Source: a bacterium
GTDB taxonomy: Bacteria; Zhuqueibacterota; Zhuqueibacteria; Residuimicrobiales; Krinioviventaceae
Assembly (NCBI GenBank): GCA_963693055.1
Contig: OY843751.1
Location: 64,001-128,000, forward strand
Direction of reading: 5' to 3'
Length of the DNA: 64,000 nucleotides
Below the pieces are notes generated by a model that was given only the letters and a program-made list of their open reading frames with translations, had not been told where the DNA came from and ran no database searches. Within the stretch, counting starts at the first letter, position 1. Each line of letters starts with the position of its first letter. The translations under genes and the position numbers were made by a program. Shown here piece after piece: positions 1 to 64,000 of this stretch.

Positions 1-990
1 GCCAACGGCAGTACCATGTGAATTGATGGTGTTTAGCTCTATCAGGTCCACACCGCGTTCAAGTATTCTGTAAACAGGATTAAAGTTTTCGTCCAAGCCC
101 ATATATTCACGGATGGCCTTGATTTTTGAAGAGCTTAATTGTACCAGCGGTTCATCACTGTTTAATCGATTGTTTTTGTTAGAGTCAATACATATAAACA
201 AGGGTTCACCATAGGCCGGATCGGTTTCTGTAAATCCTGCGGATGTACCGTAATCCCGTATCCCATTGCTGTTGCTGTCAATAAACAGCCAGTCATATTG
301 AGGTTCGTACGCGTCTTGTGTTTTTTCAAACAGTTCCCAGTAATCCAGAACGGGAGCATTGATGTAATGCAGTATTTCATCCGCATCAATTGTTCCGTTG
401 TCATCCAGATCAATGCCGTCGGTACCACCGTCAAATTGTCCGTTTTGATTGACATCGGTCCAATCCAGGGTGTCGCCATCTGCGCGAAAAAACAGGGGAT
501 GGAATATATCCGGGGGATCATCTGCAACGCCAATGGTAATACCTTTACCGGTGATTGGGTTTAAATTGCTATCGTATTGTACCCAGCACTGGTCCGCCTG
601 TATGAGAGCCGCGCTTTTATTTAGACATTTATGACGGTCCTCTTGCCCTGCATACTCGATGGAGAGGATGTTTTCATCCTTTTGTAAAGCAGCAAGCAGA
701 TCAACAGGAGTATAAGCTTTATAGATACCACCCAAATGCAGGGGGGACTGGTTTATCTTTTCAAAAAATACACCCCGGCTTTCCCATTGCTGCACAAAAT
801 CGGCAGGTACATTGGAGCGCGTGCGGATGGAAATGGCGATTTTGTCCTGGTCCACTTTTTGAAGAGATGCTTGGGTATTGTCAGATGCCCATAACAGATA
901 CTGCAGCCGGGTGTCCAGCTTTTGCGTACCTGCAAAAAGTGAATGAGAAAAGATGAGAAATATGTATAAATATAATTTATTAATTTTAAT
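1..990 (-). CDS. S8 (subtilisin-like) serine peptidase, secreted; N-terminal part only (runs off window start)
   Basis: Not in the ORF track; translated by hand. Open frame reads IKINKLYLYIFLIFSHSLFA-GTQK (signal peptide) ... TGKGITIGVADD (catalytic Asp motif) ... NSHGTAVG (catalytic His motif) at the window edge. Start is probably ATT at 990 or 984 after AAAGGA. Confidence 0.8.
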   Translation of the reverse strand, partial: MKINKLYLYIFLIFSHSLFAGTQKLDTRLQYLLWASDNTQASLQKVDQDKIAISIRTRSNVPADFVQQWESRGVFFEKINQSPLHLGGIYKAYTPVDLLAALQKDENILSIEYAGQEDRHKCLNKSAALIQADQCWVQYDSNLNPITGKGITIGVADDPPDIFHPLFFRADGDTLDWTDVNQNGQFDGGTDGIDLDDNGTIDADEILHYINAPVLDYWELFEKTQDAYEPQYDWLFIDSNSNGIRDYGTSAGFTETDPAYGEPLFICIDSNKNNRLNSDEPLVQLSSSKIKAIREYMGLDENFNPVYRILERGVDLIELNTINSHGTAVG

Positions 991-1278
991 TTCCTTTATG
1001 GGTACAACAAATTTAAGAATTATTGATGAACCGTTGCCTGGGATAATACTGCTCCGAATGTGAGATTATTTATGTTGGCCTGTTTCCCATGAAATTAAAT
1101 ATAACAATACGATCATTGTACAGAAATCGCAGATATTTAGGAAAACAGGAGTTGGACAGCAGATCTCCAAAAACAAGTTTTGCTGAAAAATTCGGGTTCA
1201 ATATACGTAAAAACATTGTTTATTGCAAAACGGGAATTGAGAAAATGGGATTGTTTGGGGGTAAAGAACGTTTTAAAA

Positions 1279-1324
1279 TTGGAAATCCTGCCGCCAAAGT
1301 GATATGTAACGGCAGGATTTCCAA
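1279..1324. terminator. Inverted repeat downstream of the epimerase gene (terminator or REP-like)
   Basis: TTGGAAATCCTGCCG-N16-CGGCAGGATTTCCAA, a 15-bp stem just past the stop codon at 1336. Confidence 0.55.
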
Positions 1325-1335
1325 ATCAGTCGCTG

Positions 1336-2322
1336 TTATTCAAATTTTTTAACATAATCTAAAAAAGCCTTGGCGGTTTTGTCGAGGTTTTCCATAGAAC
1401 CGCCGCCATCCAATACTTCGCACATTTCATAAACAATATAGCCCTGGTAACCGATTTCTTTCAAAGTACCAATAAAGTTCTCATAATCGATAACGCCGGT
1501 GCCCATGGGGACCGCGCGCATAACCGGTTTTTCGGCAATATAATTGGTGAGGTGGTTTTCGTAATGGTAGCGGGGCATGGTGATATAATCCGCGGCTATA
1601 GTATTGACAATAAACGGTTTCATTTTTAAAATGGATTCGCGGATTTCTTCTTTGCTCAAGCCTTCCAGTGTGGGGGACCAGGCATCCCAGCCGGACATGA
1701 CGTTGGGCATATTGACTTCTTTGAGCAGCCAGTACATGGCATCGTGATGCAGGGCAATATCGTGATGGTTTTGCACCACCAGGGTTACACCGTACTCTGC
1801 CGCGCGTTTGCCCGATTCTCTTAATCCTTCTAAAACCATGGCGTATTGCTTGTCGTAAGGGATACCGGGTCTTTCGTAACCGGTAAAGATGCGGACCATA
1901 TTGGTGCCCAGATCTTTGGCCAGTTTAGCCAGTTCACCAACATATGCGGCCTGGATCTCGGTATGGGGAATGCCGGGCTTGTCGATACCGGCGGTGTAAT
2001 CGGTATAACCGGCAAGGGCAACCAGCTCGAGTCCCAGTTCTTCTATGCGGGCTTTGAGCTTTTTGCGGGCCGCTTGATCATAATCAATGATGGAAACATG
2101 GGGGCGTTTGGCCACCAGCATAACGCCGTCGTAACCCAGTTCTTTGGCCTTGACCAGGAACTCGTCAACGGTCAACTGTGTCTGGCCGCGCCACACTCCG
2201 GCATAGCTGACCGAGTGCAGACAGGTTTTGACTTTGAAATCTTTGGGATTGCCCGTGGGTGTTTTCTGCGCGTATCCCATTACTGTGAAAAATAACAACA
2301 ATACAACAAGCATACGTTTCAT
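1336..2322 (-). CDS. Sugar phosphate isomerase/epimerase family protein (xylose-isomerase-like TIM barrel) with signal peptide
   Basis: AKELGYDGV, LAKDLGTNMVRIFTG, QNHH, PMGTGVIDY..LKEIGYQGYIVYE motifs; start placed at MKRMLVVLL after GAGG. Confidence 0.85.
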   Translation of the reverse strand: MKRMLVVLLLFFTVMGYAQKTPTGNPKDFKVKTCLHSVSYAGVWRGQTQLTVDEFLVKAKELGYDGVMLVAKRPHVSIIDYDQAARKKLKARIEELGLELVALAGYTDYTAGIDKPGIPHTEIQAAYVGELAKLAKDLGTNMVRIFTGYERPGIPYDKQYAMVLEGLRESGKRAAEYGVTLVVQNHHDIALHHDAMYWLLKEVNMPNVMSGWDAWSPTLEGLSKEEIRESILKMKPFIVNTIAADYITMPRYHYENHLTNYIAEKPVMRAVPMGTGVIDYENFIGTLKEIGYQGYIVYEMCEVLDGGGSMENLDKTAKAFLDYVKKFE

Positions 2323-2343
2323 GATTGACCTCTGTTTTGTGGG

Positions 2344-2568
2344 AATTTGCAAATTTTTAATACTTAGACATTTTTTAACAAATAATCAAGGGAAAAAGAC
2401 GGGTGGCAGAATGATATGAAAAAGAAAGAGTAGGATTAGCAAGTTTCCTGGGTGATTGGAATGGGAGAATAGCCCGGCACCTTTGATGTGATGAGCTATT
2501 ACATGTAATTTACAAATTTTAAATACTTTTTATTTTTTGACAAATAATCAAGGGAAAAAGACGGGAGG
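2344..2568. repeat. Two imperfect ~62-bp direct repeats (2344-2406, 2507-2568)
   Basis: Both contain ACAAATAATCAAGGGAAAAAGACGGG preceded by AATTT(G/A)CAAATTTT..ATACTT. Confidence 0.8.
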
Positions 2569-2571
2569 AAT

Positions 2572-2613
2572 GTAGAACGAGATTTAATTCATTTGTCCGC
2601 TGCAAGCGGACAA
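2572..2613. repeat. GTAG-type REP/REPIN-like element, partial copy
   Basis: GTAGAACGAGATTTAATTCATTT-GTCCGCTGCAAGCGGAC, similar to 5101-5140. Confidence 0.7.
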
Positions 2614-2788
2614 CTTTCCCGTCTTACCCGTAACCGGGGCTCGAGTTCGATTGCATTCGCCAATAGAGAATGCAATCGGGTATAAAAGGCCCGGTATCAA
2701 TCTTGTTTTTTTCTATGATTGTGACGCAGATTTTTGCAACGTGGAATTTATATTGAGACTCTTGGCTGGTTTTATTTTAAATATGGGT

Positions 2789-2815
2789 TAGGGACCGGTC
2801 TGAGACCGGTCCCTA
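2789..2815. repeat. REP-like palindrome
   Basis: TAGGGACCGGTCT-G-AGACCGGTCCCTA, ending in CTAC. Confidence 0.7.
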
Positions 2816-3018
2816 CATTGCGATTATTAAGAAATATAGTAATGCAGATTTCAGCATTGCGGAATATCGCATGGGGACATTCGTACCGAAATTGCTTTGT
2901 ATGCAGCCAGGTCAAATGTCCTGATATATATTCCGCCCGGAACTTCCGATGTGCCGGGCTATTAAATACCTCAACATTTTGGAAGAGAAAGAAAAAAATC
3001 TATTTATTATGGTTCCTC

Positions 3019-3047
3019 TTGATCAAATCTGAAATTTTACTTATTAT
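3019..3047 (+). promoter_or_regulatory. Putative sigma70 promoter
   Basis: TTGATC-N17-TATTAT upstream of a structured leader and the 3268 CDS. Confidence 0.45.
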
Positions 3048-3267
3048 AAAAAAACTAGAGTGCTGGATTTATAAATTTAACGAGTGATGAGGGAGCTCAC
3101 TTGTAATTCAGCGCTTCACGGGGTCGTACTACACGTGAATGCTGTAATCTAATTCGCAAAGAGATGCTCATGTACTGTGGGGTACAATATGAAAGCAAGG
3201 GGAGACGCCTTCAGGCCGCCGTAGATGTATACTAAATTCAAAATTAAATTAAAACAAGGAGTTTAGC

Positions 3268-3918
3268 ATGAAAAATGTAATTAAATTTACTATTTTTGTA
3301 TTATTTTTTTTCAGCTCAATTGCATCTGCTGTTTCAATAGTAAGCGGCCCAACATTCTCAAAGATTGTAATGGATGATTCGTATTATGATATGCATTATT
3401 CAGTGGGTTTGCGATTTGAAAAAAAATTAAGTCAAAAGATATCTCTGATTCATGAATACCTGTTAACAACCAAAGGTGGCTTTTTAAATAATAAAACAAT
3501 TTTTTTAAATAATTTTAGTGAATCTTATATCAGCGATATTTATTGTAAGATCCGCTGTATTGAAATCCCATTACTGCTCAAATATCATATTCATTCTGGC
3601 TTTAATATGTTAGGTGGTTTGGGTTTCAATCTTGGGGTTTCGGACGCATCCGAAATAAATGAGATTGGTGAAATGAGCATTTTATATCAAGACTCGGAAA
3701 GTTTGGAATATGACTTTGGTACCAATTTTGACACAGAATTTTACTCAACAGACAACTCTAGTATAGATTTAGATATCGGAGTTTCTTTTGAAAATGAATT
3801 CTGTGGTTGTGAATTTCTTGCAATATATAATCTTTTAGGACGTTTGGAGACAATCAGTGGTTTAAACATTGCCGAAAAGGTATTGTGCTTTAAAATCAAT
3901 TTCATTCTAAAAAGATAG
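3268..3918 (+). CDS. Outer-membrane beta-barrel protein (PorT/OMP_b-brl-like)
   Basis: Signal peptide, TKGG, IEIPLLLKY, amphipathic strands; SD AAGGAG; AT-rich. Confidence 0.65.
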   Translation: MKNVIKFTIFVLFFFSSIASAVSIVSGPTFSKIVMDDSYYDMHYSVGLRFEKKLSQKISLIHEYLLTTKGGFLNNKTIFLNNFSESYISDIYCKIRCIEIPLLLKYHIHSGFNMLGGLGFNLGVSDASEINEIGEMSILYQDSESLEYDFGTNFDTEFYSTDNSSIDLDIGVSFENEFCGCEFLAIYNLLGRLETISGLNIAEKVLCFKINFILKR

Positions 3919-3931
3919 AAACGGAGACGAT

Positions 3932-4255
3932 ATGAAACGACTATTATTAACAACCATATTAAGTGTATTCATTCTATCTGCTAATGTGTTTGCATTATTA
4001 ATTCCAAGTTCTAATCGGGTTGATTGGTCATCAGCGGGTCTGTATTCTAATGGGCCTGCTTGCGTAGATACTGTTTTACAAATAAATTTAATGCCAGGTG
4101 CTGATGACGATGCAAGGATAAGTAATGCATTAACCACTATTCGGGATATGAGAAGCAATGATAATTATGAAGGTTGGATAATTATTTATACTCGTTCCCA
4201 AACTCCTGTTTGGGAACGCTATGGCTGGATAAACTCTGTTTATCCAGTATGTTAA
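3932..4255 (+). pseudogene. Truncated secreted protein (N-terminus resembles pectin-lyase-fold proteins), interrupted by a palindromic repeat
   Basis: Signal peptide, IPSSNRVDWSSAG, GADDDARISNAL; the tail TRSQTPVWER is translated repeat DNA. Confidence 0.55.
4192..4247. repeat. Palindromic repeat element
   Basis: CGTTCCCAAAC-TCCT-GTTTGGGAACG followed by CTGGATAAAC-TCT-GTTTATCCAG. Confidence 0.7.
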
Positions 4256-4279
4256 GGGGCGTTTTTTGCTTTAGATGTG

Positions 4280-4346
4280 GTCCACCTGGCGGTGGACAAT
4301 CCCATTAAAATGGGATCTACAAGTTGAATGAAAATTGTTTTGTTTG
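4280..4346. repeat. REPIN-like element, copy A
   Basis: GTCCACC-N4-GGTGGAC-AATCCCATTAAAATGGGAT-CTAC-AA-GTTGAATGAAA...; direct repeat of 5058-5124. Confidence 0.8.
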
Positions 4347-4580
4347 TGTAGTATTTATTCTTTTATTTAATATATAAAAGCACAAACCATTAAATGTGTT
4401 GCATTACGGACTTGAGTTACCAGCAATCCCACTTAAAAAAGGATTATCTGTTCTCCTTTATGTTCTTGACTTTGGTTGAATTTATTATAATCTTGATAAA
4501 CGGTATAGATTAAAACCGGGGAAGATTTTTACACGATTTACTATCACTTTCAAGATTAAAATGAGCCAAGGGGTGGAATT

Positions 4581-4970
4581 ATGTATTCTAAAAAATTACT
4601 CTTGTTATATGTCATACTCATTTCAAGCGTTTTGTCTTGCTCGTATTGTTATAATATTTCTAACGATTCTTGCCAGACTCTTGAAGATAAAGAGGACATT
4701 CGGCTCGAGATTCATACGCTTGATGGTGATGTTTATGTTACACGAAATTTTCATGTTGGTAATGATACTTTGTATCTTGAGGATTATACACGGTCAGTGG
4801 GTAAAAAAGGAATGAAAATTCATATAAAATCAATTCGTTATGTTAAAGCATGCGAGTATAACACAACAAAAGGGAAAAAGGGCGGGTTGAAATTCGGTTT
4901 AGGCGTTATTTCCTTTTTTGTAATATTCCCTTTATTGTTATTGATACTGTACCCGCCGGCGGATTTATGA
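4581..4970 (+). CDS. Hypothetical lipoprotein/membrane protein
   Basis: Hydrophobic N-terminus ending VLSC and a C-terminal TM helix; flanked by REPIN-like repeats. Confidence 0.55.
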   Translation: MYSKKLLLLYVILISSVLSCSYCYNISNDSCQTLEDKEDIRLEIHTLDGDVYVTRNFHVGNDTLYLEDYTRSVGKKGMKIHIKSIRYVKACEYNTTKGKKGGLKFGLGVISFFVIFPLLLLILYPPADL

Positions 4971-5057
4971 GAATACAATGATAAATTTGTTTGACAGCGT
5001 ACGGCCCTTTAATACGTCCCGTCAGAAGACGGGAAACCTGCCGTTCTGGTTTCTTCT

Positions 5058-5140
5058 GTCCACCTGCCGGTGGACAATCCCATTAAAATAGGATTTACAA
5101 GTAGAACGAAATTTATTTCGTTTGGCAGCTGCAAGCGGAC
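5058..5140. repeat. REPIN-like element, copy B
   Basis: GTCCACCTGCCGGTGGAC-AATCCCATTAAAATAGGATTTAC-AA-GTAGAACGAAATTTATTTCGTTT..GCTGCAAGCGGAC. Confidence 0.8.
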
Positions 5141-5439
5141 TTGGTCAACTATGCATACTTGGAACTTTTCAGTTTGCTCTTGTCCGTATGCTGGTGAATT
5201 CATGGCATGTTAAGTGTCGTTTTTTCCTCCTTGTCGTAAACTGCCAATGATCGAACAATTTCAAAATGAATTTTCCGAAAATACTTGCTTTGATTACAGG
5301 TCTTGTATATATTATTAATAGTATCTCTATGGATTCTGTGGATGATAACGAGTAGGGAACACCTGGGAACGAAACCAATTACCAAATAAAAAAATATTAC
5401 CCGGAAAGCAGTAAATTTAATAATAAATGGAGTTTTCAA

Positions 5440-6063
5440 ATGGGTGATCTAAAACAAACGTCCGGTATGTCACGCCGTAATTTCATTAAAGGATTAGGCG
5501 GTGGTGTAGCCGGAGCAACCGTTATCACTGCAACTGCGGTAGAAGCGGCACCGGAAGGTCCGCATGGCGCCAAAGTTGTGGGCCCCGGAGCTGTCAAGAT
5601 CGCATTCACTGTAAACGGAAAAAAACATGAACTCGAGATCGATCCGCGCATCACACTGCTGGATGCGCTGCGAAATGATCTGGATTACACCGGTACCAAG
5701 CGGGTCTGTAATCGTGGACAGTGCGGTGCCTGTACTATCATTATGGACGGGAAAACCGTATTGGCGTGCAGTATACTCGCTTTGGATGCCGATGGCGCGT
5801 CACTCGAGACCGTGGAAGGCCTTGCCGATGGCGACAAACTGCATCCCGTTCAGGAAGCCTTTGTAAAGCATGATGCCCTGCAATGCGGATTTTGTACACC
5901 CGGATTTATCATGTCTTGTGTCTCCTTGTTACGCGAAAACGACCAGCCTACATTGGAAGAGATCAAAACCGGCGTTTCAGGCAACTTGTGCCGGTGTGGA
6001 ACGTATCCCAATATTTTCAAAGCCGTTGCTGATGCGGCTGACACGATCAAGAAGGGAGGTTGA
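5440..6063 (+). CDS. Xanthine dehydrogenase family 2x[2Fe-2S] subunit with Tat signal (PaoA/YagT-like)
   Basis: SRRNFIK Tat motif; GTKRVCNRGQCGACT, QCGFCTPG, GNLCRCG. Confidence 0.92.
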   Translation: MGDLKQTSGMSRRNFIKGLGGGVAGATVITATAVEAAPEGPHGAKVVGPGAVKIAFTVNGKKHELEIDPRITLLDALRNDLDYTGTKRVCNRGQCGACTIIMDGKTVLACSILALDADGASLETVEGLADGDKLHPVQEAFVKHDALQCGFCTPGFIMSCVSLLRENDQPTLEEIKTGVSGNLCRCGTYPNIFKAVADAADTIKKGG

Positions 6064-6065
6064 TT

Positions 6066-8171
6066 ATGGCCGGATGGAAAAAACCTGAAGAAATGACCAT
6101 TGTGGGTAAATCCTACTCCCGTATTGATGGCCCGGATAAAGTTACCGGACGCGCAAAATATACCTATGACCTAAAATTCCCCGGTATGCTTTACGGACGC
6201 ATACTGCGCAGTCCTCACCCGCATGCAAAAATTGTATCCATTGATGCATCAGACGTATTGAAAATGCCTGGTGTAAAAACCGTGATTACCGATATCAAAG
6301 ATGAAGTGTTTTTTGTTGGCGATGATGTAGCCGCAGTGGCAGCAGTAAGTGAAGAATGTGCCGCAGAAGCGCTATTGAAATTCAAAGTCAAATACGAGGT
6401 GCTTCCCTTTACCGTACGTGAGCAGGAAGCGTTAAAAGGCGATATCAAAGTATTCAGCAACAAAGAAGATAATATAGGCCGTGTGCAAAATCGGGAAGAA
6501 GGAGATGTAGAAAAAGGATTTGCAGAAGCTGATGCCGTTGTAGAGCATACCTATCATATGAATGTGCAGATCCACACTCCCCTTGAAACTCACGGCTGTA
6601 TTGTGAATTGGGAAGGAGACGACCTCTATATGTGGAGTTCTACCCAGGCTGTTCATAGTGAACGTGCCGGCATGGCAAGGCATTTCGAGATCCCCGAAAA
6701 CAAGGTGCATGTTGTGGCCCATCATATGGGTGGTGGCTTTGGCAGCAAACTGGGCATTAAAAGCTTTCATCCCATTTGTGCCAGACTCGCGAAAAAAGCC
6801 AACGCTCCGGTAAAAATGATGCTGGACCGTGAAGAGCAATTGCTGGCAGTGGGTAACCGTCCCTCTTCATTCCAGAAAATCAAGATTGGCGCTAAAAAAG
6901 ACGGTACCTTTATCGCGTTTCAACTGGAATCCTATGGGTCGGCTGGCGTAGGAACAGGCGCCGGTGTACCTCAACCATATGTTTATGAATTTCCCAATTA
7001 TAAAATAGACCACCAGGATGTGCATATCAATGCGGGTGGCAGCGCACCCATGCGCGCACCGGGGCATCCCCAGGCCAACTTTGCCATGGAATCGGCAATT
7101 GATGAACTGGCGGACAAGCTGGGCATGGATGCGTTAGAGATGCGCAAGAAAAATGATCCCAATACTACTCGTCAAAAAGAATACGAGATTGGCGCGGAAC
7201 AGTTTGGCTGGAAGAACCGGCCCAAAACCGGTAGTCAAAGAGGACGAGTTGTAAAAGGAATGGGTGTGGGCTCTGGCCGATGGGGCGGTGGTGGCAACAA
7301 GAATACCAAAGCCATTATCAATATTTATCCCGACAGCTCGGTGGATATCAAGATCGGTACTCAGGATATTGGAACCGGAACGAGAACAATCATACAGGCG
7401 GTTGTGGCAGAAGAACTGGAATTGAAACCGGAAATGGTACAGCCCTTTATTGGTAAATCCGACTATCCCTGGGCGCCGGGCAGCGGTGGAAGTGTGACCG
7501 CTCCTTCTGTGACGACAACGGTCAAGCTGGCCGCAACTCAAGCGATGGAAACCTTGAAAACCCATGTTGCGGAAGAATGGGGTATTCCTGTTGAGCAGGT
7601 GAAATACCAAAAGATGAAATTCAACGGCAATGACAGTTCACAGTCCCTTTCATGGAAAGGAGCTTGTGCGCTTTTAGACGGGCAGCCTGTGTCTGAGCAG
7701 GTCCAATGGCAGGAAGGATTGTCTGACAGTGGTACAGCGGGTTGTCAGTTTGCTGAAGTAGAGGTAGATACCGAAACCGGTCAGATCAAGATCACCCGCA
7801 TGCTGGGTGTGCAGGATTGCGGGCTGGTAGTAAATATGCTGACAGCTGTTAACCAGGTACAGGGTGCAATGATTGGAGAGATTGGGTACGTTACTCTGGA
7901 AAACCGTCTGCTTGATTATGAAACCGGTGTAATGCCAAACGCGGATATGGAAAATTATAAAATACCGGGCGCTAAAGAAATGCCTGATTTTAGCGTAACC
8001 ATGTATGATGAATCTGAGCGGGGTGTCATCGGATTGGGTGAACCACCGGCTATACCCGGTGTGGGTGCAATTGCAAATGCAATTGCCAACGCCATTGGAA
8101 CCCGGATTTATGAACTGCCGATAACGCCTGATAAAGTCCTCATGGCGCTGCAAGGAAAGGAGGACAACTGA
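6066..8171 (+). CDS. Xanthine dehydrogenase family molybdopterin-binding subunit (PaoC/YagR-like)
   Basis: KVTGRAKY, RSPHPHA, GGGFGSK, MRAPG, GSGGS, GLGEPP, LPITPDKV; SD GGAGG. Confidence 0.92.
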   Translation: MAGWKKPEEMTIVGKSYSRIDGPDKVTGRAKYTYDLKFPGMLYGRILRSPHPHAKIVSIDASDVLKMPGVKTVITDIKDEVFFVGDDVAAVAAVSEECAAEALLKFKVKYEVLPFTVREQEALKGDIKVFSNKEDNIGRVQNREEGDVEKGFAEADAVVEHTYHMNVQIHTPLETHGCIVNWEGDDLYMWSSTQAVHSERAGMARHFEIPENKVHVVAHHMGGGFGSKLGIKSFHPICARLAKKANAPVKMMLDREEQLLAVGNRPSSFQKIKIGAKKDGTFIAFQLESYGSAGVGTGAGVPQPYVYEFPNYKIDHQDVHINAGGSAPMRAPGHPQANFAMESAIDELADKLGMDALEMRKKNDPNTTRQKEYEIGAEQFGWKNRPKTGSQRGRVVKGMGVGSGRWGGGGNKNTKAIINIYPDSSVDIKIGTQDIGTGTRTIIQAVVAEELELKPEMVQPFIGKSDYPWAPGSGGSVTAPSVTTTVKLAATQAMETLKTHVAEEWGIPVEQVKYQKMKFNGNDSSQSLSWKGACALLDGQPVSEQVQWQEGLSDSGTAGCQFAEVEVDTETGQIKITRMLGVQDCGLVVNMLTAVNQVQGAMIGEIGYVTLENRLLDYETGVMPNADMENYKIPGAKEMPDFSVTMYDESERGVIGLGEPPAIPGVGAIANAIANAIGTRIYELPITPDKVLMALQGKEDN

Positions 8172-9148
8172 TGAAAGCTTTTGAATATATATACCCCAAG
8201 GATGTAAAATCTGTGCCTGCTGTACTGGGCGAATATGAGGGTAAGGCCTTGTTATATGCTGGCGGGACCGATGCCCTGGCCCGCATGAAAGAAGGCGTTG
8301 ATCGTCCTGAACATGTGGTGAATTTAAAAGGACTGGATGAGCTGAGCTCTATTTGGGATGATAAAGACGGATTACAAATTGGCGCAGGAACATTGCTATC
8401 TACCATTGCGAACAGCGATGTGGTTAAACAATATGGAGGACTGGCAAAAGCGGTAGAAACCGTAGCTACCATCCAGTTGCGGAATATGGGCACCCTGGGC
8501 GGCAATTTGTGTCAGCGTCCGCGCTGCTGGTATTATCGCAGTCGCCATTTCGATTGTGTACGCAAAGGTGGTGATGTTTGTTTTGCCATCAGTGGTGACA
8601 ATAAATACCATGCCATATTGGGTGGATTCCCCTGTTATATCGTCTATCCTTCGGATGTTGCACCCATGCTTATAACGCTTGGCGCCGAGATAGAGATTCT
8701 TGGACCTCAAGGCACCAAAAGAGTACCGCTGGAAGATTTTTACATCTTGCCTGATGAAAACTCTACCCGTGAGAATATATTAAAATTCGATGAAATTGTC
8801 ACCAAAGTGATTGTTCCGAAAAAGGCAAAGCAGCTCAAGAGTCATTATCTGAAATTTAAGGAACGTGATTCATTCGATTTTGCTATGGTGAGTGTTGCGG
8901 TTTCGGGCAAGGTTTCCGGAAACAAGATATCTGATCTGAAAATCGCCATGGGAGGAGTAGCACCTAAACCCTGGCGTGCATTCAAAGCGGAAAAAGTACT
9001 GGACGGCAAAACCATTACCGATGACTTGCTAAAACAGGCAGGTGAAGCGGAATTAAAAGATGCCGAACCGCTGGAACAGAATGAATATAAAATCACGTTG
9101 ACGAAAAACCTGCTCAAGCGGGCAGTTGGTGAATTGTTAGCCGAATAA
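8171..9148 (+). CDS. FAD-binding subunit with [4Fe-4S] insert (PaoB/YagS-like)
   Basis: AGGTD, QLRNMGTLGGNLCQRPRCWYYR...C.RKGG..C, GGVAPKPWR, NEYKI. Confidence 0.92.
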   Translation: MKAFEYIYPKDVKSVPAVLGEYEGKALLYAGGTDALARMKEGVDRPEHVVNLKGLDELSSIWDDKDGLQIGAGTLLSTIANSDVVKQYGGLAKAVETVATIQLRNMGTLGGNLCQRPRCWYYRSRHFDCVRKGGDVCFAISGDNKYHAILGGFPCYIVYPSDVAPMLITLGAEIEILGPQGTKRVPLEDFYILPDENSTRENILKFDEIVTKVIVPKKAKQLKSHYLKFKERDSFDFAMVSVAVSGKVSGNKISDLKIAMGGVAPKPWRAFKAEKVLDGKTITDDLLKQAGEAELKDAEPLEQNEYKITLTKNLLKRAVGELLAE

Positions 9149-9166
9149 AAAAGGGTAGGTGTTATT

Positions 9167-9370
9167 ATGAGTGAAAAAAAACGCGTATGTACCATGTTGA
9201 TGCGTGTCGGTCCGAGTTATCCCGGTTTTTCAGACGAGTCCGAAGGTGAAGATAAAATGCTGACTTCGCAATTCTCCTGTTTAAAGACCGCAACTCCTGT
9301 GGGGCCCGATAATAATATTGCCGTCCCGCACGAGTGCACATCAGAACGACTCTGTTATAAAGAAACTTGA
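9167..9370 (+). CDS. Small Cys-rich hypothetical protein at the end of the oxidoreductase operon
   Basis: SD-like GGTAGG; C...SCLKT.TPVGPD...HECT..RLCY; lies before the operon terminator. Confidence 0.6.
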   Translation: MSEKKRVCTMLMRVGPSYPGFSDESEGEDKMLTSQFSCLKTATPVGPDNNIAVPHECTSERLCYKET

Positions 9371-9379
9371 GTTGAAAAT

Positions 9380-9412
9380 AAAAAAGGGACGATCATTGAT
9401 TGTCCCTTTTTT
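9380..9412. terminator. Bidirectional intrinsic terminator
   Basis: AAAAAAGGGACGATCA-T-TGATTGTCCCTTTTTT between convergent genes. Confidence 0.85.
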
Positions 9413-9439
9413 GTTTTAATAGATTGTAATTCTCTGAAA

Positions 9440-10660
9440 TTAATACAACGCCCACGGATACATGACCAGATCTGTTTTTCTACCTTTGGTAAGAGATTGC
9501 CCCTTGTTTAACAATACATATCCTTCTGCTTTACCAATGGATGTCAATTTATAAGGATCCTCATTTGAATAAAGGATAGCAACCGGTTTTCCTCCTGCTG
9601 TTGAAATTTGCAGTCGTAAAAATAAAGAGAGGTCCTCGGTGTTTTTTATAGAACTTCCCATAATTACAGAACGGGTTTGATGAGTTTGTGGTTTTCCCTG
9701 TATTTGCTGCAATACCGGATGAATGTAATACGCATAACAGTTTAATGCCAAAACCAGATTTTCCGGTAACCCGAACAACAGGGTTTGGTCCTTTTTAGCA
9801 AGATAGAATGATTGTCCCGGTTTTTGTTTTACACCCCAAAACAGATTTACAAATCCTGCTTCTCTGGCGGCTTCTTTGACTATATCCTGAGGACTGTCAG
9901 AGATACCTCCGCTAACAATAATGATGTTTGCAGATTCAGCGGCTTTATTAATAGCTTGTCTTACCGCATTGATATTATCACCGGTTCGGGTATGAAAGGC
10001 CAGATCTGCACCCGAAGAAAAGACGGCTGTTTTTAGCATGCTCGAGTTTGCATCGCGCATTTGGCCGGGTTCTGGTTTTAGGTCAAAGGGTACCAGTTCA
10101 CTGCCTGTAACTACTATTGAGACCTTTGGTGAAGCAATAACATCGATCTCGGTATATCCCTGAGATGCCAGCAAACCAATGCAGCCGGGAGTCAAAAAAG
10201 TCCCTGCTTTACAAAGGATTTCACCGCGTTTAAAATCTGAACCTGCTGTTCGAATACAATCGCCTTTAACATTTTTCTGTTTGATGAGCAACTCGTGATC
10301 ATTCACAAGCGTGTTTTCAATGGGTACAACAGTATCCGTACCTTTGGGCAGCAGAGCACCTGTATCAACGCGTACTGCGGTCCCTTTTTCGACAGGTCCG
10401 TTAAAAGGTGCCCCGGCTTCACTCTTGCCGCAGATGTCAAGCATAACAGACGAACTTTCATTTACTTTTGCTATATCTGTCCATTTAACGGCAAAACCAT
10501 TTACCGTACTGTGGTTGAAAGCGGGGTGTGCTTCACGAGCGGTTGCATTTTTTACCAGCACTTTACCGGATGCGTCTTCAAGCGATAGTAGCTCTATATC
10601 TTGTGGAGGAATATGCTGTTGAATGATTTGAACAGCATCGTTCAAAGAGATCAAATTCAT
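9440..10660 (-). CDS. moeA: Molybdopterin molybdotransferase MoeA/gephyrin-like (motifs degenerate)
   Basis: Full-length MoeA layout: TGALLPKGTDTVVPIE, VTGSEL, RDAN, VSGG, KPG. Confidence 0.85.
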   Translation of the reverse strand: MNLISLNDAVQIIQQHIPPQDIELLSLEDASGKVLVKNATAREAHPAFNHSTVNGFAVKWTDIAKVNESSSVMLDICGKSEAGAPFNGPVEKGTAVRVDTGALLPKGTDTVVPIENTLVNDHELLIKQKNVKGDCIRTAGSDFKRGEILCKAGTFLTPGCIGLLASQGYTEIDVIASPKVSIVVTGSELVPFDLKPEPGQMRDANSSMLKTAVFSSGADLAFHTRTGDNINAVRQAINKAAESANIIIVSGGISDSPQDIVKEAAREAGFVNLFWGVKQKPGQSFYLAKKDQTLLFGLPENLVLALNCYAYYIHPVLQQIQGKPQTHQTRSVIMGSSIKNTEDLSLFLRLQISTAGGKPVAILYSNEDPYKLTSIGKAEGYVLLNKGQSLTKGRKTDLVMYPWALY

Positions 10661-10953
10661 GTTAAAAATCTTGTTTTATAATACCCTTGCCGTTAAATAC
10701 GAAATGGGCATTGATGCTTTTGGGAAAATGCGACTGGATATTTTCCAGCACACAATTATTTTTCTTCCCAAAGGATTTAAGAGAATATATTATTAATATA
10801 AAGCACAATTTGATTAAATGCAAATGTGTACATGTACTCGTTGTAAACCGGAATTACAATGCTATTATTAGTAAACATCAAGAAAATGCTGCTAAAAGTT
10901 GTGATGCCCCTTTTACTTTTCAAAATGTTGATATTACTGGCCTTTAAATGTAT

Positions 10954-11463
10954 TTATTGACTCCATGGACAGGTAGCATTAGCAAAGTCTTTTTCGCCCT
11001 TTACGAGATGGTATAGATAAGATCCCAAACAAAATTTTAAAAATAATAGTGCGGAAAAAGCTATTACCAGAAAACCTTCAAAAATATATGCTGCAATATT
11101 CCATGACATGATAATGCTTATAGCCGCTCCCAATGAAAATACAGCCGCCATTCCCTGCGCAAAACGCCGGGGCCCAGGAGCGGCTTCAATTCTGGGCTTG
11201 TCTTTTTCGCGAATGAGAAAACGGTTGAAAAAGTTTTCAAACGGATTTGCTTTGGGTATTAGCACATTTATCCACAACACTACCGAAATGACAAGAAACA
11301 ATTGCCAACTCTGGAAAATGGTTGCAATAAATACCAATGAACCTACAATTGTAGGTTGAAATTGCAAAGAAAGGACTCGATAGTTTGCATCATTTTCTGA
11401 AAATCTGCTGAATCCCTGTTGTTGTAAAAATTTATAGTCAGTAGATCTCAATATGTTCTCCAT
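10954..11463 (-). CDS. DUF4395-family membrane protein
   Basis: PRRFAQGMA and FCLGSYLY motifs, several TM helices. Confidence 0.75.
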   Translation of the reverse strand: MENILRSTDYKFLQQQGFSRFSENDANYRVLSLQFQPTIVGSLVFIATIFQSWQLFLVISVVLWINVLIPKANPFENFFNRFLIREKDKPRIEAAPGPRRFAQGMAAVFSLGAAISIIMSWNIAAYIFEGFLVIAFSALLFLKFCLGSYLYHLVKGEKDFANATCPWSQ

Positions 11464-11565
11464 AAAATATTCTATCTGATTACAAAAACAGAGGAAAATT
11501 TGGCAATATTCCTAAATAGATTCTGGGTAGGAATGAGATGCTTTGTTTTACAAAATATGGGTTTG

Positions 11566-12162
11566 TTACATAAAGCGGGATTGGATATCTTTTAATTCTG
11601 TGGGGGTGTCTGCGTCAAAAAGAATACCATCTGATTGGATAGGAATTTTGTACACAGAATCTTGAAATGTTTTTCCCAAATCTCTGGCGGTTTGATTGGG
11701 TGACATGTTGGGTATTTCTTTTAATACCTGACAGGAATAAAATACAGGATGACCTCCCTGTCCATTAAATTCAGGGATAATAATGTCTTTATCGGTATTA
11801 TTGTGAGCAGTTATTAGTTCATTGATCCAAGCCGCACGGATTTGGGGCTGATCACCAAGGCAGACAATGGCACCCTTGCACTTTTCGGGCAGTGCTAATA
11901 CCCCGGTTTGCAGGGAAGAAAATTGTCCGCGTTTGTAATGTGTATTGATGATAAAATTGGCATGCACACCGCATTGGCTTTTGATCTCTTCCGGCTTGAA
12001 GCCCAGTACAACGATCACTGGCCCAATTCCGGCTTCACTCAGTTGTCCATGGATATGCTGTAAAAAGGTCTTTTCACCAATTTTGAGGATGGGTTTCAGT
12101 TGCCCCATTCTGCGGGACTCACCCGCGGCCAGTATGATTCCGGCAATCATGTTTATTTCCAT
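11566..12162 (-). CDS. mocA: Molybdenum cofactor cytidylyltransferase-like nucleotidyltransferase
   Basis: ILAAGESRRMG, GQFSSL, LGDQP, GHPV, DADTP; next to xdhC. Confidence 0.85.
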   Translation of the reverse strand: MEINMIAGIILAAGESRRMGQLKPILKIGEKTFLQHIHGQLSEAGIGPVIVVLGFKPEEIKSQCGVHANFIINTHYKRGQFSSLQTGVLALPEKCKGAIVCLGDQPQIRAAWINELITAHNNTDKDIIIPEFNGQGGHPVFYSCQVLKEIPNMSPNQTARDLGKTFQDSVYKIPIQSDGILFDADTPTELKDIQSRFM

Positions 12163-12956
12163 GTTTGGGTGTCAATGTTGTTTTTCACTGCAATCATTTC
12201 TGCTGCTATCGAGATAGCGATTTCAGCCGGAGAATCTCCACCAATCGGCAACCCAATGGGACTGTGAATTTGGTCAATCCGTTCAGCGGCAATGCCGTTG
12301 TCTATCAACGTCTTGCGTGTCTGCCCAACTTTGCGTTTACTGCCAATCATTCCCAGATAGGCAAAAGGCTGTTGTACGCAATATTCAAGAATTTCCTGAT
12401 CATGCAAATGTCCGTGTGTAACAATCACGATAAAAGTATGATCCGTAAATGTCAGTTCTGATAATGCCTGATCATAAGGCTTACAAATAACAGAGCGGGC
12501 ATCAGGGAGCCGTTCAGGTGATGCAAATTCAGGACGATTGTCTATGACCGTCATGGTAAATCCGGCGTCTTTGATGACACTGCTCAGTGCTTTGCAGACA
12601 TGTCCCCCACCGAACACATAGAGGGGAGAAGGGGGATTTAGCGGCTCGAAAAACAGGGTCATGTTACCGCCGCATAGCATATGCGTATCTGTTTCCAGAG
12701 AATATTCTTTTAACAAGGGCTCTTTGCTGTTCATTAAATCCATTGCCTGCCGGATCGCTTCTTTTTCAATGGCACCACCGCCAACAGTGCCGTGAGTATT
12801 ACCATTGGAATAGACGATCATACGGGAACCGGATTTTTGTGGAGCACTGCCTTTGGACTCGACCACTGTCACGATCACCGCCGGAATGGAACGTTTTTCA
12901 ATCTCTGCAATTTCAGAATATAATGATTTTTGAACAGTAGGCATTTGATTTTCCAA
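12153..12956 (-). CDS. xdhC: XdhC/CoxI family molybdoenzyme maturation factor
   Basis: GSAP, GTVGGGAIE, CGG, FGGGHV, VTHGH, YLGMIGSKRK, SPIGLPIG..PAEIAISI. Confidence 0.9.
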   Translation of the reverse strand: MENQMPTVQKSLYSEIAEIEKRSIPAVIVTVVESKGSAPQKSGSRMIVYSNGNTHGTVGGGAIEKEAIRQAMDLMNSKEPLLKEYSLETDTHMLCGGNMTLFFEPLNPPSPLYVFGGGHVCKALSSVIKDAGFTMTVIDNRPEFASPERLPDARSVICKPYDQALSELTFTDHTFIVIVTHGHLHDQEILEYCVQQPFAYLGMIGSKRKVGQTRKTLIDNGIAAERIDQIHSPIGLPIGGDSPAEIAISIAAEMIAVKNNIDTQTWK

Positions 12957-13027
12957 TAATATTTAATATAATATAAGATACTCGTATTTTTAAAAAAAGA
13001 AAATTCTGAACTACCTTTAATAAAAAA

Positions 13028-13834
13028 ATGGAAATTGAGGTGAAAATGAAAAAAGCGTTGTGGTTGTGTCTGCTTTTATTTGTGAGTAGTAATATGCTTT
13101 TTTCTGCAGAAACAAATCTGCCTGAAAAACAAAATTTTCATATTTTCTTACTGGCCGGTCAATCGAACATGGCCGGGCGCGGCAATGTTGATTCATTGAG
13201 CAAACAAATCCATCCGCGGGTGTTAATGTTGACAAAAGACAACAAGTGGGTGCCTGCGGTAGACCCCATACATTATGATAAAAGTGCAGCGGGAGTAGGC
13301 CCCGGCAAGTCATTTGCTCTGGCACTGGTTGAGCAGGACACATCGATTGTCATAGGACTGGTCCCCGCGGCTTGTGGTGGTTCACCTATAGATACCTGGC
13401 AGCCGGGCGGATACCACGATCAAACCAAAAGCAATCCCTATGATGATGCTATTAAACGCGCACGCTTTGCCATGCTGGATGGGTACCTTGAGGGAATTCT
13501 CTGGCACCAGGGGGAAAGCGATTGTGAACCGTTTCTTGCCGGTTCATACAAGACAAAGCTAATCAGTTTGATCTCACGCTTTAGAACGGATCTGGGGTAC
13601 CCTGAACTGCCATTTCTTATTGGGCAAATGGGCCAGTTTGAGAGCAATCCCTGGGATGATTATAAAAAGACCGTGAACCAGGCGCATATCGATGTTGCGA
13701 AAACGGTAGAGAATGCAGCGTTTGTAAAATCGGATGGACTTTCCTGTAGATCCGATAATGTACATTTCAACACTCAATCCGCTCGTGAGTTGGGGAAACG
13801 ATACGCAAAGGCGTATTTGAATCTGAAAAAATAA
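13028..13834 (+). CDS. Sialate O-acetylesterase / CE6 acetylxylan esterase (SGNH)
   Basis: LAGQSNMAGRG, ILWHQGESD, DNVHF; signal peptide. Confidence 0.9.
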   Translation: MEIEVKMKKALWLCLLLFVSSNMLFSAETNLPEKQNFHIFLLAGQSNMAGRGNVDSLSKQIHPRVLMLTKDNKWVPAVDPIHYDKSAAGVGPGKSFALALVEQDTSIVIGLVPAACGGSPIDTWQPGGYHDQTKSNPYDDAIKRARFAMLDGYLEGILWHQGESDCEPFLAGSYKTKLISLISRFRTDLGYPELPFLIGQMGQFESNPWDDYKKTVNQAHIDVAKTVENAAFVKSDGLSCRSDNVHFNTQSARELGKRYAKAYLNLKK

Positions 13835-13916
13835 AAATTAAATATCTATTACTTAAAAAGGGGTGATCCATCCGGTGGGAAAAACCGCCTGGTCCCTGAC
13901 ATTTGGGAGGAATATC

Positions 13917-15695
13917 GTGAGATTCAAGGTAATGGTTTTGTTATGGTTTGCATTTTCCATGATTGCACATGCATACTCTAGTGTTGAAGAAATCTATATT
14001 GAAACCGAGTTTTATGGTGTGTTGAACAAGACCCGTGCAGAGTTTATTATTAATAATCAAGGGGACCGCGATGATGAAGCAACGATTACCTTACAATTGA
14101 ACAAATCAGCTATTGTGACGGATATGTGGCTGGAAATTGACGGCAAACTGGAAAAAGCTGAAACAATGGACCGTGATACGGGAGAACAAATCTATGAGCG
14201 TATTGTGGAGAGACAAATTGATCCGGCTTTGATGATTAAGCGTGAAAATGGATTGTACGAATTGAATGTCTTTCCAGTAGAGGCCCGTAAAAGCAGAAAA
14301 GTGGTCATAGAGTATATTTGCGTTGTTGAAAGTGCTGACAAAGGCTACCCGGTTTGGACTTTTGGTACTCGTGCTCAACATGTTTGTCTGAACATAAAAG
14401 AAAAGTATCCTCAAAATATGAATATACATGTTTCACCGCTGCGTTATCAGCTTTACGGTAAATTGATTGATCAAAAAGAAAATTATTTCGAGTTTGAGAA
14501 TCCCAATCGTATAGATCTCCTTCTGTTTTTTAATAACAATTCCCTCAATTTCTTTAAATCAAATTCGAACATGTTATTTGAAAAGCAGGACCTGTCTTTG
14601 AACAGGTATGATTTTGACAGAGATGAATTGGACCAACTCGTAGAATTACTGTTTTATTTAAAAGGGGACCAGCGGTATTTGGTTACCTATAGAAAGGATG
14701 ACAGATTTTTAAAGGCATTTTTTAGCTATTTATCCCGTACGGGTAAAATAAAATATGATTATCATACCGAAGCAAAAAACTGGATTGTCAATCAGCAAAA
14801 TTATGAATACCTGGATGATACTTATCGATTGCGGTCTGATTTTAAAGAGAAAAGCAATGTTGAAAAGTGTTATTGCCCTTTTTTAGATGTATATGAAGAC
14901 TATCTTTTTAGTTTAAAGGAACCTGTAACTGTACAGCGCCTGAAAGGATATTTGACCAAAAGATTCTCCAAAATTGTCATTGAAAAAGATAAACGCGCTC
15001 AACGGATCCGGCAGGAAGAGCTGCAATATCAAGATCGACGCGATGCAAACACCTCGGGGGATTTTCAAACAAAAGCCAATTCGTCACTTGATCAGGATAT
15101 GAGAGTGTCATATTCAATGTCTGCATTGAGATCGGACAATTATGTGCCTGCCAGACCGGTTGGTGGAGATGCTAAAATTCAGGAAAAATTATACTATCCC
15201 TCTTTTTTACAAAAACTCGGATTGGGAGGGACTGTTCGGGTTAGTTGTGGCGTTGATAGATTCGGAAATATAACCCAAACCGACATCGCAACATCACTAC
15301 ATCCGCTCTTGGACCAGGAAGCAATCAGGGCCGTTAATAGTGTTGAATGGGAACCGACAAATAGTGATGGTAAAGACATTAACGGGGGGGGGACAGTCGT
15401 TGTTGAATTTAATAACAATACGAAAATTGTAGAGATGGATGAGATTGAGCACTCTGTTTTTGAACAATTGGGAAGAACGCTCGAGTTGTGGACCGCGAAT
15501 CCGCGTAATGTGTTTGAACAGGGATTTGACGCGGACTCGGCTATAGAACTGGAACTGGAATCTGATGCCTTTTTCAAATTCCTGATGGGGCATCCGGAAT
15601 GCATAAAACTGGTATACCGGTTTTTTTACAGGTTTAAAGCAAATCAATTAGGAGTTGTTGAGAACGACCAGTCTGTGTTGATTTTTAGAAAGTGA
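13917..15695 (+). CDS. Secreted VIT-domain protein with TonB C-terminal domain (paralog 1)
   Basis: GTG start after GGGAGG; signal peptide; VIT (AIVTDMWLEIDG, IYERIV..IDPAL, LNVFPV); TonB_C (YPSF..GTVRV..VDRFG..LDQEAIRAV..WEP). Confidence 0.75.
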   Translation: MRFKVMVLLWFAFSMIAHAYSSVEEIYIETEFYGVLNKTRAEFIINNQGDRDDEATITLQLNKSAIVTDMWLEIDGKLEKAETMDRDTGEQIYERIVERQIDPALMIKRENGLYELNVFPVEARKSRKVVIEYICVVESADKGYPVWTFGTRAQHVCLNIKEKYPQNMNIHVSPLRYQLYGKLIDQKENYFEFENPNRIDLLLFFNNNSLNFFKSNSNMLFEKQDLSLNRYDFDRDELDQLVELLFYLKGDQRYLVTYRKDDRFLKAFFSYLSRTGKIKYDYHTEAKNWIVNQQNYEYLDDTYRLRSDFKEKSNVEKCYCPFLDVYEDYLFSLKEPVTVQRLKGYLTKRFSKIVIEKDKRAQRIRQEELQYQDRRDANTSGDFQTKANSSLDQDMRVSYSMSALRSDNYVPARPVGGDAKIQEKLYYPSFLQKLGLGGTVRVSCGVDRFGNITQTDIATSLHPLLDQEAIRAVNSVEWEPTNSDGKDINGGGTVVVEFNNNTKIVEMDEIEHSVFEQLGRTLELWTANPRNVFEQGFDADSAIELELESDAFFKFLMGHPECIKLVYRFFYRFKANQLGVVENDQSVLIFRK

Positions 15696-15776
15696 TTTGG
15701 GATTTGCCTGGTGCTTGTCAAGTATCAGATAAATAGATTTCTGGTCCCCAATTATTATTTGGTATAATTTTTAGAG

Positions 15777-17549
15777 GTGAATTTGAAAAGAGTATTGTTT
15801 TTGTTATTATTAACCATTTCCACTATTGCTTATGCTAACGTCTATGTAGACGAGATCAGCATCGAGACCGAATTTTATGGCGTGCTGAACAAAACCCGGG
15901 CCGAGTTTATTTTGCGGAATGACAGTGAATGGGACAATCGGCAGGGATTTATTCACTTGTATATCAACAAGACCGCAATTGTTACGGACATGTGGTTAGA
16001 GATTGACGGCAGACTGGAGCGGGCCGAGACCCTTGCCCGGCAAACCGGTGAACAAATCTATGACCGCATAACCCGCCGCAATATAGATCCCGCAGTATTG
16101 ACAAAGTCGGGTAATGGCATCTATGAATTACGTGTTTTTCCGGTCAATGCCCACAGCAGCAGGCGGGTGGTGATCGAGTATGTGTGTATTGTTGAAAGCA
16201 GTGGTAAGAGTTTTGACTTTGTTTGGCTGTTTAACGCGGAAGCAAAAACTAAAACTATCGATGTGATTAAGAAATACCCTTCGGACATTGATATTTGTGC
16301 TTCATCTGTTTTAAAAGAGGATGTTGAAACGTCTGGGGATTTTTTCAGGGTTAAAGATAATCGTAAATTCGGACTAATTTTGGATGTGCCTTTCTCTGAA
16401 TTTGCGTTTTACAATAATAAAAGTTATATGGTTTTGAAAAACCACGAGATTGTTGTCAATCCCAAATATTACAATTGTTACAATGCCGTTCAACTTGAAA
16501 CATTGATTTGGGATATTGATCATTTCCCCAAATACCTGGTAAAATATGTTTACGGGGGCAATCCCTTTATTCAATCCTTTCTGGAATACCTGGAACGGAA
16601 AAAATTGATCGAGCTAGAATATCACCAGGAAGCGCCCGGCTGGTTACAGAGAGACAAAATGTGGACGTATTACGATCCGGCTTTTACATTGACATTACAA
16701 CCGCTGGCACGAAATGCCATAGACGAGTACTATTGTCCGTTTCTTGATGTATATCAGGATTATTTAGCTATTTTAAAAACAACACTCGCCGAGCAAAAGG
16801 ATAAAGGCTTTCTGGTAGAACGGCTTTCAAAACTGGTGATTGAGGATGACAGGCGCGCACAGCGGATCAGGCGGCAGGAGCTTGAGAATGAGGATTGGGA
16901 GTCGTTGGAGGAGTCAATTGAACCTGCTCCTGATGAATATGAGCAAAAGCCCTCCGACAATATGGATAATGATGGTGTATCTGCAGAAGCATTTATTGCA
17001 TATGATGAACCACCTTCGCCTATTGGTGGATTTTCTGCAATCCATAAAAAATTAAATTTCCCCAGATTCTTATTGTATAGATATGAAGGTAAGGTCATTG
17101 TGACCTGTCTAATTGGTGAAGATGGAAAAGTATTAGAAACCCGAATATTAAAATCTCTTCATCCCCTGCTTGACCAGGCGGCAATCGATGCGATCAGAGC
17201 TACTGAGTGGAAACCTGCGAAACAACGTATCAAGCCGGTCAAGGTTTGGATTTCTATTCCACTGGTTTTCAGGCAAGGAGGGAAAAAAGATGTTATTGAG
17301 TTGTCTGACAGCTTTGTATTTAAAGATCGAGAGTTTTATTGTGAATCCGATGAAAAGTACATTTGTTGTGAATCTGGATTTAATGAAAAGCAATGCATAG
17401 GTTTTGCAGCCGGTACAGAAGACTTTTTTAAATATCTGATTGAGAATCCGGATATTATTGCGTTTGTGGATTTAATTTACAACAATACGAGGGAATGGCA
17501 ATTGGGCTTGGTTGTTGAAGGTCAATCTGTGATGTTTGTGAAGGAGTGA
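15777..17549 (+). CDS. Secreted VIT-domain protein with TonB C-terminal domain (paralog 2)
   Basis: Same architecture; TonB_C YDEPPSPIGG..EGKVIV..IGEDGKV..LDQAAIDAI..WKPAKQR..PVKVWISIPLVF. Confidence 0.8.
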   Translation: MNLKRVLFLLLLTISTIAYANVYVDEISIETEFYGVLNKTRAEFILRNDSEWDNRQGFIHLYINKTAIVTDMWLEIDGRLERAETLARQTGEQIYDRITRRNIDPAVLTKSGNGIYELRVFPVNAHSSRRVVIEYVCIVESSGKSFDFVWLFNAEAKTKTIDVIKKYPSDIDICASSVLKEDVETSGDFFRVKDNRKFGLILDVPFSEFAFYNNKSYMVLKNHEIVVNPKYYNCYNAVQLETLIWDIDHFPKYLVKYVYGGNPFIQSFLEYLERKKLIELEYHQEAPGWLQRDKMWTYYDPAFTLTLQPLARNAIDEYYCPFLDVYQDYLAILKTTLAEQKDKGFLVERLSKLVIEDDRRAQRIRRQELENEDWESLEESIEPAPDEYEQKPSDNMDNDGVSAEAFIAYDEPPSPIGGFSAIHKKLNFPRFLLYRYEGKVIVTCLIGEDGKVLETRILKSLHPLLDQAAIDAIRATEWKPAKQRIKPVKVWISIPLVFRQGGKKDVIELSDSFVFKDREFYCESDEKYICCESGFNEKQCIGFAAGTEDFFKYLIENPDIIAFVDLIYNNTREWQLGLVVEGQSVMFVKE

Positions 17550-17593
17550 TTTAAATCCTATAGTCTTTGAATCCTATTTGACATAATTCAGAC

Positions 17594-17644
17594 AGAACGG
17601 CCCTTCGATGCATCCGCCAACAGCTGATACTCGGGGACCGTTCT
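17594..17644. repeat. Hairpin/REP-like element between convergent operons
   Basis: AGAACGGCCCTTCGA...TCGGGGACCGTTCT; related element at 5001-5047 (ACGGCCCTT...CCGTTCT). Confidence 0.45.
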
Positions 17645-17651
17645 TCCTTTT

Positions 17652-19820
17652 TTATAATCTTCCCCGTAAGCCCAGGGTAAAGGCGCGCATGGGCATGAGG
17701 TTGCTTTCGCGTGGGGCATAGTTGTAATTCATCATATTGGTCACACCAAGCTGAAAAGTCAGCATTCTCCAGTCCACATCAATACGCGCGTCTACAAAAT
17801 GCATGGGTACACGTTCGTTAATGGGATAGATTTTGACTTCGGCAATCTCGCTGGCATAGCGGTAATCCAGTTGAAAATTGTACCTACCGGATCGGAGTGT
17901 GGTTTTGGCTGTGGCCAGCCAGTCCGGACGATAGGTGAGGGGCTCGTCATATTTGAGGTTCCGATGGTGCATATAGGTGACACTACCCTCGATGCCGGGG
18001 GTCATGCGGATGCCGAACAGTCGCACCGGAGTGCTGAATTTGGTCAGGAATTCCACGCCTTGAATGCGCGCACGTGGTATATTGCGGAACTGGATTTGTC
18101 CACGGATCAGGTCCAGATGCGCTTCAATCAGCTCCCAATAATCGTTGCGGAACAGGGATATGTCAAAATTCCAATCCTTGTTGATATACTGTCGCCATCC
18201 CAGATCATAGGCCCAGGAGCTTTCGGATTTGAGCTCGGGATTAGCTTTGATTTTGAAATTCATGACGGTCATTTCCAGGAAACGCTCGGTAATGGTTGCG
18301 GCCCGGAAACCGCTGCCCACAGACAGACGAAAGCTGGTGGGTTCCCATGGCTGCCAGTTGACACCAAAACGGGGACTAATCAAATCTTCCTTATCACCAC
18401 CAACGAGTTTATAACGATCGTAACGGAATCCTGTGGTGAGGCGCAGGTTTTCGCGTACTTTCCATTCGTCCTGAATATAGGGCCCGACAAAGTAACCGCT
18501 GTGCTTTCCAAAGTATTTGGTGCTGCCGGAATCGTCCTGGTACTGGGTTCCGACAGTGACCACATGGCCGAAAACCGGAATCCAGTTGGCCTGGATCTCG
18601 CCACCCTGCCCAATTGCAGGATCAAATTCCGCATCTTTGCCGAACTGGTTGCCAAGCAAAGAACGGTTCATGGATGCACGCATATCGATTGAAAATCGCG
18701 CGTTGAACGGCACCGAGAGTTTGGTATACAAGCTGAGTTGGTTAACCTCTGATCGATTGTCGAGATTGGACGGGTCGACCTGGTATGGATCGTTGGGGCC
18801 TTTCCACTGTACAAAAAAGCCCTTGTTGATTTTGCTGTATGCAGCGTAACCGGTCCATTTGATACCGTTTTTAAAACGGTAATCCACTTTACTGGTCAGA
18901 TTTTGTTTACGGAAATCACCCAGTTCGGTATAACCGGTAGACATGAAACGCCCTGCAGAAACGCGCACACCCAATTGTCCATAACGCTTGCTATAGCTGA
19001 CGTCTTCGCGGGTATAGTGCAATCGATTGGGATCGGTCCATTCCCACTCGCTGTACGCAGGCTTGTCGTATTTACCGGCAGAATACGAAAAGAGTAGTGC
19101 TCCTTCCGGGGACGGATCTTTGGTGATAATGTTTACCACACCGCCCAATGCAGAAGAACCCCAAAGGGTAGAACCCGCACCTTTGAGCACTTCAATCTGT
19201 TCAATGTCAAGCGGCGGCAGCATATCCCAGTTGAACGCGCCGGTATCGCTTGCGTAAACAGGTACGCCATCCAGTAACAGCAGGGTCTTGTTGCCCGCTC
19301 CGAATGTGAATCCCGTAGAACCACGTATATTGATCTGGTCACCAATAAAGTTAATGCCGGGGGCGGTTTCCAACGCTTCGATGATGCTGGTGGGATTACG
19401 GCGTTCAATCTCCTTGGACGAGACCACGGACATGGATACGCTGGCCTGGTCCAGTCGCATTTCGGTTTTACCGGCCAGCACCACAATGGGGTCGAATTCA
19501 AGTGTGGTCTGCTCGAGAATAAAATTTACATTGACTGTACGATTGGCCTGCACGGTGACTTTTTGATGGGAATCCGTACGGTAACCAATCATGGATGCCC
19601 GCAGCTTGTAGGTACCCGGCGGCAGGTTCGCGATGGTAAAGTTGCCGTCCATATCCGTACTGGCACCGCGTACAGTTCCGTCTACAATTACATTAACGGC
19701 TTGTAAAACATCGCCGGTTTCCTCGTCCTTGACTGTACCGGTGATTGTGCCGGTAATCGCCGCAAAGGAGATGTTGGATGCAAATAAAAGAATTGCTATA
19801 TATACTAATCTTTTCATCAT
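17652..19820 (-). CDS. TonB-dependent receptor with N-terminal CarboxypepD_reg-like domain
   Basis: GTITGTVKD..GASTDMDGNF, plug (INIRGS, LLLLDGVP, IEQIEVLKGAGSTLWGSSALGGVVNIITK), NPELKSE. Confidence 0.92.
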   Translation of the reverse strand: MMKRLVYIAILLFASNISFAAITGTITGTVKDEETGDVLQAVNVIVDGTVRGASTDMDGNFTIANLPPGTYKLRASMIGYRTDSHQKVTVQANRTVNVNFILEQTTLEFDPIVVLAGKTEMRLDQASVSMSVVSSKEIERRNPTSIIEALETAPGINFIGDQINIRGSTGFTFGAGNKTLLLLDGVPVYASDTGAFNWDMLPPLDIEQIEVLKGAGSTLWGSSALGGVVNIITKDPSPEGALLFSYSAGKYDKPAYSEWEWTDPNRLHYTREDVSYSKRYGQLGVRVSAGRFMSTGYTELGDFRKQNLTSKVDYRFKNGIKWTGYAAYSKINKGFFVQWKGPNDPYQVDPSNLDNRSEVNQLSLYTKLSVPFNARFSIDMRASMNRSLLGNQFGKDAEFDPAIGQGGEIQANWIPVFGHVVTVGTQYQDDSGSTKYFGKHSGYFVGPYIQDEWKVRENLRLTTGFRYDRYKLVGGDKEDLISPRFGVNWQPWEPTSFRLSVGSGFRAATITERFLEMTVMNFKIKANPELKSESSWAYDLGWRQYINKDWNFDISLFRNDYWELIEAHLDLIRGQIQFRNIPRARIQGVEFLTKFSTPVRLFGIRMTPGIEGSVTYMHHRNLKYDEPLTYRPDWLATAKTTLRSGRYNFQLDYRYASEIAEVKIYPINERVPMHFVDARIDVDWRMLTFQLGVTNMMNYNYAPRESNLMPMRAFTLGLRGRL

Positions 19821-19833
19821 TGGATTTCCGTGC

Positions 19834-20637
19834 TTAATCATTGATATTGTCCCAGTCGGCGTGGATGTCAATATCTGTAGCTGTCTGGTCTTGTCGTAAA
19901 CGGAGTGTGCCAGGTGATGTCGAGTCTACCGGATCAACATAATAGCCAACGGTTTTGAAATCATCCAGACCTGAGCGATCAGAGAGCCAGAGTACTACCA
20001 CATATTTAATAATTGCAGGACCTTTGATTGGCAGTTTGTAGTGAAAAGGATTTTCGTCTACACTGAAATCCATGGATTTCAGATAGATGAGATGTTCAAG
20101 ATCGTTTGTCGGTCTCTGCGAATAAGCTGCAACTGCAGTGAGCAGGGTTGAATCCGGAAACGCACGGTCAAAATAGATTGTACCTTCTATGCTGGCATCT
20201 CTGTCGACCCGTTCCAGATTGGCCCACAGATCTGTCTGATGTACCGGTGCATTTTCTGTGATGTCAAACTCGTAGGGCAGCAGCTCATTGTTGAACTTTA
20301 ATGTGAAAAGATCGGCAAGGTTGGAGACGGTGTTTTTATTATACCACCACAGTCCAATTGCCTGATAATGTCCATAAGGTAATTCCATAGACGTGATAAC
20401 CGTATCCTCACCCAATGGCAGACTGTTGGGACTGAGAAACATTTCATTAATAGCGTGGGGAGGAAATTGGGGCGCTACAAATAAATAAACACCCTCTGTA
20501 TTTTCGGGTATATCCTCAGTGGAAAAATAAATATTCAAGTCCAACCTGCCGGGCAGGGGTTCAATGCCATGATTGTCACCGCACGACAAAAATATGGATG
20601 ATATGAATAAAGTTAATAAAAGATAAACGTATTTCAT
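19834..20637 (-). CDS. Lipoprotein with two tandem copies of the domain in 26304-26774
   Basis: Lipobox FLSC; FPP motif; ends GYY.DP...TATDIDIHADW. Confidence 0.75.
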   Translation of the reverse strand: MKYVYLLLTLFISSIFLSCGDNHGIEPLPGRLDLNIYFSTEDIPENTEGVYLFVAPQFPPHAINEMFLSPNSLPLGEDTVITSMELPYGHYQAIGLWWYNKNTVSNLADLFTLKFNNELLPYEFDITENAPVHQTDLWANLERVDRDASIEGTIYFDRAFPDSTLLTAVAAYSQRPTNDLEHLIYLKSMDFSVDENPFHYKLPIKGPAIIKYVVVLWLSDRSGLDDFKTVGYYVDPVDSTSPGTLRLRQDQTATDIDIHADWDNIND

Positions 20638-20668
20638 GTTCTTTCCTGATCCGTTTTGGATGTTTGGT

Positions 20669-22393
20669 TTAACGTACCATTATCAATTTTCGGGTTGAAA
20701 CGAAATTTTCTGTTGTTAACTTGTAAAAATATACACCCGTGGGTACAATGTCTCCGTTCATATTGGTACCGTTCCAGTACACATTGTGCTTCCCTTTTGA
20801 CAAATAGCTGTTAGCAAGCGTTGTGACCAATTGTCCCTGTGTATTGAATATTTCAAGCTTGGCATGTCCGTTTGCAGCCAGATTATATGTGATCCGTGTT
20901 GAGTGATTAAACGGATTGGGATAATTTTGAAATAGCTGATGGGTTGATATATGTTTAGAGTAATTGCTTTCTTTGACAGATACTTTGATTGAGCTTTTTA
21001 CTGCCAAGGTATCCAAAACATTATGATATAAAATATCGCCTTCAGACTGTGTCATGTTTGTTTGAGGAAGGAAAAATGCGGTATAGCCGAGATACAATGA
21101 TATCGTATCACCTATCATTGATTTAAAATTGACGCCAAAATCTCCATAGGATTTGTTGTCACCGGTATCCGGAATCGGGTCCTGACCTTGCGGGCCATCA
21201 GAGTTGTCATAATAGTAAAGGTGTGCTTCATCCCAATCTTTTTCTTCGTATTTTCCACAAATAAATACAGTACCCCAAGTTCCGGTCAACATACCCCATG
21301 TTGTTAAAGGGAGTTGGGGATTCCCAGGCATGTCAAGCGCATTGTTTACAATGTCCGGTTGTCCGTCAACCAGAATTTCATTATTATGAGGATTGACGAA
21401 TTTCATGCCTGTAACATTTTCATTAAAATCCCAGGAAAAACGCAGGCTGTCCGGATAAAAAGCAGCATCTGAAAAGGGAAAGAGTTCGCCAAAATCTTTT
21501 TTGTCCAGTTTTGCGCCACCCCAGATTGATGCACTGTACGGCGTCATTTTGGTTTTGACCCAGAAATAAAATTCATCAAAAATCAAGTTGTTGATTTGCA
21601 AGGTGTGTTTGGTTTGACGGATAACCCTGACCCGAGGATTTTTTGTATAATAGAATTCAGGGGCCGTATACAAGTATTGCTCGGTAGCATTAATGGGAAA
21701 GAATCCAATGCTTGCATCCAGTCTGCCATAAAAGCGTAATTTTAGAATATCAAACAAATCCGTACTGCTTTCAATACCATTTTTGTGAATAAAAATATCA
21801 TCCACCACACCATTGGGGCTGAATCCCAAAGTATATTTTGATGTTTTAACAGCGTCAGATTCGGTTAGATATTCCATATTGTATGGTGAGGGGATATCAT
21901 TTTGATCAAGTGTATTAGATCTGTATAAATACAAGTAGGCAAGTTGGTCTGTATTTACCGGATTATAAACTTTTACTTCTAACCTTTTATTGTTTTTAGA
22001 ATCCGGGTCATCTATCCAGGAACTGTCGGGGGCCTGATCTCCGAGATCGTTGACCATAAAAACCAGTTCGTCGTGATCATCAAATATTTTGTTATGGTCT
22101 AAAATTCCCGCATCATGCAATTCCGGGTAAATAAAATATGTCCATCGATCCAAACCATTTATGGGATCAGCTGCCCAGGTTTGTTCGTCAATTTGAAATG
22201 GCACCAAGGTCCATGTGTCATTTTCAGCATTATATGAATAAGCATAAATTTCATTTATTGGAGTCTCTAACAGATCTGGAAAATAGTATGCATGATAAGC
22301 AACTGTTGAATACTGAAAATCCTCTTGCAGAGTCCCTGCGTATAAACCTGCTGTTAATAGCATATATAGGGTTATGTAGAATATGTTTTTCAT
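20669..22393 (-). CDS. Secreted protein with T9SS type A/FlgD-Ig C-terminal domain
   Basis: Signal peptide; C-terminal LFQNYPNPFN..IFNTQGQLV..WNG..GVYFYKL..RKLIMVR. Confidence 0.85.
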   Translation of the reverse strand: MKNIFYITLYMLLTAGLYAGTLQEDFQYSTVAYHAYYFPDLLETPINEIYAYSYNAENDTWTLVPFQIDEQTWAADPINGLDRWTYFIYPELHDAGILDHNKIFDDHDELVFMVNDLGDQAPDSSWIDDPDSKNNKRLEVKVYNPVNTDQLAYLYLYRSNTLDQNDIPSPYNMEYLTESDAVKTSKYTLGFSPNGVVDDIFIHKNGIESSTDLFDILKLRFYGRLDASIGFFPINATEQYLYTAPEFYYTKNPRVRVIRQTKHTLQINNLIFDEFYFWVKTKMTPYSASIWGGAKLDKKDFGELFPFSDAAFYPDSLRFSWDFNENVTGMKFVNPHNNEILVDGQPDIVNNALDMPGNPQLPLTTWGMLTGTWGTVFICGKYEEKDWDEAHLYYYDNSDGPQGQDPIPDTGDNKSYGDFGVNFKSMIGDTISLYLGYTAFFLPQTNMTQSEGDILYHNVLDTLAVKSSIKVSVKESNYSKHISTHQLFQNYPNPFNHSTRITYNLAANGHAKLEIFNTQGQLVTTLANSYLSKGKHNVYWNGTNMNGDIVPTGVYFYKLTTENFVSTRKLIMVR

Positions 22394-22462
22394 GATAGGT
22401 CCTTTTGATTATTTAACAATTCTAAACAATCGAAGCAAGTTATATGTTCCTGGCGATACTAT

Positions 22463-24148
22463 TTAATTCATGATCAGCAGTTTGCCTGACAACTGTTGAT
22501 TGGTACCGGTTACGCGGTAAAAATAGATACCCTGACTGACCGGCTGTCCGTTTAGACCCTTACCATCCCAGGAAAGTGCCTGAGAGGATTCGGGAATGAG
22601 GCTGATATTGTTGAATTGCATGACCTTTTGCCCCAGTATATTGTATATACTCAATTGAACATTCTTTTGCAAGTTAATATTCTGAAAAGAAAAGGTAACA
22701 TTTCCATTGCCAACTTGATATGGATTCGGGTATGCCGCATTGAGCTCAAAATCCAATGGTTGTATTGTGTTGTCAGCGATATTTGTGGATACATATTCCT
22801 GTTCTGCTACAGATAAGGTGAGTGGATTCAGGTGCTGTTCTGTAAGCAGATCACCCAGTTCTGCGGCATGCTGGCGCATATCCTGATTGATAAAATAGAG
22901 CGAATAGCGAAAAAAGACCTGGCTGATTTTAAGGCCGTCGCTGGTTGTCTTGCTCCACATTCCCATATCTCCATAGGATTTCTGGTCGCCGGTATCGTCT
23001 GATCCGTCTTTGGAGCCGCCGTTTTTGTCGTCATAGTAAAACAGGGTGGTGTTGCCGCGTTCCACCTCGGGCATTTGCAGCATTAAAATGACCGTACCCT
23101 TTTCGCCGGTTGCCATCATCCAGTTTAACGCAAAAGGTTCGTCTACAATTGCTTCGGGAGTATCCGGTTCACCATCAATGGCAAATCCATTACGGTTTTT
23201 GTTGCTGTAATAGGTCATGCGAGAGGCATTGGGAGACATGTCCAGTGACAAACGTATAAAATTAACACGAACCTGGCCCAGAAACGCACCGCCAATGTTC
23301 AGATCTACCTCTCCCTGGATCGAATAGGGGAAATATTGCAGTTTGGGGTCCAAATCCAGATCAAGACTCAGAACGGACAGATCCACCTTGAACTTGTCGC
23401 GAATATCTCTGAACAACCGGACCTCTCCCGGAAACGCGGATACCGGAGAGCCCTCGGCGGTATCGGTTTTGGGCGTAATGCTGTTCTCGTTGATCTTGAT
23501 GTCTGTGGGTATTAACGTAGAGGTTGCATCAAAACGCATTTTCAGGCGGTCAAGCAGGTCAAGATCGGAATTGTTGTCAAAAGTCAGATAATTGAAAAAA
23601 CCATTGTTTTGATGTGCCAGTTTGTAATAACGGCTGAAAACCGTGTCTGCTGCTGAAACAGAAGGATTTGGCGGGGGAGTGTAATCAAAATAGCCGTTAT
23701 GCAATGCTATTTCAACTACATTTTTGTAAAGATATACCCATCCCTGTTTTGAAGCGTCAAGGGGATCGGTAAATTCCAGTTCCAGGCGTGTATCTGTTTC
23801 AGGATCTGCGTCAACAAGCCATTCTGAAGCAGGGGCTTTATCGCCCAGATCACCCGGCATGAACACCAATTCGTCTTCTGCTCCGATGATGGGATTGATA
23901 GAGGCTACAGTGTGTTCGTAACCGCCATTTGATTTGATGTCGTCGATCTGAAAGGGTACGCTTTTCCACGAGCTAGTGGATTGGTCATAAACCCAGGCGC
24001 TCCAAACCGCACGTTCGCTGCCGGCAATGGGTGCCTCCAGATCGCTAAGGACGATAGGTGTATACTGGCGATCAAGTGTTTTTGTTTGTGAAAAGGCTGT
24101 TCCCAAAAACAAAAAAACAGAAAATAGTATTAATATCATTCGTTTCAT
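22463..24148 (-). CDS. Secreted protein with T9SS type A/FlgD-Ig C-terminal domain (paralog of 20669-22393)
   Basis: Signal peptide; AYPNPY..IYNILGQKV..WDG..GIYFYRV; shared VPFQID, DELVFM, DTGD.KSYGD motifs. Confidence 0.85.
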   Translation of the reverse strand: MKRMILILFSVFLFLGTAFSQTKTLDRQYTPIVLSDLEAPIAGSERAVWSAWVYDQSTSSWKSVPFQIDDIKSNGGYEHTVASINPIIGAEDELVFMPGDLGDKAPASEWLVDADPETDTRLELEFTDPLDASKQGWVYLYKNVVEIALHNGYFDYTPPPNPSVSAADTVFSRYYKLAHQNNGFFNYLTFDNNSDLDLLDRLKMRFDATSTLIPTDIKINENSITPKTDTAEGSPVSAFPGEVRLFRDIRDKFKVDLSVLSLDLDLDPKLQYFPYSIQGEVDLNIGGAFLGQVRVNFIRLSLDMSPNASRMTYYSNKNRNGFAIDGEPDTPEAIVDEPFALNWMMATGEKGTVILMLQMPEVERGNTTLFYYDDKNGGSKDGSDDTGDQKSYGDMGMWSKTTSDGLKISQVFFRYSLYFINQDMRQHAAELGDLLTEQHLNPLTLSVAEQEYVSTNIADNTIQPLDFELNAAYPNPYQVGNGNVTFSFQNINLQKNVQLSIYNILGQKVMQFNNISLIPESSQALSWDGKGLNGQPVSQGIYFYRVTGTNQQLSGKLLIMN

Positions 24149-24158
24149 ATCAGACTCC

Positions 24159-26303
24159 TTAAAAGTCTCCGCTTACCGAGAACATGAAATTACGGATCTC
24201 TCCCAGCACACGTTCGGAAACCGTATAGTTGTAATTTAATGCGTTCTTTATCTGTATTTGAAATGTCAATGCATTCCAGCGGTAATTCAATCGAATGTCC
24301 CAGATTTTTGTAGGTACTTTTTCATCAAGGGGATACACGGCCACTTTTTTGATTTCACTCATGTAGCGGTAATCTGCTTCAAGCGCAAAGGGACCGTAAT
24401 AGAGGCCCGGTGAAATATATCCTAAAAATTTTGCACGATAAATCAGTGGCTCGTCTGTTTCAAGATCTTTGGGGTCCATATAGGTGGCAGAAGCCTGCAA
24501 TTTTATATGGTCTTGCCACAGGTCCCAGCGCATTTCAGCTTCTACGCCCGTAATTCTGGCCCGGGGATAGTTGAGAAATTGTGCAGTCAAGTCAGATTTT
24601 AATGTAGGTTCTATGAGATGTTTGTATGTGCTATTGAAAAAAGTAACTTCTGCATAGGCTTTTTTACCAATATTTTGCCGTACACCTATATCAAACAGTT
24701 TTGACCTTTCCGGCATCAAATCCGGATTCGGCAGCGCTTTAAAATCGCTTGATCCCGCAGAGATAAATCGCTCAACAACCGTTGCGGCACGGAATCCCAT
24801 GCCCCATGAAGCATGTAGAACCGTTCCCAGCAGAGGTTGATAGCTTGCACCGATCTTGGGAGATGCTTGCCATTCGGTTGAATCTCCAACCAGCGTATAG
24901 GTATCCAATCGCACTCCGGTATTGATCTGCAGCAGGTTGGTGATCTGCCAGATTTCCTGCAAATATGGTGAAATGCCATTGGCGTAGCGTTGGCCGTAAT
25001 ATTGGGATTCTACCTCATCATATTTGTAATCCACACCCATGGACAAGCTATGGTCCGGATGGGGCTTCCAGTTGACTTGAGCTTCACCGCTTAATCCCAG
25101 CGCCGGCGTAAAAGCACTGGTTATATTAAAGGGTACACCTACAAGCTGCTGATTATAAGATAACCGGGCTTTGGTGGATAGTGTGGGGGAGAATAGTTTG
25201 TTAAATACCGCATAGCCAACAAAGCCGTCAATGGTGTATCGGTTGCCCAACTCGGTTGGCGGGACCTTGAGTGCCTGGTCCTGTTCCAGCCATTGTAGAA
25301 ACAGTTCGCGATCATCAATACTGTAAGTGGAGAACAGGGTTAATGTGGATTGCCCCGGAAGCTGGATATGGGACTTGCCGGTAAAGTACCAGCGTTCAAA
25401 AAATCCATTTTGCCTGTCACCGGTGGATTTGTGATGAGAAACCGCCAGGCGCAGTCCAACCGGGCCATAGCTGTCTGACAAGCTGACATCCGTTCTCTGG
25501 TAATACAGGGACTCGTTGGTCCATTTCCATTCGGGAACAGATGGCTCGTCATAAATACCGGCGCTTTGCCGGAAGGATACACTCAGGTCGTTAGACGGCA
25601 TCTTTGTGAAAATATTGATCACACCGCTAAGCGCACCTGATCCGTATAAGGAAGATGCCGCACCTTTGAGTACTTCCATGTGCTCAATTTCTGTAACGGG
25701 CAGAATGTTCCAGTTGGCCGTACCCAGATCACTGGTTAAGATGGGCACGCCATCTAATAGCACCAGTGAACGGCTGCCGCCTAAACGATTGTAACCAGAA
25801 CCACCCCGAATATTTACGTTTTCACCGACAATAGTTACTCCCGGAACACTGAGCAAGGCATCATCGATACGAAATGCGTTGCGCCGTTTAATATCCCGCT
25901 GCCCCAGAATATTGATGCTGGAAGCCGCCGAGGCAAGTGTTTCCGGCTGTCTTGAGCCGGTAACCACAATCTGTTCGGTCTGTAGTGTGGTGGGTGCCAG
26001 AATAAAATCATGTATTACCGTCTGGTTGGCACGTACTGTGATGTTTGCTGTTTGTGTGCCATAGCCCATGAAACTGGCTTTGATAGTGTACGACCCGGGT
26101 TGAATACGAATTGTGTAATTGCCTTTTTCGTCCGTTCCGGAACCAATAAAGGTGTTTTCGATAAACACATTGGCTCCTGGTAGAAAACCTTTTGTATCAA
26201 CCGCACGCAAGGTTCCTTTGATAGTACCGGTAACAGCTGCAGACAGGCTGCAGGTGGTTATAGTAATGATTGTTAGTGCAATATAAATTTTGTTCCGCAT
26301 CAT
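24159..26303 (-). CDS. TonB-dependent receptor with N-terminal CarboxypepD_reg-like domain
   Basis: IVVTGSR, VNIRGGSG, LLDGVP, EVLKGAASSLYGSGALSGVINIFTK, C-terminal Phe. Confidence 0.92.
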   Translation of the reverse strand: MMRNKIYIALTIITITTCSLSAAVTGTIKGTLRAVDTKGFLPGANVFIENTFIGSGTDEKGNYTIRIQPGSYTIKASFMGYGTQTANITVRANQTVIHDFILAPTTLQTEQIVVTGSRQPETLASAASSINILGQRDIKRRNAFRIDDALLSVPGVTIVGENVNIRGGSGYNRLGGSRSLVLLDGVPILTSDLGTANWNILPVTEIEHMEVLKGAASSLYGSGALSGVINIFTKMPSNDLSVSFRQSAGIYDEPSVPEWKWTNESLYYQRTDVSLSDSYGPVGLRLAVSHHKSTGDRQNGFFERWYFTGKSHIQLPGQSTLTLFSTYSIDDRELFLQWLEQDQALKVPPTELGNRYTIDGFVGYAVFNKLFSPTLSTKARLSYNQQLVGVPFNITSAFTPALGLSGEAQVNWKPHPDHSLSMGVDYKYDEVESQYYGQRYANGISPYLQEIWQITNLLQINTGVRLDTYTLVGDSTEWQASPKIGASYQPLLGTVLHASWGMGFRAATVVERFISAGSSDFKALPNPDLMPERSKLFDIGVRQNIGKKAYAEVTFFNSTYKHLIEPTLKSDLTAQFLNYPRARITGVEAEMRWDLWQDHIKLQASATYMDPKDLETDEPLIYRAKFLGYISPGLYYGPFALEADYRYMSEIKKVAVYPLDEKVPTKIWDIRLNYRWNALTFQIQIKNALNYNYTVSERVLGEIRNFMFSVSGDF

Positions 26304-26774
26304 TTACTCCTCATCCGGTAAAAGTGACCAGTCGCAAATAATGTCGATTCCCGTGGCAACGGGATGGTGTTTGGACAGGGTGATAGTCGTTTCCTTACTT
26401 TCCCAGGTAACGGGATCAAAACCATAATATCCCAGCCATTTTAAATAATCCCATTCTTTACCCTTGACCTTGTACACGGCAACAATCAAGTGGTAGGTGC
26501 CAAGAGGAGCAGGAATATAATAATCCGGTTCGGTTTTGCTCAAATTGACCGAACGATTGGTGAAAACCACATCGCCCAGGGATTCGGGCGGAAAGTTCAC
26601 CACACCCACAATACGTACAGATTCTACATAATCCGGTTTTTGGTCGGGATTCAACAGGATGATTTTACCCGAGATGCGGGAATCCATTGTGCCCAATCCT
26701 TGATCGATTTCGCACGATAGCCAGAGCAAGGGTGATAAAAGTAAAAATAATCGGAATATTGTCAAAAGACGCAT
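26304..26774 (-). CDS. Lipoprotein, hypothetical
   Basis: Lipobox WLSC; ISGKI, NFPP, LGYY.FDP, VATGIDIICDW. Confidence 0.75.
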   Translation of the reverse strand: MRLLTIFRLFLLLSPLLWLSCEIDQGLGTMDSRISGKIILLNPDQKPDYVESVRIVGVVNFPPESLGDVVFTNRSVNLSKTEPDYYIPAPLGTYHLIVAVYKVKGKEWDYLKWLGYYGFDPVTWESKETTITLSKHHPVATGIDIICDWSLLPDEE

Positions 26775-26956
26775 ATAAATCCTGTTTTATGAGTATTGAA
26801 CTGCTCATTTAACGAATTTTTGGAAAAACAAATTCCGATCTGGATCACAAAATGGTTAATTTTATAATAAATAAAAGATTTTATTTATTTAAGCAAAGAT
26901 ACTGTAAATATTGGGGAAAAGGGTTGTTAGGAGGTCAATGTATTGAAAGAGTGAGA

Positions 26957-26983
26957 AAATCCGGGTGAATTTCACCCGGATTT
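26957..26983 (-). terminator. Intrinsic terminator of the MinD-like gene
   Basis: AAATCCGGGTGAA-T-TTCACCCGGATTT immediately after the stop codon. Confidence 0.75.
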
Positions 26984-26984
26984 A

Positions 26985-28085
26985 TTATTTTTGAGTTTGT
27001 GGAAAAGAAAGCTGAATCTTGCTGGGTTCATATGCTTTACCCTCGTCCGGTGTAGACAAACCGAATGGGCGCATATCTTTGGTCAATTTCCTCAATTGGT
27101 TGCTGAAATCAATATAGCCCAAGTAATTGATATCGATCATGAGTAATTTTTTAATTTTTTCTTTGAATGCAGCCGCTTCTGTAGCTTCCTCTTCGCTATA
27201 AACCATATTGGTTACCATTTTGGGTTTAAAACTTTGAATGGTAGCCATAAAAAATGACGCAGCGCGAGGGTCGAAATTTTGTATTTTTTCAAATACAGAG
27301 TAGAGTGAGTTTTCGTATTTTTGCCAATCCCAATGTTCAAATTCTTTGATCTTGGCAGTAGAAAATTCACAGAAATCAAGCGCTTTAAGTAATTTGCGAA
27401 TTATACTGACCCGTATAAAGTTGAACGCATCCATAAAAGATGTAGGATCCGGGATGGTCACAATGATACCATTGTCACACGCCAGAAATAAATCAATCGT
27501 CTGATAAGAAACACCAGGACTCATGTCAACCAGAACAAAATCCGCTTCAAGCTGATGTAAGTGTCTGTGGAATTTGCTTCTGCTAAAGAAATTGGGATTC
27601 GAGTGTGCAATGTTTGCAATCTCTCCACCAATCAGTTGTACATTGGGATAAGGGGTTTCAACCAGCAATTGTTGAAGTTTTACACCTTTGTATTGAAAAA
27701 AGGTGTTTAACGTGATGGGGGGCCTGCTAACACCTACCCATTCATGCAGATCGGGGCCACCAAGATCAGCATCCACAATGATCACTTTTTTGCCAAGGGC
27801 TCCCAGTTCTATTGCCATTGAAGCGGTTATTGCAGTTTTTCCTACACCGCCTTTGCCGCTGGCAAACGCGTAAACCTTGGACCTCCCGGTTTTCTTTTTC
27901 ATTTTGTCGAAATAAGGTTTAAATTGCTCAATCTTGCCAATGGGTGTCCATTCATTTGTTTTAGGAGTCCAGACAAGATCCCGGTCGGTGGAGAGACCTT
28001 CTTCTATAAACCAGGGGGCATCAGTAGTTTTTAGTGGGCCGTATCGATACTGCGGTGTTTTAATGTATAAAGCATCCATTTCCAT
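26985..28085 (-). CDS. MinD/FlhG(FleN)-family ATPase with N-terminal GYF_2-like extension
   Basis: ASGKGGVGKT deviant Walker A, VDADLGG, VDMSPG, VTIPDPTS. Confidence 0.85.
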   Translation of the reverse strand: MEMDALYIKTPQYRYGPLKTTDAPWFIEEGLSTDRDLVWTPKTNEWTPIGKIEQFKPYFDKMKKKTGRSKVYAFASGKGGVGKTAITASMAIELGALGKKVIIVDADLGGPDLHEWVGVSRPPITLNTFFQYKGVKLQQLLVETPYPNVQLIGGEIANIAHSNPNFFSRSKFHRHLHQLEADFVLVDMSPGVSYQTIDLFLACDNGIIVTIPDPTSFMDAFNFIRVSIIRKLLKALDFCEFSTAKIKEFEHWDWQKYENSLYSVFEKIQNFDPRAASFFMATIQSFKPKMVTNMVYSEEEATEAAAFKEKIKKLLMIDINYLGYIDFSNQLRKLTKDMRPFGLSTPDEGKAYEPSKIQLSFPQTQK

Positions 28086-28325
28086 TTTTTCTCTTTATTT
28101 TACAAGTACGAAAATGTAATACAATAATTATACCACGTATTTGACGACATTTTGTAACAATTGTTCCCCAAAAGCAACACTGACTTTTAAGAGCCAAACT
28201 GTTGTTTTGTAATGATTAAGGTGTGATCAGTGTGTAAATCCCCGCATCACATCTGTGTGTATAATATACAAAAAAATGGACACAGATGCCACACTTTTAT
28301 TTGCATATGGACATGTTAAAAAAGG

Positions 28326-28354
28326 TTGACAAAAACATAAAAAGTTCTTATATT
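28326..28354 (+). promoter_or_regulatory. sigma70 promoter of the tRNA operon
   Basis: TTGACA-N17-TATATT, 15 nt before tRNA-Glu. Confidence 0.75.
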
Positions 28355-28369
28355 TTCTAGCTAACAGTT

Positions 28370-28442
28370 GGCGCATTCGTCTAGGGGTTTAGGACGCTGG
28401 CCTCTCACGCCGGTAACACGGGTTCGAATCCCGTATGCGCTG
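28370..28442 (+). tRNA. tRNA-Glu (CTC)
   Basis: Acceptor stem GGCGCAT/ATGCGCT, anticodon loop CTCTCAC, GGTTCGAATCC; no encoded CCA. Confidence 0.95.
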
Positions 28443-28460
28443 CGAAAGTATAAAATATAC

Positions 28461-28534
28461 GCGCCCATAGCTCAATTGGATAGAGTGTCTGGCTACGGAC
28501 CAGAAGGTTAGGGGTTCGACTCCCTTTGGGCGCG
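28461..28534 (+). tRNA. tRNA-Arg (ACG)
   Basis: GCGCCCA/TGGGCGC, loop CTACGGA, GGTTCGACTCC. Confidence 0.95.
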
Positions 28535-28558
28535 CTTAAAAAAACGACGGCACCCGAT

Positions 28559-29014
28559 ATGAATGATCATTCAAGTTGGATGCGATTTGCACTGGCTGAA
28601 GCTCAAGAAGCTTATGCCAAAGATGAAGTGCCGATAGGTGCAGTCATTGTGTGCAATGGGGAGATCATTGGCAACGGACATAACCTGGTAGAGACACGCC
28701 AGGATCCCACCGCACATGCTGAAATGCTGGCAATTCAGGCGGCATCACAGGCAAAGCATTCATGGCGATTAGAAGACTGTATTTTGTATACCACACTTGA
28801 GCCCTGTGTTATGTGTGCGGGAGCCATTTTGCTTTCCAGGATCCAGGCAGTGGTGTTTGGAGCATACGATCCCCGATATGGTGCTTGCGGTTCTGCTTTG
28901 CAGATAGCCGACAATGATCGTTTGGATGTCAGGGTCCCCTGTACAGGCGGTGTACTGGAAAAAGAGTGTAGCACTATAATTAAAACTTTTTTTGCCGAGA
29001 TCCGTAAACGGTAA
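28559..29014 (+). CDS. tadA: tRNA adenosine(34) deaminase
   Basis: [26 protein letters not shown]. Confidence 0.95.
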
Positions 29015-29030
29015 CATGAACGCACCAACT

Positions 29031-29115
29031 GGAGAGATGCGAGAGTGGTTGAATCGGGCGGTCTCGAAAACCGTTGTGCCTTCGGGTACCCAGGGTTCGA
29101 ATCCCTGTCTCTCCG
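29031..29115 (+). tRNA. tRNA-Ser (CGA)
   Basis: GGAGAGA/TCTCTCC, loop CTCGAAA, long variable arm. Confidence 0.95.
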
Positions 29116-29139
29116 CACATTAAAAATTTATCTTTACCC

Positions 29140-29225
29140 GGAGAGGTGTCCGAGTGGCTTAAGGAGCACGCTTGGAAAGCGTGTGTAGGCAACCCCTACC
29201 GCGGGTTCGAATCCCGCCCTCTCCG
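29140..29225 (+). tRNA. tRNA-Ser (GGA)
   Basis: GGAGAGG/CCTCTCC, loop TTGGAAA, long variable arm. Confidence 0.95.
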
Positions 29226-29307
29226 CTTTCAACTTGTCATTATTTGACAAGTTCTTTTTTTATATGGCTATTGCAAAGCCATAATTGAAAAATTTATTTG
29301 AAATGTA

Positions 29308-29404
29308 AGCCAGGCCCTGCGCAACGGAGGCGTGCTAAACCCCGTCAGGACCGGAAGGTAGCAGCGGTAGGTACACAATCTGTGTGCCGCAGGATCACCT
29401 GGCT
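29308..29404 (+). ncRNA. ffs: SRP RNA (4.5S, small bacterial type)
   Basis: Conserved core GTCAGGACCGGAAGGTAGCAGC, terminal pairing AGCCAGG/CCTGGCT, directly upstream of dnaX. Confidence 0.92.
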
Positions 29405-29433
29405 ATTAATTTGAACAAGCAAGCGGTATCGAT

Positions 29434-31113
29434 ATGTCTTATTTGGTTTTGGCCAGAAAATACCGACCCATGTTTTTTGATGATGTAGTGGGCCAGCAGC
29501 ACGTTACCCGTACGCTGCAAAATGCCATTGAGCAGAACCGTCTTGCTAATGCCTATCTTTTTTCCGGTCCGCGTGGTGTAGGTAAGACCACGGTTGCCAG
29601 AATTCTATCCAAAGCTTTAAACTGCGAAAACGGTCCTACTATCAGTCCATGTAATACCTGTTCATTCTGTCGGGAAATTAACGAAAGTCGAAGTCTGGAT
29701 GTTTTCGAGATTGATGGTGCGTCTAACCGTGGTATTGATGAAGTTAGAAATCTGCGTGAGAGTTTGCGCTATTCTCCCAATCCCGGAAAGCATCGTATCT
29801 ATATCATTGATGAAGTTCACATGCTCACCAATGAAGCGTTTAACGCTTTATTAAAGACACTTGAAGAACCCCCAAAAAATGTCTTGTTTGTCTTTGCCAC
29901 GACCGAGGCCCACAAGCTTCCGGCAACTATTTTGTCCCGTTGTCAGCGTTTTGATTTTAAGCGTATTACCAACAAGGGATTAATTGAGCAGCTAAAGAAC
30001 CTTTGTGAACAGGAAAATATCGAGATTGAAGATGAGGCTTTGCGACATATTGCTAACAAGGGTGATGGCAGTATGCGTGACTCGCAAAGTATTCTTGATC
30101 AAATTATTGCCTATGCTGGTAAAACCATTACCGGTGCGGATGTAGAAAATCTGCTGGGAATTATCAATCAGGAACTGTTCTTTCAGGTGAGCGATCTGAT
30201 CCTGCAGGGAGATGTTGAAGGTGGTGTTCAGCTGGCTGCCAAGATTTTTATTGAGGGATATGATTTCAGCGAGTTCCTGATGGGTTTGTCTGAACATTTG
30301 AGAAATATTCTGGTTGCCAAGGCTACACAATCTACAGAAGAACTGGATGTTTCCGAAGAGTATGCGCAACGTTACCTTGCTGTTGTTGATGCGTTTGAAG
30401 TTGAAGATTTGCTGAGGCTGGTGAAAATTGCCAGCGAGACAGAAACACTGATAAGGCGCAGCTCTAATGCGCGCCTGCATCTTGAAGTGGCGCTTGTTAA
30501 AATGATAAAGCTGAGCAAAAGCGTTACAGTGAATCAGTTGTTTCAAAAACTTGATGACGTAAAAAAAAAAGCTGATTTCGTAACAAAAACGGATACAGTT
30601 CAACCCCAGGCCCAATCCAAACCGGCACCTGCCAGAAAATTCTCCATCGATCTTATAAAAAAGCCAGAAGCAACCCAGGTGAAAAGTGAATCAAAAACGG
30701 ATGATGCGGATTCTTCCGAAACGGATACAACACTAACTCTTGAAGATATTGAAGCCGTATGGGAAAAAGTGCTGAATCAGGTGAGAGACCAACGTATTAA
30801 TGTGGGTTCCTGTTTGACCGAGGGCTGGCCAACGCGGGTAAATGGTCCGATTTTGGAAATCTCCTTTAATCCTCAAAATGGTTTTCAAATGAGTACGGTT
30901 GAGCGAAACAAGTCGATCATTCAGGAAGCCATACAAAACCACACCGGTCAGTCATTGCGTATAAATTGTGTTCCGGATAAAAAAGGCGTATTGGAAGAAG
31001 TGAGAAAGATTGCGCCACCACCGGATAAAAAAGAAGAGTTTGAAAAGCTGGTTAAAGAAAATAAATCAATGCAAAACATTGTTGATACTTTTGATGCTGA
31101 ATTTGTAGAATAA
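29434..31113 (+). CDS. dnaX: DNA polymerase III subunit gamma/tau
   Basis: LARKYRP, GPRGVGKTT, EIDGASNRG, IIDEVHML, SRCQ. Confidence 0.97.
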   Translation: MSYLVLARKYRPMFFDDVVGQQHVTRTLQNAIEQNRLANAYLFSGPRGVGKTTVARILSKALNCENGPTISPCNTCSFCREINESRSLDVFEIDGASNRGIDEVRNLRESLRYSPNPGKHRIYIIDEVHMLTNEAFNALLKTLEEPPKNVLFVFATTEAHKLPATILSRCQRFDFKRITNKGLIEQLKNLCEQENIEIEDEALRHIANKGDGSMRDSQSILDQIIAYAGKTITGADVENLLGIINQELFFQVSDLILQGDVEGGVQLAAKIFIEGYDFSEFLMGLSEHLRNILVAKATQSTEELDVSEEYAQRYLAVVDAFEVEDLLRLVKIASETETLIRRSSNARLHLEVALVKMIKLSKSVTVNQLFQKLDDVKKKADFVTKTDTVQPQAQSKPAPARKFSIDLIKKPEATQVKSESKTDDADSSETDTTLTLEDIEAVWEKVLNQVRDQRINVGSCLTEGWPTRVNGPILEISFNPQNGFQMSTVERNKSIIQEAIQNHTGQSLRINCVPDKKGVLEEVRKIAPPPDKKEEFEKLVKENKSMQNIVDTFDAEFVE

Positions 31114-31126
31114 CCAAGGAGCGTTT

Positions 31127-31450
31127 ATGAATAAAGCAGCTATGGGCAATCTGATGAAACAGGCCCAAAAAATGCAAAGAGACATGGAAAAAGCACAGGA
31201 AAACCTGGCAAGCATAGAGGTAGAAGGTACCGCAGGTGGCGGAATGGTAAATGTAAAAGCAACTGCCGCTCAGCAGATCCTTGAGATTAAAATTAATCCC
31301 GAAGTAGTTGATCCTGATGACGTAGAAATGCTTGAAGACCTGGTGCTTGCTGCTGTAAATCAGGCGATGGAAAACGCCAAAGCGCGCGGAGAACAGGAAA
31401 TGGCCAAAGTTACTCCGAATATGGGCAACATGAAGATCCCGGGCTTTTAA
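31127..31450 (+). CDS. ybaB: YbaB/EbfC nucleoid-associated protein
   Basis: MKQAQKMQ, AGGGMV, DVEMLEDLVLAAVN; between dnaX and recR. Confidence 0.95.
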   Translation: MNKAAMGNLMKQAQKMQRDMEKAQENLASIEVEGTAGGGMVNVKATAAQQILEIKINPEVVDPDDVEMLEDLVLAAVNQAMENAKARGEQEMAKVTPNMGNMKIPGF

Positions 31451-31467
31451 TAAAAAGCGAATAGATT

Positions 31468-32064
31468 ATGAAGTACTCATCCGAAGCTGTTGAACGTGCA
31501 ATACACGAACTCAGCAAATTGCCGGGGATTGGCCGAAAGTCTGCCCAACGGCATGTTTTTTATTTGTTAAAAGTGCCGGCAGAAGAAGTGCAGGGACTGG
31601 CAAAAGCGTTGACCGATTTGAAAGAAAAGGTTAAGCACTGTACAATTTGTTTCAATATTACAGAAGATGATCCTTGTGATATCTGCCGTAGTGAACGACG
31701 CGATAAAAAGACCCTGTGCGTTGTTGAAGAAGCCAATGATATTATTGCCTTTGAAAAAACAGGTGAATACAAGGGATTGTACCATGTGTTGGGTGGAGTT
31801 TTGTCTCCATTGGATGGGGTAGGACCTGATGATTTGCGAATCAAAGAATTGCTTGCGCGCTTGAAAGATGATATTCAAGAGATCATTATTGCTACCAATC
31901 CCAACACCGAGGGTGAAGCCACAGCGATATATCTTGCCAAGTTGATAAAACCCATGGGGATTAAATTGTCTCGCATTGCCCGGGGAATACCGGTAGGTGC
32001 GGACCTGGAATATGCGGACGAGCTGACATTAGCCAGAGCACTTGAAGGACGCATGGATTTTTAA
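31468..32064 (+). CDS. recR: Recombination mediator RecR
   Basis: LPGIGRKSA, C4 zinc finger, Toprim (CVVEE, ATNPNTEGEAT). Confidence 0.97.
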   Translation: MKYSSEAVERAIHELSKLPGIGRKSAQRHVFYLLKVPAEEVQGLAKALTDLKEKVKHCTICFNITEDDPCDICRSERRDKKTLCVVEEANDIIAFEKTGEYKGLYHVLGGVLSPLDGVGPDDLRIKELLARLKDDIQEIIIATNPNTEGEATAIYLAKLIKPMGIKLSRIARGIPVGADLEYADELTLARALEGRMDF

Positions 32065-32132
32065 CCTGTTTTCATCTTGCCTTTGATAAAGAGTTTTTTT
32101 ATTATACATATTAAAAAAGATTGGGATATTTT

Positions 32133-32594
32133 ATGAAAAAATATACTGCGCTTTGTATCGCAACTACATTCTTTTCCGGTTTGTTTCCCATAGCGCCCGG
32201 TACCGTTGGTGCGTTTATCGCTGTTGTTGTTTTATGGTTTTTGCCGCCCTTGTCATGGCTGACTTTGGTGATTGCCTCTGCAATCTTTTTTGTCATTGGT
32301 GTTTGGGCGTCTGATATTGCTGAAGCTGAATGGGGTAAAGATCCTGGCAAAGTCAACTGGGATGAAGTTGTTGGTATGATGATTTCGGTTATTGCATTGC
32401 CCGCAAAGCACTGGATCATCTATGTGGCCGCGTTTTTTGCATTCAGGATATTTGATATCATCAAGCCTTTTCCTGTAAACAGAATGGAAAATATCAAAGG
32501 CGGTATGGGTATTATGGCAGATGACGTAATGGCCGGAATTTATAGTAATCTGGTGTTACAGATCATTTTCCGGTTTATTTATCATGTTTCTTGA
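32133..32594 (+). CDS. pgpA: Phosphatidylglycerophosphatase A
   Basis: APGTVG, DPGKVNWDEVVG, FRIFDIIKPFP, GIMADD. Confidence 0.93.
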   Translation: MKKYTALCIATTFFSGLFPIAPGTVGAFIAVVVLWFLPPLSWLTLVIASAIFFVIGVWASDIAEAEWGKDPGKVNWDEVVGMMISVIALPAKHWIIYVAAFFAFRIFDIIKPFPVNRMENIKGGMGIMADDVMAGIYSNLVLQIIFRFIYHVS

Positions 32595-32611
32595 TTTGGT
32601 AAAGTGATTTT

Positions 32612-33856
32612 ATGAATATAGAAATAATTTCCATCGGCGATGAGCTGTTAATCGGCCAAACCGTAAATACAAATGCAAGCTGGATGGGAGATCAGCTTTT
32701 AAATATTGGAATTCAGGTAAAATGGGTCACAACTATTGGTGATGATCGATCACATTTGATAGATGCACTCAAAACCGCTGAATCTCGCGCGGATTCTATA
32801 CTGGTAACAGGCGGTTTGGGACCAACACATGATGATATAACCAAAATGGTTATGACCGAATATTTTAACGATGAATTGATTTTGAGCGAAAAGCTCCTTG
32901 AGCAGGTCAAAGAACGGTTCAGAATACGTAATGTACCCATGGTCAAGGTGAACGAAGAGCAAGCTTTGGTGCCAAAATCCGCTGAAATAATAGAGAACAA
33001 ATTGGGTACTGCTGCCGGTATGGTGTTCACCCGCAATGAAAAGCGTTTTTATGTACTTCCCGGTGTTCCGCGTGAAATGAAAGGCATGATGCATAGCTAT
33101 ATTCTGGATGATATCCGCAAGCGCACATCCGGATCGTTCAAAGTAAGAAAAACTCTGGCTACAACCGGTATCCCTGAAAGCACCTTGTTTGAAAAGATAG
33201 GCAATGTTGACGAGATTGAAAACCTTGCCAAAATTGCGTTTTTACCCAATCTTTCCGGAGTAAAGATTCGCATGATTTCGGAAGCGGAAACAGAATCTAA
33301 AGCAATGGAACTTTTGCAGCAGGCTGAAATTATGCTGCGTAAAAATATTGAAGCATTTATATATGCTGAAGACGATATGCCGCTTGAGGATGCCCTGGCG
33401 CAATTGCTGATAGAAAAAAAACAGACCCTTGCCATTGCGGAATCCTGCACGGGCGGATTAATCGCAAACAAGTTTACCAATTTATCAGGTAGTTCCGCGT
33501 TTTTGTTAGGAGGTGTTGTCAGCTACAGCAATCAGGCCAAGATGGATATTTTGGGAGTACCTCCTGAATTGATTGAAATGCATGGTGCTGTTAGCGCAGA
33601 GGTGGCGCAGGCAATGGCAAAAGGTGCCCGCGAACGTTTTGGTGCTGATTACGCCGTATCCACAACCGGTATTGCCGGGCCCACTGGTGGAACGGATGAA
33701 AAACCGGTAGGACTGGTGTATGTGGGTTATGCTGATGCCAACGGAACCAACTTCAAAAAAAGAACTTTTTTTAATGATCGCCTTGGCAATAAAGAGCGAT
33801 TTTCGCAGGTTGCATTAGACCTGCTGCGCAAAAAAATATTGGGTATGGAGCCATAA
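32612..33856 (+). CDS. cinA: Competence/damage-inducible protein CinA (NMN deamidase)
   Basis: IGDELLIG, TGGLGPTHDD, AESCTGG, GAVS, TGIAGP. Confidence 0.95.
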   Translation: MNIEIISIGDELLIGQTVNTNASWMGDQLLNIGIQVKWVTTIGDDRSHLIDALKTAESRADSILVTGGLGPTHDDITKMVMTEYFNDELILSEKLLEQVKERFRIRNVPMVKVNEEQALVPKSAEIIENKLGTAAGMVFTRNEKRFYVLPGVPREMKGMMHSYILDDIRKRTSGSFKVRKTLATTGIPESTLFEKIGNVDEIENLAKIAFLPNLSGVKIRMISEAETESKAMELLQQAEIMLRKNIEAFIYAEDDMPLEDALAQLLIEKKQTLAIAESCTGGLIANKFTNLSGSSAFLLGGVVSYSNQAKMDILGVPPELIEMHGAVSAEVAQAMAKGARERFGADYAVSTTGIAGPTGGTDEKPVGLVYVGYADANGTNFKKRTFFNDRLGNKERFSQVALDLLRKKILGMEP

Positions 33857-33857
33857 T

Positions 33858-34418
33858 ATGGCATATATCCGTACATTTATTTGTTTTGAAATACCTTCAG
33901 GCATACGAAATGAAATTCGTGAATTGCAGGCGCAATTGAAACCATTGGGACGCGGTGTGCGCTGGGTGAACCCCGATGGTATTCACCTGACTTTGAAATT
34001 TTTGGGCAAAGTTCAGGAAAACAATCTGGATGATATAGCAAGCGCTGTTCAACAAGCAGTAACCTCTTGTCGTCCTGCGGAAGTTACAGTTAAAGGAGCA
34101 GGAGCATTTCCCAATTTTAGAAATCCCCGGGTATACTGGGTAGGTGTGAATGAACCCGCGGGAGAAATGGTGCGTTGTCAGCAAGCTATAGAAACGGAAT
34201 TGGAAAAACTGGGTTACGACAAAGAAAATCGCCGGTTTTCTCCGCACTTGACGATTGGCAGAATTAAAGATTCTGATGGTATTGACAGCGTATCTAATGA
34301 ATTACAAACTATTGTTAAAGAATTCGGAGCATTTACAGCAGATAAAGTTATTGTAATGAAAAGTGAGTTAAAACCTTCCGGTGCTGTGTATACTCCGTTA
34401 TATCATATCAACATTTAA
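33858..34418 (+). CDS. thpR: RNA 2',3'-cyclic phosphodiesterase (2'-5' RNA ligase)
   Basis: Two HxT motifs: [15 protein letters not shown]. Confidence 0.93.
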
Positions 34419-34435
34419 TAAGACAGGATCAAGTT

Positions 34436-35506
34436 ATGGCTGAACAGAAAAATGAACGCAAAAGTGTATTAGATTCGGCAATGAGTCAAATAGAGCGCCA
34501 GTATGGTAAAGGATCTATCATGTGGCTGGGTGAGAATAAAAAAATTGCAATTGACAGTATTCCCACTGGCTCCATTTCTCTTGATGCCGCACTTGGTATT
34601 GGCGGTATCCCCAGAGGCAGAATTATTGAAATTTATGGCCCTGAATCATCAGGTAAAACTACACTGGCATTACATATTGTTGCAGAAGCTCAAAAACTTG
34701 GCGGTCTGGCAGGCTTTATCGATGCAGAGCACGCGATGGATGCCGGCTATGCAAAAAAATTGGGTGTAGATACAGACAACCTGTTAATTTCTCAACCAGA
34801 TACCGGTGAACAGGCCCTTGAAATTACCGAGACTCTGGTCCGCAGTAACGCACTGGATGTTATTGTTGTAGACTCTGTTGCGGCATTGGTTCCCCGTGCT
34901 GAAATTGAAGGTGACATGGGCGACGCGCAGATGGGTTTGCAGGCCAGATTAATGTCTCAGGCTATGCGTAAATTGACCGCGGCAATCAGCAAATCAAAAT
35001 GTTCGGTTATCTTTATTAACCAGATCCGTGAAAAGATCGGTGTAATGTTTGGAAGTCCTGAAACGACTACCGGTGGTCGGGCGCTTAAATTTTATTCATC
35101 CGTCCGGTTGGATATTCGCCGTGTTGCGTCCATCAAAGATGGTGAAAATGTAATTGGTAACCGCACCAAAGTCAAAGTTGTTAAAAACAAGGTAGCACCG
35201 CCATTCCGTGAAACCCAGTTTGATATTATTTACGGTGTAGGTATATCCAAAACCGGTGATCTGCTTGATCTGGCAGTTGATAAGGAAATTATAGAAAAAT
35301 CAGGTGCCTGGTTCTCTTATGGAGAAGAAAGGCTGGGCCAGGGACGTGAAAATGTAAAGCGTTACTTGTCTGAAAATCCTGCAATGATTGAAGAAATTGA
35401 AGTCAAAGTGAGAAAAGCTTTGGATTTGATTCCGTCTGATGAGGAACCTGAAAAAGAAGCAGTAAAAGAAAAAACAGAAAAAGAAGAAACGACTGACGAT
35501 AAATAA
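34436..35506 (+). CDS. recA: Recombinase A
   Basis: [33 protein letters not shown]. Confidence 0.99.
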
Positions 35507-36153
35507 TGTCTGAAATTCGGCGAATCACCGACATACAGATCCAGCAGAAACGAAAGAGCCGGGTTTCTGTTTTTTTAGACGGAGAGTTTGCCTTTGGTCT
35601 GGATCAGGATGTTCTGATCAAATCCGGAATTGCTCAAGGCGATGAGCTGGATGAAAAGCAGATAGCCGAGATCATTCGCCTTGAAGAATTGAAGCAGGCA
35701 AAAGAAAAGGGTGTCCGTTTGTTGGCAGTACGGGCGCGCAGTAAAAAAGAGTTGAGTGATCGTTTTCGGCAGAGTAAAATATCGGCAAAAGTGATTGAAG
35801 AGGTGCTTGCCGAGTTTGAACGATTAAATTTACTGAATGATACAGAATTTGCAATCATGTTTGCCCGAAATCGTATGATAACCAAGCCGGTAGGTAACAG
35901 GATGCTCAGAAATGAGTTGAGGACCAAAGGTCTGAATGAGCAGGATATTGAAAAAGGTGTCCAGGCAGCATACGATGAAACCAGCGAGTATGAATTTGCG
36001 TACCAGGTAGCGTTGAAAGCAAAAAAAAGATACAGGTCACATGAAGACGACAAGGCGAAAAAGAAATCAACGGATTTTTTATTGCGCCGCGGTTTTACAT
36101 GGGATATTGTGAGTGATATAATGGAAAATTGGGAACAATTGGATATTGAATAA
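35506..36153 (+). CDS. recX: Regulatory protein RecX
   Basis: RSKKEL, LNDTEFA, ELRTKG, LLRRGF; follows recA. Confidence 0.9.
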   Translation: MSEIRRITDIQIQQKRKSRVSVFLDGEFAFGLDQDVLIKSGIAQGDELDEKQIAEIIRLEELKQAKEKGVRLLAVRARSKKELSDRFRQSKISAKVIEEVLAEFERLNLLNDTEFAIMFARNRMITKPVGNRMLRNELRTKGLNEQDIEKGVQAAYDETSEYEFAYQVALKAKKRYRSHEDDKAKKKSTDFLLRRGFTWDIVSDIMENWEQLDIE

Positions 36154-37339
36154 TAAAGAATTAAAAAAATTAAAACATGGTACACGGATGATCCATGCGG
36201 CAGCGCAGCCGGAACAGCCGGTACGTTCGCATGTTCCTCCTATTTACCAGACTGTGAATTTTGAATATGAAACCGCCCAGGATGGGTTGGATATATTTGA
36301 AGGCAAAAAAGAAGGGTATATTTACACCCGCGATGGCAATCCTACCACGGATTTGCTGGCCAATATGGTGGCGTTGCTTGAAAATGCAGAAGCCGGATTA
36401 GCGGCTGCCTCGGGTATGGCTGCTATCAGCAGTGCTGTAATGACGTTTGTAAGACCCGGAGATCATATTGTATCATCCGCTGCTATTTATGGCGGTACCC
36501 GTACCTGGTTTAAAAAGCACCTTGAACCGTTTCTGATCAATACTTCTTTTGTTGATATTACGGATCCGGAGGCAGTCAAAGCAGCCATAACAGACAAGAC
36601 TAAAATTCTGTATACTGAAGTTGTTGGGAACCCACATTTGGTGGTTTCAGATATTCGCAAATTGGCTGAAATCGCCAAAGCGCATAATATCCGTCTGGTT
36701 GTAGACAATACTTTTACACCACCGCCCATCTGTTCTCCATTGGATCTGGGAGCAGATATTGTTGTGCACAGCGCAACAAAATACATTGGTGGTCATGGTG
36801 ATATTATCGGCGGAATGATAGTCAGCGATCTGGAAACCATACGTGAGATTATACCCACCATGAGCAAGTTTGGCGGTGTCATGAGTCCGTTCAACGCATG
36901 GCTTGCCATTCGCGGTCTCAAAACTTTGAATTTGCGCCTTGAACGACATTGTGAAAATGCCATGCGCATTGCAGAGTATTTATTAGCTCATGAACAGGTG
37001 AATAAGGTCTTTTATCCCGGATTGGCGGAACACCATTGCCATGACATTGCCGCATCTCAAATGCAGGGTTTTGGTGGTATGATGGCCTTTGAAGTCAAAG
37101 GCGGCTTTGATGCCGGTAAAACCGTAATGAACAGCGTTAAGGTTTGCAGCTTTACAGTCAGTTTGGGTGAGATCGATACCCTCATCATGCATCCGGCATC
37201 CACATCGCATGTGGGGCTGACGCGTGAAGAGCGGGAAGCTATTGGTATTACCGATGGTATGCTGCGGTTGTCCATTGGCATTGAAGATGTGGACGAGCTG
37301 ATTGCTGATTTAGAGCAGGCTTTGGCGCAGATTAAATAG
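36146..37339 (+). CDS. PLP-dependent trans-sulfuration enzyme (methionine gamma-lyase/cystathionine gamma-synthase family)
   Basis: YTRDGNPT, SGMAAI, VVDNTF, HSATKYIGGHGD, VSLG, LRLSIGIE. Confidence 0.9.
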   Translation: MNNKELKKLKHGTRMIHAAAQPEQPVRSHVPPIYQTVNFEYETAQDGLDIFEGKKEGYIYTRDGNPTTDLLANMVALLENAEAGLAAASGMAAISSAVMTFVRPGDHIVSSAAIYGGTRTWFKKHLEPFLINTSFVDITDPEAVKAAITDKTKILYTEVVGNPHLVVSDIRKLAEIAKAHNIRLVVDNTFTPPPICSPLDLGADIVVHSATKYIGGHGDIIGGMIVSDLETIREIIPTMSKFGGVMSPFNAWLAIRGLKTLNLRLERHCENAMRIAEYLLAHEQVNKVFYPGLAEHHCHDIAASQMQGFGGMMAFEVKGGFDAGKTVMNSVKVCSFTVSLGEIDTLIMHPASTSHVGLTREEREAIGITDGMLRLSIGIEDVDELIADLEQALAQIK

Positions 37340-37505
37340 GGTTTCACTACAGAACTATGTGGTTTATGTTTTTTCATGTCTTGAAAAACATGAAACTCTG
37401 TGCTAAAAAGTTGTTTTTGAGTTTGTTTTTTATTAGATTTATAGAGATATTTTTTTTATCTTTTGAGATTATAGTTATTCTTTGATTTGTAAACAGGATT
37501 CTTAT

Positions 37506-40127
37506 ATGACATCGAGTGAGATTCGCCAATCATTTTTAGATTTTTTTAAAAGCAAGCAGCACCACATTGTTAACAGCGCTCCGGTAGTACCGCAAGACGA
37601 TCCTACCTTGTTGTTTACCAATGCCGGTATGAACCAGTTTAAAGATATTTTTCTTGGCAGTCGACAAATTACCCACAGTCGTATTGCAGATTCACAAAAA
37701 TGTATTCGTGTGTCAGGAAAGCATAATGACCTTGAAGAAGTGGGTCGTGATACCTACCATCACACCTTTTTTGAAATGCTGGGAAACTGGTCTTTTGGTG
37801 ATTATTTTAAAGCGGAAGCTATAGAATGGGCCTGGGAACTCATAACCGATGTTTGGGGATTACCCAAAGATAAACTTTATGCTACGGTTTTCAGCGGTGA
37901 TGATAAAGATGGTGTGGAAGCAGATATAGAAGCTGAAAATGAATGGAAAAAACGTACCGATATTGACCATTCTCATATTATGAGATTTGATAAAAAAGAC
38001 AATTTCTGGGAAATGGGCGAAACCGGTCCCTGTGGCCCCTGTTCAGAGCTTCATATTGACCGGGGAGAAGGGTTTTGTGACAGCAAAGATCCCAATCATG
38101 TCTGTGAGGTAAACAGCGGTTGTGCACGCTATATTGAATTGTGGAACCTGGTTTTTATACAATATAATCGTGATGATGAAGGGAAACTCCATCTGTTGCC
38201 ATCCAAGCATGTGGATACAGGTGCAGGTTTTGAACGTCTTGTTGCAGTCATGCAAAACAAGAATTCCAATTATGATTCCGATGTCTTTACGCCTATTTTA
38301 GATGTTATTGCAAAAATAACAGGCGTTCCCTATAGTGACGGTGAAGAAGGTGTGGCGTTTCGTGTGCTTGCCGACCATATCCGTGCGCTTTCCTTTGCTA
38401 TTGCTGATGGAGCTATACCCAGCAATGACGGCCGGGGTTATGTTTTAAGAAGAATTTTAAGACGTGGTGCGCGTTTTGGCCGTGTGCTCAATATGCGCGA
38501 ACCGTTTATTTATAAATTGTTGGACCCACTGATAGAGGTAATGGGTTCTGCGTATCCGGAAATTGCGGAAAGAAAAGATTATATCGCCCGGGTGATCAAA
38601 GCAGAAGAAGAAAGCTTTGGCCGTACCCTTGATCGTGGAATTGAGCTGTTTGAGCAAAAAGCTGGTGCAGCCCAGTCTGCGGGCACAACAGTGTTCTCTG
38701 GTAAAGATGCGTTTTTACTGCATGATACCTATGGGTTCCCCCTTGATCTGACCGAGTTGATGGCAGAAGAAAAAGGATTGTCGGTAGATACCGAAGCGTT
38801 CAACAGTGAAATGGAACAACAGCGTGAACGTTCCGGCAAAGACCGCAAGCTGGTTTATGATACGATTCAGGTGGATGCCGGTGAAGAAAAATCCGAATTT
38901 GTAGGCTATATAAAGGACGAAACCGAAACTGAAATTTTGCATTATGAACAGGGCCGTATTGTACTGCGTCACAGTCCGTTTTATGCGGAATCCGGTGGTC
39001 AGGTAGGCGATACAGGGCATATTTTTAATGATCATTTCAAATTCAGGGTAGAGAATACCAAGAATATGGGTGAACATATCGTTCATATTGGAGAATTGGA
39101 AAGCGGTACACCGCCCAAGGCGGGTGATTCTGTATATGCCGAGATCAATATTGAAAAACGTCGTGCAACCGAGCGCAACCATACTGTAACCCATTTGCTG
39201 CACAAAGCGCTTCGTACCGTTTTAGGTGATCATGTTCATCAGGCAGGTTCGTTGGTACATCCGGATTATATGCGTTTTGACTTTACGCATTTTGAAAAAG
39301 TCAGTGATGAAGATATTAGAGAAATTGAATCCATTGTTAATCATAATATATTGGCAAACCGTGCTACAACCTGGCAGGTTATGAATATAGATAAAGCCAA
39401 AGAAATGGGCGCTATGGCTCTTTTTGGTGAAAAATATGGCGACGAGGTTCGTATGGTAGAGATTGACGGTTATTCCCGTGAATTGTGTGGGGGTACCCAT
39501 GTCAGAGCTACTGGAGAGATTGGTGAGTTTGTAATTACCACTGAAAGTGCGGTTGCCGCAGGTACACGCCGAATTGAATCTTTGACAGGTTTTAAGGCAT
39601 TCGAGTATCAGCGCCATAATCGCGAGTTGCTGAATGCAAGTGCGAGCACGCTTGGCTGTCCTCCGGACGAAACGCAGACGAGAATTCAGTCTCTGTTGGA
39701 AGAACGTAAAGCTATGGAGCAGGAATTAAAGTCACTGCGTGAGAAAGGTTCCAAAAACAGTATAGAAGACCTGTTGGCATCTGTTAAAGAGATAGAGGGT
39801 GTTAAAGTTGCGGTTGGTAAGTTGAATGTGAGCAGCGTAGACGAGCTGCGTGCAGCCGGCGACATCCTAAGAAACAGCCTGGGCTCGGGAGTAGGTGTGC
39901 TGGGCTCTGTAATAAATGACAAAGTAAACTTTTTGTGTATAGTTACCAAAGATGTGATTAATGCTCACCAGTTAAAAGCCGGTGATATTGTTAAAGAAGT
40001 TGCGGCTATTGCAGGTGGCAGCGGTGGTGGTAGTCCGCACATGGCTTTGGCCGGAGCCAAAGATGTAGAAAAATTGCAGGATGCTTTGCTTGAAACCGAA
40101 AGCATCGTTCGACGTAAATTATCCTAA
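37506..40127 (+). CDS. alaS: Alanine--tRNA ligase
   Basis: LLFTNAGMNQFK, FEMLGNWSFGDYFK, HTVTHLLH, ELCGGTH. Confidence 0.98.
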   Translation: MTSSEIRQSFLDFFKSKQHHIVNSAPVVPQDDPTLLFTNAGMNQFKDIFLGSRQITHSRIADSQKCIRVSGKHNDLEEVGRDTYHHTFFEMLGNWSFGDYFKAEAIEWAWELITDVWGLPKDKLYATVFSGDDKDGVEADIEAENEWKKRTDIDHSHIMRFDKKDNFWEMGETGPCGPCSELHIDRGEGFCDSKDPNHVCEVNSGCARYIELWNLVFIQYNRDDEGKLHLLPSKHVDTGAGFERLVAVMQNKNSNYDSDVFTPILDVIAKITGVPYSDGEEGVAFRVLADHIRALSFAIADGAIPSNDGRGYVLRRILRRGARFGRVLNMREPFIYKLLDPLIEVMGSAYPEIAERKDYIARVIKAEEESFGRTLDRGIELFEQKAGAAQSAGTTVFSGKDAFLLHDTYGFPLDLTELMAEEKGLSVDTEAFNSEMEQQRERSGKDRKLVYDTIQVDAGEEKSEFVGYIKDETETEILHYEQGRIVLRHSPFYAESGGQVGDTGHIFNDHFKFRVENTKNMGEHIVHIGELESGTPPKAGDSVYAEINIEKRRATERNHTVTHLLHKALRTVLGDHVHQAGSLVHPDYMRFDFTHFEKVSDEDIREIESIVNHNILANRATTWQVMNIDKAKEMGAMALFGEKYGDEVRMVEIDGYSRELCGGTHVRATGEIGEFVITTESAVAAGTRRIESLTGFKAFEYQRHNRELLNASASTLGCPPDETQTRIQSLLEERKAMEQELKSLREKGSKNSIEDLLASVKEIEGVKVAVGKLNVSSVDELRAAGDILRNSLGSGVGVLGSVINDKVNFLCIVTKDVINAHQLKAGDIVKEVAAIAGGSGGGSPHMALAGAKDVEKLQDALLETESIVRRKLS

Positions 40128-40153
40128 GAAACGCCGAAAGGACCAGATAAGAA

Positions 40154-40903
40154 TTGAAGGTCATTGAAAAGCTCCTTCAGGTAAAAGAGCAAAGAGGCGG
40201 CGGCTATTTTGTTCTCATAGATCCTGACAAGCAGGAAATCAGTGAAGCAGTAGCACTGGCCCAAAAATGTGAATCCGCCGGTGTTGATGCCCTGTTGGTT
40301 GGGGGCAGTCTGTTATTTAAAAATTGTTTTGATGAGCTGATACAGGCAATTAAAGCAGAATGTAATTTGCCGCTTATAATTTTCCCTGGCAGTACACGCC
40401 AATTGTCTCCATACGCGGATGCAGTTTTGTTTTTGTCTCTGGTTAGCGGCAGAAATCCGCATCGCCTGATAGGTGAGCAGGTTATGGCAGCACCTATCAT
40501 CAAATCCATGGATCTGGAAACAATTTCTACAGCATACATGTTTGTAGAATCCGGGAATATGACAACCGCGCAATTTATCAGTGACACGCGTCCATTACCG
40601 CGTGAAAAACCGGATATAGCCATAGCGCATGTGCTGGCTTCTGAATTTTTAGGAATGCGTTTGGCATACCTGGAAGCTGGCAGTGGTGCAAAATATTCGG
40701 TACCCGAAGAAATGATCAAGATTATTGGTAAATATAGTAATATGCCATTAATTGTTGGCGGGGGAATTCGAAAACCGGAAGATGCCCGGAATAAAATACT
40801 TGCTGGTGCCAGTTTTATTGTAACAGGCAATGTTCTGGAAAATAACCAGGACCCGGAATTAATAAAAGCTTTTGCTGACGCCATACATTATAAAGAAAAT
40901 TAA
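40154..40903 (+). CDS. Geranylgeranylglyceryl/heptaprenylglyceryl phosphate synthase (group II-like)
   Basis: LIDPDK, LVGGS, FPG, SLVSGRNP, YLEAGSGA, IVGGGIR, VTGN. Confidence 0.9.
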   Translation: MKVIEKLLQVKEQRGGGYFVLIDPDKQEISEAVALAQKCESAGVDALLVGGSLLFKNCFDELIQAIKAECNLPLIIFPGSTRQLSPYADAVLFLSLVSGRNPHRLIGEQVMAAPIIKSMDLETISTAYMFVESGNMTTAQFISDTRPLPREKPDIAIAHVLASEFLGMRLAYLEAGSGAKYSVPEEMIKIIGKYSNMPLIVGGGIRKPEDARNKILAGASFIVTGNVLENNQDPELIKAFADAIHYKEN

Positions 40904-40919
40904 AGTATAGAAAAATATT

Positions 40920-41708
40920 TTGATAGATACACACTCACACGTGATTGCCCATTGGGATGACGGTGCGCCAAACTGGGAAGTATCTCTGGATATGCTGCGA
41001 CAGGCGCAAAAAGATGGTATTACCGAGATCGTTTGTACTCCGCATTTTTTATCACAAGCCGATCTGGATCGGGAAGAAGAAATTTGGGCCTTGTATGAAG
41101 AACTGGTAGAACACGCCAGATCTGAAAATATCCCCATTACCATTCATATGGGTGGTGAATTATATTTACAGCCTGAATTGAAACTGGATCAAAAGGTTAG
41201 TACCTTTGCGCAAAATGGCAGGTATTTTTTGGTCGAGTTTCCCATGGCCTTGATACCGGATCATGCTCCGCAGATGTTTTTCAATTATTTGATGGATGGT
41301 AATACACCTGTGTTGGCACATCCGGAACGAAATGGTGGATTTATAGAGTCTCCCGACAAGGCTTATGATTTTGTAGAGCGAGGAACATTACTGCAGGTTA
41401 CGGCTGGTAGTCTGCTGGGCAATTTCGGATCTCAAGTTAAAAATCTGGCATTTAAATTATTGGATGCCAATCTGGTTCATGTTGTAGCAACTGACGCACA
41501 CAATCTTACATCCCGACCTTTGTTATTAAAAAGTGCTTACAATCTGGTAGCCGAAACCTGGGGAACTGATCGTGCTGAATTGTTGTTTAATATAAATCCT
41601 AAAAAGCTGATACAGGGCCAGGATATTTCCATTGGAGATGCAAAACCGGTAGCAGAAGAGGCCAACAAAGGATTCAGTAGTAAATTACGATCATTGTTCT
41701 CCAAATAG
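40920..41708 (+). CDS. CpsB/CapC-family PHP tyrosine-protein phosphatase
   Basis: IDTHSH, DDGA, TPH, AHPER, ATDAH. Confidence 0.9.
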   Translation: MIDTHSHVIAHWDDGAPNWEVSLDMLRQAQKDGITEIVCTPHFLSQADLDREEEIWALYEELVEHARSENIPITIHMGGELYLQPELKLDQKVSTFAQNGRYFLVEFPMALIPDHAPQMFFNYLMDGNTPVLAHPERNGGFIESPDKAYDFVERGTLLQVTAGSLLGNFGSQVKNLAFKLLDANLVHVVATDAHNLTSRPLLLKSAYNLVAETWGTDRAELLFNINPKKLIQGQDISIGDAKPVAEEANKGFSSKLRSLFSK

Positions 41709-41754
41709 CAACATTCGGGTACCTGTTATTTTGATTTAAATTATGTAGGTAAAA

Positions 41755-43830
41755 TTGAACTTTATAAATCCCGGTATATTAATTGGTTTAATAGCCGCTT
41801 CCATTCCACTACTTATTCATTTTTTAAACCGCTCCCGTTCAAGGAACATACCGTTCAGTACGCTGAGTTTTCTCAAAGAGTTGCAGCAACAAAAGATCAA
41901 AAGGTTAAAGATCAAGCAATTGCTGCTTTTGATTATTCGTACTTTGATCATCTTGTTGCTTGTGCTGGCATTTGCCAGACCCACATTACAGGGCACTTTG
42001 TCGGGTGTGCTTGAAAGTAATGCCAAGTCGAGTTTGGCTGTTATACTGGATAATTCATACAGCATGAACGCAGTTGCAGAAACCCAGTCTTTGCTGGATC
42101 GTGCAAAAATTAAAGCAGAAGCATTGGTTGCGTCCATTCAGCAGGGAGACAATGCCTATTTTGTTTCTGTAACGGATACATCTCAGGCATTAGAAGGAGG
42201 CAAGCGACCGGGAGAATTTATATCGGAAAAGATTGAATCCCTGCAGCCGGGATACAAGACCGGTAATTTATCTGCTGCAATACAAAAAGCGCACAGTTTG
42301 CTGCAACAATCGCGTGACGTGAATAAAGAAATTTATATTTTTTCAGACCTGCAAAGCTTTACAATTGCACAAGACACTGTATCTATTCATGATGCGTCTG
42401 TAAATGCTTTCGCAATACCCGTTCGCTCCAGCTCTATCCATAACATTGGCATTAAAAATTTAAATATAATTTCAACAATGCTTGAAAAAGAAAAGCTGGT
42501 AGAATTGCAGGTCGAGTTTTTTAATTCCGGCAAGCATGCAACAGAGAATACATTGGCTGAGCTGTTTGTCAATGATGAAAAAGCCGCGCAAACTCTATTG
42601 CAATTACAGCCAAATGTTTCTGCGGTTGAAACATTCAAGTTTGTGTTGAACAAGGCGGGATTTATCAATGGTTGTGTCAAACTTGAAGATGATGATCTCG
42701 CTATGGATAACAACCGATATTTTTCAATCTATGTGCCGGAACAGATAAAAGCAGGTCTGGTTTATACAAATCCCAAAGATGCTGATCTGCTAACAATGGC
42801 CTTGAATCCCAGATATGTTGAAATGAACAGATTTGCTTTGGATATGATCAATAGCAGTGATTTCTCAACAAGCCGAATTTCCGGTTACGATGTGTTGGTG
42901 CTGGTAGATATCATGACTGTACCCAACAATATGGTTGATAAGATTTATACATTTGTTCAGAATGGTGGTGGTTTGGTTTTGGTGTTGGGTCCCCATACTG
43001 ATATTCAGGCTTTTAATCGATTTTTAGCACAATTGCGGTTACCCAATATTAAATCAAGTATAGGAAACAGTATTTCTACAGAGTATACTAGCTTTTCTTT
43101 GGGTGCAATGGATTTTTCTCATCCCCTGTTTTATGGTATGTTTGAGAATGTTAATACAGATTTTGATAAACCGCGTTTTGGATACGCGAATGTGATGGAT
43201 GTAAACCAATCATTTGAACGTATATTTGATTTCAGTACAGGTGATCCCTATTTGTTTAAAAAAACTTTGGGTGAGGGGACAATTTTGGTATTGACCAGCG
43301 GGTTGCAGCCAGATATAACAGATTTATCACGACGAACACTGTTTGCTCCATTAATGAACCGTATTGTTCAATATGCAGGGTCAAAATATAAAACAGATTC
43401 GCTTTCAACAATGGTGGGTGGGGTCTTGCGTACTTTGCTTGCGGTTGAACATGTTCAGGAAAAGTTGGAAATAAAACGCCCGGATGGCAGCTTTGACCGT
43501 ATAGAACCGGTTGTTCATGCATCGGGACCCCGCGTAGAGTATACAGAGACAAATGAACCGGGTATATATGAGCTCTTGGCAAACAATCAAACATTGTGGA
43601 ATTGGGCGGTTAATACGGATTCCCGCGAATCAGATCTTGAGCCAGTAGATGAAAAAGAGATGGAAAGCCGTTTCGGTGTAAAGTTTGTGGATGAAAATGC
43701 TGATATTTCAACGTTTATGTATCAGAACCGTTATGGTGTGGAATTGTGGTTTTATTTTGTTCTGGCAGCCTTGGTGCTTATTGTTATAGAAATGCTGTTG
43801 TTTAAAAGTCGATCAAGTCTGGAAGAATAA
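41755..43830 (+). CDS. BatA N-terminal domain / vWA / glutamine-amidotransferase-like membrane protein
   Basis: IPLLIHFLNR..FSTL.FL..LAFARP, LDNSYSM (MIDAS), SDLQ, DNNRY, ESDL, C-terminal TM. Confidence 0.85.
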   Translation: MNFINPGILIGLIAASIPLLIHFLNRSRSRNIPFSTLSFLKELQQQKIKRLKIKQLLLLIIRTLIILLLVLAFARPTLQGTLSGVLESNAKSSLAVILDNSYSMNAVAETQSLLDRAKIKAEALVASIQQGDNAYFVSVTDTSQALEGGKRPGEFISEKIESLQPGYKTGNLSAAIQKAHSLLQQSRDVNKEIYIFSDLQSFTIAQDTVSIHDASVNAFAIPVRSSSIHNIGIKNLNIISTMLEKEKLVELQVEFFNSGKHATENTLAELFVNDEKAAQTLLQLQPNVSAVETFKFVLNKAGFINGCVKLEDDDLAMDNNRYFSIYVPEQIKAGLVYTNPKDADLLTMALNPRYVEMNRFALDMINSSDFSTSRISGYDVLVLVDIMTVPNNMVDKIYTFVQNGGGLVLVLGPHTDIQAFNRFLAQLRLPNIKSSIGNSISTEYTSFSLGAMDFSHPLFYGMFENVNTDFDKPRFGYANVMDVNQSFERIFDFSTGDPYLFKKTLGEGTILVLTSGLQPDITDLSRRTLFAPLMNRIVQYAGSKYKTDSLSTMVGGVLRTLLAVEHVQEKLEIKRPDGSFDRIEPVVHASGPRVEYTETNEPGIYELLANNQTLWNWAVNTDSRESDLEPVDEKEMESRFGVKFVDENADISTFMYQNRYGVELWFYFVLAALVLIVIEMLLFKSRSSLEE

Positions 43831-43873
43831 CAAATTGATTGATCGCTGAAATTTATGTAATAATGAGGTTTTA

Positions 43874-45166
43874 TTGCAAAATACAATGATATTTAATCGG
43901 GAGCGGGCCATAGTAGTTGGGCTGGTTCGTTATGGACAGCGTCGCTCTCAGGTGGATGATTATCTGGATGAACTCGAGTTGCTGGCAGATACTGCAGGTG
44001 CTGAAGTTCTTGAAAGGGTAGTGCAGGAGCGCACCAAAATGGACCCTGCATATATGCTGGGACGTGGTAAAATTGAAGAAGTGGCAAATATTGCCAAATA
44101 TATCAATGCGGATATTATCATCTTTGATGATGACCTGTCACCCGCACAGGTAAAAAATATTGAAAACATGACCAAGCTGAAAATATTAGATAGAAGCGGT
44201 CTTATTCTGGATATTTTTGCCAAACATGCGCGTACACGTGAAGCGCGTACACAGGTGGAACTGGCCCAGTTGAATTATTTTCTTCCCCGATTAACACGAC
44301 AATGGACGCACTTGTCCAGACAGGTGGGTGGTATTGGTGTAAGAGGCCCTGGTGAAACCCAGCTTGAAGTGGACCGTCGATTGATCCGCAAGCGTATCAG
44401 TGTGCTTGAGGAAGAGCTGGAACGTATTAAAAAACAACGTGACAATCGTCGTAAAAAGCGAAACGAGCTGTTCAAAGCTGCGTTGGTTGGCTATACCAAT
44501 GCCGGTAAATCTACCATGATGAATGCTTTGACTGGTGCGGGCACACTAGTGCGAGACCAGTTGTTTGCAACGCTGGACTCTACCATCCGTAATCTTGACA
44601 TCTCGGAACACAGAAACATGCTGCTGATTGATACAGTGGGATTTATTAGAAAATTACCCCATCATTTGGTGGCCTCTTTTAAAAGCACCCTTGAAGAAGT
44701 TTCCGAAGCCGATCTGTTGCTGCATGTGATTGATATTTCTTCTCCTGATTTTATGGACCAGATTACTGTAGTAGAGAAAGTTCTGGAGGAAATGGGAGTT
44801 AAGGGTAAACCTGTTCTCAAAGTCTTTAATAAAATTGACCTGCTGGACGATTCCGCTATCATTGATAAATTGAAATTGACCGAAGAGCCTTGTGTGTTTG
44901 TCTCAGCAGAGCGGGGCATCTATTTGCATGAGCTTGAGGCCAAAGTTTTAGAATTTGCAGAGAAAAATACCAGGGCTATGGAGCTGGTTCTGGATTCGCA
45001 CCAAACACGACTGATTTCGCAATTGCATGAATTGGGAGATGTCTCTGATATTGAATATACTGAGGACAATAAAGCAATTGTGAAATTAATAGCGTCTCCT
45101 GCCAATGCCAGTCGAATAGACAGGCTGGTAGAGCAGGACGGACAAGAACCAGGTGTTATGCAATGA
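43874..45166 (+). CDS. hflX: GTPase HflX
   Basis: GPGETQLE, VGYTNAGKST, LFATLD, DTVGFI, NKID; start may be the ATG at 43886. Confidence 0.97.
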   Translation: MQNTMIFNRERAIVVGLVRYGQRRSQVDDYLDELELLADTAGAEVLERVVQERTKMDPAYMLGRGKIEEVANIAKYINADIIIFDDDLSPAQVKNIENMTKLKILDRSGLILDIFAKHARTREARTQVELAQLNYFLPRLTRQWTHLSRQVGGIGVRGPGETQLEVDRRLIRKRISVLEEELERIKKQRDNRRKKRNELFKAALVGYTNAGKSTMMNALTGAGTLVRDQLFATLDSTIRNLDISEHRNMLLIDTVGFIRKLPHHLVASFKSTLEEVSEADLLLHVIDISSPDFMDQITVVEKVLEEMGVKGKPVLKVFNKIDLLDDSAIIDKLKLTEEPCVFVSAERGIYLHELEAKVLEFAEKNTRAMELVLDSHQTRLISQLHELGDVSDIEYTEDNKAIVKLIASPANASRIDRLVEQDGQEPGVMQ

Positions 45167-46521
45167 ACATTCTAGTAGCTGATGACGAGAAAAACATATG
45201 TGAATCGTTAAAATGGCTGCTTGGCCGTGAGGGCCATCAGGTTGAAACCTGTAACTCGGGAGAAGAAGCGGTAGAGATTGCCCGAACCCGAAATTTTGAC
45301 ATTGCATTTCTGGATGTGATGATGGGTGAGATGAGCGGTATTGAAGCGTTAAAAGAAATATTGGGGATACAACCCGCATTGATTGTTTTCATGATCTCCG
45401 GCAATGCGGATATTGCCACAGCGGTGCAGGCTACCAAGTTGGGTGCATATGATTTTATGGAAAAACCGCTGAATCCTGATAAAGTTATTTTAGAACTGAA
45501 AAAGATCAAAGAGCAATCGGTCATCCGTGACCGCATGAAAGAGCTTGAAAAGCTGGTAGATCTGGACCATCAAATGCTTGGCGAGACGCTTGTAATGCGT
45601 GAATTGCGCAAAACCATTGAACAGGCCGCGCCCAGCGATGGAAGGATTTTAATTTATGGTGAAAACGGCAGCGGTAAAGAACTGGTTGCCCGTGAGATCC
45701 ATTATAAAAGTTTGCGTAAAAAAGGTCCGTTTGTGCAATTGAATTGCGCAGCATTCCCCAAAGATTTGATAGAAAGTGAGCTGTTTGGTTATGAAAAGGG
45801 CGCATTTACAGGCGCTGCACGCCAAAAGATTGGATTAATTGAATCTGCTGAAGGCGGAACGCTGCTATTGGATGAAGTGGGTGACATGCCTCTTGAAACC
45901 CAGGTAAAACTGCTTCGGGTTTTGCAGGAAAATGAGTTTTTTAGGCTGGGTGGAACAAGGCCCATTAAGTTCAATGTGCGCATTATTTCCGCAACCAATA
46001 AGGATCTTTTGAAAGAGATTGAACAGGAACGATTTCGGGAAGATTTGTACTTTCGTCTGAATGTGGTGCCCATCACCGTGCCTCCATTAAAAGACAGGGT
46101 GCAGGATATACCTATTTTGGCAAAGCATTTTATGCGGATCTATTCGGTCAGGAATGGTAAAAAAGATAAAGAGATCAGTCCATCTGCTATTGCAGAATTG
46201 ATGTTATATCCCTGGCCGGGCAATATACGGGAACTCAGGAATACCATTGAGCGTTTAGCAATCATGAATCCGTCGGATATTATTGAAGCAGCCGATATTC
46301 AAACAGCCCTGGGAGACATATCCGTTCGGGAAAAAGAGATTGAAATCAAAAATGTTTCATTAAAGCTTTCATTAAAGCAGCAAATGATGGATTTTGAAAA
46401 ACGTGTACTGATGGACGCTCATTCAAAATACAAGGGAAATGTGAGCAAGATTGCCAAGGTTTTGGATACTGATCGGGCCAATTTACACAAAAAGTTGAAA
46501 AAGTATGGAATCAAAGATTAG
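45163..46521 (+). CDS. Sigma-54-dependent response regulator (REC-AAA+-HTH, NtrC/NtrX family)
   Basis: DDE, LDVMM, GENGSGKE, ESELFG..GAFTGA, WPGNIREL, C-terminal HTH. Confidence 0.93.
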   Translation: MNILVADDEKNICESLKWLLGREGHQVETCNSGEEAVEIARTRNFDIAFLDVMMGEMSGIEALKEILGIQPALIVFMISGNADIATAVQATKLGAYDFMEKPLNPDKVILELKKIKEQSVIRDRMKELEKLVDLDHQMLGETLVMRELRKTIEQAAPSDGRILIYGENGSGKELVAREIHYKSLRKKGPFVQLNCAAFPKDLIESELFGYEKGAFTGAARQKIGLIESAEGGTLLLDEVGDMPLETQVKLLRVLQENEFFRLGGTRPIKFNVRIISATNKDLLKEIEQERFREDLYFRLNVVPITVPPLKDRVQDIPILAKHFMRIYSVRNGKKDKEISPSAIAELMLYPWPGNIRELRNTIERLAIMNPSDIIEAADIQTALGDISVREKEIEIKNVSLKLSLKQQMMDFEKRVLMDAHSKYKGNVSKIAKVLDTDRANLHKKLKKYGIKD

Positions 46522-46530
46522 GGGTAGGGA

Positions 46531-48222
46531 ATGAAATTGCATAGGCTGCAAAAATTACTGATTTTGTGTTTGTTGTTCATGATGAGTATTTCATCTGTAG
46601 CATTTGCTTCGTATCGAATACGTGAGACCAATCGACATTACGAGGAGGGTGATTGGATTACCTATTCTTCAACACGGTTTGTTCGTCATGTGTCTGTAGG
46701 TGAGCAGTATGTTTATTTTTCAACAACCGGGGGCATAACCCGTTATAATTATTTCAGCGAAAAGTGGGAAACTCCCTATACCATCAGCAATGGATTGGCT
46801 GATCAGAATATATTTATAACCGCATTGGATCTTTCAACGGGTTTTTTATGGTGTGTAAGAGAAACCGGAATCAGCTACATGGAACCGGCAACGCATCGCT
46901 GGTTTAATACTTTTTATGATGAAATGCCGGTCGATTTTGATCAAAAAGCAATAGCTTTGGGTTTTGGCAATCACAATGTATATATTATGACCCCAGACCG
47001 CAATATTTATGTAACCAACAATACCATGCTGGCGTTTTTTAAAGAATCCGATAATGTGCAAAATTTTGACAACTTTACAAACCAAAATAATATAGAGTGG
47101 CAATGGCTGCATGAAAACAAACGCACCAAACTGAATTACATGTTTATGGATAATGGCTACTTTTTTAATGAAAAAGATTTGTTGATCAAAGATTTGCAGT
47201 TTAGAGAGTACCCCATAACGGCCTGGGCGTTTGACCGTTGGAATAAAGTCTGGCTGGGTACCTGGGGTCTTGGTGCCGGTAAAGGAGATGTTTTAACACA
47301 GCGCCTTGAAATGCTGAATTATGGACTTTGGGATCAGAATGTTGATGCCATCTATCGGGATCAGGATTCGTTTTGGTTGGGCGGCATTCAGGAAGAACGA
47401 AATGCTGTTACCCGTTTTGACCCGAAAGCGCAGGAATCTACATTTTATGAAGAATATTTGTTTACCGGTTTTGATAATGCGCAAGTGACTTCTATTGCCA
47501 GTGATAGGGATTTTGTCTGGTTTGGTACCGAAAACGGGCTCATTCGTCATAATCGGGATCGTGATAATTGGCGTACGTTAAATTCGTCTGACAATCTGGT
47601 AGATAATTACGTTCATGATGTTATTACCGATGAAGACCATGTCTGGGTGGCAACTGATGAGGGTGTGTCTTACTTGAGCCGGAACAGTTCCGGGTATTAT
47701 AACGACAAGCTAACCCATCTTAATTATCCCGCATTGCGCAACTTGGTCATTTATGATATTGAGCAGCAATATAATCTCTTGTGGCTTGCCACAGAGTTTG
47801 GAATATATGTACATGATACTATATCTGACTCAGGCGGATTTTATTCGGGAGCGGTAGGACCGGCAGATCGGGCAACATACGCGGTATCTGTTTTTGAAAA
47901 CCAGGTCTGGTTCGGTACGGACGAAGGTATTTCAGCATTTGATGTAGATAAAAATGACTGGCTTGATCCTCCGGCCCGGTTGTATCAGACACGTGGAAAC
48001 ATCAACCGCATTGCTGCCGATAAAAAAGCGGTTTGGGTGGCAACTGATGAGGGTGTGTTAAAATTTGACCGTGAACGTCAATATTGGGTACAATATACTA
48101 TGGAAGATGGGCTGCCCTCTGATCTGGTTCTGTCTCTATACCTGGATGGTGATTATATCTGGTTTGGTACCGATAACGGCTTAACGCGATTTTATTGGAA
48201 TTCACCATACCGGGTGGATTGA
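46531..48222 (+). CDS. Secreted beta-propeller protein (Reg_prop-like repeats)
   Basis: Signal peptide; repeated VW(F/V)(G/A)T..G(L/V/I) blades; YT..DGLPS. Confidence 0.8.
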   Translation: MKLHRLQKLLILCLLFMMSISSVAFASYRIRETNRHYEEGDWITYSSTRFVRHVSVGEQYVYFSTTGGITRYNYFSEKWETPYTISNGLADQNIFITALDLSTGFLWCVRETGISYMEPATHRWFNTFYDEMPVDFDQKAIALGFGNHNVYIMTPDRNIYVTNNTMLAFFKESDNVQNFDNFTNQNNIEWQWLHENKRTKLNYMFMDNGYFFNEKDLLIKDLQFREYPITAWAFDRWNKVWLGTWGLGAGKGDVLTQRLEMLNYGLWDQNVDAIYRDQDSFWLGGIQEERNAVTRFDPKAQESTFYEEYLFTGFDNAQVTSIASDRDFVWFGTENGLIRHNRDRDNWRTLNSSDNLVDNYVHDVITDEDHVWVATDEGVSYLSRNSSGYYNDKLTHLNYPALRNLVIYDIEQQYNLLWLATEFGIYVHDTISDSGGFYSGAVGPADRATYAVSVFENQVWFGTDEGISAFDVDKNDWLDPPARLYQTRGNINRIAADKKAVWVATDEGVLKFDRERQYWVQYTMEDGLPSDLVLSLYLDGDYIWFGTDNGLTRFYWNSPYRVD

Positions 48223-48229
48223 GAGGCAA

Positions 48230-49510
48230 ATGGACATCGATTATCAGCAGGCATTACAATATATGCAGGATCTGCAAAGCTCTGGCTGGCAGCTGGGCCT
48301 TGAGCGGATTGAGAATTTGTTAGAGCTGCTGAATAATCCACACAAAAAAACAACATTTGTTCATATAGCAGGTACAAATGGTAAAAGTACCACTGCATCC
48401 ATGTACGAGTCTGTTTTGCGACAGGCGGGTTATAAAACCGGACTTTTTACCTCGCCGCATTTAATAGATGTGCGGGAAACGATACGAATCAATGGCGAAA
48501 TGATATCCTGTGATGATTTTTTATCTCTGGTTAACGCCATGCGTCCCCACATAGAGGCGGCTGGAACCACGTTTTTTGAATCTTTGACAGCGTTGGCTTT
48601 TATGTATTTTGCTCAAAGCCAGGTCGATGTGGTTGTATTGGAAACAGGCCTGGGCGGCAGAGATGATGCAACAAATGTTGTGACGCCATTGTTGTCAGTT
48701 ATTACCAGCATTGATTTAGAGCATACTGTTTTTTTAGGAAACAGCGTTGAGGAAATTGCAGAGGTAAAAGCAGGCATCATTAAAAAGAATGTTCCTTGCA
48801 TCATTGGAGAGTTGCCCCGCAAAGCTGAACAGGTTATTCAAGCGATTTGTAAGCAGAAAAACAGCAAAATGTACCGCGCAAATAAAGTTTATTCAATAGA
48901 ATCTGTTGTGGTTGCAGAAAATGGAACAAAGTTTGCAATACGAAATACTGAAAATAAAGCGATTCATTTGCAAATACCATTTCCTGGACCCCAATTTGCG
49001 CGCAATGCAGGTATTGTAGCCGCTTCATTTCAAATCTGTGAATTCTTTGTTAAAATTACCGACATTCAGCTTGTATCCGGTCTGCAAACAGCAGGCTGGA
49101 GCGGCCGATTTCAATTGCTCAGAAAAGATCCTCCGGTAATTCTTGATGTGGCCCATAATACAAGCGCGTTTTTTGAATTGGTTCAGGTTGTGAATGAGGT
49201 GTATTCACAATTGACCAAAGTGTTTGTAATGGGTTTGTTGGCAGACAAGGATGTTGATGGAATTTGCAAGACACTGGTGGGAACAGCGGATCAGGTTTAT
49301 ATTGTTCCGCCAGATTCGAAAAGAGCGATAAAAAGTGAAATGATTGTTGAAAAACTGATGTTATATAAAATACCTGTGGAGGTTTTATCTATCGAAAAAG
49401 CATTGCAGCTAATATTCTCTGACCATAATGCGGAAAGGATGTATTGCATAACCGGATCGCATTATGTAGCAGGAAAAGTATTAAAATTAATAAATAACTT
49501 GACAAGCTGA
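48230..49510 (+). CDS. folC: Bifunctional folylpolyglutamate synthase/dihydrofolate synthase
   Basis: HIAGTNGKST, TSPHL, LETGLGGRDDATN, DVAHN. Confidence 0.95.
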   Translation: MDIDYQQALQYMQDLQSSGWQLGLERIENLLELLNNPHKKTTFVHIAGTNGKSTTASMYESVLRQAGYKTGLFTSPHLIDVRETIRINGEMISCDDFLSLVNAMRPHIEAAGTTFFESLTALAFMYFAQSQVDVVVLETGLGGRDDATNVVTPLLSVITSIDLEHTVFLGNSVEEIAEVKAGIIKKNVPCIIGELPRKAEQVIQAICKQKNSKMYRANKVYSIESVVVAENGTKFAIRNTENKAIHLQIPFPGPQFARNAGIVAASFQICEFFVKITDIQLVSGLQTAGWSGRFQLLRKDPPVILDVAHNTSAFFELVQVVNEVYSQLTKVFVMGLLADKDVDGICKTLVGTADQVYIVPPDSKRAIKSEMIVEKLMLYKIPVEVLSIEKALQLIFSDHNAERMYCITGSHYVAGKVLKLINNLTS

Positions 49511-49527
49511 AAAAAATTTTATAATTT
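49499..49527 (+). promoter_or_regulatory. Putative sigma70 promoter of rho
   Basis: TTGACA followed by TATAAT (15-nt spacer) or TAATTT (17-nt spacer). Confidence 0.5.
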
Positions 49528-49976
49528 TAGCTGTAATCTTCATTACCTCATGGATATTAACACTCCAGATAATTCTCCTTTTTGCTACATGGTTAAGTTA
49601 ATTGACATTTTGCTGAATATTGATATTGAAAAAAAAAGAGTGAAATTAGGGGTCATTAAGAATAGCCTGAATTAGATTGGTATTTTGATTATAACGAACT
49701 CAAAGAATGCATGTGGAACAAACAGGTTTGTCAATTAGAGTGACGCTGTTTACAAGATATTAAATATTTTGAAATTACATAACCAAAAAAATAATTCTAC
49801 TCTGGTAGTACAATTAATAAAAATAAAAAGCATCCTGATTTTTTACAGGGAATGTATCGGCATATAAACAGGGGACAACTGTTTGTCTGATCTGATAAAA
49901 AACTTGCCATTATATAAATTCAAATCAGGAATAATTGAAATTAATGTTTAGAACCAAATAAATTAAGAGGAGATTC

Positions 49977-51224
49977 ATGGACATTGCTGAACTCAAAGTG
50001 TTAAAGATTGCTGAATTGACACAAATGGCCCAGGAGCTTGGTGTATCAGGCATTACTGGTTTGAAAAAGGCCGAGCTGATCTTTAAAATTTTGGAAGAAC
50101 AAACCAAAAAAGAAGGTTTGATTTTTGGCGAAGGTGTGTTAGAAGTTTTACCTGATGGATACGGCTTTTTGCGTTCTCCGGGATTCAATTATCTGCCCGG
50201 TCCGGATGATATATATGTATCACCGTCTCAGATCAAACGTTTTGGAATGAGAACCGGTGACACAATTTCCGGACAAATACGGCCCCCAAAAGAAAACGAG
50301 CGATTTTTTGCTTTGCTCAAAGTTGAAGCTATCAACTTTGAGAATCCTGAAGAGGCTAAATCAAAGATCCTGTTCGACAATCTTACACCACTGTATCCGG
50401 AAGAGCGGATTGATCTTGAATCCACTCCCCGCGAGTATTCAATGCGTATCATGAATCTGCTTACGCCAATTGGTAAGGGACAGCGTGGTCTTATTGTAGC
50501 TCAGCCCAAAACCGGTAAAACCATCCTTTTGCAGAAAATTGCCAACGCCATTTCAAAAAATCATCCCGAAGTTAAACTGATTGTATTGCTGATTGATGAA
50601 CGTCCTGAAGAAGTAACCGACATGGAACGTTCAGTAAACGCTGAGGTGGTCAGTTCAACATTTGATGAGCCAGCTGAACGACATGTTCAGGTTGCAGACA
50701 TGGTGCTTGAAAAATCAAAACGTCTCATTGAATATGGTCAGGATGTTGTTATTCTGCTTGACAGTATTACCCGTTTGGCCCGTGCGCACAATGCGGTTGT
50801 ACCTCATAGTGGTAAGATCCTTTCAGGTGGTGTTGACGCCAACGCACTGCATAGACCGAAACGCTTCTTTGGTGCTGCACGTAACATTGAAGAAGGTGGA
50901 AGTTTGACCATTATTGCTACAGCATTGATCGATACTGGTAGCCGTATGGATGAAGTGATCTTTGAAGAATTTAAAGGTACCGGTAACATGGAACTTGTAC
51001 TGGATCGTCGTTTGTCTGATCGTCGTATCTTCCCGGCAATTGATGTGAACCGTTCAAGTACACGTAAAGAAGAATTGTTGCTGCCTGATAAAGAACTGAA
51101 CCGTGTTTGGATCCTTCGTAAATTACTGGCTGAATTGACACCGGTGGAGGCGATGGAATTTATGCTGGGTAAAATGCAGGGAACAAAAGCGAATAAAATT
51201 TTCCTTGATTCAATGAGTATGTAA
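49977..51224 (+). CDS. rho: Transcription termination factor Rho
   Basis: [38 protein letters not shown]. Confidence 0.99.
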
Positions 51225-51311
51225 GATTTTTCCTTGCTTTTTTGATTTTTTTTACATAAATTTATCTTCTGTAAAAAGAATTTTAGCGTTTTGTTGACCA
51301 GGAGGTTAGTT

Positions 51312-51533
51312 TTGAAACCAGAAATACATCCCGAATACGAAATATGTACGGTCTCTTGTGCATGTGGAAATAAATTTCAAACTCGTTCTACCGTAGGTGA
51401 TATACAGGTGGAAATTTGTTCCGAGTGTCATCCATTTTTTACTGGCAAGCAAAAATTGGTTGATACCGCAGGACGAGTTGATAAATTCCGTAAAAAATAT
51501 GGAAATTACAACAAGCAGCAAGCGGCCAAGTAA
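51312..51533 (+). CDS. rpmE: 50S ribosomal protein L31 (zinc-binding type)
   Basis: TTG start after GGAGG; [25 protein letters not shown]. Confidence 0.95.
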
Positions 51534-51546
51534 ATATATTCACTTG

Positions 51547-51605
51547 AAAAAAACGGAATATTATACCTGTTTTGCACGGGTATTATTCCGTTTTTTTTTT
51601 TTTTT
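51547..51605 (+). terminator. Intrinsic terminator after rpmE
   Basis: AAAAAAACGGAATA...TATTCCG followed by T15. Confidence 0.75.
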
Positions 51606-51628
51606 GGTTTAATTATATGGAATAATAT

Positions 51629-52693
51629 GTGTTAGACAAATTAGAAAATCTTGTAGACCGGTATTCCGAGTTGGAACAAAGAATGGGTGACCCGGAGGTT
51701 GCCAGTAACCCCAATATTTACCGCAAAGTGGCAAAGGAAGAAAGTGACCTTGCTCCCATTGTCCGAGAATACAAAAATTACAAAAAAATAATTGAAGATA
51801 TAGACGGTGCCAAAGAACTGCTGCAAGAATCTGATGATGAAATGCGGGAACTTGCAGAAGCTGAATTGGCAGATCTGGAAGAATCAAAGACTGCGCTTGA
51901 AGAACAGCTCCGTATTATGCTCATTCCCAAAGACCCACAGGATGCCCGTAATGCCGTGATTGAAATCAGGGCGGGTACCGGTGGAGATGAGGCGGGTCTT
52001 TTTGCTGGTGATCTGTACAGAATGTACCAGAAATACGCTGAGCGGAGTAAATGGAAGATTGACATCATGAACTCGAATCCACAAGGTATTGGTGGTTTTC
52101 GTGAAATCATTTTTTCTCTCAGCGGACAGGATGTTTACGGCTTTATGAAATATGAAGCGGGTGTGCATCGGGTTCAGCGTGTGCCGGATACCGAAACCAG
52201 TGGGCGTATTCATACGTCTGCCGCAACAGTTGCCGTGTTGCCTGAAGCTGAGGAAATAGATGTTCAAATTGCTGCCAATGATTTGCGTATTGATGTTTAC
52301 AGATCTTCTGGTCCTGGCGGCCAAAGTGTAAATACAACGGATTCTGCTGTTCGAATTACACATATACCCACCGGTATGGTTGTGACCTGTCAGGATGAAA
52401 AGTCTCAGCATAAGAACCGCGCCAAAGCTCTCAAGGTTTTGCGTTCAAGATTGTATGAAAAAGCCTTGCAGGAAGAACAGGATAAACTCAGCCAGGAACG
52501 TCGTTCCATGGTAAGTACCGGTGACCGCAGCGCAAAGATCAGAACTTATAATTTTCCTCAAGGACGGGTTACAGACCACCGTATTGGCTTGACATTGTAT
52601 CGTCTTGAAGAAATTCTGCAGGGTGATTTGAGTGAAGTGATTGAGCAGTTGAAAATTGCTGAACGAACCGAGAAATTAAAACATCTGGATTGA
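51629..52693 (+). CDS. prfA: Peptide chain release factor 1
   Basis: GTGGDEA, PDT (PxT) motif, GGQ, IRTYNFPQ. Confidence 0.97.
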   Translation: MLDKLENLVDRYSELEQRMGDPEVASNPNIYRKVAKEESDLAPIVREYKNYKKIIEDIDGAKELLQESDDEMRELAEAELADLEESKTALEEQLRIMLIPKDPQDARNAVIEIRAGTGGDEAGLFAGDLYRMYQKYAERSKWKIDIMNSNPQGIGGFREIIFSLSGQDVYGFMKYEAGVHRVQRVPDTETSGRIHTSAATVAVLPEAEEIDVQIAANDLRIDVYRSSGPGGQSVNTTDSAVRITHIPTGMVVTCQDEKSQHKNRAKALKVLRSRLYEKALQEEQDKLSQERRSMVSTGDRSAKIRTYNFPQGRVTDHRIGLTLYRLEEILQGDLSEVIEQLKIAERTEKLKHLD

Positions 52694-52697
52694 TTCC

Positions 52698-53582
52698 GTG
52701 TCCACAACTGACCCGAAAAAAAAACGTTGGACTGTTCTCGAGTTGTTAAACTGGACTACCCAGTATCTTGAAGAAAAAAAGTTTGAGAATAGTCGTCTGA
52801 ATGTGGAAATGATGCTGGCCCATGTGCTGGGTTTTAAGCGGGTTGATCTGTATTTGAACTTTGACCGTCCCTTAACGCCTGAAGAACTGGCGAATTTCAA
52901 AATACTATTAAAAAGACGAACGGCCCATGAGCCGCTGCAATATGTTCTGGGGGAAACCGAGTTTATGGGGCTGCCTTTCAAAGTGGGGCCCGGTGTGTTG
53001 GTTCCCCGACCTGAAACTGAATTACTTGTAGATAAAGTGCTTGAATTAACAGGGCAGTATGATTCTCCCTGTTCAGTATTGGATGTGGGGACCGGTTCCG
53101 GTAATATCCCTTTGTCTTTGGCAAGTATGGCACCGGATTTAACAATTGTAACGACTGATATTTCTCAGGACGCTATTGCAATTGCCAAAGAAAACGCGGA
53201 ATTGCTGGATGTTGCAGACAGGGTTACGTTTTTACATCACGATGCTTTAAAGACCTGGCCTGTGGAATATAATCTGTATTTTGATGTTATAGTTTCAAAT
53301 CCGCCATATGTGTCTCGCACCGAATTTGATACTTTGCCACCTGAAATTAAGCATTTTGAGCCGGAAATTGCTCTGATAGCCGGTGAGGAAGGGCTTGATT
53401 TTTACAAACAATTTTTAGAAATTTCAAAAAGCCTGTTAAAAGAAAAGGGCACACTCTTTTTTGAGATCGGAGAGACACAAGCTAAAATTTTAGTCGATTT
53501 GTATGGCTCTCATGGATTTTCAGAGTGCCATGTACATAAAGATTTGGCTGATAAAGACCGAATCATTGAATTGATAAAATAA
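52698..53582 (+). CDS. prmC: Release factor glutamine methyltransferase
   Basis: EPLQY, VPRPETE, DVGTGSG, SNPPY. Confidence 0.95.
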   Translation: MSTTDPKKKRWTVLELLNWTTQYLEEKKFENSRLNVEMMLAHVLGFKRVDLYLNFDRPLTPEELANFKILLKRRTAHEPLQYVLGETEFMGLPFKVGPGVLVPRPETELLVDKVLELTGQYDSPCSVLDVGTGSGNIPLSLASMAPDLTIVTTDISQDAIAIAKENAELLDVADRVTFLHHDALKTWPVEYNLYFDVIVSNPPYVSRTEFDTLPPEIKHFEPEIALIAGEEGLDFYKQFLEISKSLLKEKGTLFFEIGETQAKILVDLYGSHGFSECHVHKDLADKDRIIELIK

Positions 53583-53596
53583 AGGAGATCATTTTC

Positions 53597-54976
53597 ATGA
53601 ACGTCAGTATTTTTCGGCAATATGATATTCGAGGTATTGTTGAAACCCATCTGCCTGATGATGTGGTATTAAATCTAGGAAAAGGCTATGGTACATTAAT
53701 GAGTAGACGTGGTCTCAAGACAGTGAATGTGGGTTATGATCTGCGCGTTTCTTCTCCGCATTTAGCAGATCTGTATATTCAGGGTGTTACCTCAACCGGA
53801 CTGGATGTTGTTGAAATTGGACAGGTAACAACGCCTACACTTTACTTTTCTATCGTACATTTGAATAGTGATGGTGGTGTAATGATTACCGGAAGCCATA
53901 ATCCTATTGCTTATAATGGTTTTAAAATGTGTGAAGGGATTGGAAGTGTTTTTGGTGAGGATATTCAGGAAATAAAACGTATAATTCTTGAAGAGGATTT
54001 TGTAACTGCAGAACCCGGCAATATTTCTCAGGTAGATGTGATGCCGGATTATCTAAAGATGCTAAAATCTAAATTTAATTTTAAAAAGTCACTCAAGATT
54101 GTTATCGATGCTGGTAATGCAACTGCCGGACCTATTGCACCGGATTTATGGAAAGACCTGGGTATGGAAGTGATTCCTCTGTATTGTGAACCTGATGGCA
54201 ATTTCCCCAATCACTTGCCTGATCCTGCTGTGCCCAAATATATGAAAGATCTTTGTGATTTGGTAGTTAAGGAAGGTGCAGATGTAGGTCTGGCCTATGA
54301 TGGTGATTCTGACCGGGTTGGCGCTGTTGATGAAAAAGGAAATTTGATTTATGCTGATACACTTTTAACATTGTTCAGCATTGATGTATTAAAACGCAAA
54401 CCCAATTCACAAATAATTTTTGATGTGAAATGTTCTCAAGCTGTTCCTGAAATGATAAAAAAACATGGCGGCAAACCCCTCATGTGGCAAACCGGGCATT
54501 CCATCATGAAAGCAAAAATGAAAGAAACCAAAGCACCTTTTGCGGGTGAATTGTCTGGTCATATATTTTTTGCTGATGATTTTTATGGGTTTGATGATGG
54601 TATTTATGCCTCAGGCCGGTTGTTGGAGATTCTTACAAACTCTGATAAAACATTTTCTGAACTTGTTGCAGAAATTCCGTCTTTTGAATCAACTCCTGAA
54701 ATTCGTGTAGAATGTTCGGATGAAGCCAAGTTTGATGTTGTTAAAGGCCTTGTTAAGGAGTTCAGTAAAGCGTATGAAACCATCGACATTGATGGCGCGC
54801 GTGTTGAATTTGGTGATGGCTGGGGACTGGTTCGGGCATCGAATACTGAGCCTACACTGGTTCTGCGCTTTGAAGCCAAAACAAAACAGAGATTAACAGA
54901 AATTATGAATTTATTTAAAGAAAAATTGTCAAATTATTCTGCAGTTGAATTTACTGACAGTGATTTTGAATTTTAA
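53597..54976 (+). CDS. Phosphomannomutase/phosphoglucomutase
   Basis: FRQYDIRG, TGSHNP, DGDSDR, GELSGH, RASNTEP. Confidence 0.95.
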   Translation: MNVSIFRQYDIRGIVETHLPDDVVLNLGKGYGTLMSRRGLKTVNVGYDLRVSSPHLADLYIQGVTSTGLDVVEIGQVTTPTLYFSIVHLNSDGGVMITGSHNPIAYNGFKMCEGIGSVFGEDIQEIKRIILEEDFVTAEPGNISQVDVMPDYLKMLKSKFNFKKSLKIVIDAGNATAGPIAPDLWKDLGMEVIPLYCEPDGNFPNHLPDPAVPKYMKDLCDLVVKEGADVGLAYDGDSDRVGAVDEKGNLIYADTLLTLFSIDVLKRKPNSQIIFDVKCSQAVPEMIKKHGGKPLMWQTGHSIMKAKMKETKAPFAGELSGHIFFADDFYGFDDGIYASGRLLEILTNSDKTFSELVAEIPSFESTPEIRVECSDEAKFDVVKGLVKEFSKAYETIDIDGARVEFGDGWGLVRASNTEPTLVLRFEAKTKQRLTEIMNLFKEKLSNYSAVEFTDSDFEF

Positions 54977-54991
54977 TTCAGGGAGTGAAAA

Positions 54992-55654
54992 ATGAAAAGA
55001 GTAACGCTTTTACTGGTTATTGCGGCCATGATGCTGGGTCTGGGTTGCGCCTCTACTTTGGGGGTATTCAAAGAACCTACTTCTGAAAATACCATGCTGG
55101 TTATTGGTCAAATTATCGTTGAAGATGATTACTATTCTGACGAAACAGGTGTCACATACGGTGGTTTGGAAGTGGCAATTGTGGGCAAGACAAATGATGG
55201 TAAAGAACTGGGTATCTGGACCAAATCTGATGAAAAAGGATACTTTGCTCTTGCAGATGTACCCATGGGTGAGTATGCAATCAAGGGTGTTCGTGGTATT
55301 ATTGGTCGCCCCAGTCGCGCTATTACTGTTACCAATCGTCTGCGTTTATCAACAGATCCATACCGTGTTGAAAATGCCGAGTCTCCCGTTCAGTTTACTG
55401 CACAATATTTTCCTTTTGAACCCAAAGGCAGAATTCAATCATTGCAGCATACTGTATTTAAATTAGATAAAATGAGTGGCAGTACAGGTCAAACAAAATA
55501 TGTCGTTAAACCAGCATTTACAGATTACAAGCTGGTTGATGGAACAGTTTTGAACGAAGGACCTGTTGAAGAATATTTTATTGAAAAATATCCTGAATCT
55601 GCCTGGACTAAATACCTTGAAGAAGTAAAAACAAATACTCGCTTCAGGAGATAA
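54992..55654 (+). CDS. Hypothetical lipoprotein (carboxypeptidase-regulatory-like motif)
   Basis: Lipobox LGC; SDEKGYFALADVPMGEY. Confidence 0.7.
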   Translation: MKRVTLLLVIAAMMLGLGCASTLGVFKEPTSENTMLVIGQIIVEDDYYSDETGVTYGGLEVAIVGKTNDGKELGIWTKSDEKGYFALADVPMGEYAIKGVRGIIGRPSRAITVTNRLRLSTDPYRVENAESPVQFTAQYFPFEPKGRIQSLQHTVFKLDKMSGSTGQTKYVVKPAFTDYKLVDGTVLNEGPVEEYFIEKYPESAWTKYLEEVKTNTRFRR

Positions 55655-55664
55655 GCAGGTTATA

Positions 55665-57752
55665 TTGCAAAAAAACATTCTAGATTTTTTTAAATCTAAT
55701 CCCTCGGGTATGTACAAAACCAAAGATATTTCAAGAAAATTAAACATACCCAAACATAAATACATGCAGTTACGCGATGCTTTGCGTCAGCTGGTTCGCG
55801 ACGGTCAACTGATCAAGCTTAAAAAGAACAAGTTTGCTCTGGCATCGACCAATGCGGAAATAGTTGGAAAACTACATGTAAATTCTCAGGGATATGGTTT
55901 TGTAAGCCGCGAAGATGGTGAAGATATTTTTATAAGCCAAAAGAATATGAGCCTGGCGCTGCACAATGATGTTGTGCAGGTCAGGCTTTTTGCTACATCG
56001 CGGGGTAAAAGTCCGGAAGGAATGATACTCAAAGTTGTAGAACGTGTACATAATAAAATTGTGGGTACGTTTATACAGGGCAAGTACTACAGCTATGTTG
56101 TTCCCGATGATCTGAAATTTAACCGTGATATTGTTATTGCCCATGGTGAGGAACAAGGCGCCAATGATGGTGAAAAAGTGGTGGTCACAATAGCCGATTG
56201 GGAACATCACCAACTTAATCCTGCCGGTAAAATTGTAGAAATTTTGGGACCACCGGACAAGGCTGGCGTTGATATTTTATCGCTGGTTCATCATTACAAT
56301 CTTTCCGAAACCTTTCCGGACAAGATTATGGCAGATGCTGAGAAAATACCGGATGATATTCCAGCCAAAGAACTGGAACGCCGCCTGGATCTGCGTAATG
56401 AAATCGTGTTTACCATTGATCCGGAAGATGCCAAAGATTTTGATGATGCAATTTCTTTGAAACGTCTTGATAACGGTAATATGCTCCTGGGTGTGCATAT
56501 TGCTGATGTAAGCTATTATGTGCATTCTAATAGCGATCTGGATCGTGAAGCTTTGGAACGGGGTACGTCGGTATACCTGGTAGACCGTGTTATACCCATG
56601 CTGCCAGAGCGAATCTCGAATCATCTTTGCAGCCTTGTAGAGGGTAAAGATCGTCTGTGTTACAGTGTTATGATGGAGCTTCGGCCCAATGCCGATATGG
56701 TTTCCTTTGAGATCAAAGAATCTGTTATTCACAGTCACAAGCGTCTAACTTATCAGCAGGCTCAGCATATTATGGATGGCAAGCTGGAAAGTGACCTGGC
56801 ACCGGTATTGAAAGATATGCATGCTGTCTATAAAAAGCTGCTTGTAAAACGTGATAAACGTGGCGGAGTTGATTTTGACAGCCTGGAAATCTATATTGAT
56901 TTGGATGAGCAGGGTCACCCTACTAGTATTCGTCGTCGTGAACGATTGGACGCACACCGTTTAATTGAAGAGTTTATGCTGCTTGCCAATGAAACCGTTG
57001 CAAGCTTTGTAGGTGATAAGGTCAAGCAGGAAACTGGGAATGCGCTTCCATTTGTTTACAGAATTCATGACGTTCCCAGCGAAGAAAAGATAACAGAATT
57101 GATCAATTTGATCAAAGCTTTTGGATACAATACAAAACCTCCTAAAAAAATTACACCACAGTTTTTTCAAAAACTGTCAGAGATGTTTAAAAAGAACCAG
57201 TCCGCAGTGATTTTGCAGGACAGTCTGATCCGATCCATGATGAAAGCGCAATATAGCACCAAGAATGTAGGTCATTTTGGTCTTGCATATTCTTTTTATA
57301 CGCATTTCACATCACCCATTCGAAGATATCCGGACTTGTTGGTGCATCGCCTTTTGAAACGCTACACGGTCAGACAGGAGCCGTTTATCAATCAAAAAGA
57401 ATTACAGCGATTATGTGTAATGTGTTCTGATAGAGAGGTTCAGGCAGTTGAGGCAGAACGGGCTTCTGTCAAACTCAAGCAAACCGAGTTTATGGAGCGG
57501 CATTTGGGTTCCGAGTTTTCCGGTTTTATTACACGCTTGTTGCCTTTTGGCTTTTTTGTTGAAATTCCGGAACTGTTGGTTGATGGATTGGTACATGTTA
57601 AAACCATGGACGATTATTACGTTCTGGATGAGAAAAAATATAAATTTGTTGGCAGGGCCTCTGGCAAGTCATACAAGCTGGGTGACAAGGTCACAATCCG
57701 TGTTAGCCATGTTGAAAGGAATGAGCGAATTATTGATTTTGTTTTGGTTTAA
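55665..57752 (+). CDS. rnr: Ribonuclease R
   Basis: TIDPEDAKDFDDA, VHIADVS, IEEFMLLAN, HFTSPIRRYPD, S1 domain. Confidence 0.96.
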   Translation: MQKNILDFFKSNPSGMYKTKDISRKLNIPKHKYMQLRDALRQLVRDGQLIKLKKNKFALASTNAEIVGKLHVNSQGYGFVSREDGEDIFISQKNMSLALHNDVVQVRLFATSRGKSPEGMILKVVERVHNKIVGTFIQGKYYSYVVPDDLKFNRDIVIAHGEEQGANDGEKVVVTIADWEHHQLNPAGKIVEILGPPDKAGVDILSLVHHYNLSETFPDKIMADAEKIPDDIPAKELERRLDLRNEIVFTIDPEDAKDFDDAISLKRLDNGNMLLGVHIADVSYYVHSNSDLDREALERGTSVYLVDRVIPMLPERISNHLCSLVEGKDRLCYSVMMELRPNADMVSFEIKESVIHSHKRLTYQQAQHIMDGKLESDLAPVLKDMHAVYKKLLVKRDKRGGVDFDSLEIYIDLDEQGHPTSIRRRERLDAHRLIEEFMLLANETVASFVGDKVKQETGNALPFVYRIHDVPSEEKITELINLIKAFGYNTKPPKKITPQFFQKLSEMFKKNQSAVILQDSLIRSMMKAQYSTKNVGHFGLAYSFYTHFTSPIRRYPDLLVHRLLKRYTVRQEPFINQKELQRLCVMCSDREVQAVEAERASVKLKQTEFMERHLGSEFSGFITRLLPFGFFVEIPELLVDGLVHVKTMDDYYVLDEKKYKFVGRASGKSYKLGDKVTIRVSHVERNERIIDFVLV

Positions 57753-57769
57753 ATTTTTTTGAGAATATT

Positions 57770-58471
57770 ATGAACAGCTATGCTACATCTTTGATTTCTA
57801 CTACAATGATTGCTGAAAATACTATAGAATTGAATTTCAAGCGTCCAGAATCATTTGATTTTCAGGCGGGTCAGCATATTAATATAAAATTACCGCAATT
57901 GATGTATGATGATAAAAAAGGGCCGCGCAGGACCTTTACCATTGTGTCGTCACCTGCGGATTCGGTTCTTCGTATTGCTACCCGTTTGAGTGATAGCGGA
58001 TTCAAAAAAACTATTATAGATCTCTCTCCGGATACCGAACTTGAATTTATGGGTCCTATGGGAAATATGGTATATAATACTGATAAACCCTCTGTATTTA
58101 TTGCAGGGGGAATTGGTATAACACCATTCAAGAGCATGATTACAGAATTATTGGAAAATAATGCGTTTGACAAGCCAATCAGACTGATTTATTCTAATAA
58201 AAAACAGAATACGGCAGCGTTTCATTCGTTTTTCAACGATATTGAAAACAGTGCGTTTATATATAATTCAATTATGACAAATGATGATACATGGGATGGC
58301 GAAAAAGTAAAAGTTGATTATGATTATTTGAAAAAAATGATTGATAGCATCAATGATAACGTCTTTTATCTGTGTGGTCCTCCACAAATGGTTCAGGAAT
58401 TGACCGGAACTCTGAACAACCTGGGTGTGGAAAAAGAGAATATTCTTTCCGAATCCTTTTTTGGATATTGA
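57770..58471 (+). CDS. FAD/NAD(P)-binding ferredoxin-reductase-type oxidoreductase
   Basis: FQAGQ, RTFTI.SSP, GPMG, IAGGIGITP, YLCGPP. Confidence 0.88.
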   Translation: MNSYATSLISTTMIAENTIELNFKRPESFDFQAGQHINIKLPQLMYDDKKGPRRTFTIVSSPADSVLRIATRLSDSGFKKTIIDLSPDTELEFMGPMGNMVYNTDKPSVFIAGGIGITPFKSMITELLENNAFDKPIRLIYSNKKQNTAAFHSFFNDIENSAFIYNSIMTNDDTWDGEKVKVDYDYLKKMIDSINDNVFYLCGPPQMVQELTGTLNNLGVEKENILSESFFGY

Positions 58472-58567
58472 TCTGATTTAGGTTACAATTATTAACAAAT
58501 GCTGCGGTAATTCTTCTTGATAGATTCAAGATTGTTTATTAATTTGTTTACTATTTAAATAAAATAA

Positions 58568-61500
58568 ATGATCGATATGGAAGAAATGAAAATACGAGCA
58601 GGATTAGATATTGGCGCCATCAGCGCAAAATTGGTTGTGTTGGCGCCCAAAGGAGAAGAGCATGCTTTTTCTGAAAATTTTCAAAAACATACAAATTCAA
58701 TAGTTTTAAATGATATACCTCATGGAATATGGTTTGCTGACCCCATCCGTACATATGGAGATGTTGTTAAATCTGCCAGGCAGGCATTGTCTGCATTATC
58801 ATTTTTTAAAGACTTTTCTTTAGAGCTAAGTATTACCGGCTCTCAGGGAAAACTGGTATCAGATATATTAAAAGCTCCCTATGTGAACGAATTTAAATGT
58901 ATTGGCAAAGGCACATCTTTTTTCGAACCTAATGTAAGCACAATTATTGAAATTGGTGGCGACAAGTCCCGCTACCTGCGCGTTGTTTGTGATAAAGATA
59001 CTGATAAAGTGACAATTTTGGATTATGAGCGTAATGGAGATTGTGCCGCCGGTACGGGATCGTTTATTGATCAGCAGGCAGAACGTTTGGGTATTCCCAT
59101 AACCGAGATTGGCGATCTGGTAATGACAGCAGACGCAACTGCCAATATTGCGGGAAGATGCTCTGTGTTTGCCAAGTCAGACATGATACATGCGCAGCAA
59201 AGGGGTTTTTCGCCCGCGGCTATATTTAAGGGCTTGTGTGAGGCGGTTGTTCGAAATTATAAAGGCACGGTAATGCGTGGTAAAGCCCTTGAGCCGGGTG
59301 TGGTGTTTGTTGGCGGACTTGCCGCAAACCGGGGTGTTGTGCAGGCAATGCATGATATTTTTAAACTGGATGAACTGGTTGTGCCCGATTTTCCCATGCA
59401 TGTTGCCGCACTGGGCTGCGCATTGCTTGAGCAATCCACAGAGATTAAAAGCGATCAAATAGATTCACTTTTTGGATCGTATATCAACCTCAATTTGCTG
59501 CCCCGAACCCGAAAGCTTGATTCAGCAATGGTTAACATAAACCATGATGCAGGTTTTACCAGCGAAGAGAACAGCCAGTCCATTGCCGCTTATTTGGGTT
59601 TGGATATTGGGTCTGTCAGTACAAACTTAGTATTGTTGGATAAAGACAGCCAGGTATTGGATTCCGTTTATACCCGAACCGAGGGAAAACCCATTGAGGT
59701 GGTCTTGCGGGAATTGGCGCTTTGGGATAAAAAATGGGGCAAACGTGTTGAGATTTTGGGTGTGGGAACTACCGGGTCAGGACGTGAGCTGATTGGAGAG
59801 TTGACCGGTGCAGACGCAGTTAATGATGAAATTACAGCACATAAAACCGGAGCCGTGACCATTGCGAAAATTCTGGGTCAGGAAAAAGTAGATACTATTT
59901 TTGAGATTGGCGGCCAGGATTCCAAGTTTATCTCCATTCAGGATGATATTGTTGTAGATTTTACCATGAATGAAGCATGCGCTGCGGGTACAGGTTCCTT
60001 TCTGGAGGAACAAGCTTCTAAAATGGGTATTTCCATTAAAGAAGAGTTTGCGGATCTTGCCATGAGCTCGGAATCTCCGATTAAAATGGGAGAGCGCTGT
60101 ACTGTTTTTATGGAAAAAGATGTAACCGCGTTTCTACAGCAGGGAATTCCTAAAAATGATATTTGTGCGGGGCTTTCTTTTGCGGTGGTATATAATTATT
60201 TGAATCGGGTGGTAAGAGACCGAAAAATTGGTGATCATATTTTCTTTCAAGGCGGTACCGCATACAACAAGGCGGTTTCTGCAGCTTTTGCTACGGTTTT
60301 GGATAAAAAGATTACCATACCTCCCTTTAATGGTGTTGTGGGTGCGGTAGGTGCCGCGCTTTTGGCAAAAGAAAAAATGCAATCTCAACCAGGCCCTTCC
60401 CGGTTCAGAGGATTTGATCTTTCAAAAGTAGATTTCAAGGTGCGCAACATCCGCTGTAAAGCATGCTCAAACCAGTGCGATGTGCAGGAATGTACCGTTG
60501 AAGGCGAAAAAACCTACTGGGGAGACAAGTGCTCTGATCGATTTAGAAAAAAAGTAAAGTTTGAACAAAAACCGGTTATTCCGGATTTGATAAAAACATA
60601 TAATGATTTGCTGCTGCAAGACATGCCGGGCCCGGATGGTTTGGGTGTACGAATAGGCGTGCCCCGGACCATGTATTATTACGATCAGTTTCCTTTTTGG
60701 CGTACCTATTTTGCTTATCTGGGAGCTGAACTTGTGTTGTCTGACATTACTCACAAAAGTATTGTCAAGCAAGGGCGGGAACTTGCTATTGCTGATCCCT
60801 GTTTTCCTATCATTGCCGCGCATGGGCATTTTATGGATCTGCTGGATAAAGATGTGGATTATATCCTGTCTCCCAATATTGTGAATGCTCAAACAGAGTT
60901 CCCGGAAAAAGAATCCTGGTATTGCCCGTGGGAACAAACCGTTCCCTATGTGATAAAGTCTACGATTTATGACCAGAGAATAATAGACAAAATGCTCATA
61001 CCGGTTATTCGATATCGAAAAGGGATGGATTATATAAAAAGGACCATGCACCCATTTGCTAAAAAACTGGGTGCATCGGTTAAAAACAGCGACAAGGCGG
61101 TTGATCTTGCATTTGCTGCCCAATCCAGCTTTGAAAAACAGATAAAGCAGATCGGGCGTTCTGTTTTATCCTCATTGCAAGGCCACAAAGCCGTAGTGCT
61201 ATTGGGCCGTCCTTATAATTTATTTGATTCAGGAATCAACTTGAATGTACCGGACAAATTGCGTGATCAGTATGGGATGAACATTATTCCCATGGAGTTT
61301 TTGCCCTTTGAAAATATAGATATACACGAGTACCATGAAAACATGTTTTGGAATTATGGTCGCAAGATCATGCAGGCAGCCACGTTTACTGGTCAGCAAG
61401 CAGGCTTTTCTGCTATTTATATTACCAATTTTAAATGTGGCCCCGATTCTTATATTAAACATTTTGTGGGTGACAGTTTAGGAGCACCCTATTTGACATT

Positions 61501-61627
61501 ACAGTTTGATGATCACAGTAACGATGCCGGAATTATGACACGTTGCGAAGCCTTTTTGACCAGCAAAGGGTTGTTATCTCATCCAAATGCATCTATCAAG
61601 AATACGTTAGAGTCCCGGAAAGTTTAA
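58568..61627 (+). CDS. Double acyl-CoA dehydratase activase (BcrAD/BadFG) + DUF2229 protein; PlsA/Ger-like
   Basis: Two ASKHA activase domains (GLDIG, EIGG.(K/D)S, CAAGTGSF, RC(S/T)VF), CKACSNQC, IGVPR, GRPYN, FKCGPDS. Confidence 0.88.
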   Translation: MIDMEEMKIRAGLDIGAISAKLVVLAPKGEEHAFSENFQKHTNSIVLNDIPHGIWFADPIRTYGDVVKSARQALSALSFFKDFSLELSITGSQGKLVSDILKAPYVNEFKCIGKGTSFFEPNVSTIIEIGGDKSRYLRVVCDKDTDKVTILDYERNGDCAAGTGSFIDQQAERLGIPITEIGDLVMTADATANIAGRCSVFAKSDMIHAQQRGFSPAAIFKGLCEAVVRNYKGTVMRGKALEPGVVFVGGLAANRGVVQAMHDIFKLDELVVPDFPMHVAALGCALLEQSTEIKSDQIDSLFGSYINLNLLPRTRKLDSAMVNINHDAGFTSEENSQSIAAYLGLDIGSVSTNLVLLDKDSQVLDSVYTRTEGKPIEVVLRELALWDKKWGKRVEILGVGTTGSGRELIGELTGADAVNDEITAHKTGAVTIAKILGQEKVDTIFEIGGQDSKFISIQDDIVVDFTMNEACAAGTGSFLEEQASKMGISIKEEFADLAMSSESPIKMGERCTVFMEKDVTAFLQQGIPKNDICAGLSFAVVYNYLNRVVRDRKIGDHIFFQGGTAYNKAVSAAFATVLDKKITIPPFNGVVGAVGAALLAKEKMQSQPGPSRFRGFDLSKVDFKVRNIRCKACSNQCDVQECTVEGEKTYWGDKCSDRFRKKVKFEQKPVIPDLIKTYNDLLLQDMPGPDGLGVRIGVPRTMYYYDQFPFWRTYFAYLGAELVLSDITHKSIVKQGRELAIADPCFPIIAAHGHFMDLLDKDVDYILSPNIVNAQTEFPEKESWYCPWEQTVPYVIKSTIYDQRIIDKMLIPVIRYRKGMDYIKRTMHPFAKKLGASVKNSDKAVDLAFAAQSSFEKQIKQIGRSVLSSLQGHKAVVLLGRPYNLFDSGINLNVPDKLRDQYGMNIIPMEFLPFENIDIHEYHENMFWNYGRKIMQAATFTGQQAGFSAIYITNFKCGPDSYIKHFVGDSLGAPYLTLQFDDHSNDAGIMTRCEAFLTSKGLLSHPNASIKNTLESRKV

Positions 61628-61630
61628 AAT

Positions 61631-62866
61631 ATGTCGAAATCTTTAAAAGACCGTACATTATATATACCACAAATGTCATATGTTGGTTCGCGTTGTATGG
61701 CGGCCGCATTCAAGTCGCTGGGAGTAGATGCAAAGCCTTCTCCTGAAAGCGATATGCATACATTGGAACTTGCACGCCAATATTTGTCTGGCGACGAGTG
61801 CCTTCCCGAAGCTATTACATTGGGAAATTTCCTCAAAGTAACGCAATTACCAGAATATGATCCAGACAAAACCGCTTTTTTACTGCCAACGTCGAACGGA
61901 CCCTGCCGTTATGGGCATTACCTGCCTTTGGCACGTAGGGTGTTCAAAGAGCGCGCTGAAGATGTTTTGATCTTTGCCCCAACCAGTTACAGCGGTTATA
62001 ACGATATTCAAACCGGAAGTGCCGGATTTTTGCGAACCGCGTGGATGGCTGTTGTTTGTTCTGATATTTTGCGCAAACTCCAGTTAAAAACACGTCCTTA
62101 TGAATTAGAACCCGGAACAACAGACAAGGTGTTTGATGAATCACTTGATCGTGTCTGTAATGCCGTAGCTCTGCAGGATGTCAGTCTGCGGGTTCGTGCA
62201 AATGCCATTCTGGATGCTTTGAAACAAAGCCGGGACCAGTTTAGAAAGATCAAGGTTGATAAATCTCAAAAAAAAGTTTTAATAGGTATTGTCGGCGAGA
62301 TCTTTTGTCGTTTGAATGATTTTAGTAATGATTATATTATAAAAAAAATAGAATCCCTTGGTGGTGAAGCCTGGATGTCTGATGTTTCGGAATGGGTATG
62401 GTACACCAATGACGAAGAGCGTGTCCGCTTGGAGAGACAAGGCAAGCGTTTTTCCATGGACATGCTGAAATGCCGCCTGCGCCAGCAGGTTATGCATTGG
62501 GATGAGAATCCGTTGCTGAAACTGGTAAAAAAGGATTTTGTGGGATATGAAGAACCCCACCATGTTTTGGAATTGTTGAACCGTAGTGAGCCCTATTTGC
62601 CTCGTGATGGGTCACATGGAGAGATGGTGATGAGTGTGGGGAGGACTATCTGGTATCATGAAAAAGGTGCTGCCGGAGTTATTGATATTAGTCCGTTTAC
62701 CTGTATGAATGGTATCATTACCGAAAGTGTGTACCCAAAACTTGGCAGAAATTTGGATGATTATCCCATCAGGGTGTTTTATTTTGATGGCACTCAAAAC
62801 AATCTGGATAGTGATCTAGAGATATTTATGGAACTTGCAGATGCATATCAGAAACGTAAAGAATAA
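61631..62866 (+). CDS. 2-hydroxyacyl-CoA dehydratase-like partner (PlsR-like)
   Basis: ECLP, GPCRYGHY, IGIVGEIF, PFTCM; 3 nt downstream of the activase gene. Confidence 0.8.
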   Translation: MSKSLKDRTLYIPQMSYVGSRCMAAAFKSLGVDAKPSPESDMHTLELARQYLSGDECLPEAITLGNFLKVTQLPEYDPDKTAFLLPTSNGPCRYGHYLPLARRVFKERAEDVLIFAPTSYSGYNDIQTGSAGFLRTAWMAVVCSDILRKLQLKTRPYELEPGTTDKVFDESLDRVCNAVALQDVSLRVRANAILDALKQSRDQFRKIKVDKSQKKVLIGIVGEIFCRLNDFSNDYIIKKIESLGGEAWMSDVSEWVWYTNDEERVRLERQGKRFSMDMLKCRLRQQVMHWDENPLLKLVKKDFVGYEEPHHVLELLNRSEPYLPRDGSHGEMVMSVGRTIWYHEKGAAGVIDISPFTCMNGIITESVYPKLGRNLDDYPIRVFYFDGTQNNLDSDLEIFMELADAYQKRKE

Positions 62867-62869
62867 ATT

Positions 62870-63868
62870 TTGGAGTTAGAAATGGCCCCCGTTGAAAAGT
62901 TTACCAGTGAAATGGCTTTTGATAAAGCATCGGGTTGGGATGTTGTATTTTTAGAGCATGTTGTTAAATACCCTGAATTGTGCAAAAGTGTTGGCATTGT
63001 GCCCAAAGCGGGTTCAAATTTGTTTTCCTTTAAGCTGGGTGACCACGAAGCATTGTTTCAAGCACCCGAGATGAAAGAACTCAAGAGTCGTAATTTTGGA
63101 ACACCGGTATTGTATCCTTCACCGGGACGAATGAAAGACAGCCAGTTTACGTTTAATAACGAGATTTTTAAATTTACTCCCAACTGGAATGAACATTTTA
63201 TACATGGATTTGTTCATAATATTCAATGGTATTTCAAAAAACCCAAGTCATCACATCGGGGTGCGGAGTTAGAAACTTATCTGGATTTTGAACCGGGTGA
63301 AGCTTTGTATTTCCTCTGGCCGTTTCATCACCGTATTTCACAAAAATACCTGTTGAATGCATCAGGACTTTTCATAACCATTAGTGTTGAAAATTTTGAT
63401 AAGCGTCCCATGCCTTTTGGTTTTGCTCTGCATCCGTTTTTCAATATCCCGGGAACCAAGGAAAACACTTTTCTGAGTGCTCCCGCTCAAAAGCATATGT
63501 TGTTAGATGGATTAATGCCCACAGGCGAAATGGAAAGTATGGACCAGTTTTCGCCAGATATCCGTTCAGAACAGCCTTTAAACATCCTGCCACTGGATGA
63601 TGTGTTTTGGGGATTTGGCGAGGGTGATGTATGCTGGTGGGAAGCCCGTGATGCCGGCATCCGTTTTACCATGGAAGCGTCTGACGAGTTTACGCATATG
63701 GTTATTTATTCACAGCCGCCGGATTGTTTTTGTATGGAAAACCAAACCTGTTCACCAGACGCGCACAATCTGTATGCAAATGGATATAAAAAAGAATCAA
63801 ACTTGTTAATCGTGGAACCGGGTGAGAAAAAACAAATGTGGATTAAATACGATCTAAACTATTTATAA
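62870..63868 (+). CDS. Aldose 1-epimerase family protein
   Basis: GTPVLYP.PGR, IHGF, FGFALHPFF, LDDVF, CMENQT. Confidence 0.88.
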   Translation: MELEMAPVEKFTSEMAFDKASGWDVVFLEHVVKYPELCKSVGIVPKAGSNLFSFKLGDHEALFQAPEMKELKSRNFGTPVLYPSPGRMKDSQFTFNNEIFKFTPNWNEHFIHGFVHNIQWYFKKPKSSHRGAELETYLDFEPGEALYFLWPFHHRISQKYLLNASGLFITISVENFDKRPMPFGFALHPFFNIPGTKENTFLSAPAQKHMLLDGLMPTGEMESMDQFSPDIRSEQPLNILPLDDVFWGFGEGDVCWWEARDAGIRFTMEASDEFTHMVIYSQPPDCFCMENQTCSPDAHNLYANGYKKESNLLIVEPGEKKQMWIKYDLNYL

Positions 63869-63876
63869 ACTAAAAA

Positions 63877-63896
63877 GCCCTGGCAATTGCCAGGGC
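63877..63896. terminator. Bidirectional terminator hairpin
   Basis: Perfect palindrome GCCCTGGCAATTGCCAGGGC, A-run on the left, between convergent genes. Confidence 0.75.
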
Positions 63897-63921
63897 CAAA
63901 TTTTTCGATATCAAATTTTTT

Positions 63922-64000
63922 TTATTGTGCCACCGTTACGTTAGCCGCTTGAGGTCCCTTGTCTGTAGTCTCAATTTCGAATTCTACAGAATCCCCTTCT
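63922..64000 (-). CDS. Cold-shock protein, C-terminal fragment (runs off window end)
   Basis: Manual translation: EGDSVEFEIETTDKGPQAANVTVAQ*. Confidence 0.88.
   Translation of the reverse strand, partial: EGDSVEFEIETTDKGPQAANVTVAQ

Follow-up and report, generated by a model that had tools for sequence, protein, structure and literature searches.

Two SusD-less, lipoprotein-associated TonB-dependent receptor modules beside a pair of VIT-TonB genes in a KSB1 genome

Gene content of the locus

The locus takes up about 13 kb of the window, by which we mean the whole 64,000-nucleotide stretch of DNA that was analysed, and its features are collected in Table 1. The ORF list and domain searches returned all eight ORFs that an earlier note had claimed here, with strands and domains as given there. 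The two plus-strand proteins match VIT and TonB_C and are 36% identical to each other. On the minus strand are two lipoproteins (LP), two TonB-dependent receptors (TBDRs; 38% identity), both with CarboxypepD_reg, plug and barrel domains, and two proteins with a type IX secretion (T9SS) tail (SEC). The further point that every component is paired holds for the eight ORFs, but the lipoproteins are unequal, with one domain copy in LP_A and two in LP_B. The note had recognised no SusD, regulator or CAZyme. The eight proteins indeed match no SusD or regulator family (E ≤ 0.1) and the absence of a CAZyme stands by Pfam, although it is qualified by the predicted CAZyme-type β-supersandwich fold of SEC and by the SASA esterase gene upstream of VIT1.

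Table 1. Features of the locus (positions in the window)
Feature	Position	Strand	Description
SASA esterase gene	13028-13834		directly 5' of VIT1
VIT1	13917..15695	+	signal peptide, VIT, unannotated middle, internal TonB_C, C-terminal tail
VIT2	15777..17549	+	VIT1 paralog; VIT and TonB_C
TBDR_B	17652..19820	-	TonB-dependent receptor, clade B; CarboxypepD_reg, plug, barrel
LP_B	19834..20637	-	lipoprotein; two tandem β-sandwich domains; invariant FPPHAINE-type loop; without Pfam/NCBIfam match
SEC_B	20669..22393	-	SEC_A paralog; first core gene of module B
SEC_A	22463..24148	-	435-aa unannotated domain (small β domain and β-supersandwich) and T9SS type A tail
TBDR_A	24159..26303	-	TonB-dependent receptor, clade A; CarboxypepD_reg, plug, barrel
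LP_A	26304..26774	-	lipoprotein; one ∼125-aa β-sandwich domain; first gene of module A; without Pfam/NCBIfam match
Perfect hairpin	26957..26983	.	between a MinD/FlhG-like gene and LP_A

The TBDR_B ORF opens at 19871, with the ATG at 19841 or 19820 as the likely start, and the upstream transcript likely ends at the hairpin. Promoter and terminator scans gave counts near chance (48 vs 36.8 and 18 vs 15.6), no riboswitch was found at the locus, and plasmid searches with SEC_A and TBDR_A returned no match.

The minus-strand block divides into module A (LP_A-TBDR_A-SEC_A) and module B (SEC_B-LP_B-TBDR_B), which are paralogs of old origin. A recent tandem duplication was rejected as the origin of the pairs because TBDR_A and TBDR_B fall in separate old clades, each spanning several families. 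Outside this locus the genome (G000) encodes one more LP-TBDR pair and one more SEC protein. In a quick tree, in which rows from G001, a genome of the same genus, stand in for the window's A and B receptors, each of the three clades (A, B and C) comes out as a single group at an SH-aLRT support of 100; the tree leaves open whether A and B are sisters.

Receptors and lipoproteins

Both receptors, 714 and ∼720 aa long, match the plug (PF07715) and 22-strand barrel (PF00593) families above cut-off. The stretches EQIVVTG and DPIVVLA lie before the plug and were compared with a TonB-box consensus only. Scores with TIGR04056, the model for SusC/RagA-type receptors of ∼1000 aa, are 116.5 and 125.8 bits, short of the cut-off of 368. 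SusCD membership was therefore rejected, the lipoproteins moreover having no match to the helical SusD family and the LP_B model being nearly all β. Haem and haemoglobin receptors carry a conserved histidine between their FRAP and NPNL motifs. Only 3 of 58 receptor rows have any histidine in the corresponding FRAA...NPxL loop, at differing positions. Together with the lack of a cobalamin riboswitch at the locus, this argues against both a haem and a B12 receptor, and both were rejected. BtuB model scores lie far below cut-off.

LP_A (156 aa) and LP_B (267 aa) hold one and two copies, respectively, of a common ∼125-aa domain (hhalign 97.6% and 93.9%). Neither has a Pfam match at E ≤ 0.1, the SusD family included, and a PDB sequence search with the LP profile gave nothing significant. 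The LP_B model is nearly all β (pLDDT 89.5), and the folds are predicted to be transthyretin-like sandwiches. By inspection, the LP_A signal ends in LLWLS|C. In nearly all LP rows acidic residues follow the lipidated cysteine, resembling the surface-export signal of Bacteroidota. Look-alikes of LP in the Atlas, which are unaligned leads, come from Calditrichota, Latescibacterota and Bacteroidota (0.93-0.95).

The secreted protein

SEC_A and SEC_B are 27% identical over their full length, and both exceed the cut-off of 23 bits for the T9SS type A tail (TIGR04183), with 44.3 and 39.6 bits. SEC thus combines a signal peptide with a type A C-terminal domain in a genome that encodes T9SS components (SprA, 662 bits; PorV, 311 bits), as expected of T9SS cargo.

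The 435-aa domain is present in 125 of 133 KSB1 genomes and forms 2,229 clusters at 50% identity. In the structural model it is predicted to resemble the non-catalytic half of a PL26 lyase, matching domains I-II of 5xq3 (Z 17.8, rmsd 4.0, 312 aligned); galactose-mutarotase folds also match, and so does YidC through its periplasmic domain (Z 13.4). The PL26 catalytic barrel is missing; in SEC_A the T9SS tail directly follows the module. At the sequence level, none of 83 SEC members matches the PL26/DUF4861 Pfam families at E ≤ 0.5, PF21345 (the second PL26 domain) is matched by 1 of 41 relatives, and a PDB search with the SEC profile gave nothing significant. The first 76 columns, taken from 12 SEC rows, are weakly like DUF4861 (hhalign 17%, E 0.0014). 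Residues D180, K183, R185, R224, R279 and D283 are invariant. Unaligned Atlas look-alikes of SEC are Pseudomonadota clusters (0.91-0.92).

Conservation of the receptor modules

The earlier suggestion of a non-Sus system, in which TBDRs are accompanied by lipoproteins and T9SS-tailed proteins, is supported, the minus-strand block being conserved across genera and families. A GTDB scan with two clade-B peptide patterns, which speaks for KSB1 and not for the range outside it, placed LP directly 5' of the receptor in 60 of the 61 loci with enough flank, and SEC 5' of the receptor in 43/46, among the best 80 of 82 matches. Of 20 loci sampled in other genera, 15 keep all six genes in unchanged order. 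Among 20 loci from outside the order, chosen by SEC score, 11 have SEC_B-LP_B-TBDR_B and 7 have SEC alone. LP and TBDR are likewise adjacent in all 20 further loci from distant families, which have no adjacent SEC and share no set of lipid genes: one encodes a FadL homolog and one a FadR-like TetR. Further SEC-LP-TBDR paralogs were found (L052, L090, L091, L093 and L099), and the pairing has a few exceptions: L139 has no upstream LP, L021 has LP_B without a downstream TBDR, and L069 encodes a 551-aa LP-domain protein without a TBDR. The LP family is present in 121 of 133 KSB1 genomes. An acyl-CoA ligase gene lies between SEC_A and SEC_B in 8/20 loci, two of these eight carrying the operator described below.

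VIT-TonB proteins and the energy supply

The earlier note had suggested that the VIT-TonB proteins may be dedicated adaptors of the receptors and had called for a survey of gene neighbourhoods. In that survey the linkage is absent beyond the genus of G000 and G001, an outcome that the note itself had named as telling against its idea, and the adaptor claim is not supported. Four of 167 KSB1 genomes carry the VIT-TonB_C family (five database proteins found), and G000 and G001 are the only ones where it lies next to the receptor operon; in G017 and G071, which both have the receptor module, it lies on other contigs amid unrelated genes. Across 55 receptor loci it is found downstream of the receptor once. 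The VIT-TonB_C genes are thus genus-level neighbours, bystanders outside the conserved system, and a conserved module without them is, in our judgement, very probable.

The proteins themselves also look unlike energisers. An energy-transducing TonB has an inner-membrane anchor and a proline-rich spacer ahead of a terminal TonB_C. VIT1 and VIT2 each have one hydrophobic stretch, at the N-terminus, which closes with an AxA motif; they lack a proline-rich linker, and their TonB_C is internal and followed by ∼90 residues. A role as energiser was rejected. A canonical locus, exbB-exbD-exbD-tonB-exbD-exbD-tonB, is encoded elsewhere (G000:6308715-6312809); it has TM anchors, and its TonB linkers contain 16-19 prolines. 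The TonB_C of VIT2 is ∼50% identical to the canonical TonBs of the genome, a value that fits a domain graft of recent date.

A third paralog and a FadR-type operator

In clade C, LP and TBDR are adjacent in 18 of 19 lipoprotein loci. Of 18 loci, 16 have fadL immediately 5' of LP_C-TBDR_C, 15 have a tetR gene in divergent orientation, and 8 have etfB-etfA-fadF. The TetR protein resembles YsiA, and its best score, 173 bits against a cut-off of 200, is with Bacillus FadR. Twelve tetR-fadL gaps contain 24 copies of the palindrome TGAA-N5-TTCA, against 0.1 in shuffled sequence, and with G000 left out of motif training its own tetR-fadL gap is still the top site cluster of the genome. The site also occurs at 3/8 acyl-CoA-ligase homologs, compared with 31 of 4,063 ORFs in G000. 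That the third LP-TBDR pair follows fadL, opposite a gene for a FadR-like repressor whose operator is conserved, points to a lipid-type cargo.

No such operator was found upstream of LP_A, SEC_B or SEC_C in G000 (best scores -3.3 for LP_A and -1.4 for SEC_B), and none scoring at least 10 near LP_A in 16 relatives. Modules A and B of the window are therefore not placed in the fatty-acid regulon.

Discussion

The explanation that best fits these results is that modules A and B take up acylated cargo without SusD, with the help of a lipoprotein and driven by ordinary TonB. Each TBDR would work with a lipoprotein that belongs to a family of its own; we infer that LP, lying at the cell surface, likely caps or docks on the receptor in place of SusD. 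SEC, with its predicted T9SS export, would catch or present substrate at the surface, a role and location that we likewise infer and consider likely. The usual ExbB-ExbD-TonB complex, whose genes lie elsewhere in the genome, would supply the energy. The cargo would most likely be an amphipathic, acylated molecule such as a lipid or lipopeptide, judged by the third paralog, which belongs to the fatty-acid regulon. Taken as a whole, this explanation has slightly better than even chances. Its parts differ: that the lipoprotein is a physical partner of the receptor is probable, whilst an acyl-lipid or lipopeptide cargo for modules A and B, argued from the clade C analogy, is tentative. Going further, it is conceivable, though we doubt it, that KSB1 and sister phyla have an undescribed class of lipoprotein-capped transporters, in which the lid is a transthyretin-like sandwich and the capture protein a supersandwich exported by T9SS. 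Such transporters would scavenge acylated molecules (membrane lipids, lipoproteins or lipopeptides of dead cells) in concert with FadL and β-oxidation, as an energised route of lipid import alongside FadL.

The modules may instead import peptides or amino-acid derivatives from proteolysis, in the manner of RagAB with a different lid, the fatty-acid link being specific to clade C or accidental. An M49 lipoprotein peptidase and PepF lie 3' of TBDR_C in most clade C loci. In loci of modules A and B a DSD1-like PLP enzyme is the commonest inserted gene (15/20), a transglutaminase-like lipoprotein is inserted in 7/20, and a C1 peptidase lies upstream in five; SEC pairs elsewhere stand beside ABC permeases or M14 peptidases. 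With the DSD1-like enzyme and the M49/M3 peptidases in mind, amino acids or peptides are as likely to be pointed to as lipids. Nevertheless, the peptidase neighbours differ from clade to clade, and the clade C pair occupies the second and third positions behind fadL and its operator, so that we regard peptide import as rather improbable. SusD-less glycan uptake, with SEC as a glycan-binding or glycan-modifying supersandwich protein, would account for the PL26 and galactose-mutarotase resemblance, and the invariant charged residues of SEC could bind an acidic sugar. The weak DUF4861 likeness fits too, since that family, according to PMC8121099, is required for glycosaminoglycan use in B. thetaiotaomicron. 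However, SEC lacks the catalytic barrel, no CAZyme gene recurs as a neighbour in the loci read, and the supersandwich also occurs in YidC; we consider this reading improbable.

The roles of individual proteins can also be read differently. LP might face the periplasm as a pilotin-like assembly or stabilising factor of the receptor: the closest structural neighbours of the LP domain model include the pilotins ExsB (best, Z 7.2) and that of the Vibrio T2SS (Z 6.6). A Z below 8 may mean no more than a common sandwich, however, and the acidic residues after the cysteine are like the surface-export signal of Bacteroidota; we consider a periplasmic role unlikely, if a shade less so than glycan uptake. 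That the VIT-TonB_C proteins are dedicated periplasmic adaptors, forming one system with these receptors, is very unlikely indeed. They are adjacent and convergent in G000 and G001, two beside two receptors, and their TonB_C domains are intact (Pfam scores of 45 and 55 bits), but they are rare and unlinked elsewhere whereas LP and SEC occur in 121-125 of 133 KSB1 genomes. The AxA-ended stretch without a linker and the graft-like TonB_C of VIT2 tell against them too, as does the frequent, patchily distributed fusion of TonB_C to extra domains in Bacteroides (10.1101/2023.07.07.548152).

The proposed SusD-less uptake modules matter in several respects. Two large unannotated families are defined, a TBDR-linked lipoprotein and a 435-aa secreted domain, near-core in the widespread uncultured sediment phylum KSB1. 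With them, lipoprotein-assisted TonB uptake reaches past SusD and BtuG and, going by gene context, past Bacteroidota. A testable substrate class comes from the paralog under a FadR-type operator, and the linkage result removes the VIT-TonB adaptor idea. Literature searches, with most subscription journals outside their reach, found no paper combining KSB1, TonB-dependent and type IX secretion, and none combining FadL, TonB and lipoprotein terms; for VIT and TonB together the only match concerned biotin synthesis. In two KSB1 genome papers, 'TonB' is absent from the main text.

Comparison with known systems

The modules share with SusC-SusD and RagA-RagB of Bacteroidota a TBDR with CarboxypepD_reg beside a cognate lipoprotein, and surface proteins in the operon. 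They differ in the 714-739 aa receptors, which score 116-126 bits against the TIGR04056 cut-off of 368, in a lipoprotein without SusD match, predicted to be an all-β tandem sandwich and encoded 5' of the receptor, and in a T9SS-tailed accessory protein. BtuB-BtuG, as described in PMC10404256, resembles the modules in pairing a small TBDR with a dedicated non-SusD lipoprotein, and the cognate lipoprotein is similarly kept beside the receptor here (the 60/61 and 20/20 loci above). BtuG is, however, a seven-bladed β-propeller whereas LP is a predicted β-sandwich, and the BtuB score and lack of a cobalamin riboswitch also set the two apart. The same paper has lipoprotein-capped transporters as apparently exclusive to Bacteroidetes; this locus belongs to KSB1.

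The PusCD system of Flavobacterium (10.64898/2026.09.03.749221) is a precedent for a TBDT-lipoprotein pair in lipid use. It is described as SusCD-like and as supplying phosphorus, whereas the proposed lid of the present modules bears no likeness to SusD and their link runs to a FadR/FadL regulon, a distinction drawn from that description. SEC and domains I-II of PL26 exo-rhamnogalacturonan lyase, as well as DUF4861, have in common, according to the model, a small N-terminal β domain followed by a galactose-mutarotase-like supersandwich; SEC differs in having no catalytic barrel, at 10% identity and with no family match among its members. The VIT-TonB_C proteins, finally, resemble TonB_C fusions such as B. 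thetaiotaomicron TonB1 and 7-11, and VIT-domain proteins, in carrying TonB_C on an unrelated domain with a patchy distribution, but here TonB_C is internal and is joined to VIT and a degenerate middle, in a family of five proteins found.

Gene content of the locus

All eight ORFs that the earlier note had described as pairs are present in the ORF map of the window as it stated. The recorded sources of homologous proteins put the organism in KSB1/Zhuqueibacterota. The two plus-strand genes, VIT1 and VIT2, are 36% identical, and the minus strand holds LP_A, TBDR_A and SEC_A (module A) and SEC_B, LP_B and TBDR_B (module B), where LP is a lipoprotein family, TBDR a TonB-dependent receptor and SEC a T9SS-tailed protein. 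Both receptors (38% identity) contain CarboxypepD_reg, plug and barrel domains. SEC_A and SEC_B, which are 27% identical, have a T9SS type A tail scoring above cut-off and N-terminal regions of 435–450 residues with no Pfam match. LP_A and LP_B match neither Pfam nor NCBIfam; the same domain is present once in LP_A and twice in LP_B. The window's genome (G000) encodes SprA and PorV. With 22 PorV-family paralogs scoring above cut-off and well over 100 T9SS-tail matches, its T9SS cargo set is very large. The MinD/FlhG-like ATPase gene upstream of LP_A keeps its position in the congener G001 and in the related genomes G014 and G017; its N-terminal GYF_2 match is weak (22.7 bits, below cut-off).

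Coordinates of genes, loci and neighbouring features
Feature	Coordinates	Strand	Content
VIT1	window 13917-15695	+	VIT and TonB_C domains
VIT2	window 15777-17549	+	VIT and TonB_C domains
Molybdo-hydroxylase genes	window 6060-12956		large and FAD subunits, MoeA-like, MobA-like and XdhC-like genes (by inspection); DUF4395
ATPase gene	window 26985-28085		MinD/FlhG-like
RNA gene region	window 28370-29407		four tRNAs, SRP RNA, tRNA-deaminase-like gene, ahead of dnaX-ybaB-recR
Double TonB_C protein	G000:C1:414360-416015		N-terminus BlaR1/M56-like by inspection; TonB_C present as a tandem pair, ~50% identical to that of VIT2
L073 (third LP-TBDR pair)	G000:C1:3557489-3570439		fadF-etfA-etfB-tetR (YsiA-like) divergent from fadL-LP_C-TBDR_C-M49 peptidase-pepF
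Operator-like sites	G000:C1:3237950-3238061		two strong sites between two uncharacterised exported-protein genes
L069	G003:C78:14000-32000		551-aa LP-domain protein, no TBDR; FadL, arylsulfotransferase, FabH-like, sulfotransferase, DUF1302, MMPL and LolA-like genes

Conservation of the LP-TBDR-SEC unit

The module of receptor, lipoprotein and SEC protein is real and extends more widely than the window suggests. In other genera of the order, all six genes occur in order in 15 of 20 loci; LP_A is missing in L022 and LP_A-TBDR_A in L033 and L034, while L019 and L021 hold module B alone, with TBDR_B absent beside LP_B in L021. Since most of these loci (L018–L034) hold other genes between SEC_A and SEC_B, namely a DSD1-like PLP enzyme (15/20), an acyl-CoA ligase (8/20), a transglutaminase-like lipoprotein (7/20) or MscS (6/20), the minus-strand block is two units made contiguous in the window's genus and genus g5, where the inserts are absent.

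Outside the order, SEC_B-LP_B-TBDR_B was found in 11 of 20 loci chosen by SEC score, the rest having another SEC-LP-TBDR paralog (1), SEC-SEC-LP at a contig end (1) or SEC alone (7); additional neighbourhoods examined yielded further SEC-LP-TBDR paralogs. Among the listed matches to clade-B receptor patterns in GTDB (79 loci), 61 extend 1.2 kb or more upstream of the receptor, and LP precedes it in 60 of them; SEC is upstream in 43 of the 46 that extend 3.5 kb or more. LP and TBDR are also adjacent in all 20 further loci from distant families, none of which has SEC beside the pair. LP and TBDR are the invariant core, and SEC is a frequent third member. In genomes at least 85% complete, LP is present in 121/133 and SEC in 125/133. 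The genomes surveyed are kin, and so all the counts in this section show conservation and not independent origins. A quick tree recovers clades A, B and C of the receptor (17, 31 and 17 rows) as single groups, each at SH-aLRT 100. In family f12 (L086, L087, L097, L098), tandem SEC-domain genes adjoin ABC permease genes, with a cohesin domain in the single one scanned.

The VIT-TonB proteins

The headline idea of the earlier note, that the VIT-TonB proteins are adaptors for these receptors, is not supported. Full-length VIT2 matches occur in 3 of 41 related genomes, a profile search found the unique middle region in 4 of 167 genomes of the phylum, and the protein database holds five family members. 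The layout in G001, of the same genus, is identical to the window's, and G001 is also the single case among the 55 listed GTDB loci with at least 3 kb downstream (from the same 79) in which a VIT-TonB gene follows the receptor. In G017 a lone copy sits amid malic-enzyme, pectinase-like and permease genes, in G071 the neighbours encode another TonB_C protein and DUF5686/histidine-kinase products, and in both the receptor genes are on a different contig. In both VIT1 and VIT2 the TonB_C is internal, a proline-rich spacer is missing, and the one hydrophobic stretch is N-terminal and closes with AxA. Two canonical anchored TonBs are encoded in an exbB-exbD operon elsewhere in G000, and the TonB_C of VIT2 is ~50% identical to theirs. 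Given this rarity, non-linkage and non-canonical architecture, the convergent adjacency is best read as genus-level happenstance. One account describes Bacteroides TonB_C fusions as common, patchy and uncharacterised (10.1101/2023.07.07.548152).

The third pair and the fatty-acid regulon

A third pair, LP_C-TBDR_C, lies outside the window in an arrangement (L073) conserved across the order. Of 18 loci, 16 place it directly behind fadL; a YsiA-like TetR gene faces it in 15 and the etfB-etfA-fadF genes do so in 8. Genes for M49 and M3 peptidases usually come next. B. subtilis FadR is reported to regulate etfBA and fadF (PMC5397183). The tetR-fadL gap at L073 has two to three TGAA-N5-TTCA sites; 12 such gaps contain 24 copies, against 0.1 in shuffles, and in G000, a genome kept out of the derivation of the motif, this gap is the top site cluster. 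In G000 the site is present at 3 of 8 acyl-CoA ligase homologs versus 31 of 4,063 ORFs. The half-sites resemble those of the Bacillus FadR box, but the spacing differs. Context and sites together make it very likely that clade C belongs to a fatty-acid regulon.

Predicted structures

The LP_B model (pLDDT 89.5) predicts two tandem beta-sandwiches; a structure search with it returned no solved structure at Z 8, the best match, ExsB (Z 7.2, rmsd 3.8, 98 aligned), being weak and generic. The predicted SEC_A domain (pLDDT 94.6) matches residues 35–507 of the PL26 lyase 5xq3 (Z 17.8, rmsd 4.0, 312 aligned) but lacks its catalytic barrel; galactose-mutarotase-like folds follow at Z ≤15. Over 272 distinct rows, D180, K183, R185, R224, R279, S281 and D283 and an acidic loop (D353...DTGD...SxGDxG) are 85–99% conserved, with no conserved His, and so these residues likely form a binding surface. 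At E ≤0.001 the SEC family numbers 2,229 representatives, falling to 590 at 1e-30.

Cargo, mechanism and comparison with known systems

The evidence does not place modules A and B of the window in the fatty-acid regulon: no operator site precedes LP_A or SEC_B, only 2 of the 8 acyl-CoA ligases inserted between SEC_A and SEC_B have one, and the distant-family LP-TBDR pairs (20 loci) show no steady lipid gene context. Paralogy and the ligase nevertheless make an acyl-lipid or lipopeptide the best single guess for their cargo, tentative and well short of an even chance; peptides or glycans are possible too. Heme and B12 signatures were not found at the receptor or locus. LP is likely to be surface-anchored and would cap its cognate receptor, SEC would probably leave via the T9SS and capture or loosen substrate, and a housekeeping TonB would likely pull the receptor plug.

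A literature search, thin in its coverage of subscription journals, found no published description of the module. While LP-TBDR-SEC modules fall outside both SusCD and BtuBG as those systems are defined, their working mode would be similar to that of each.
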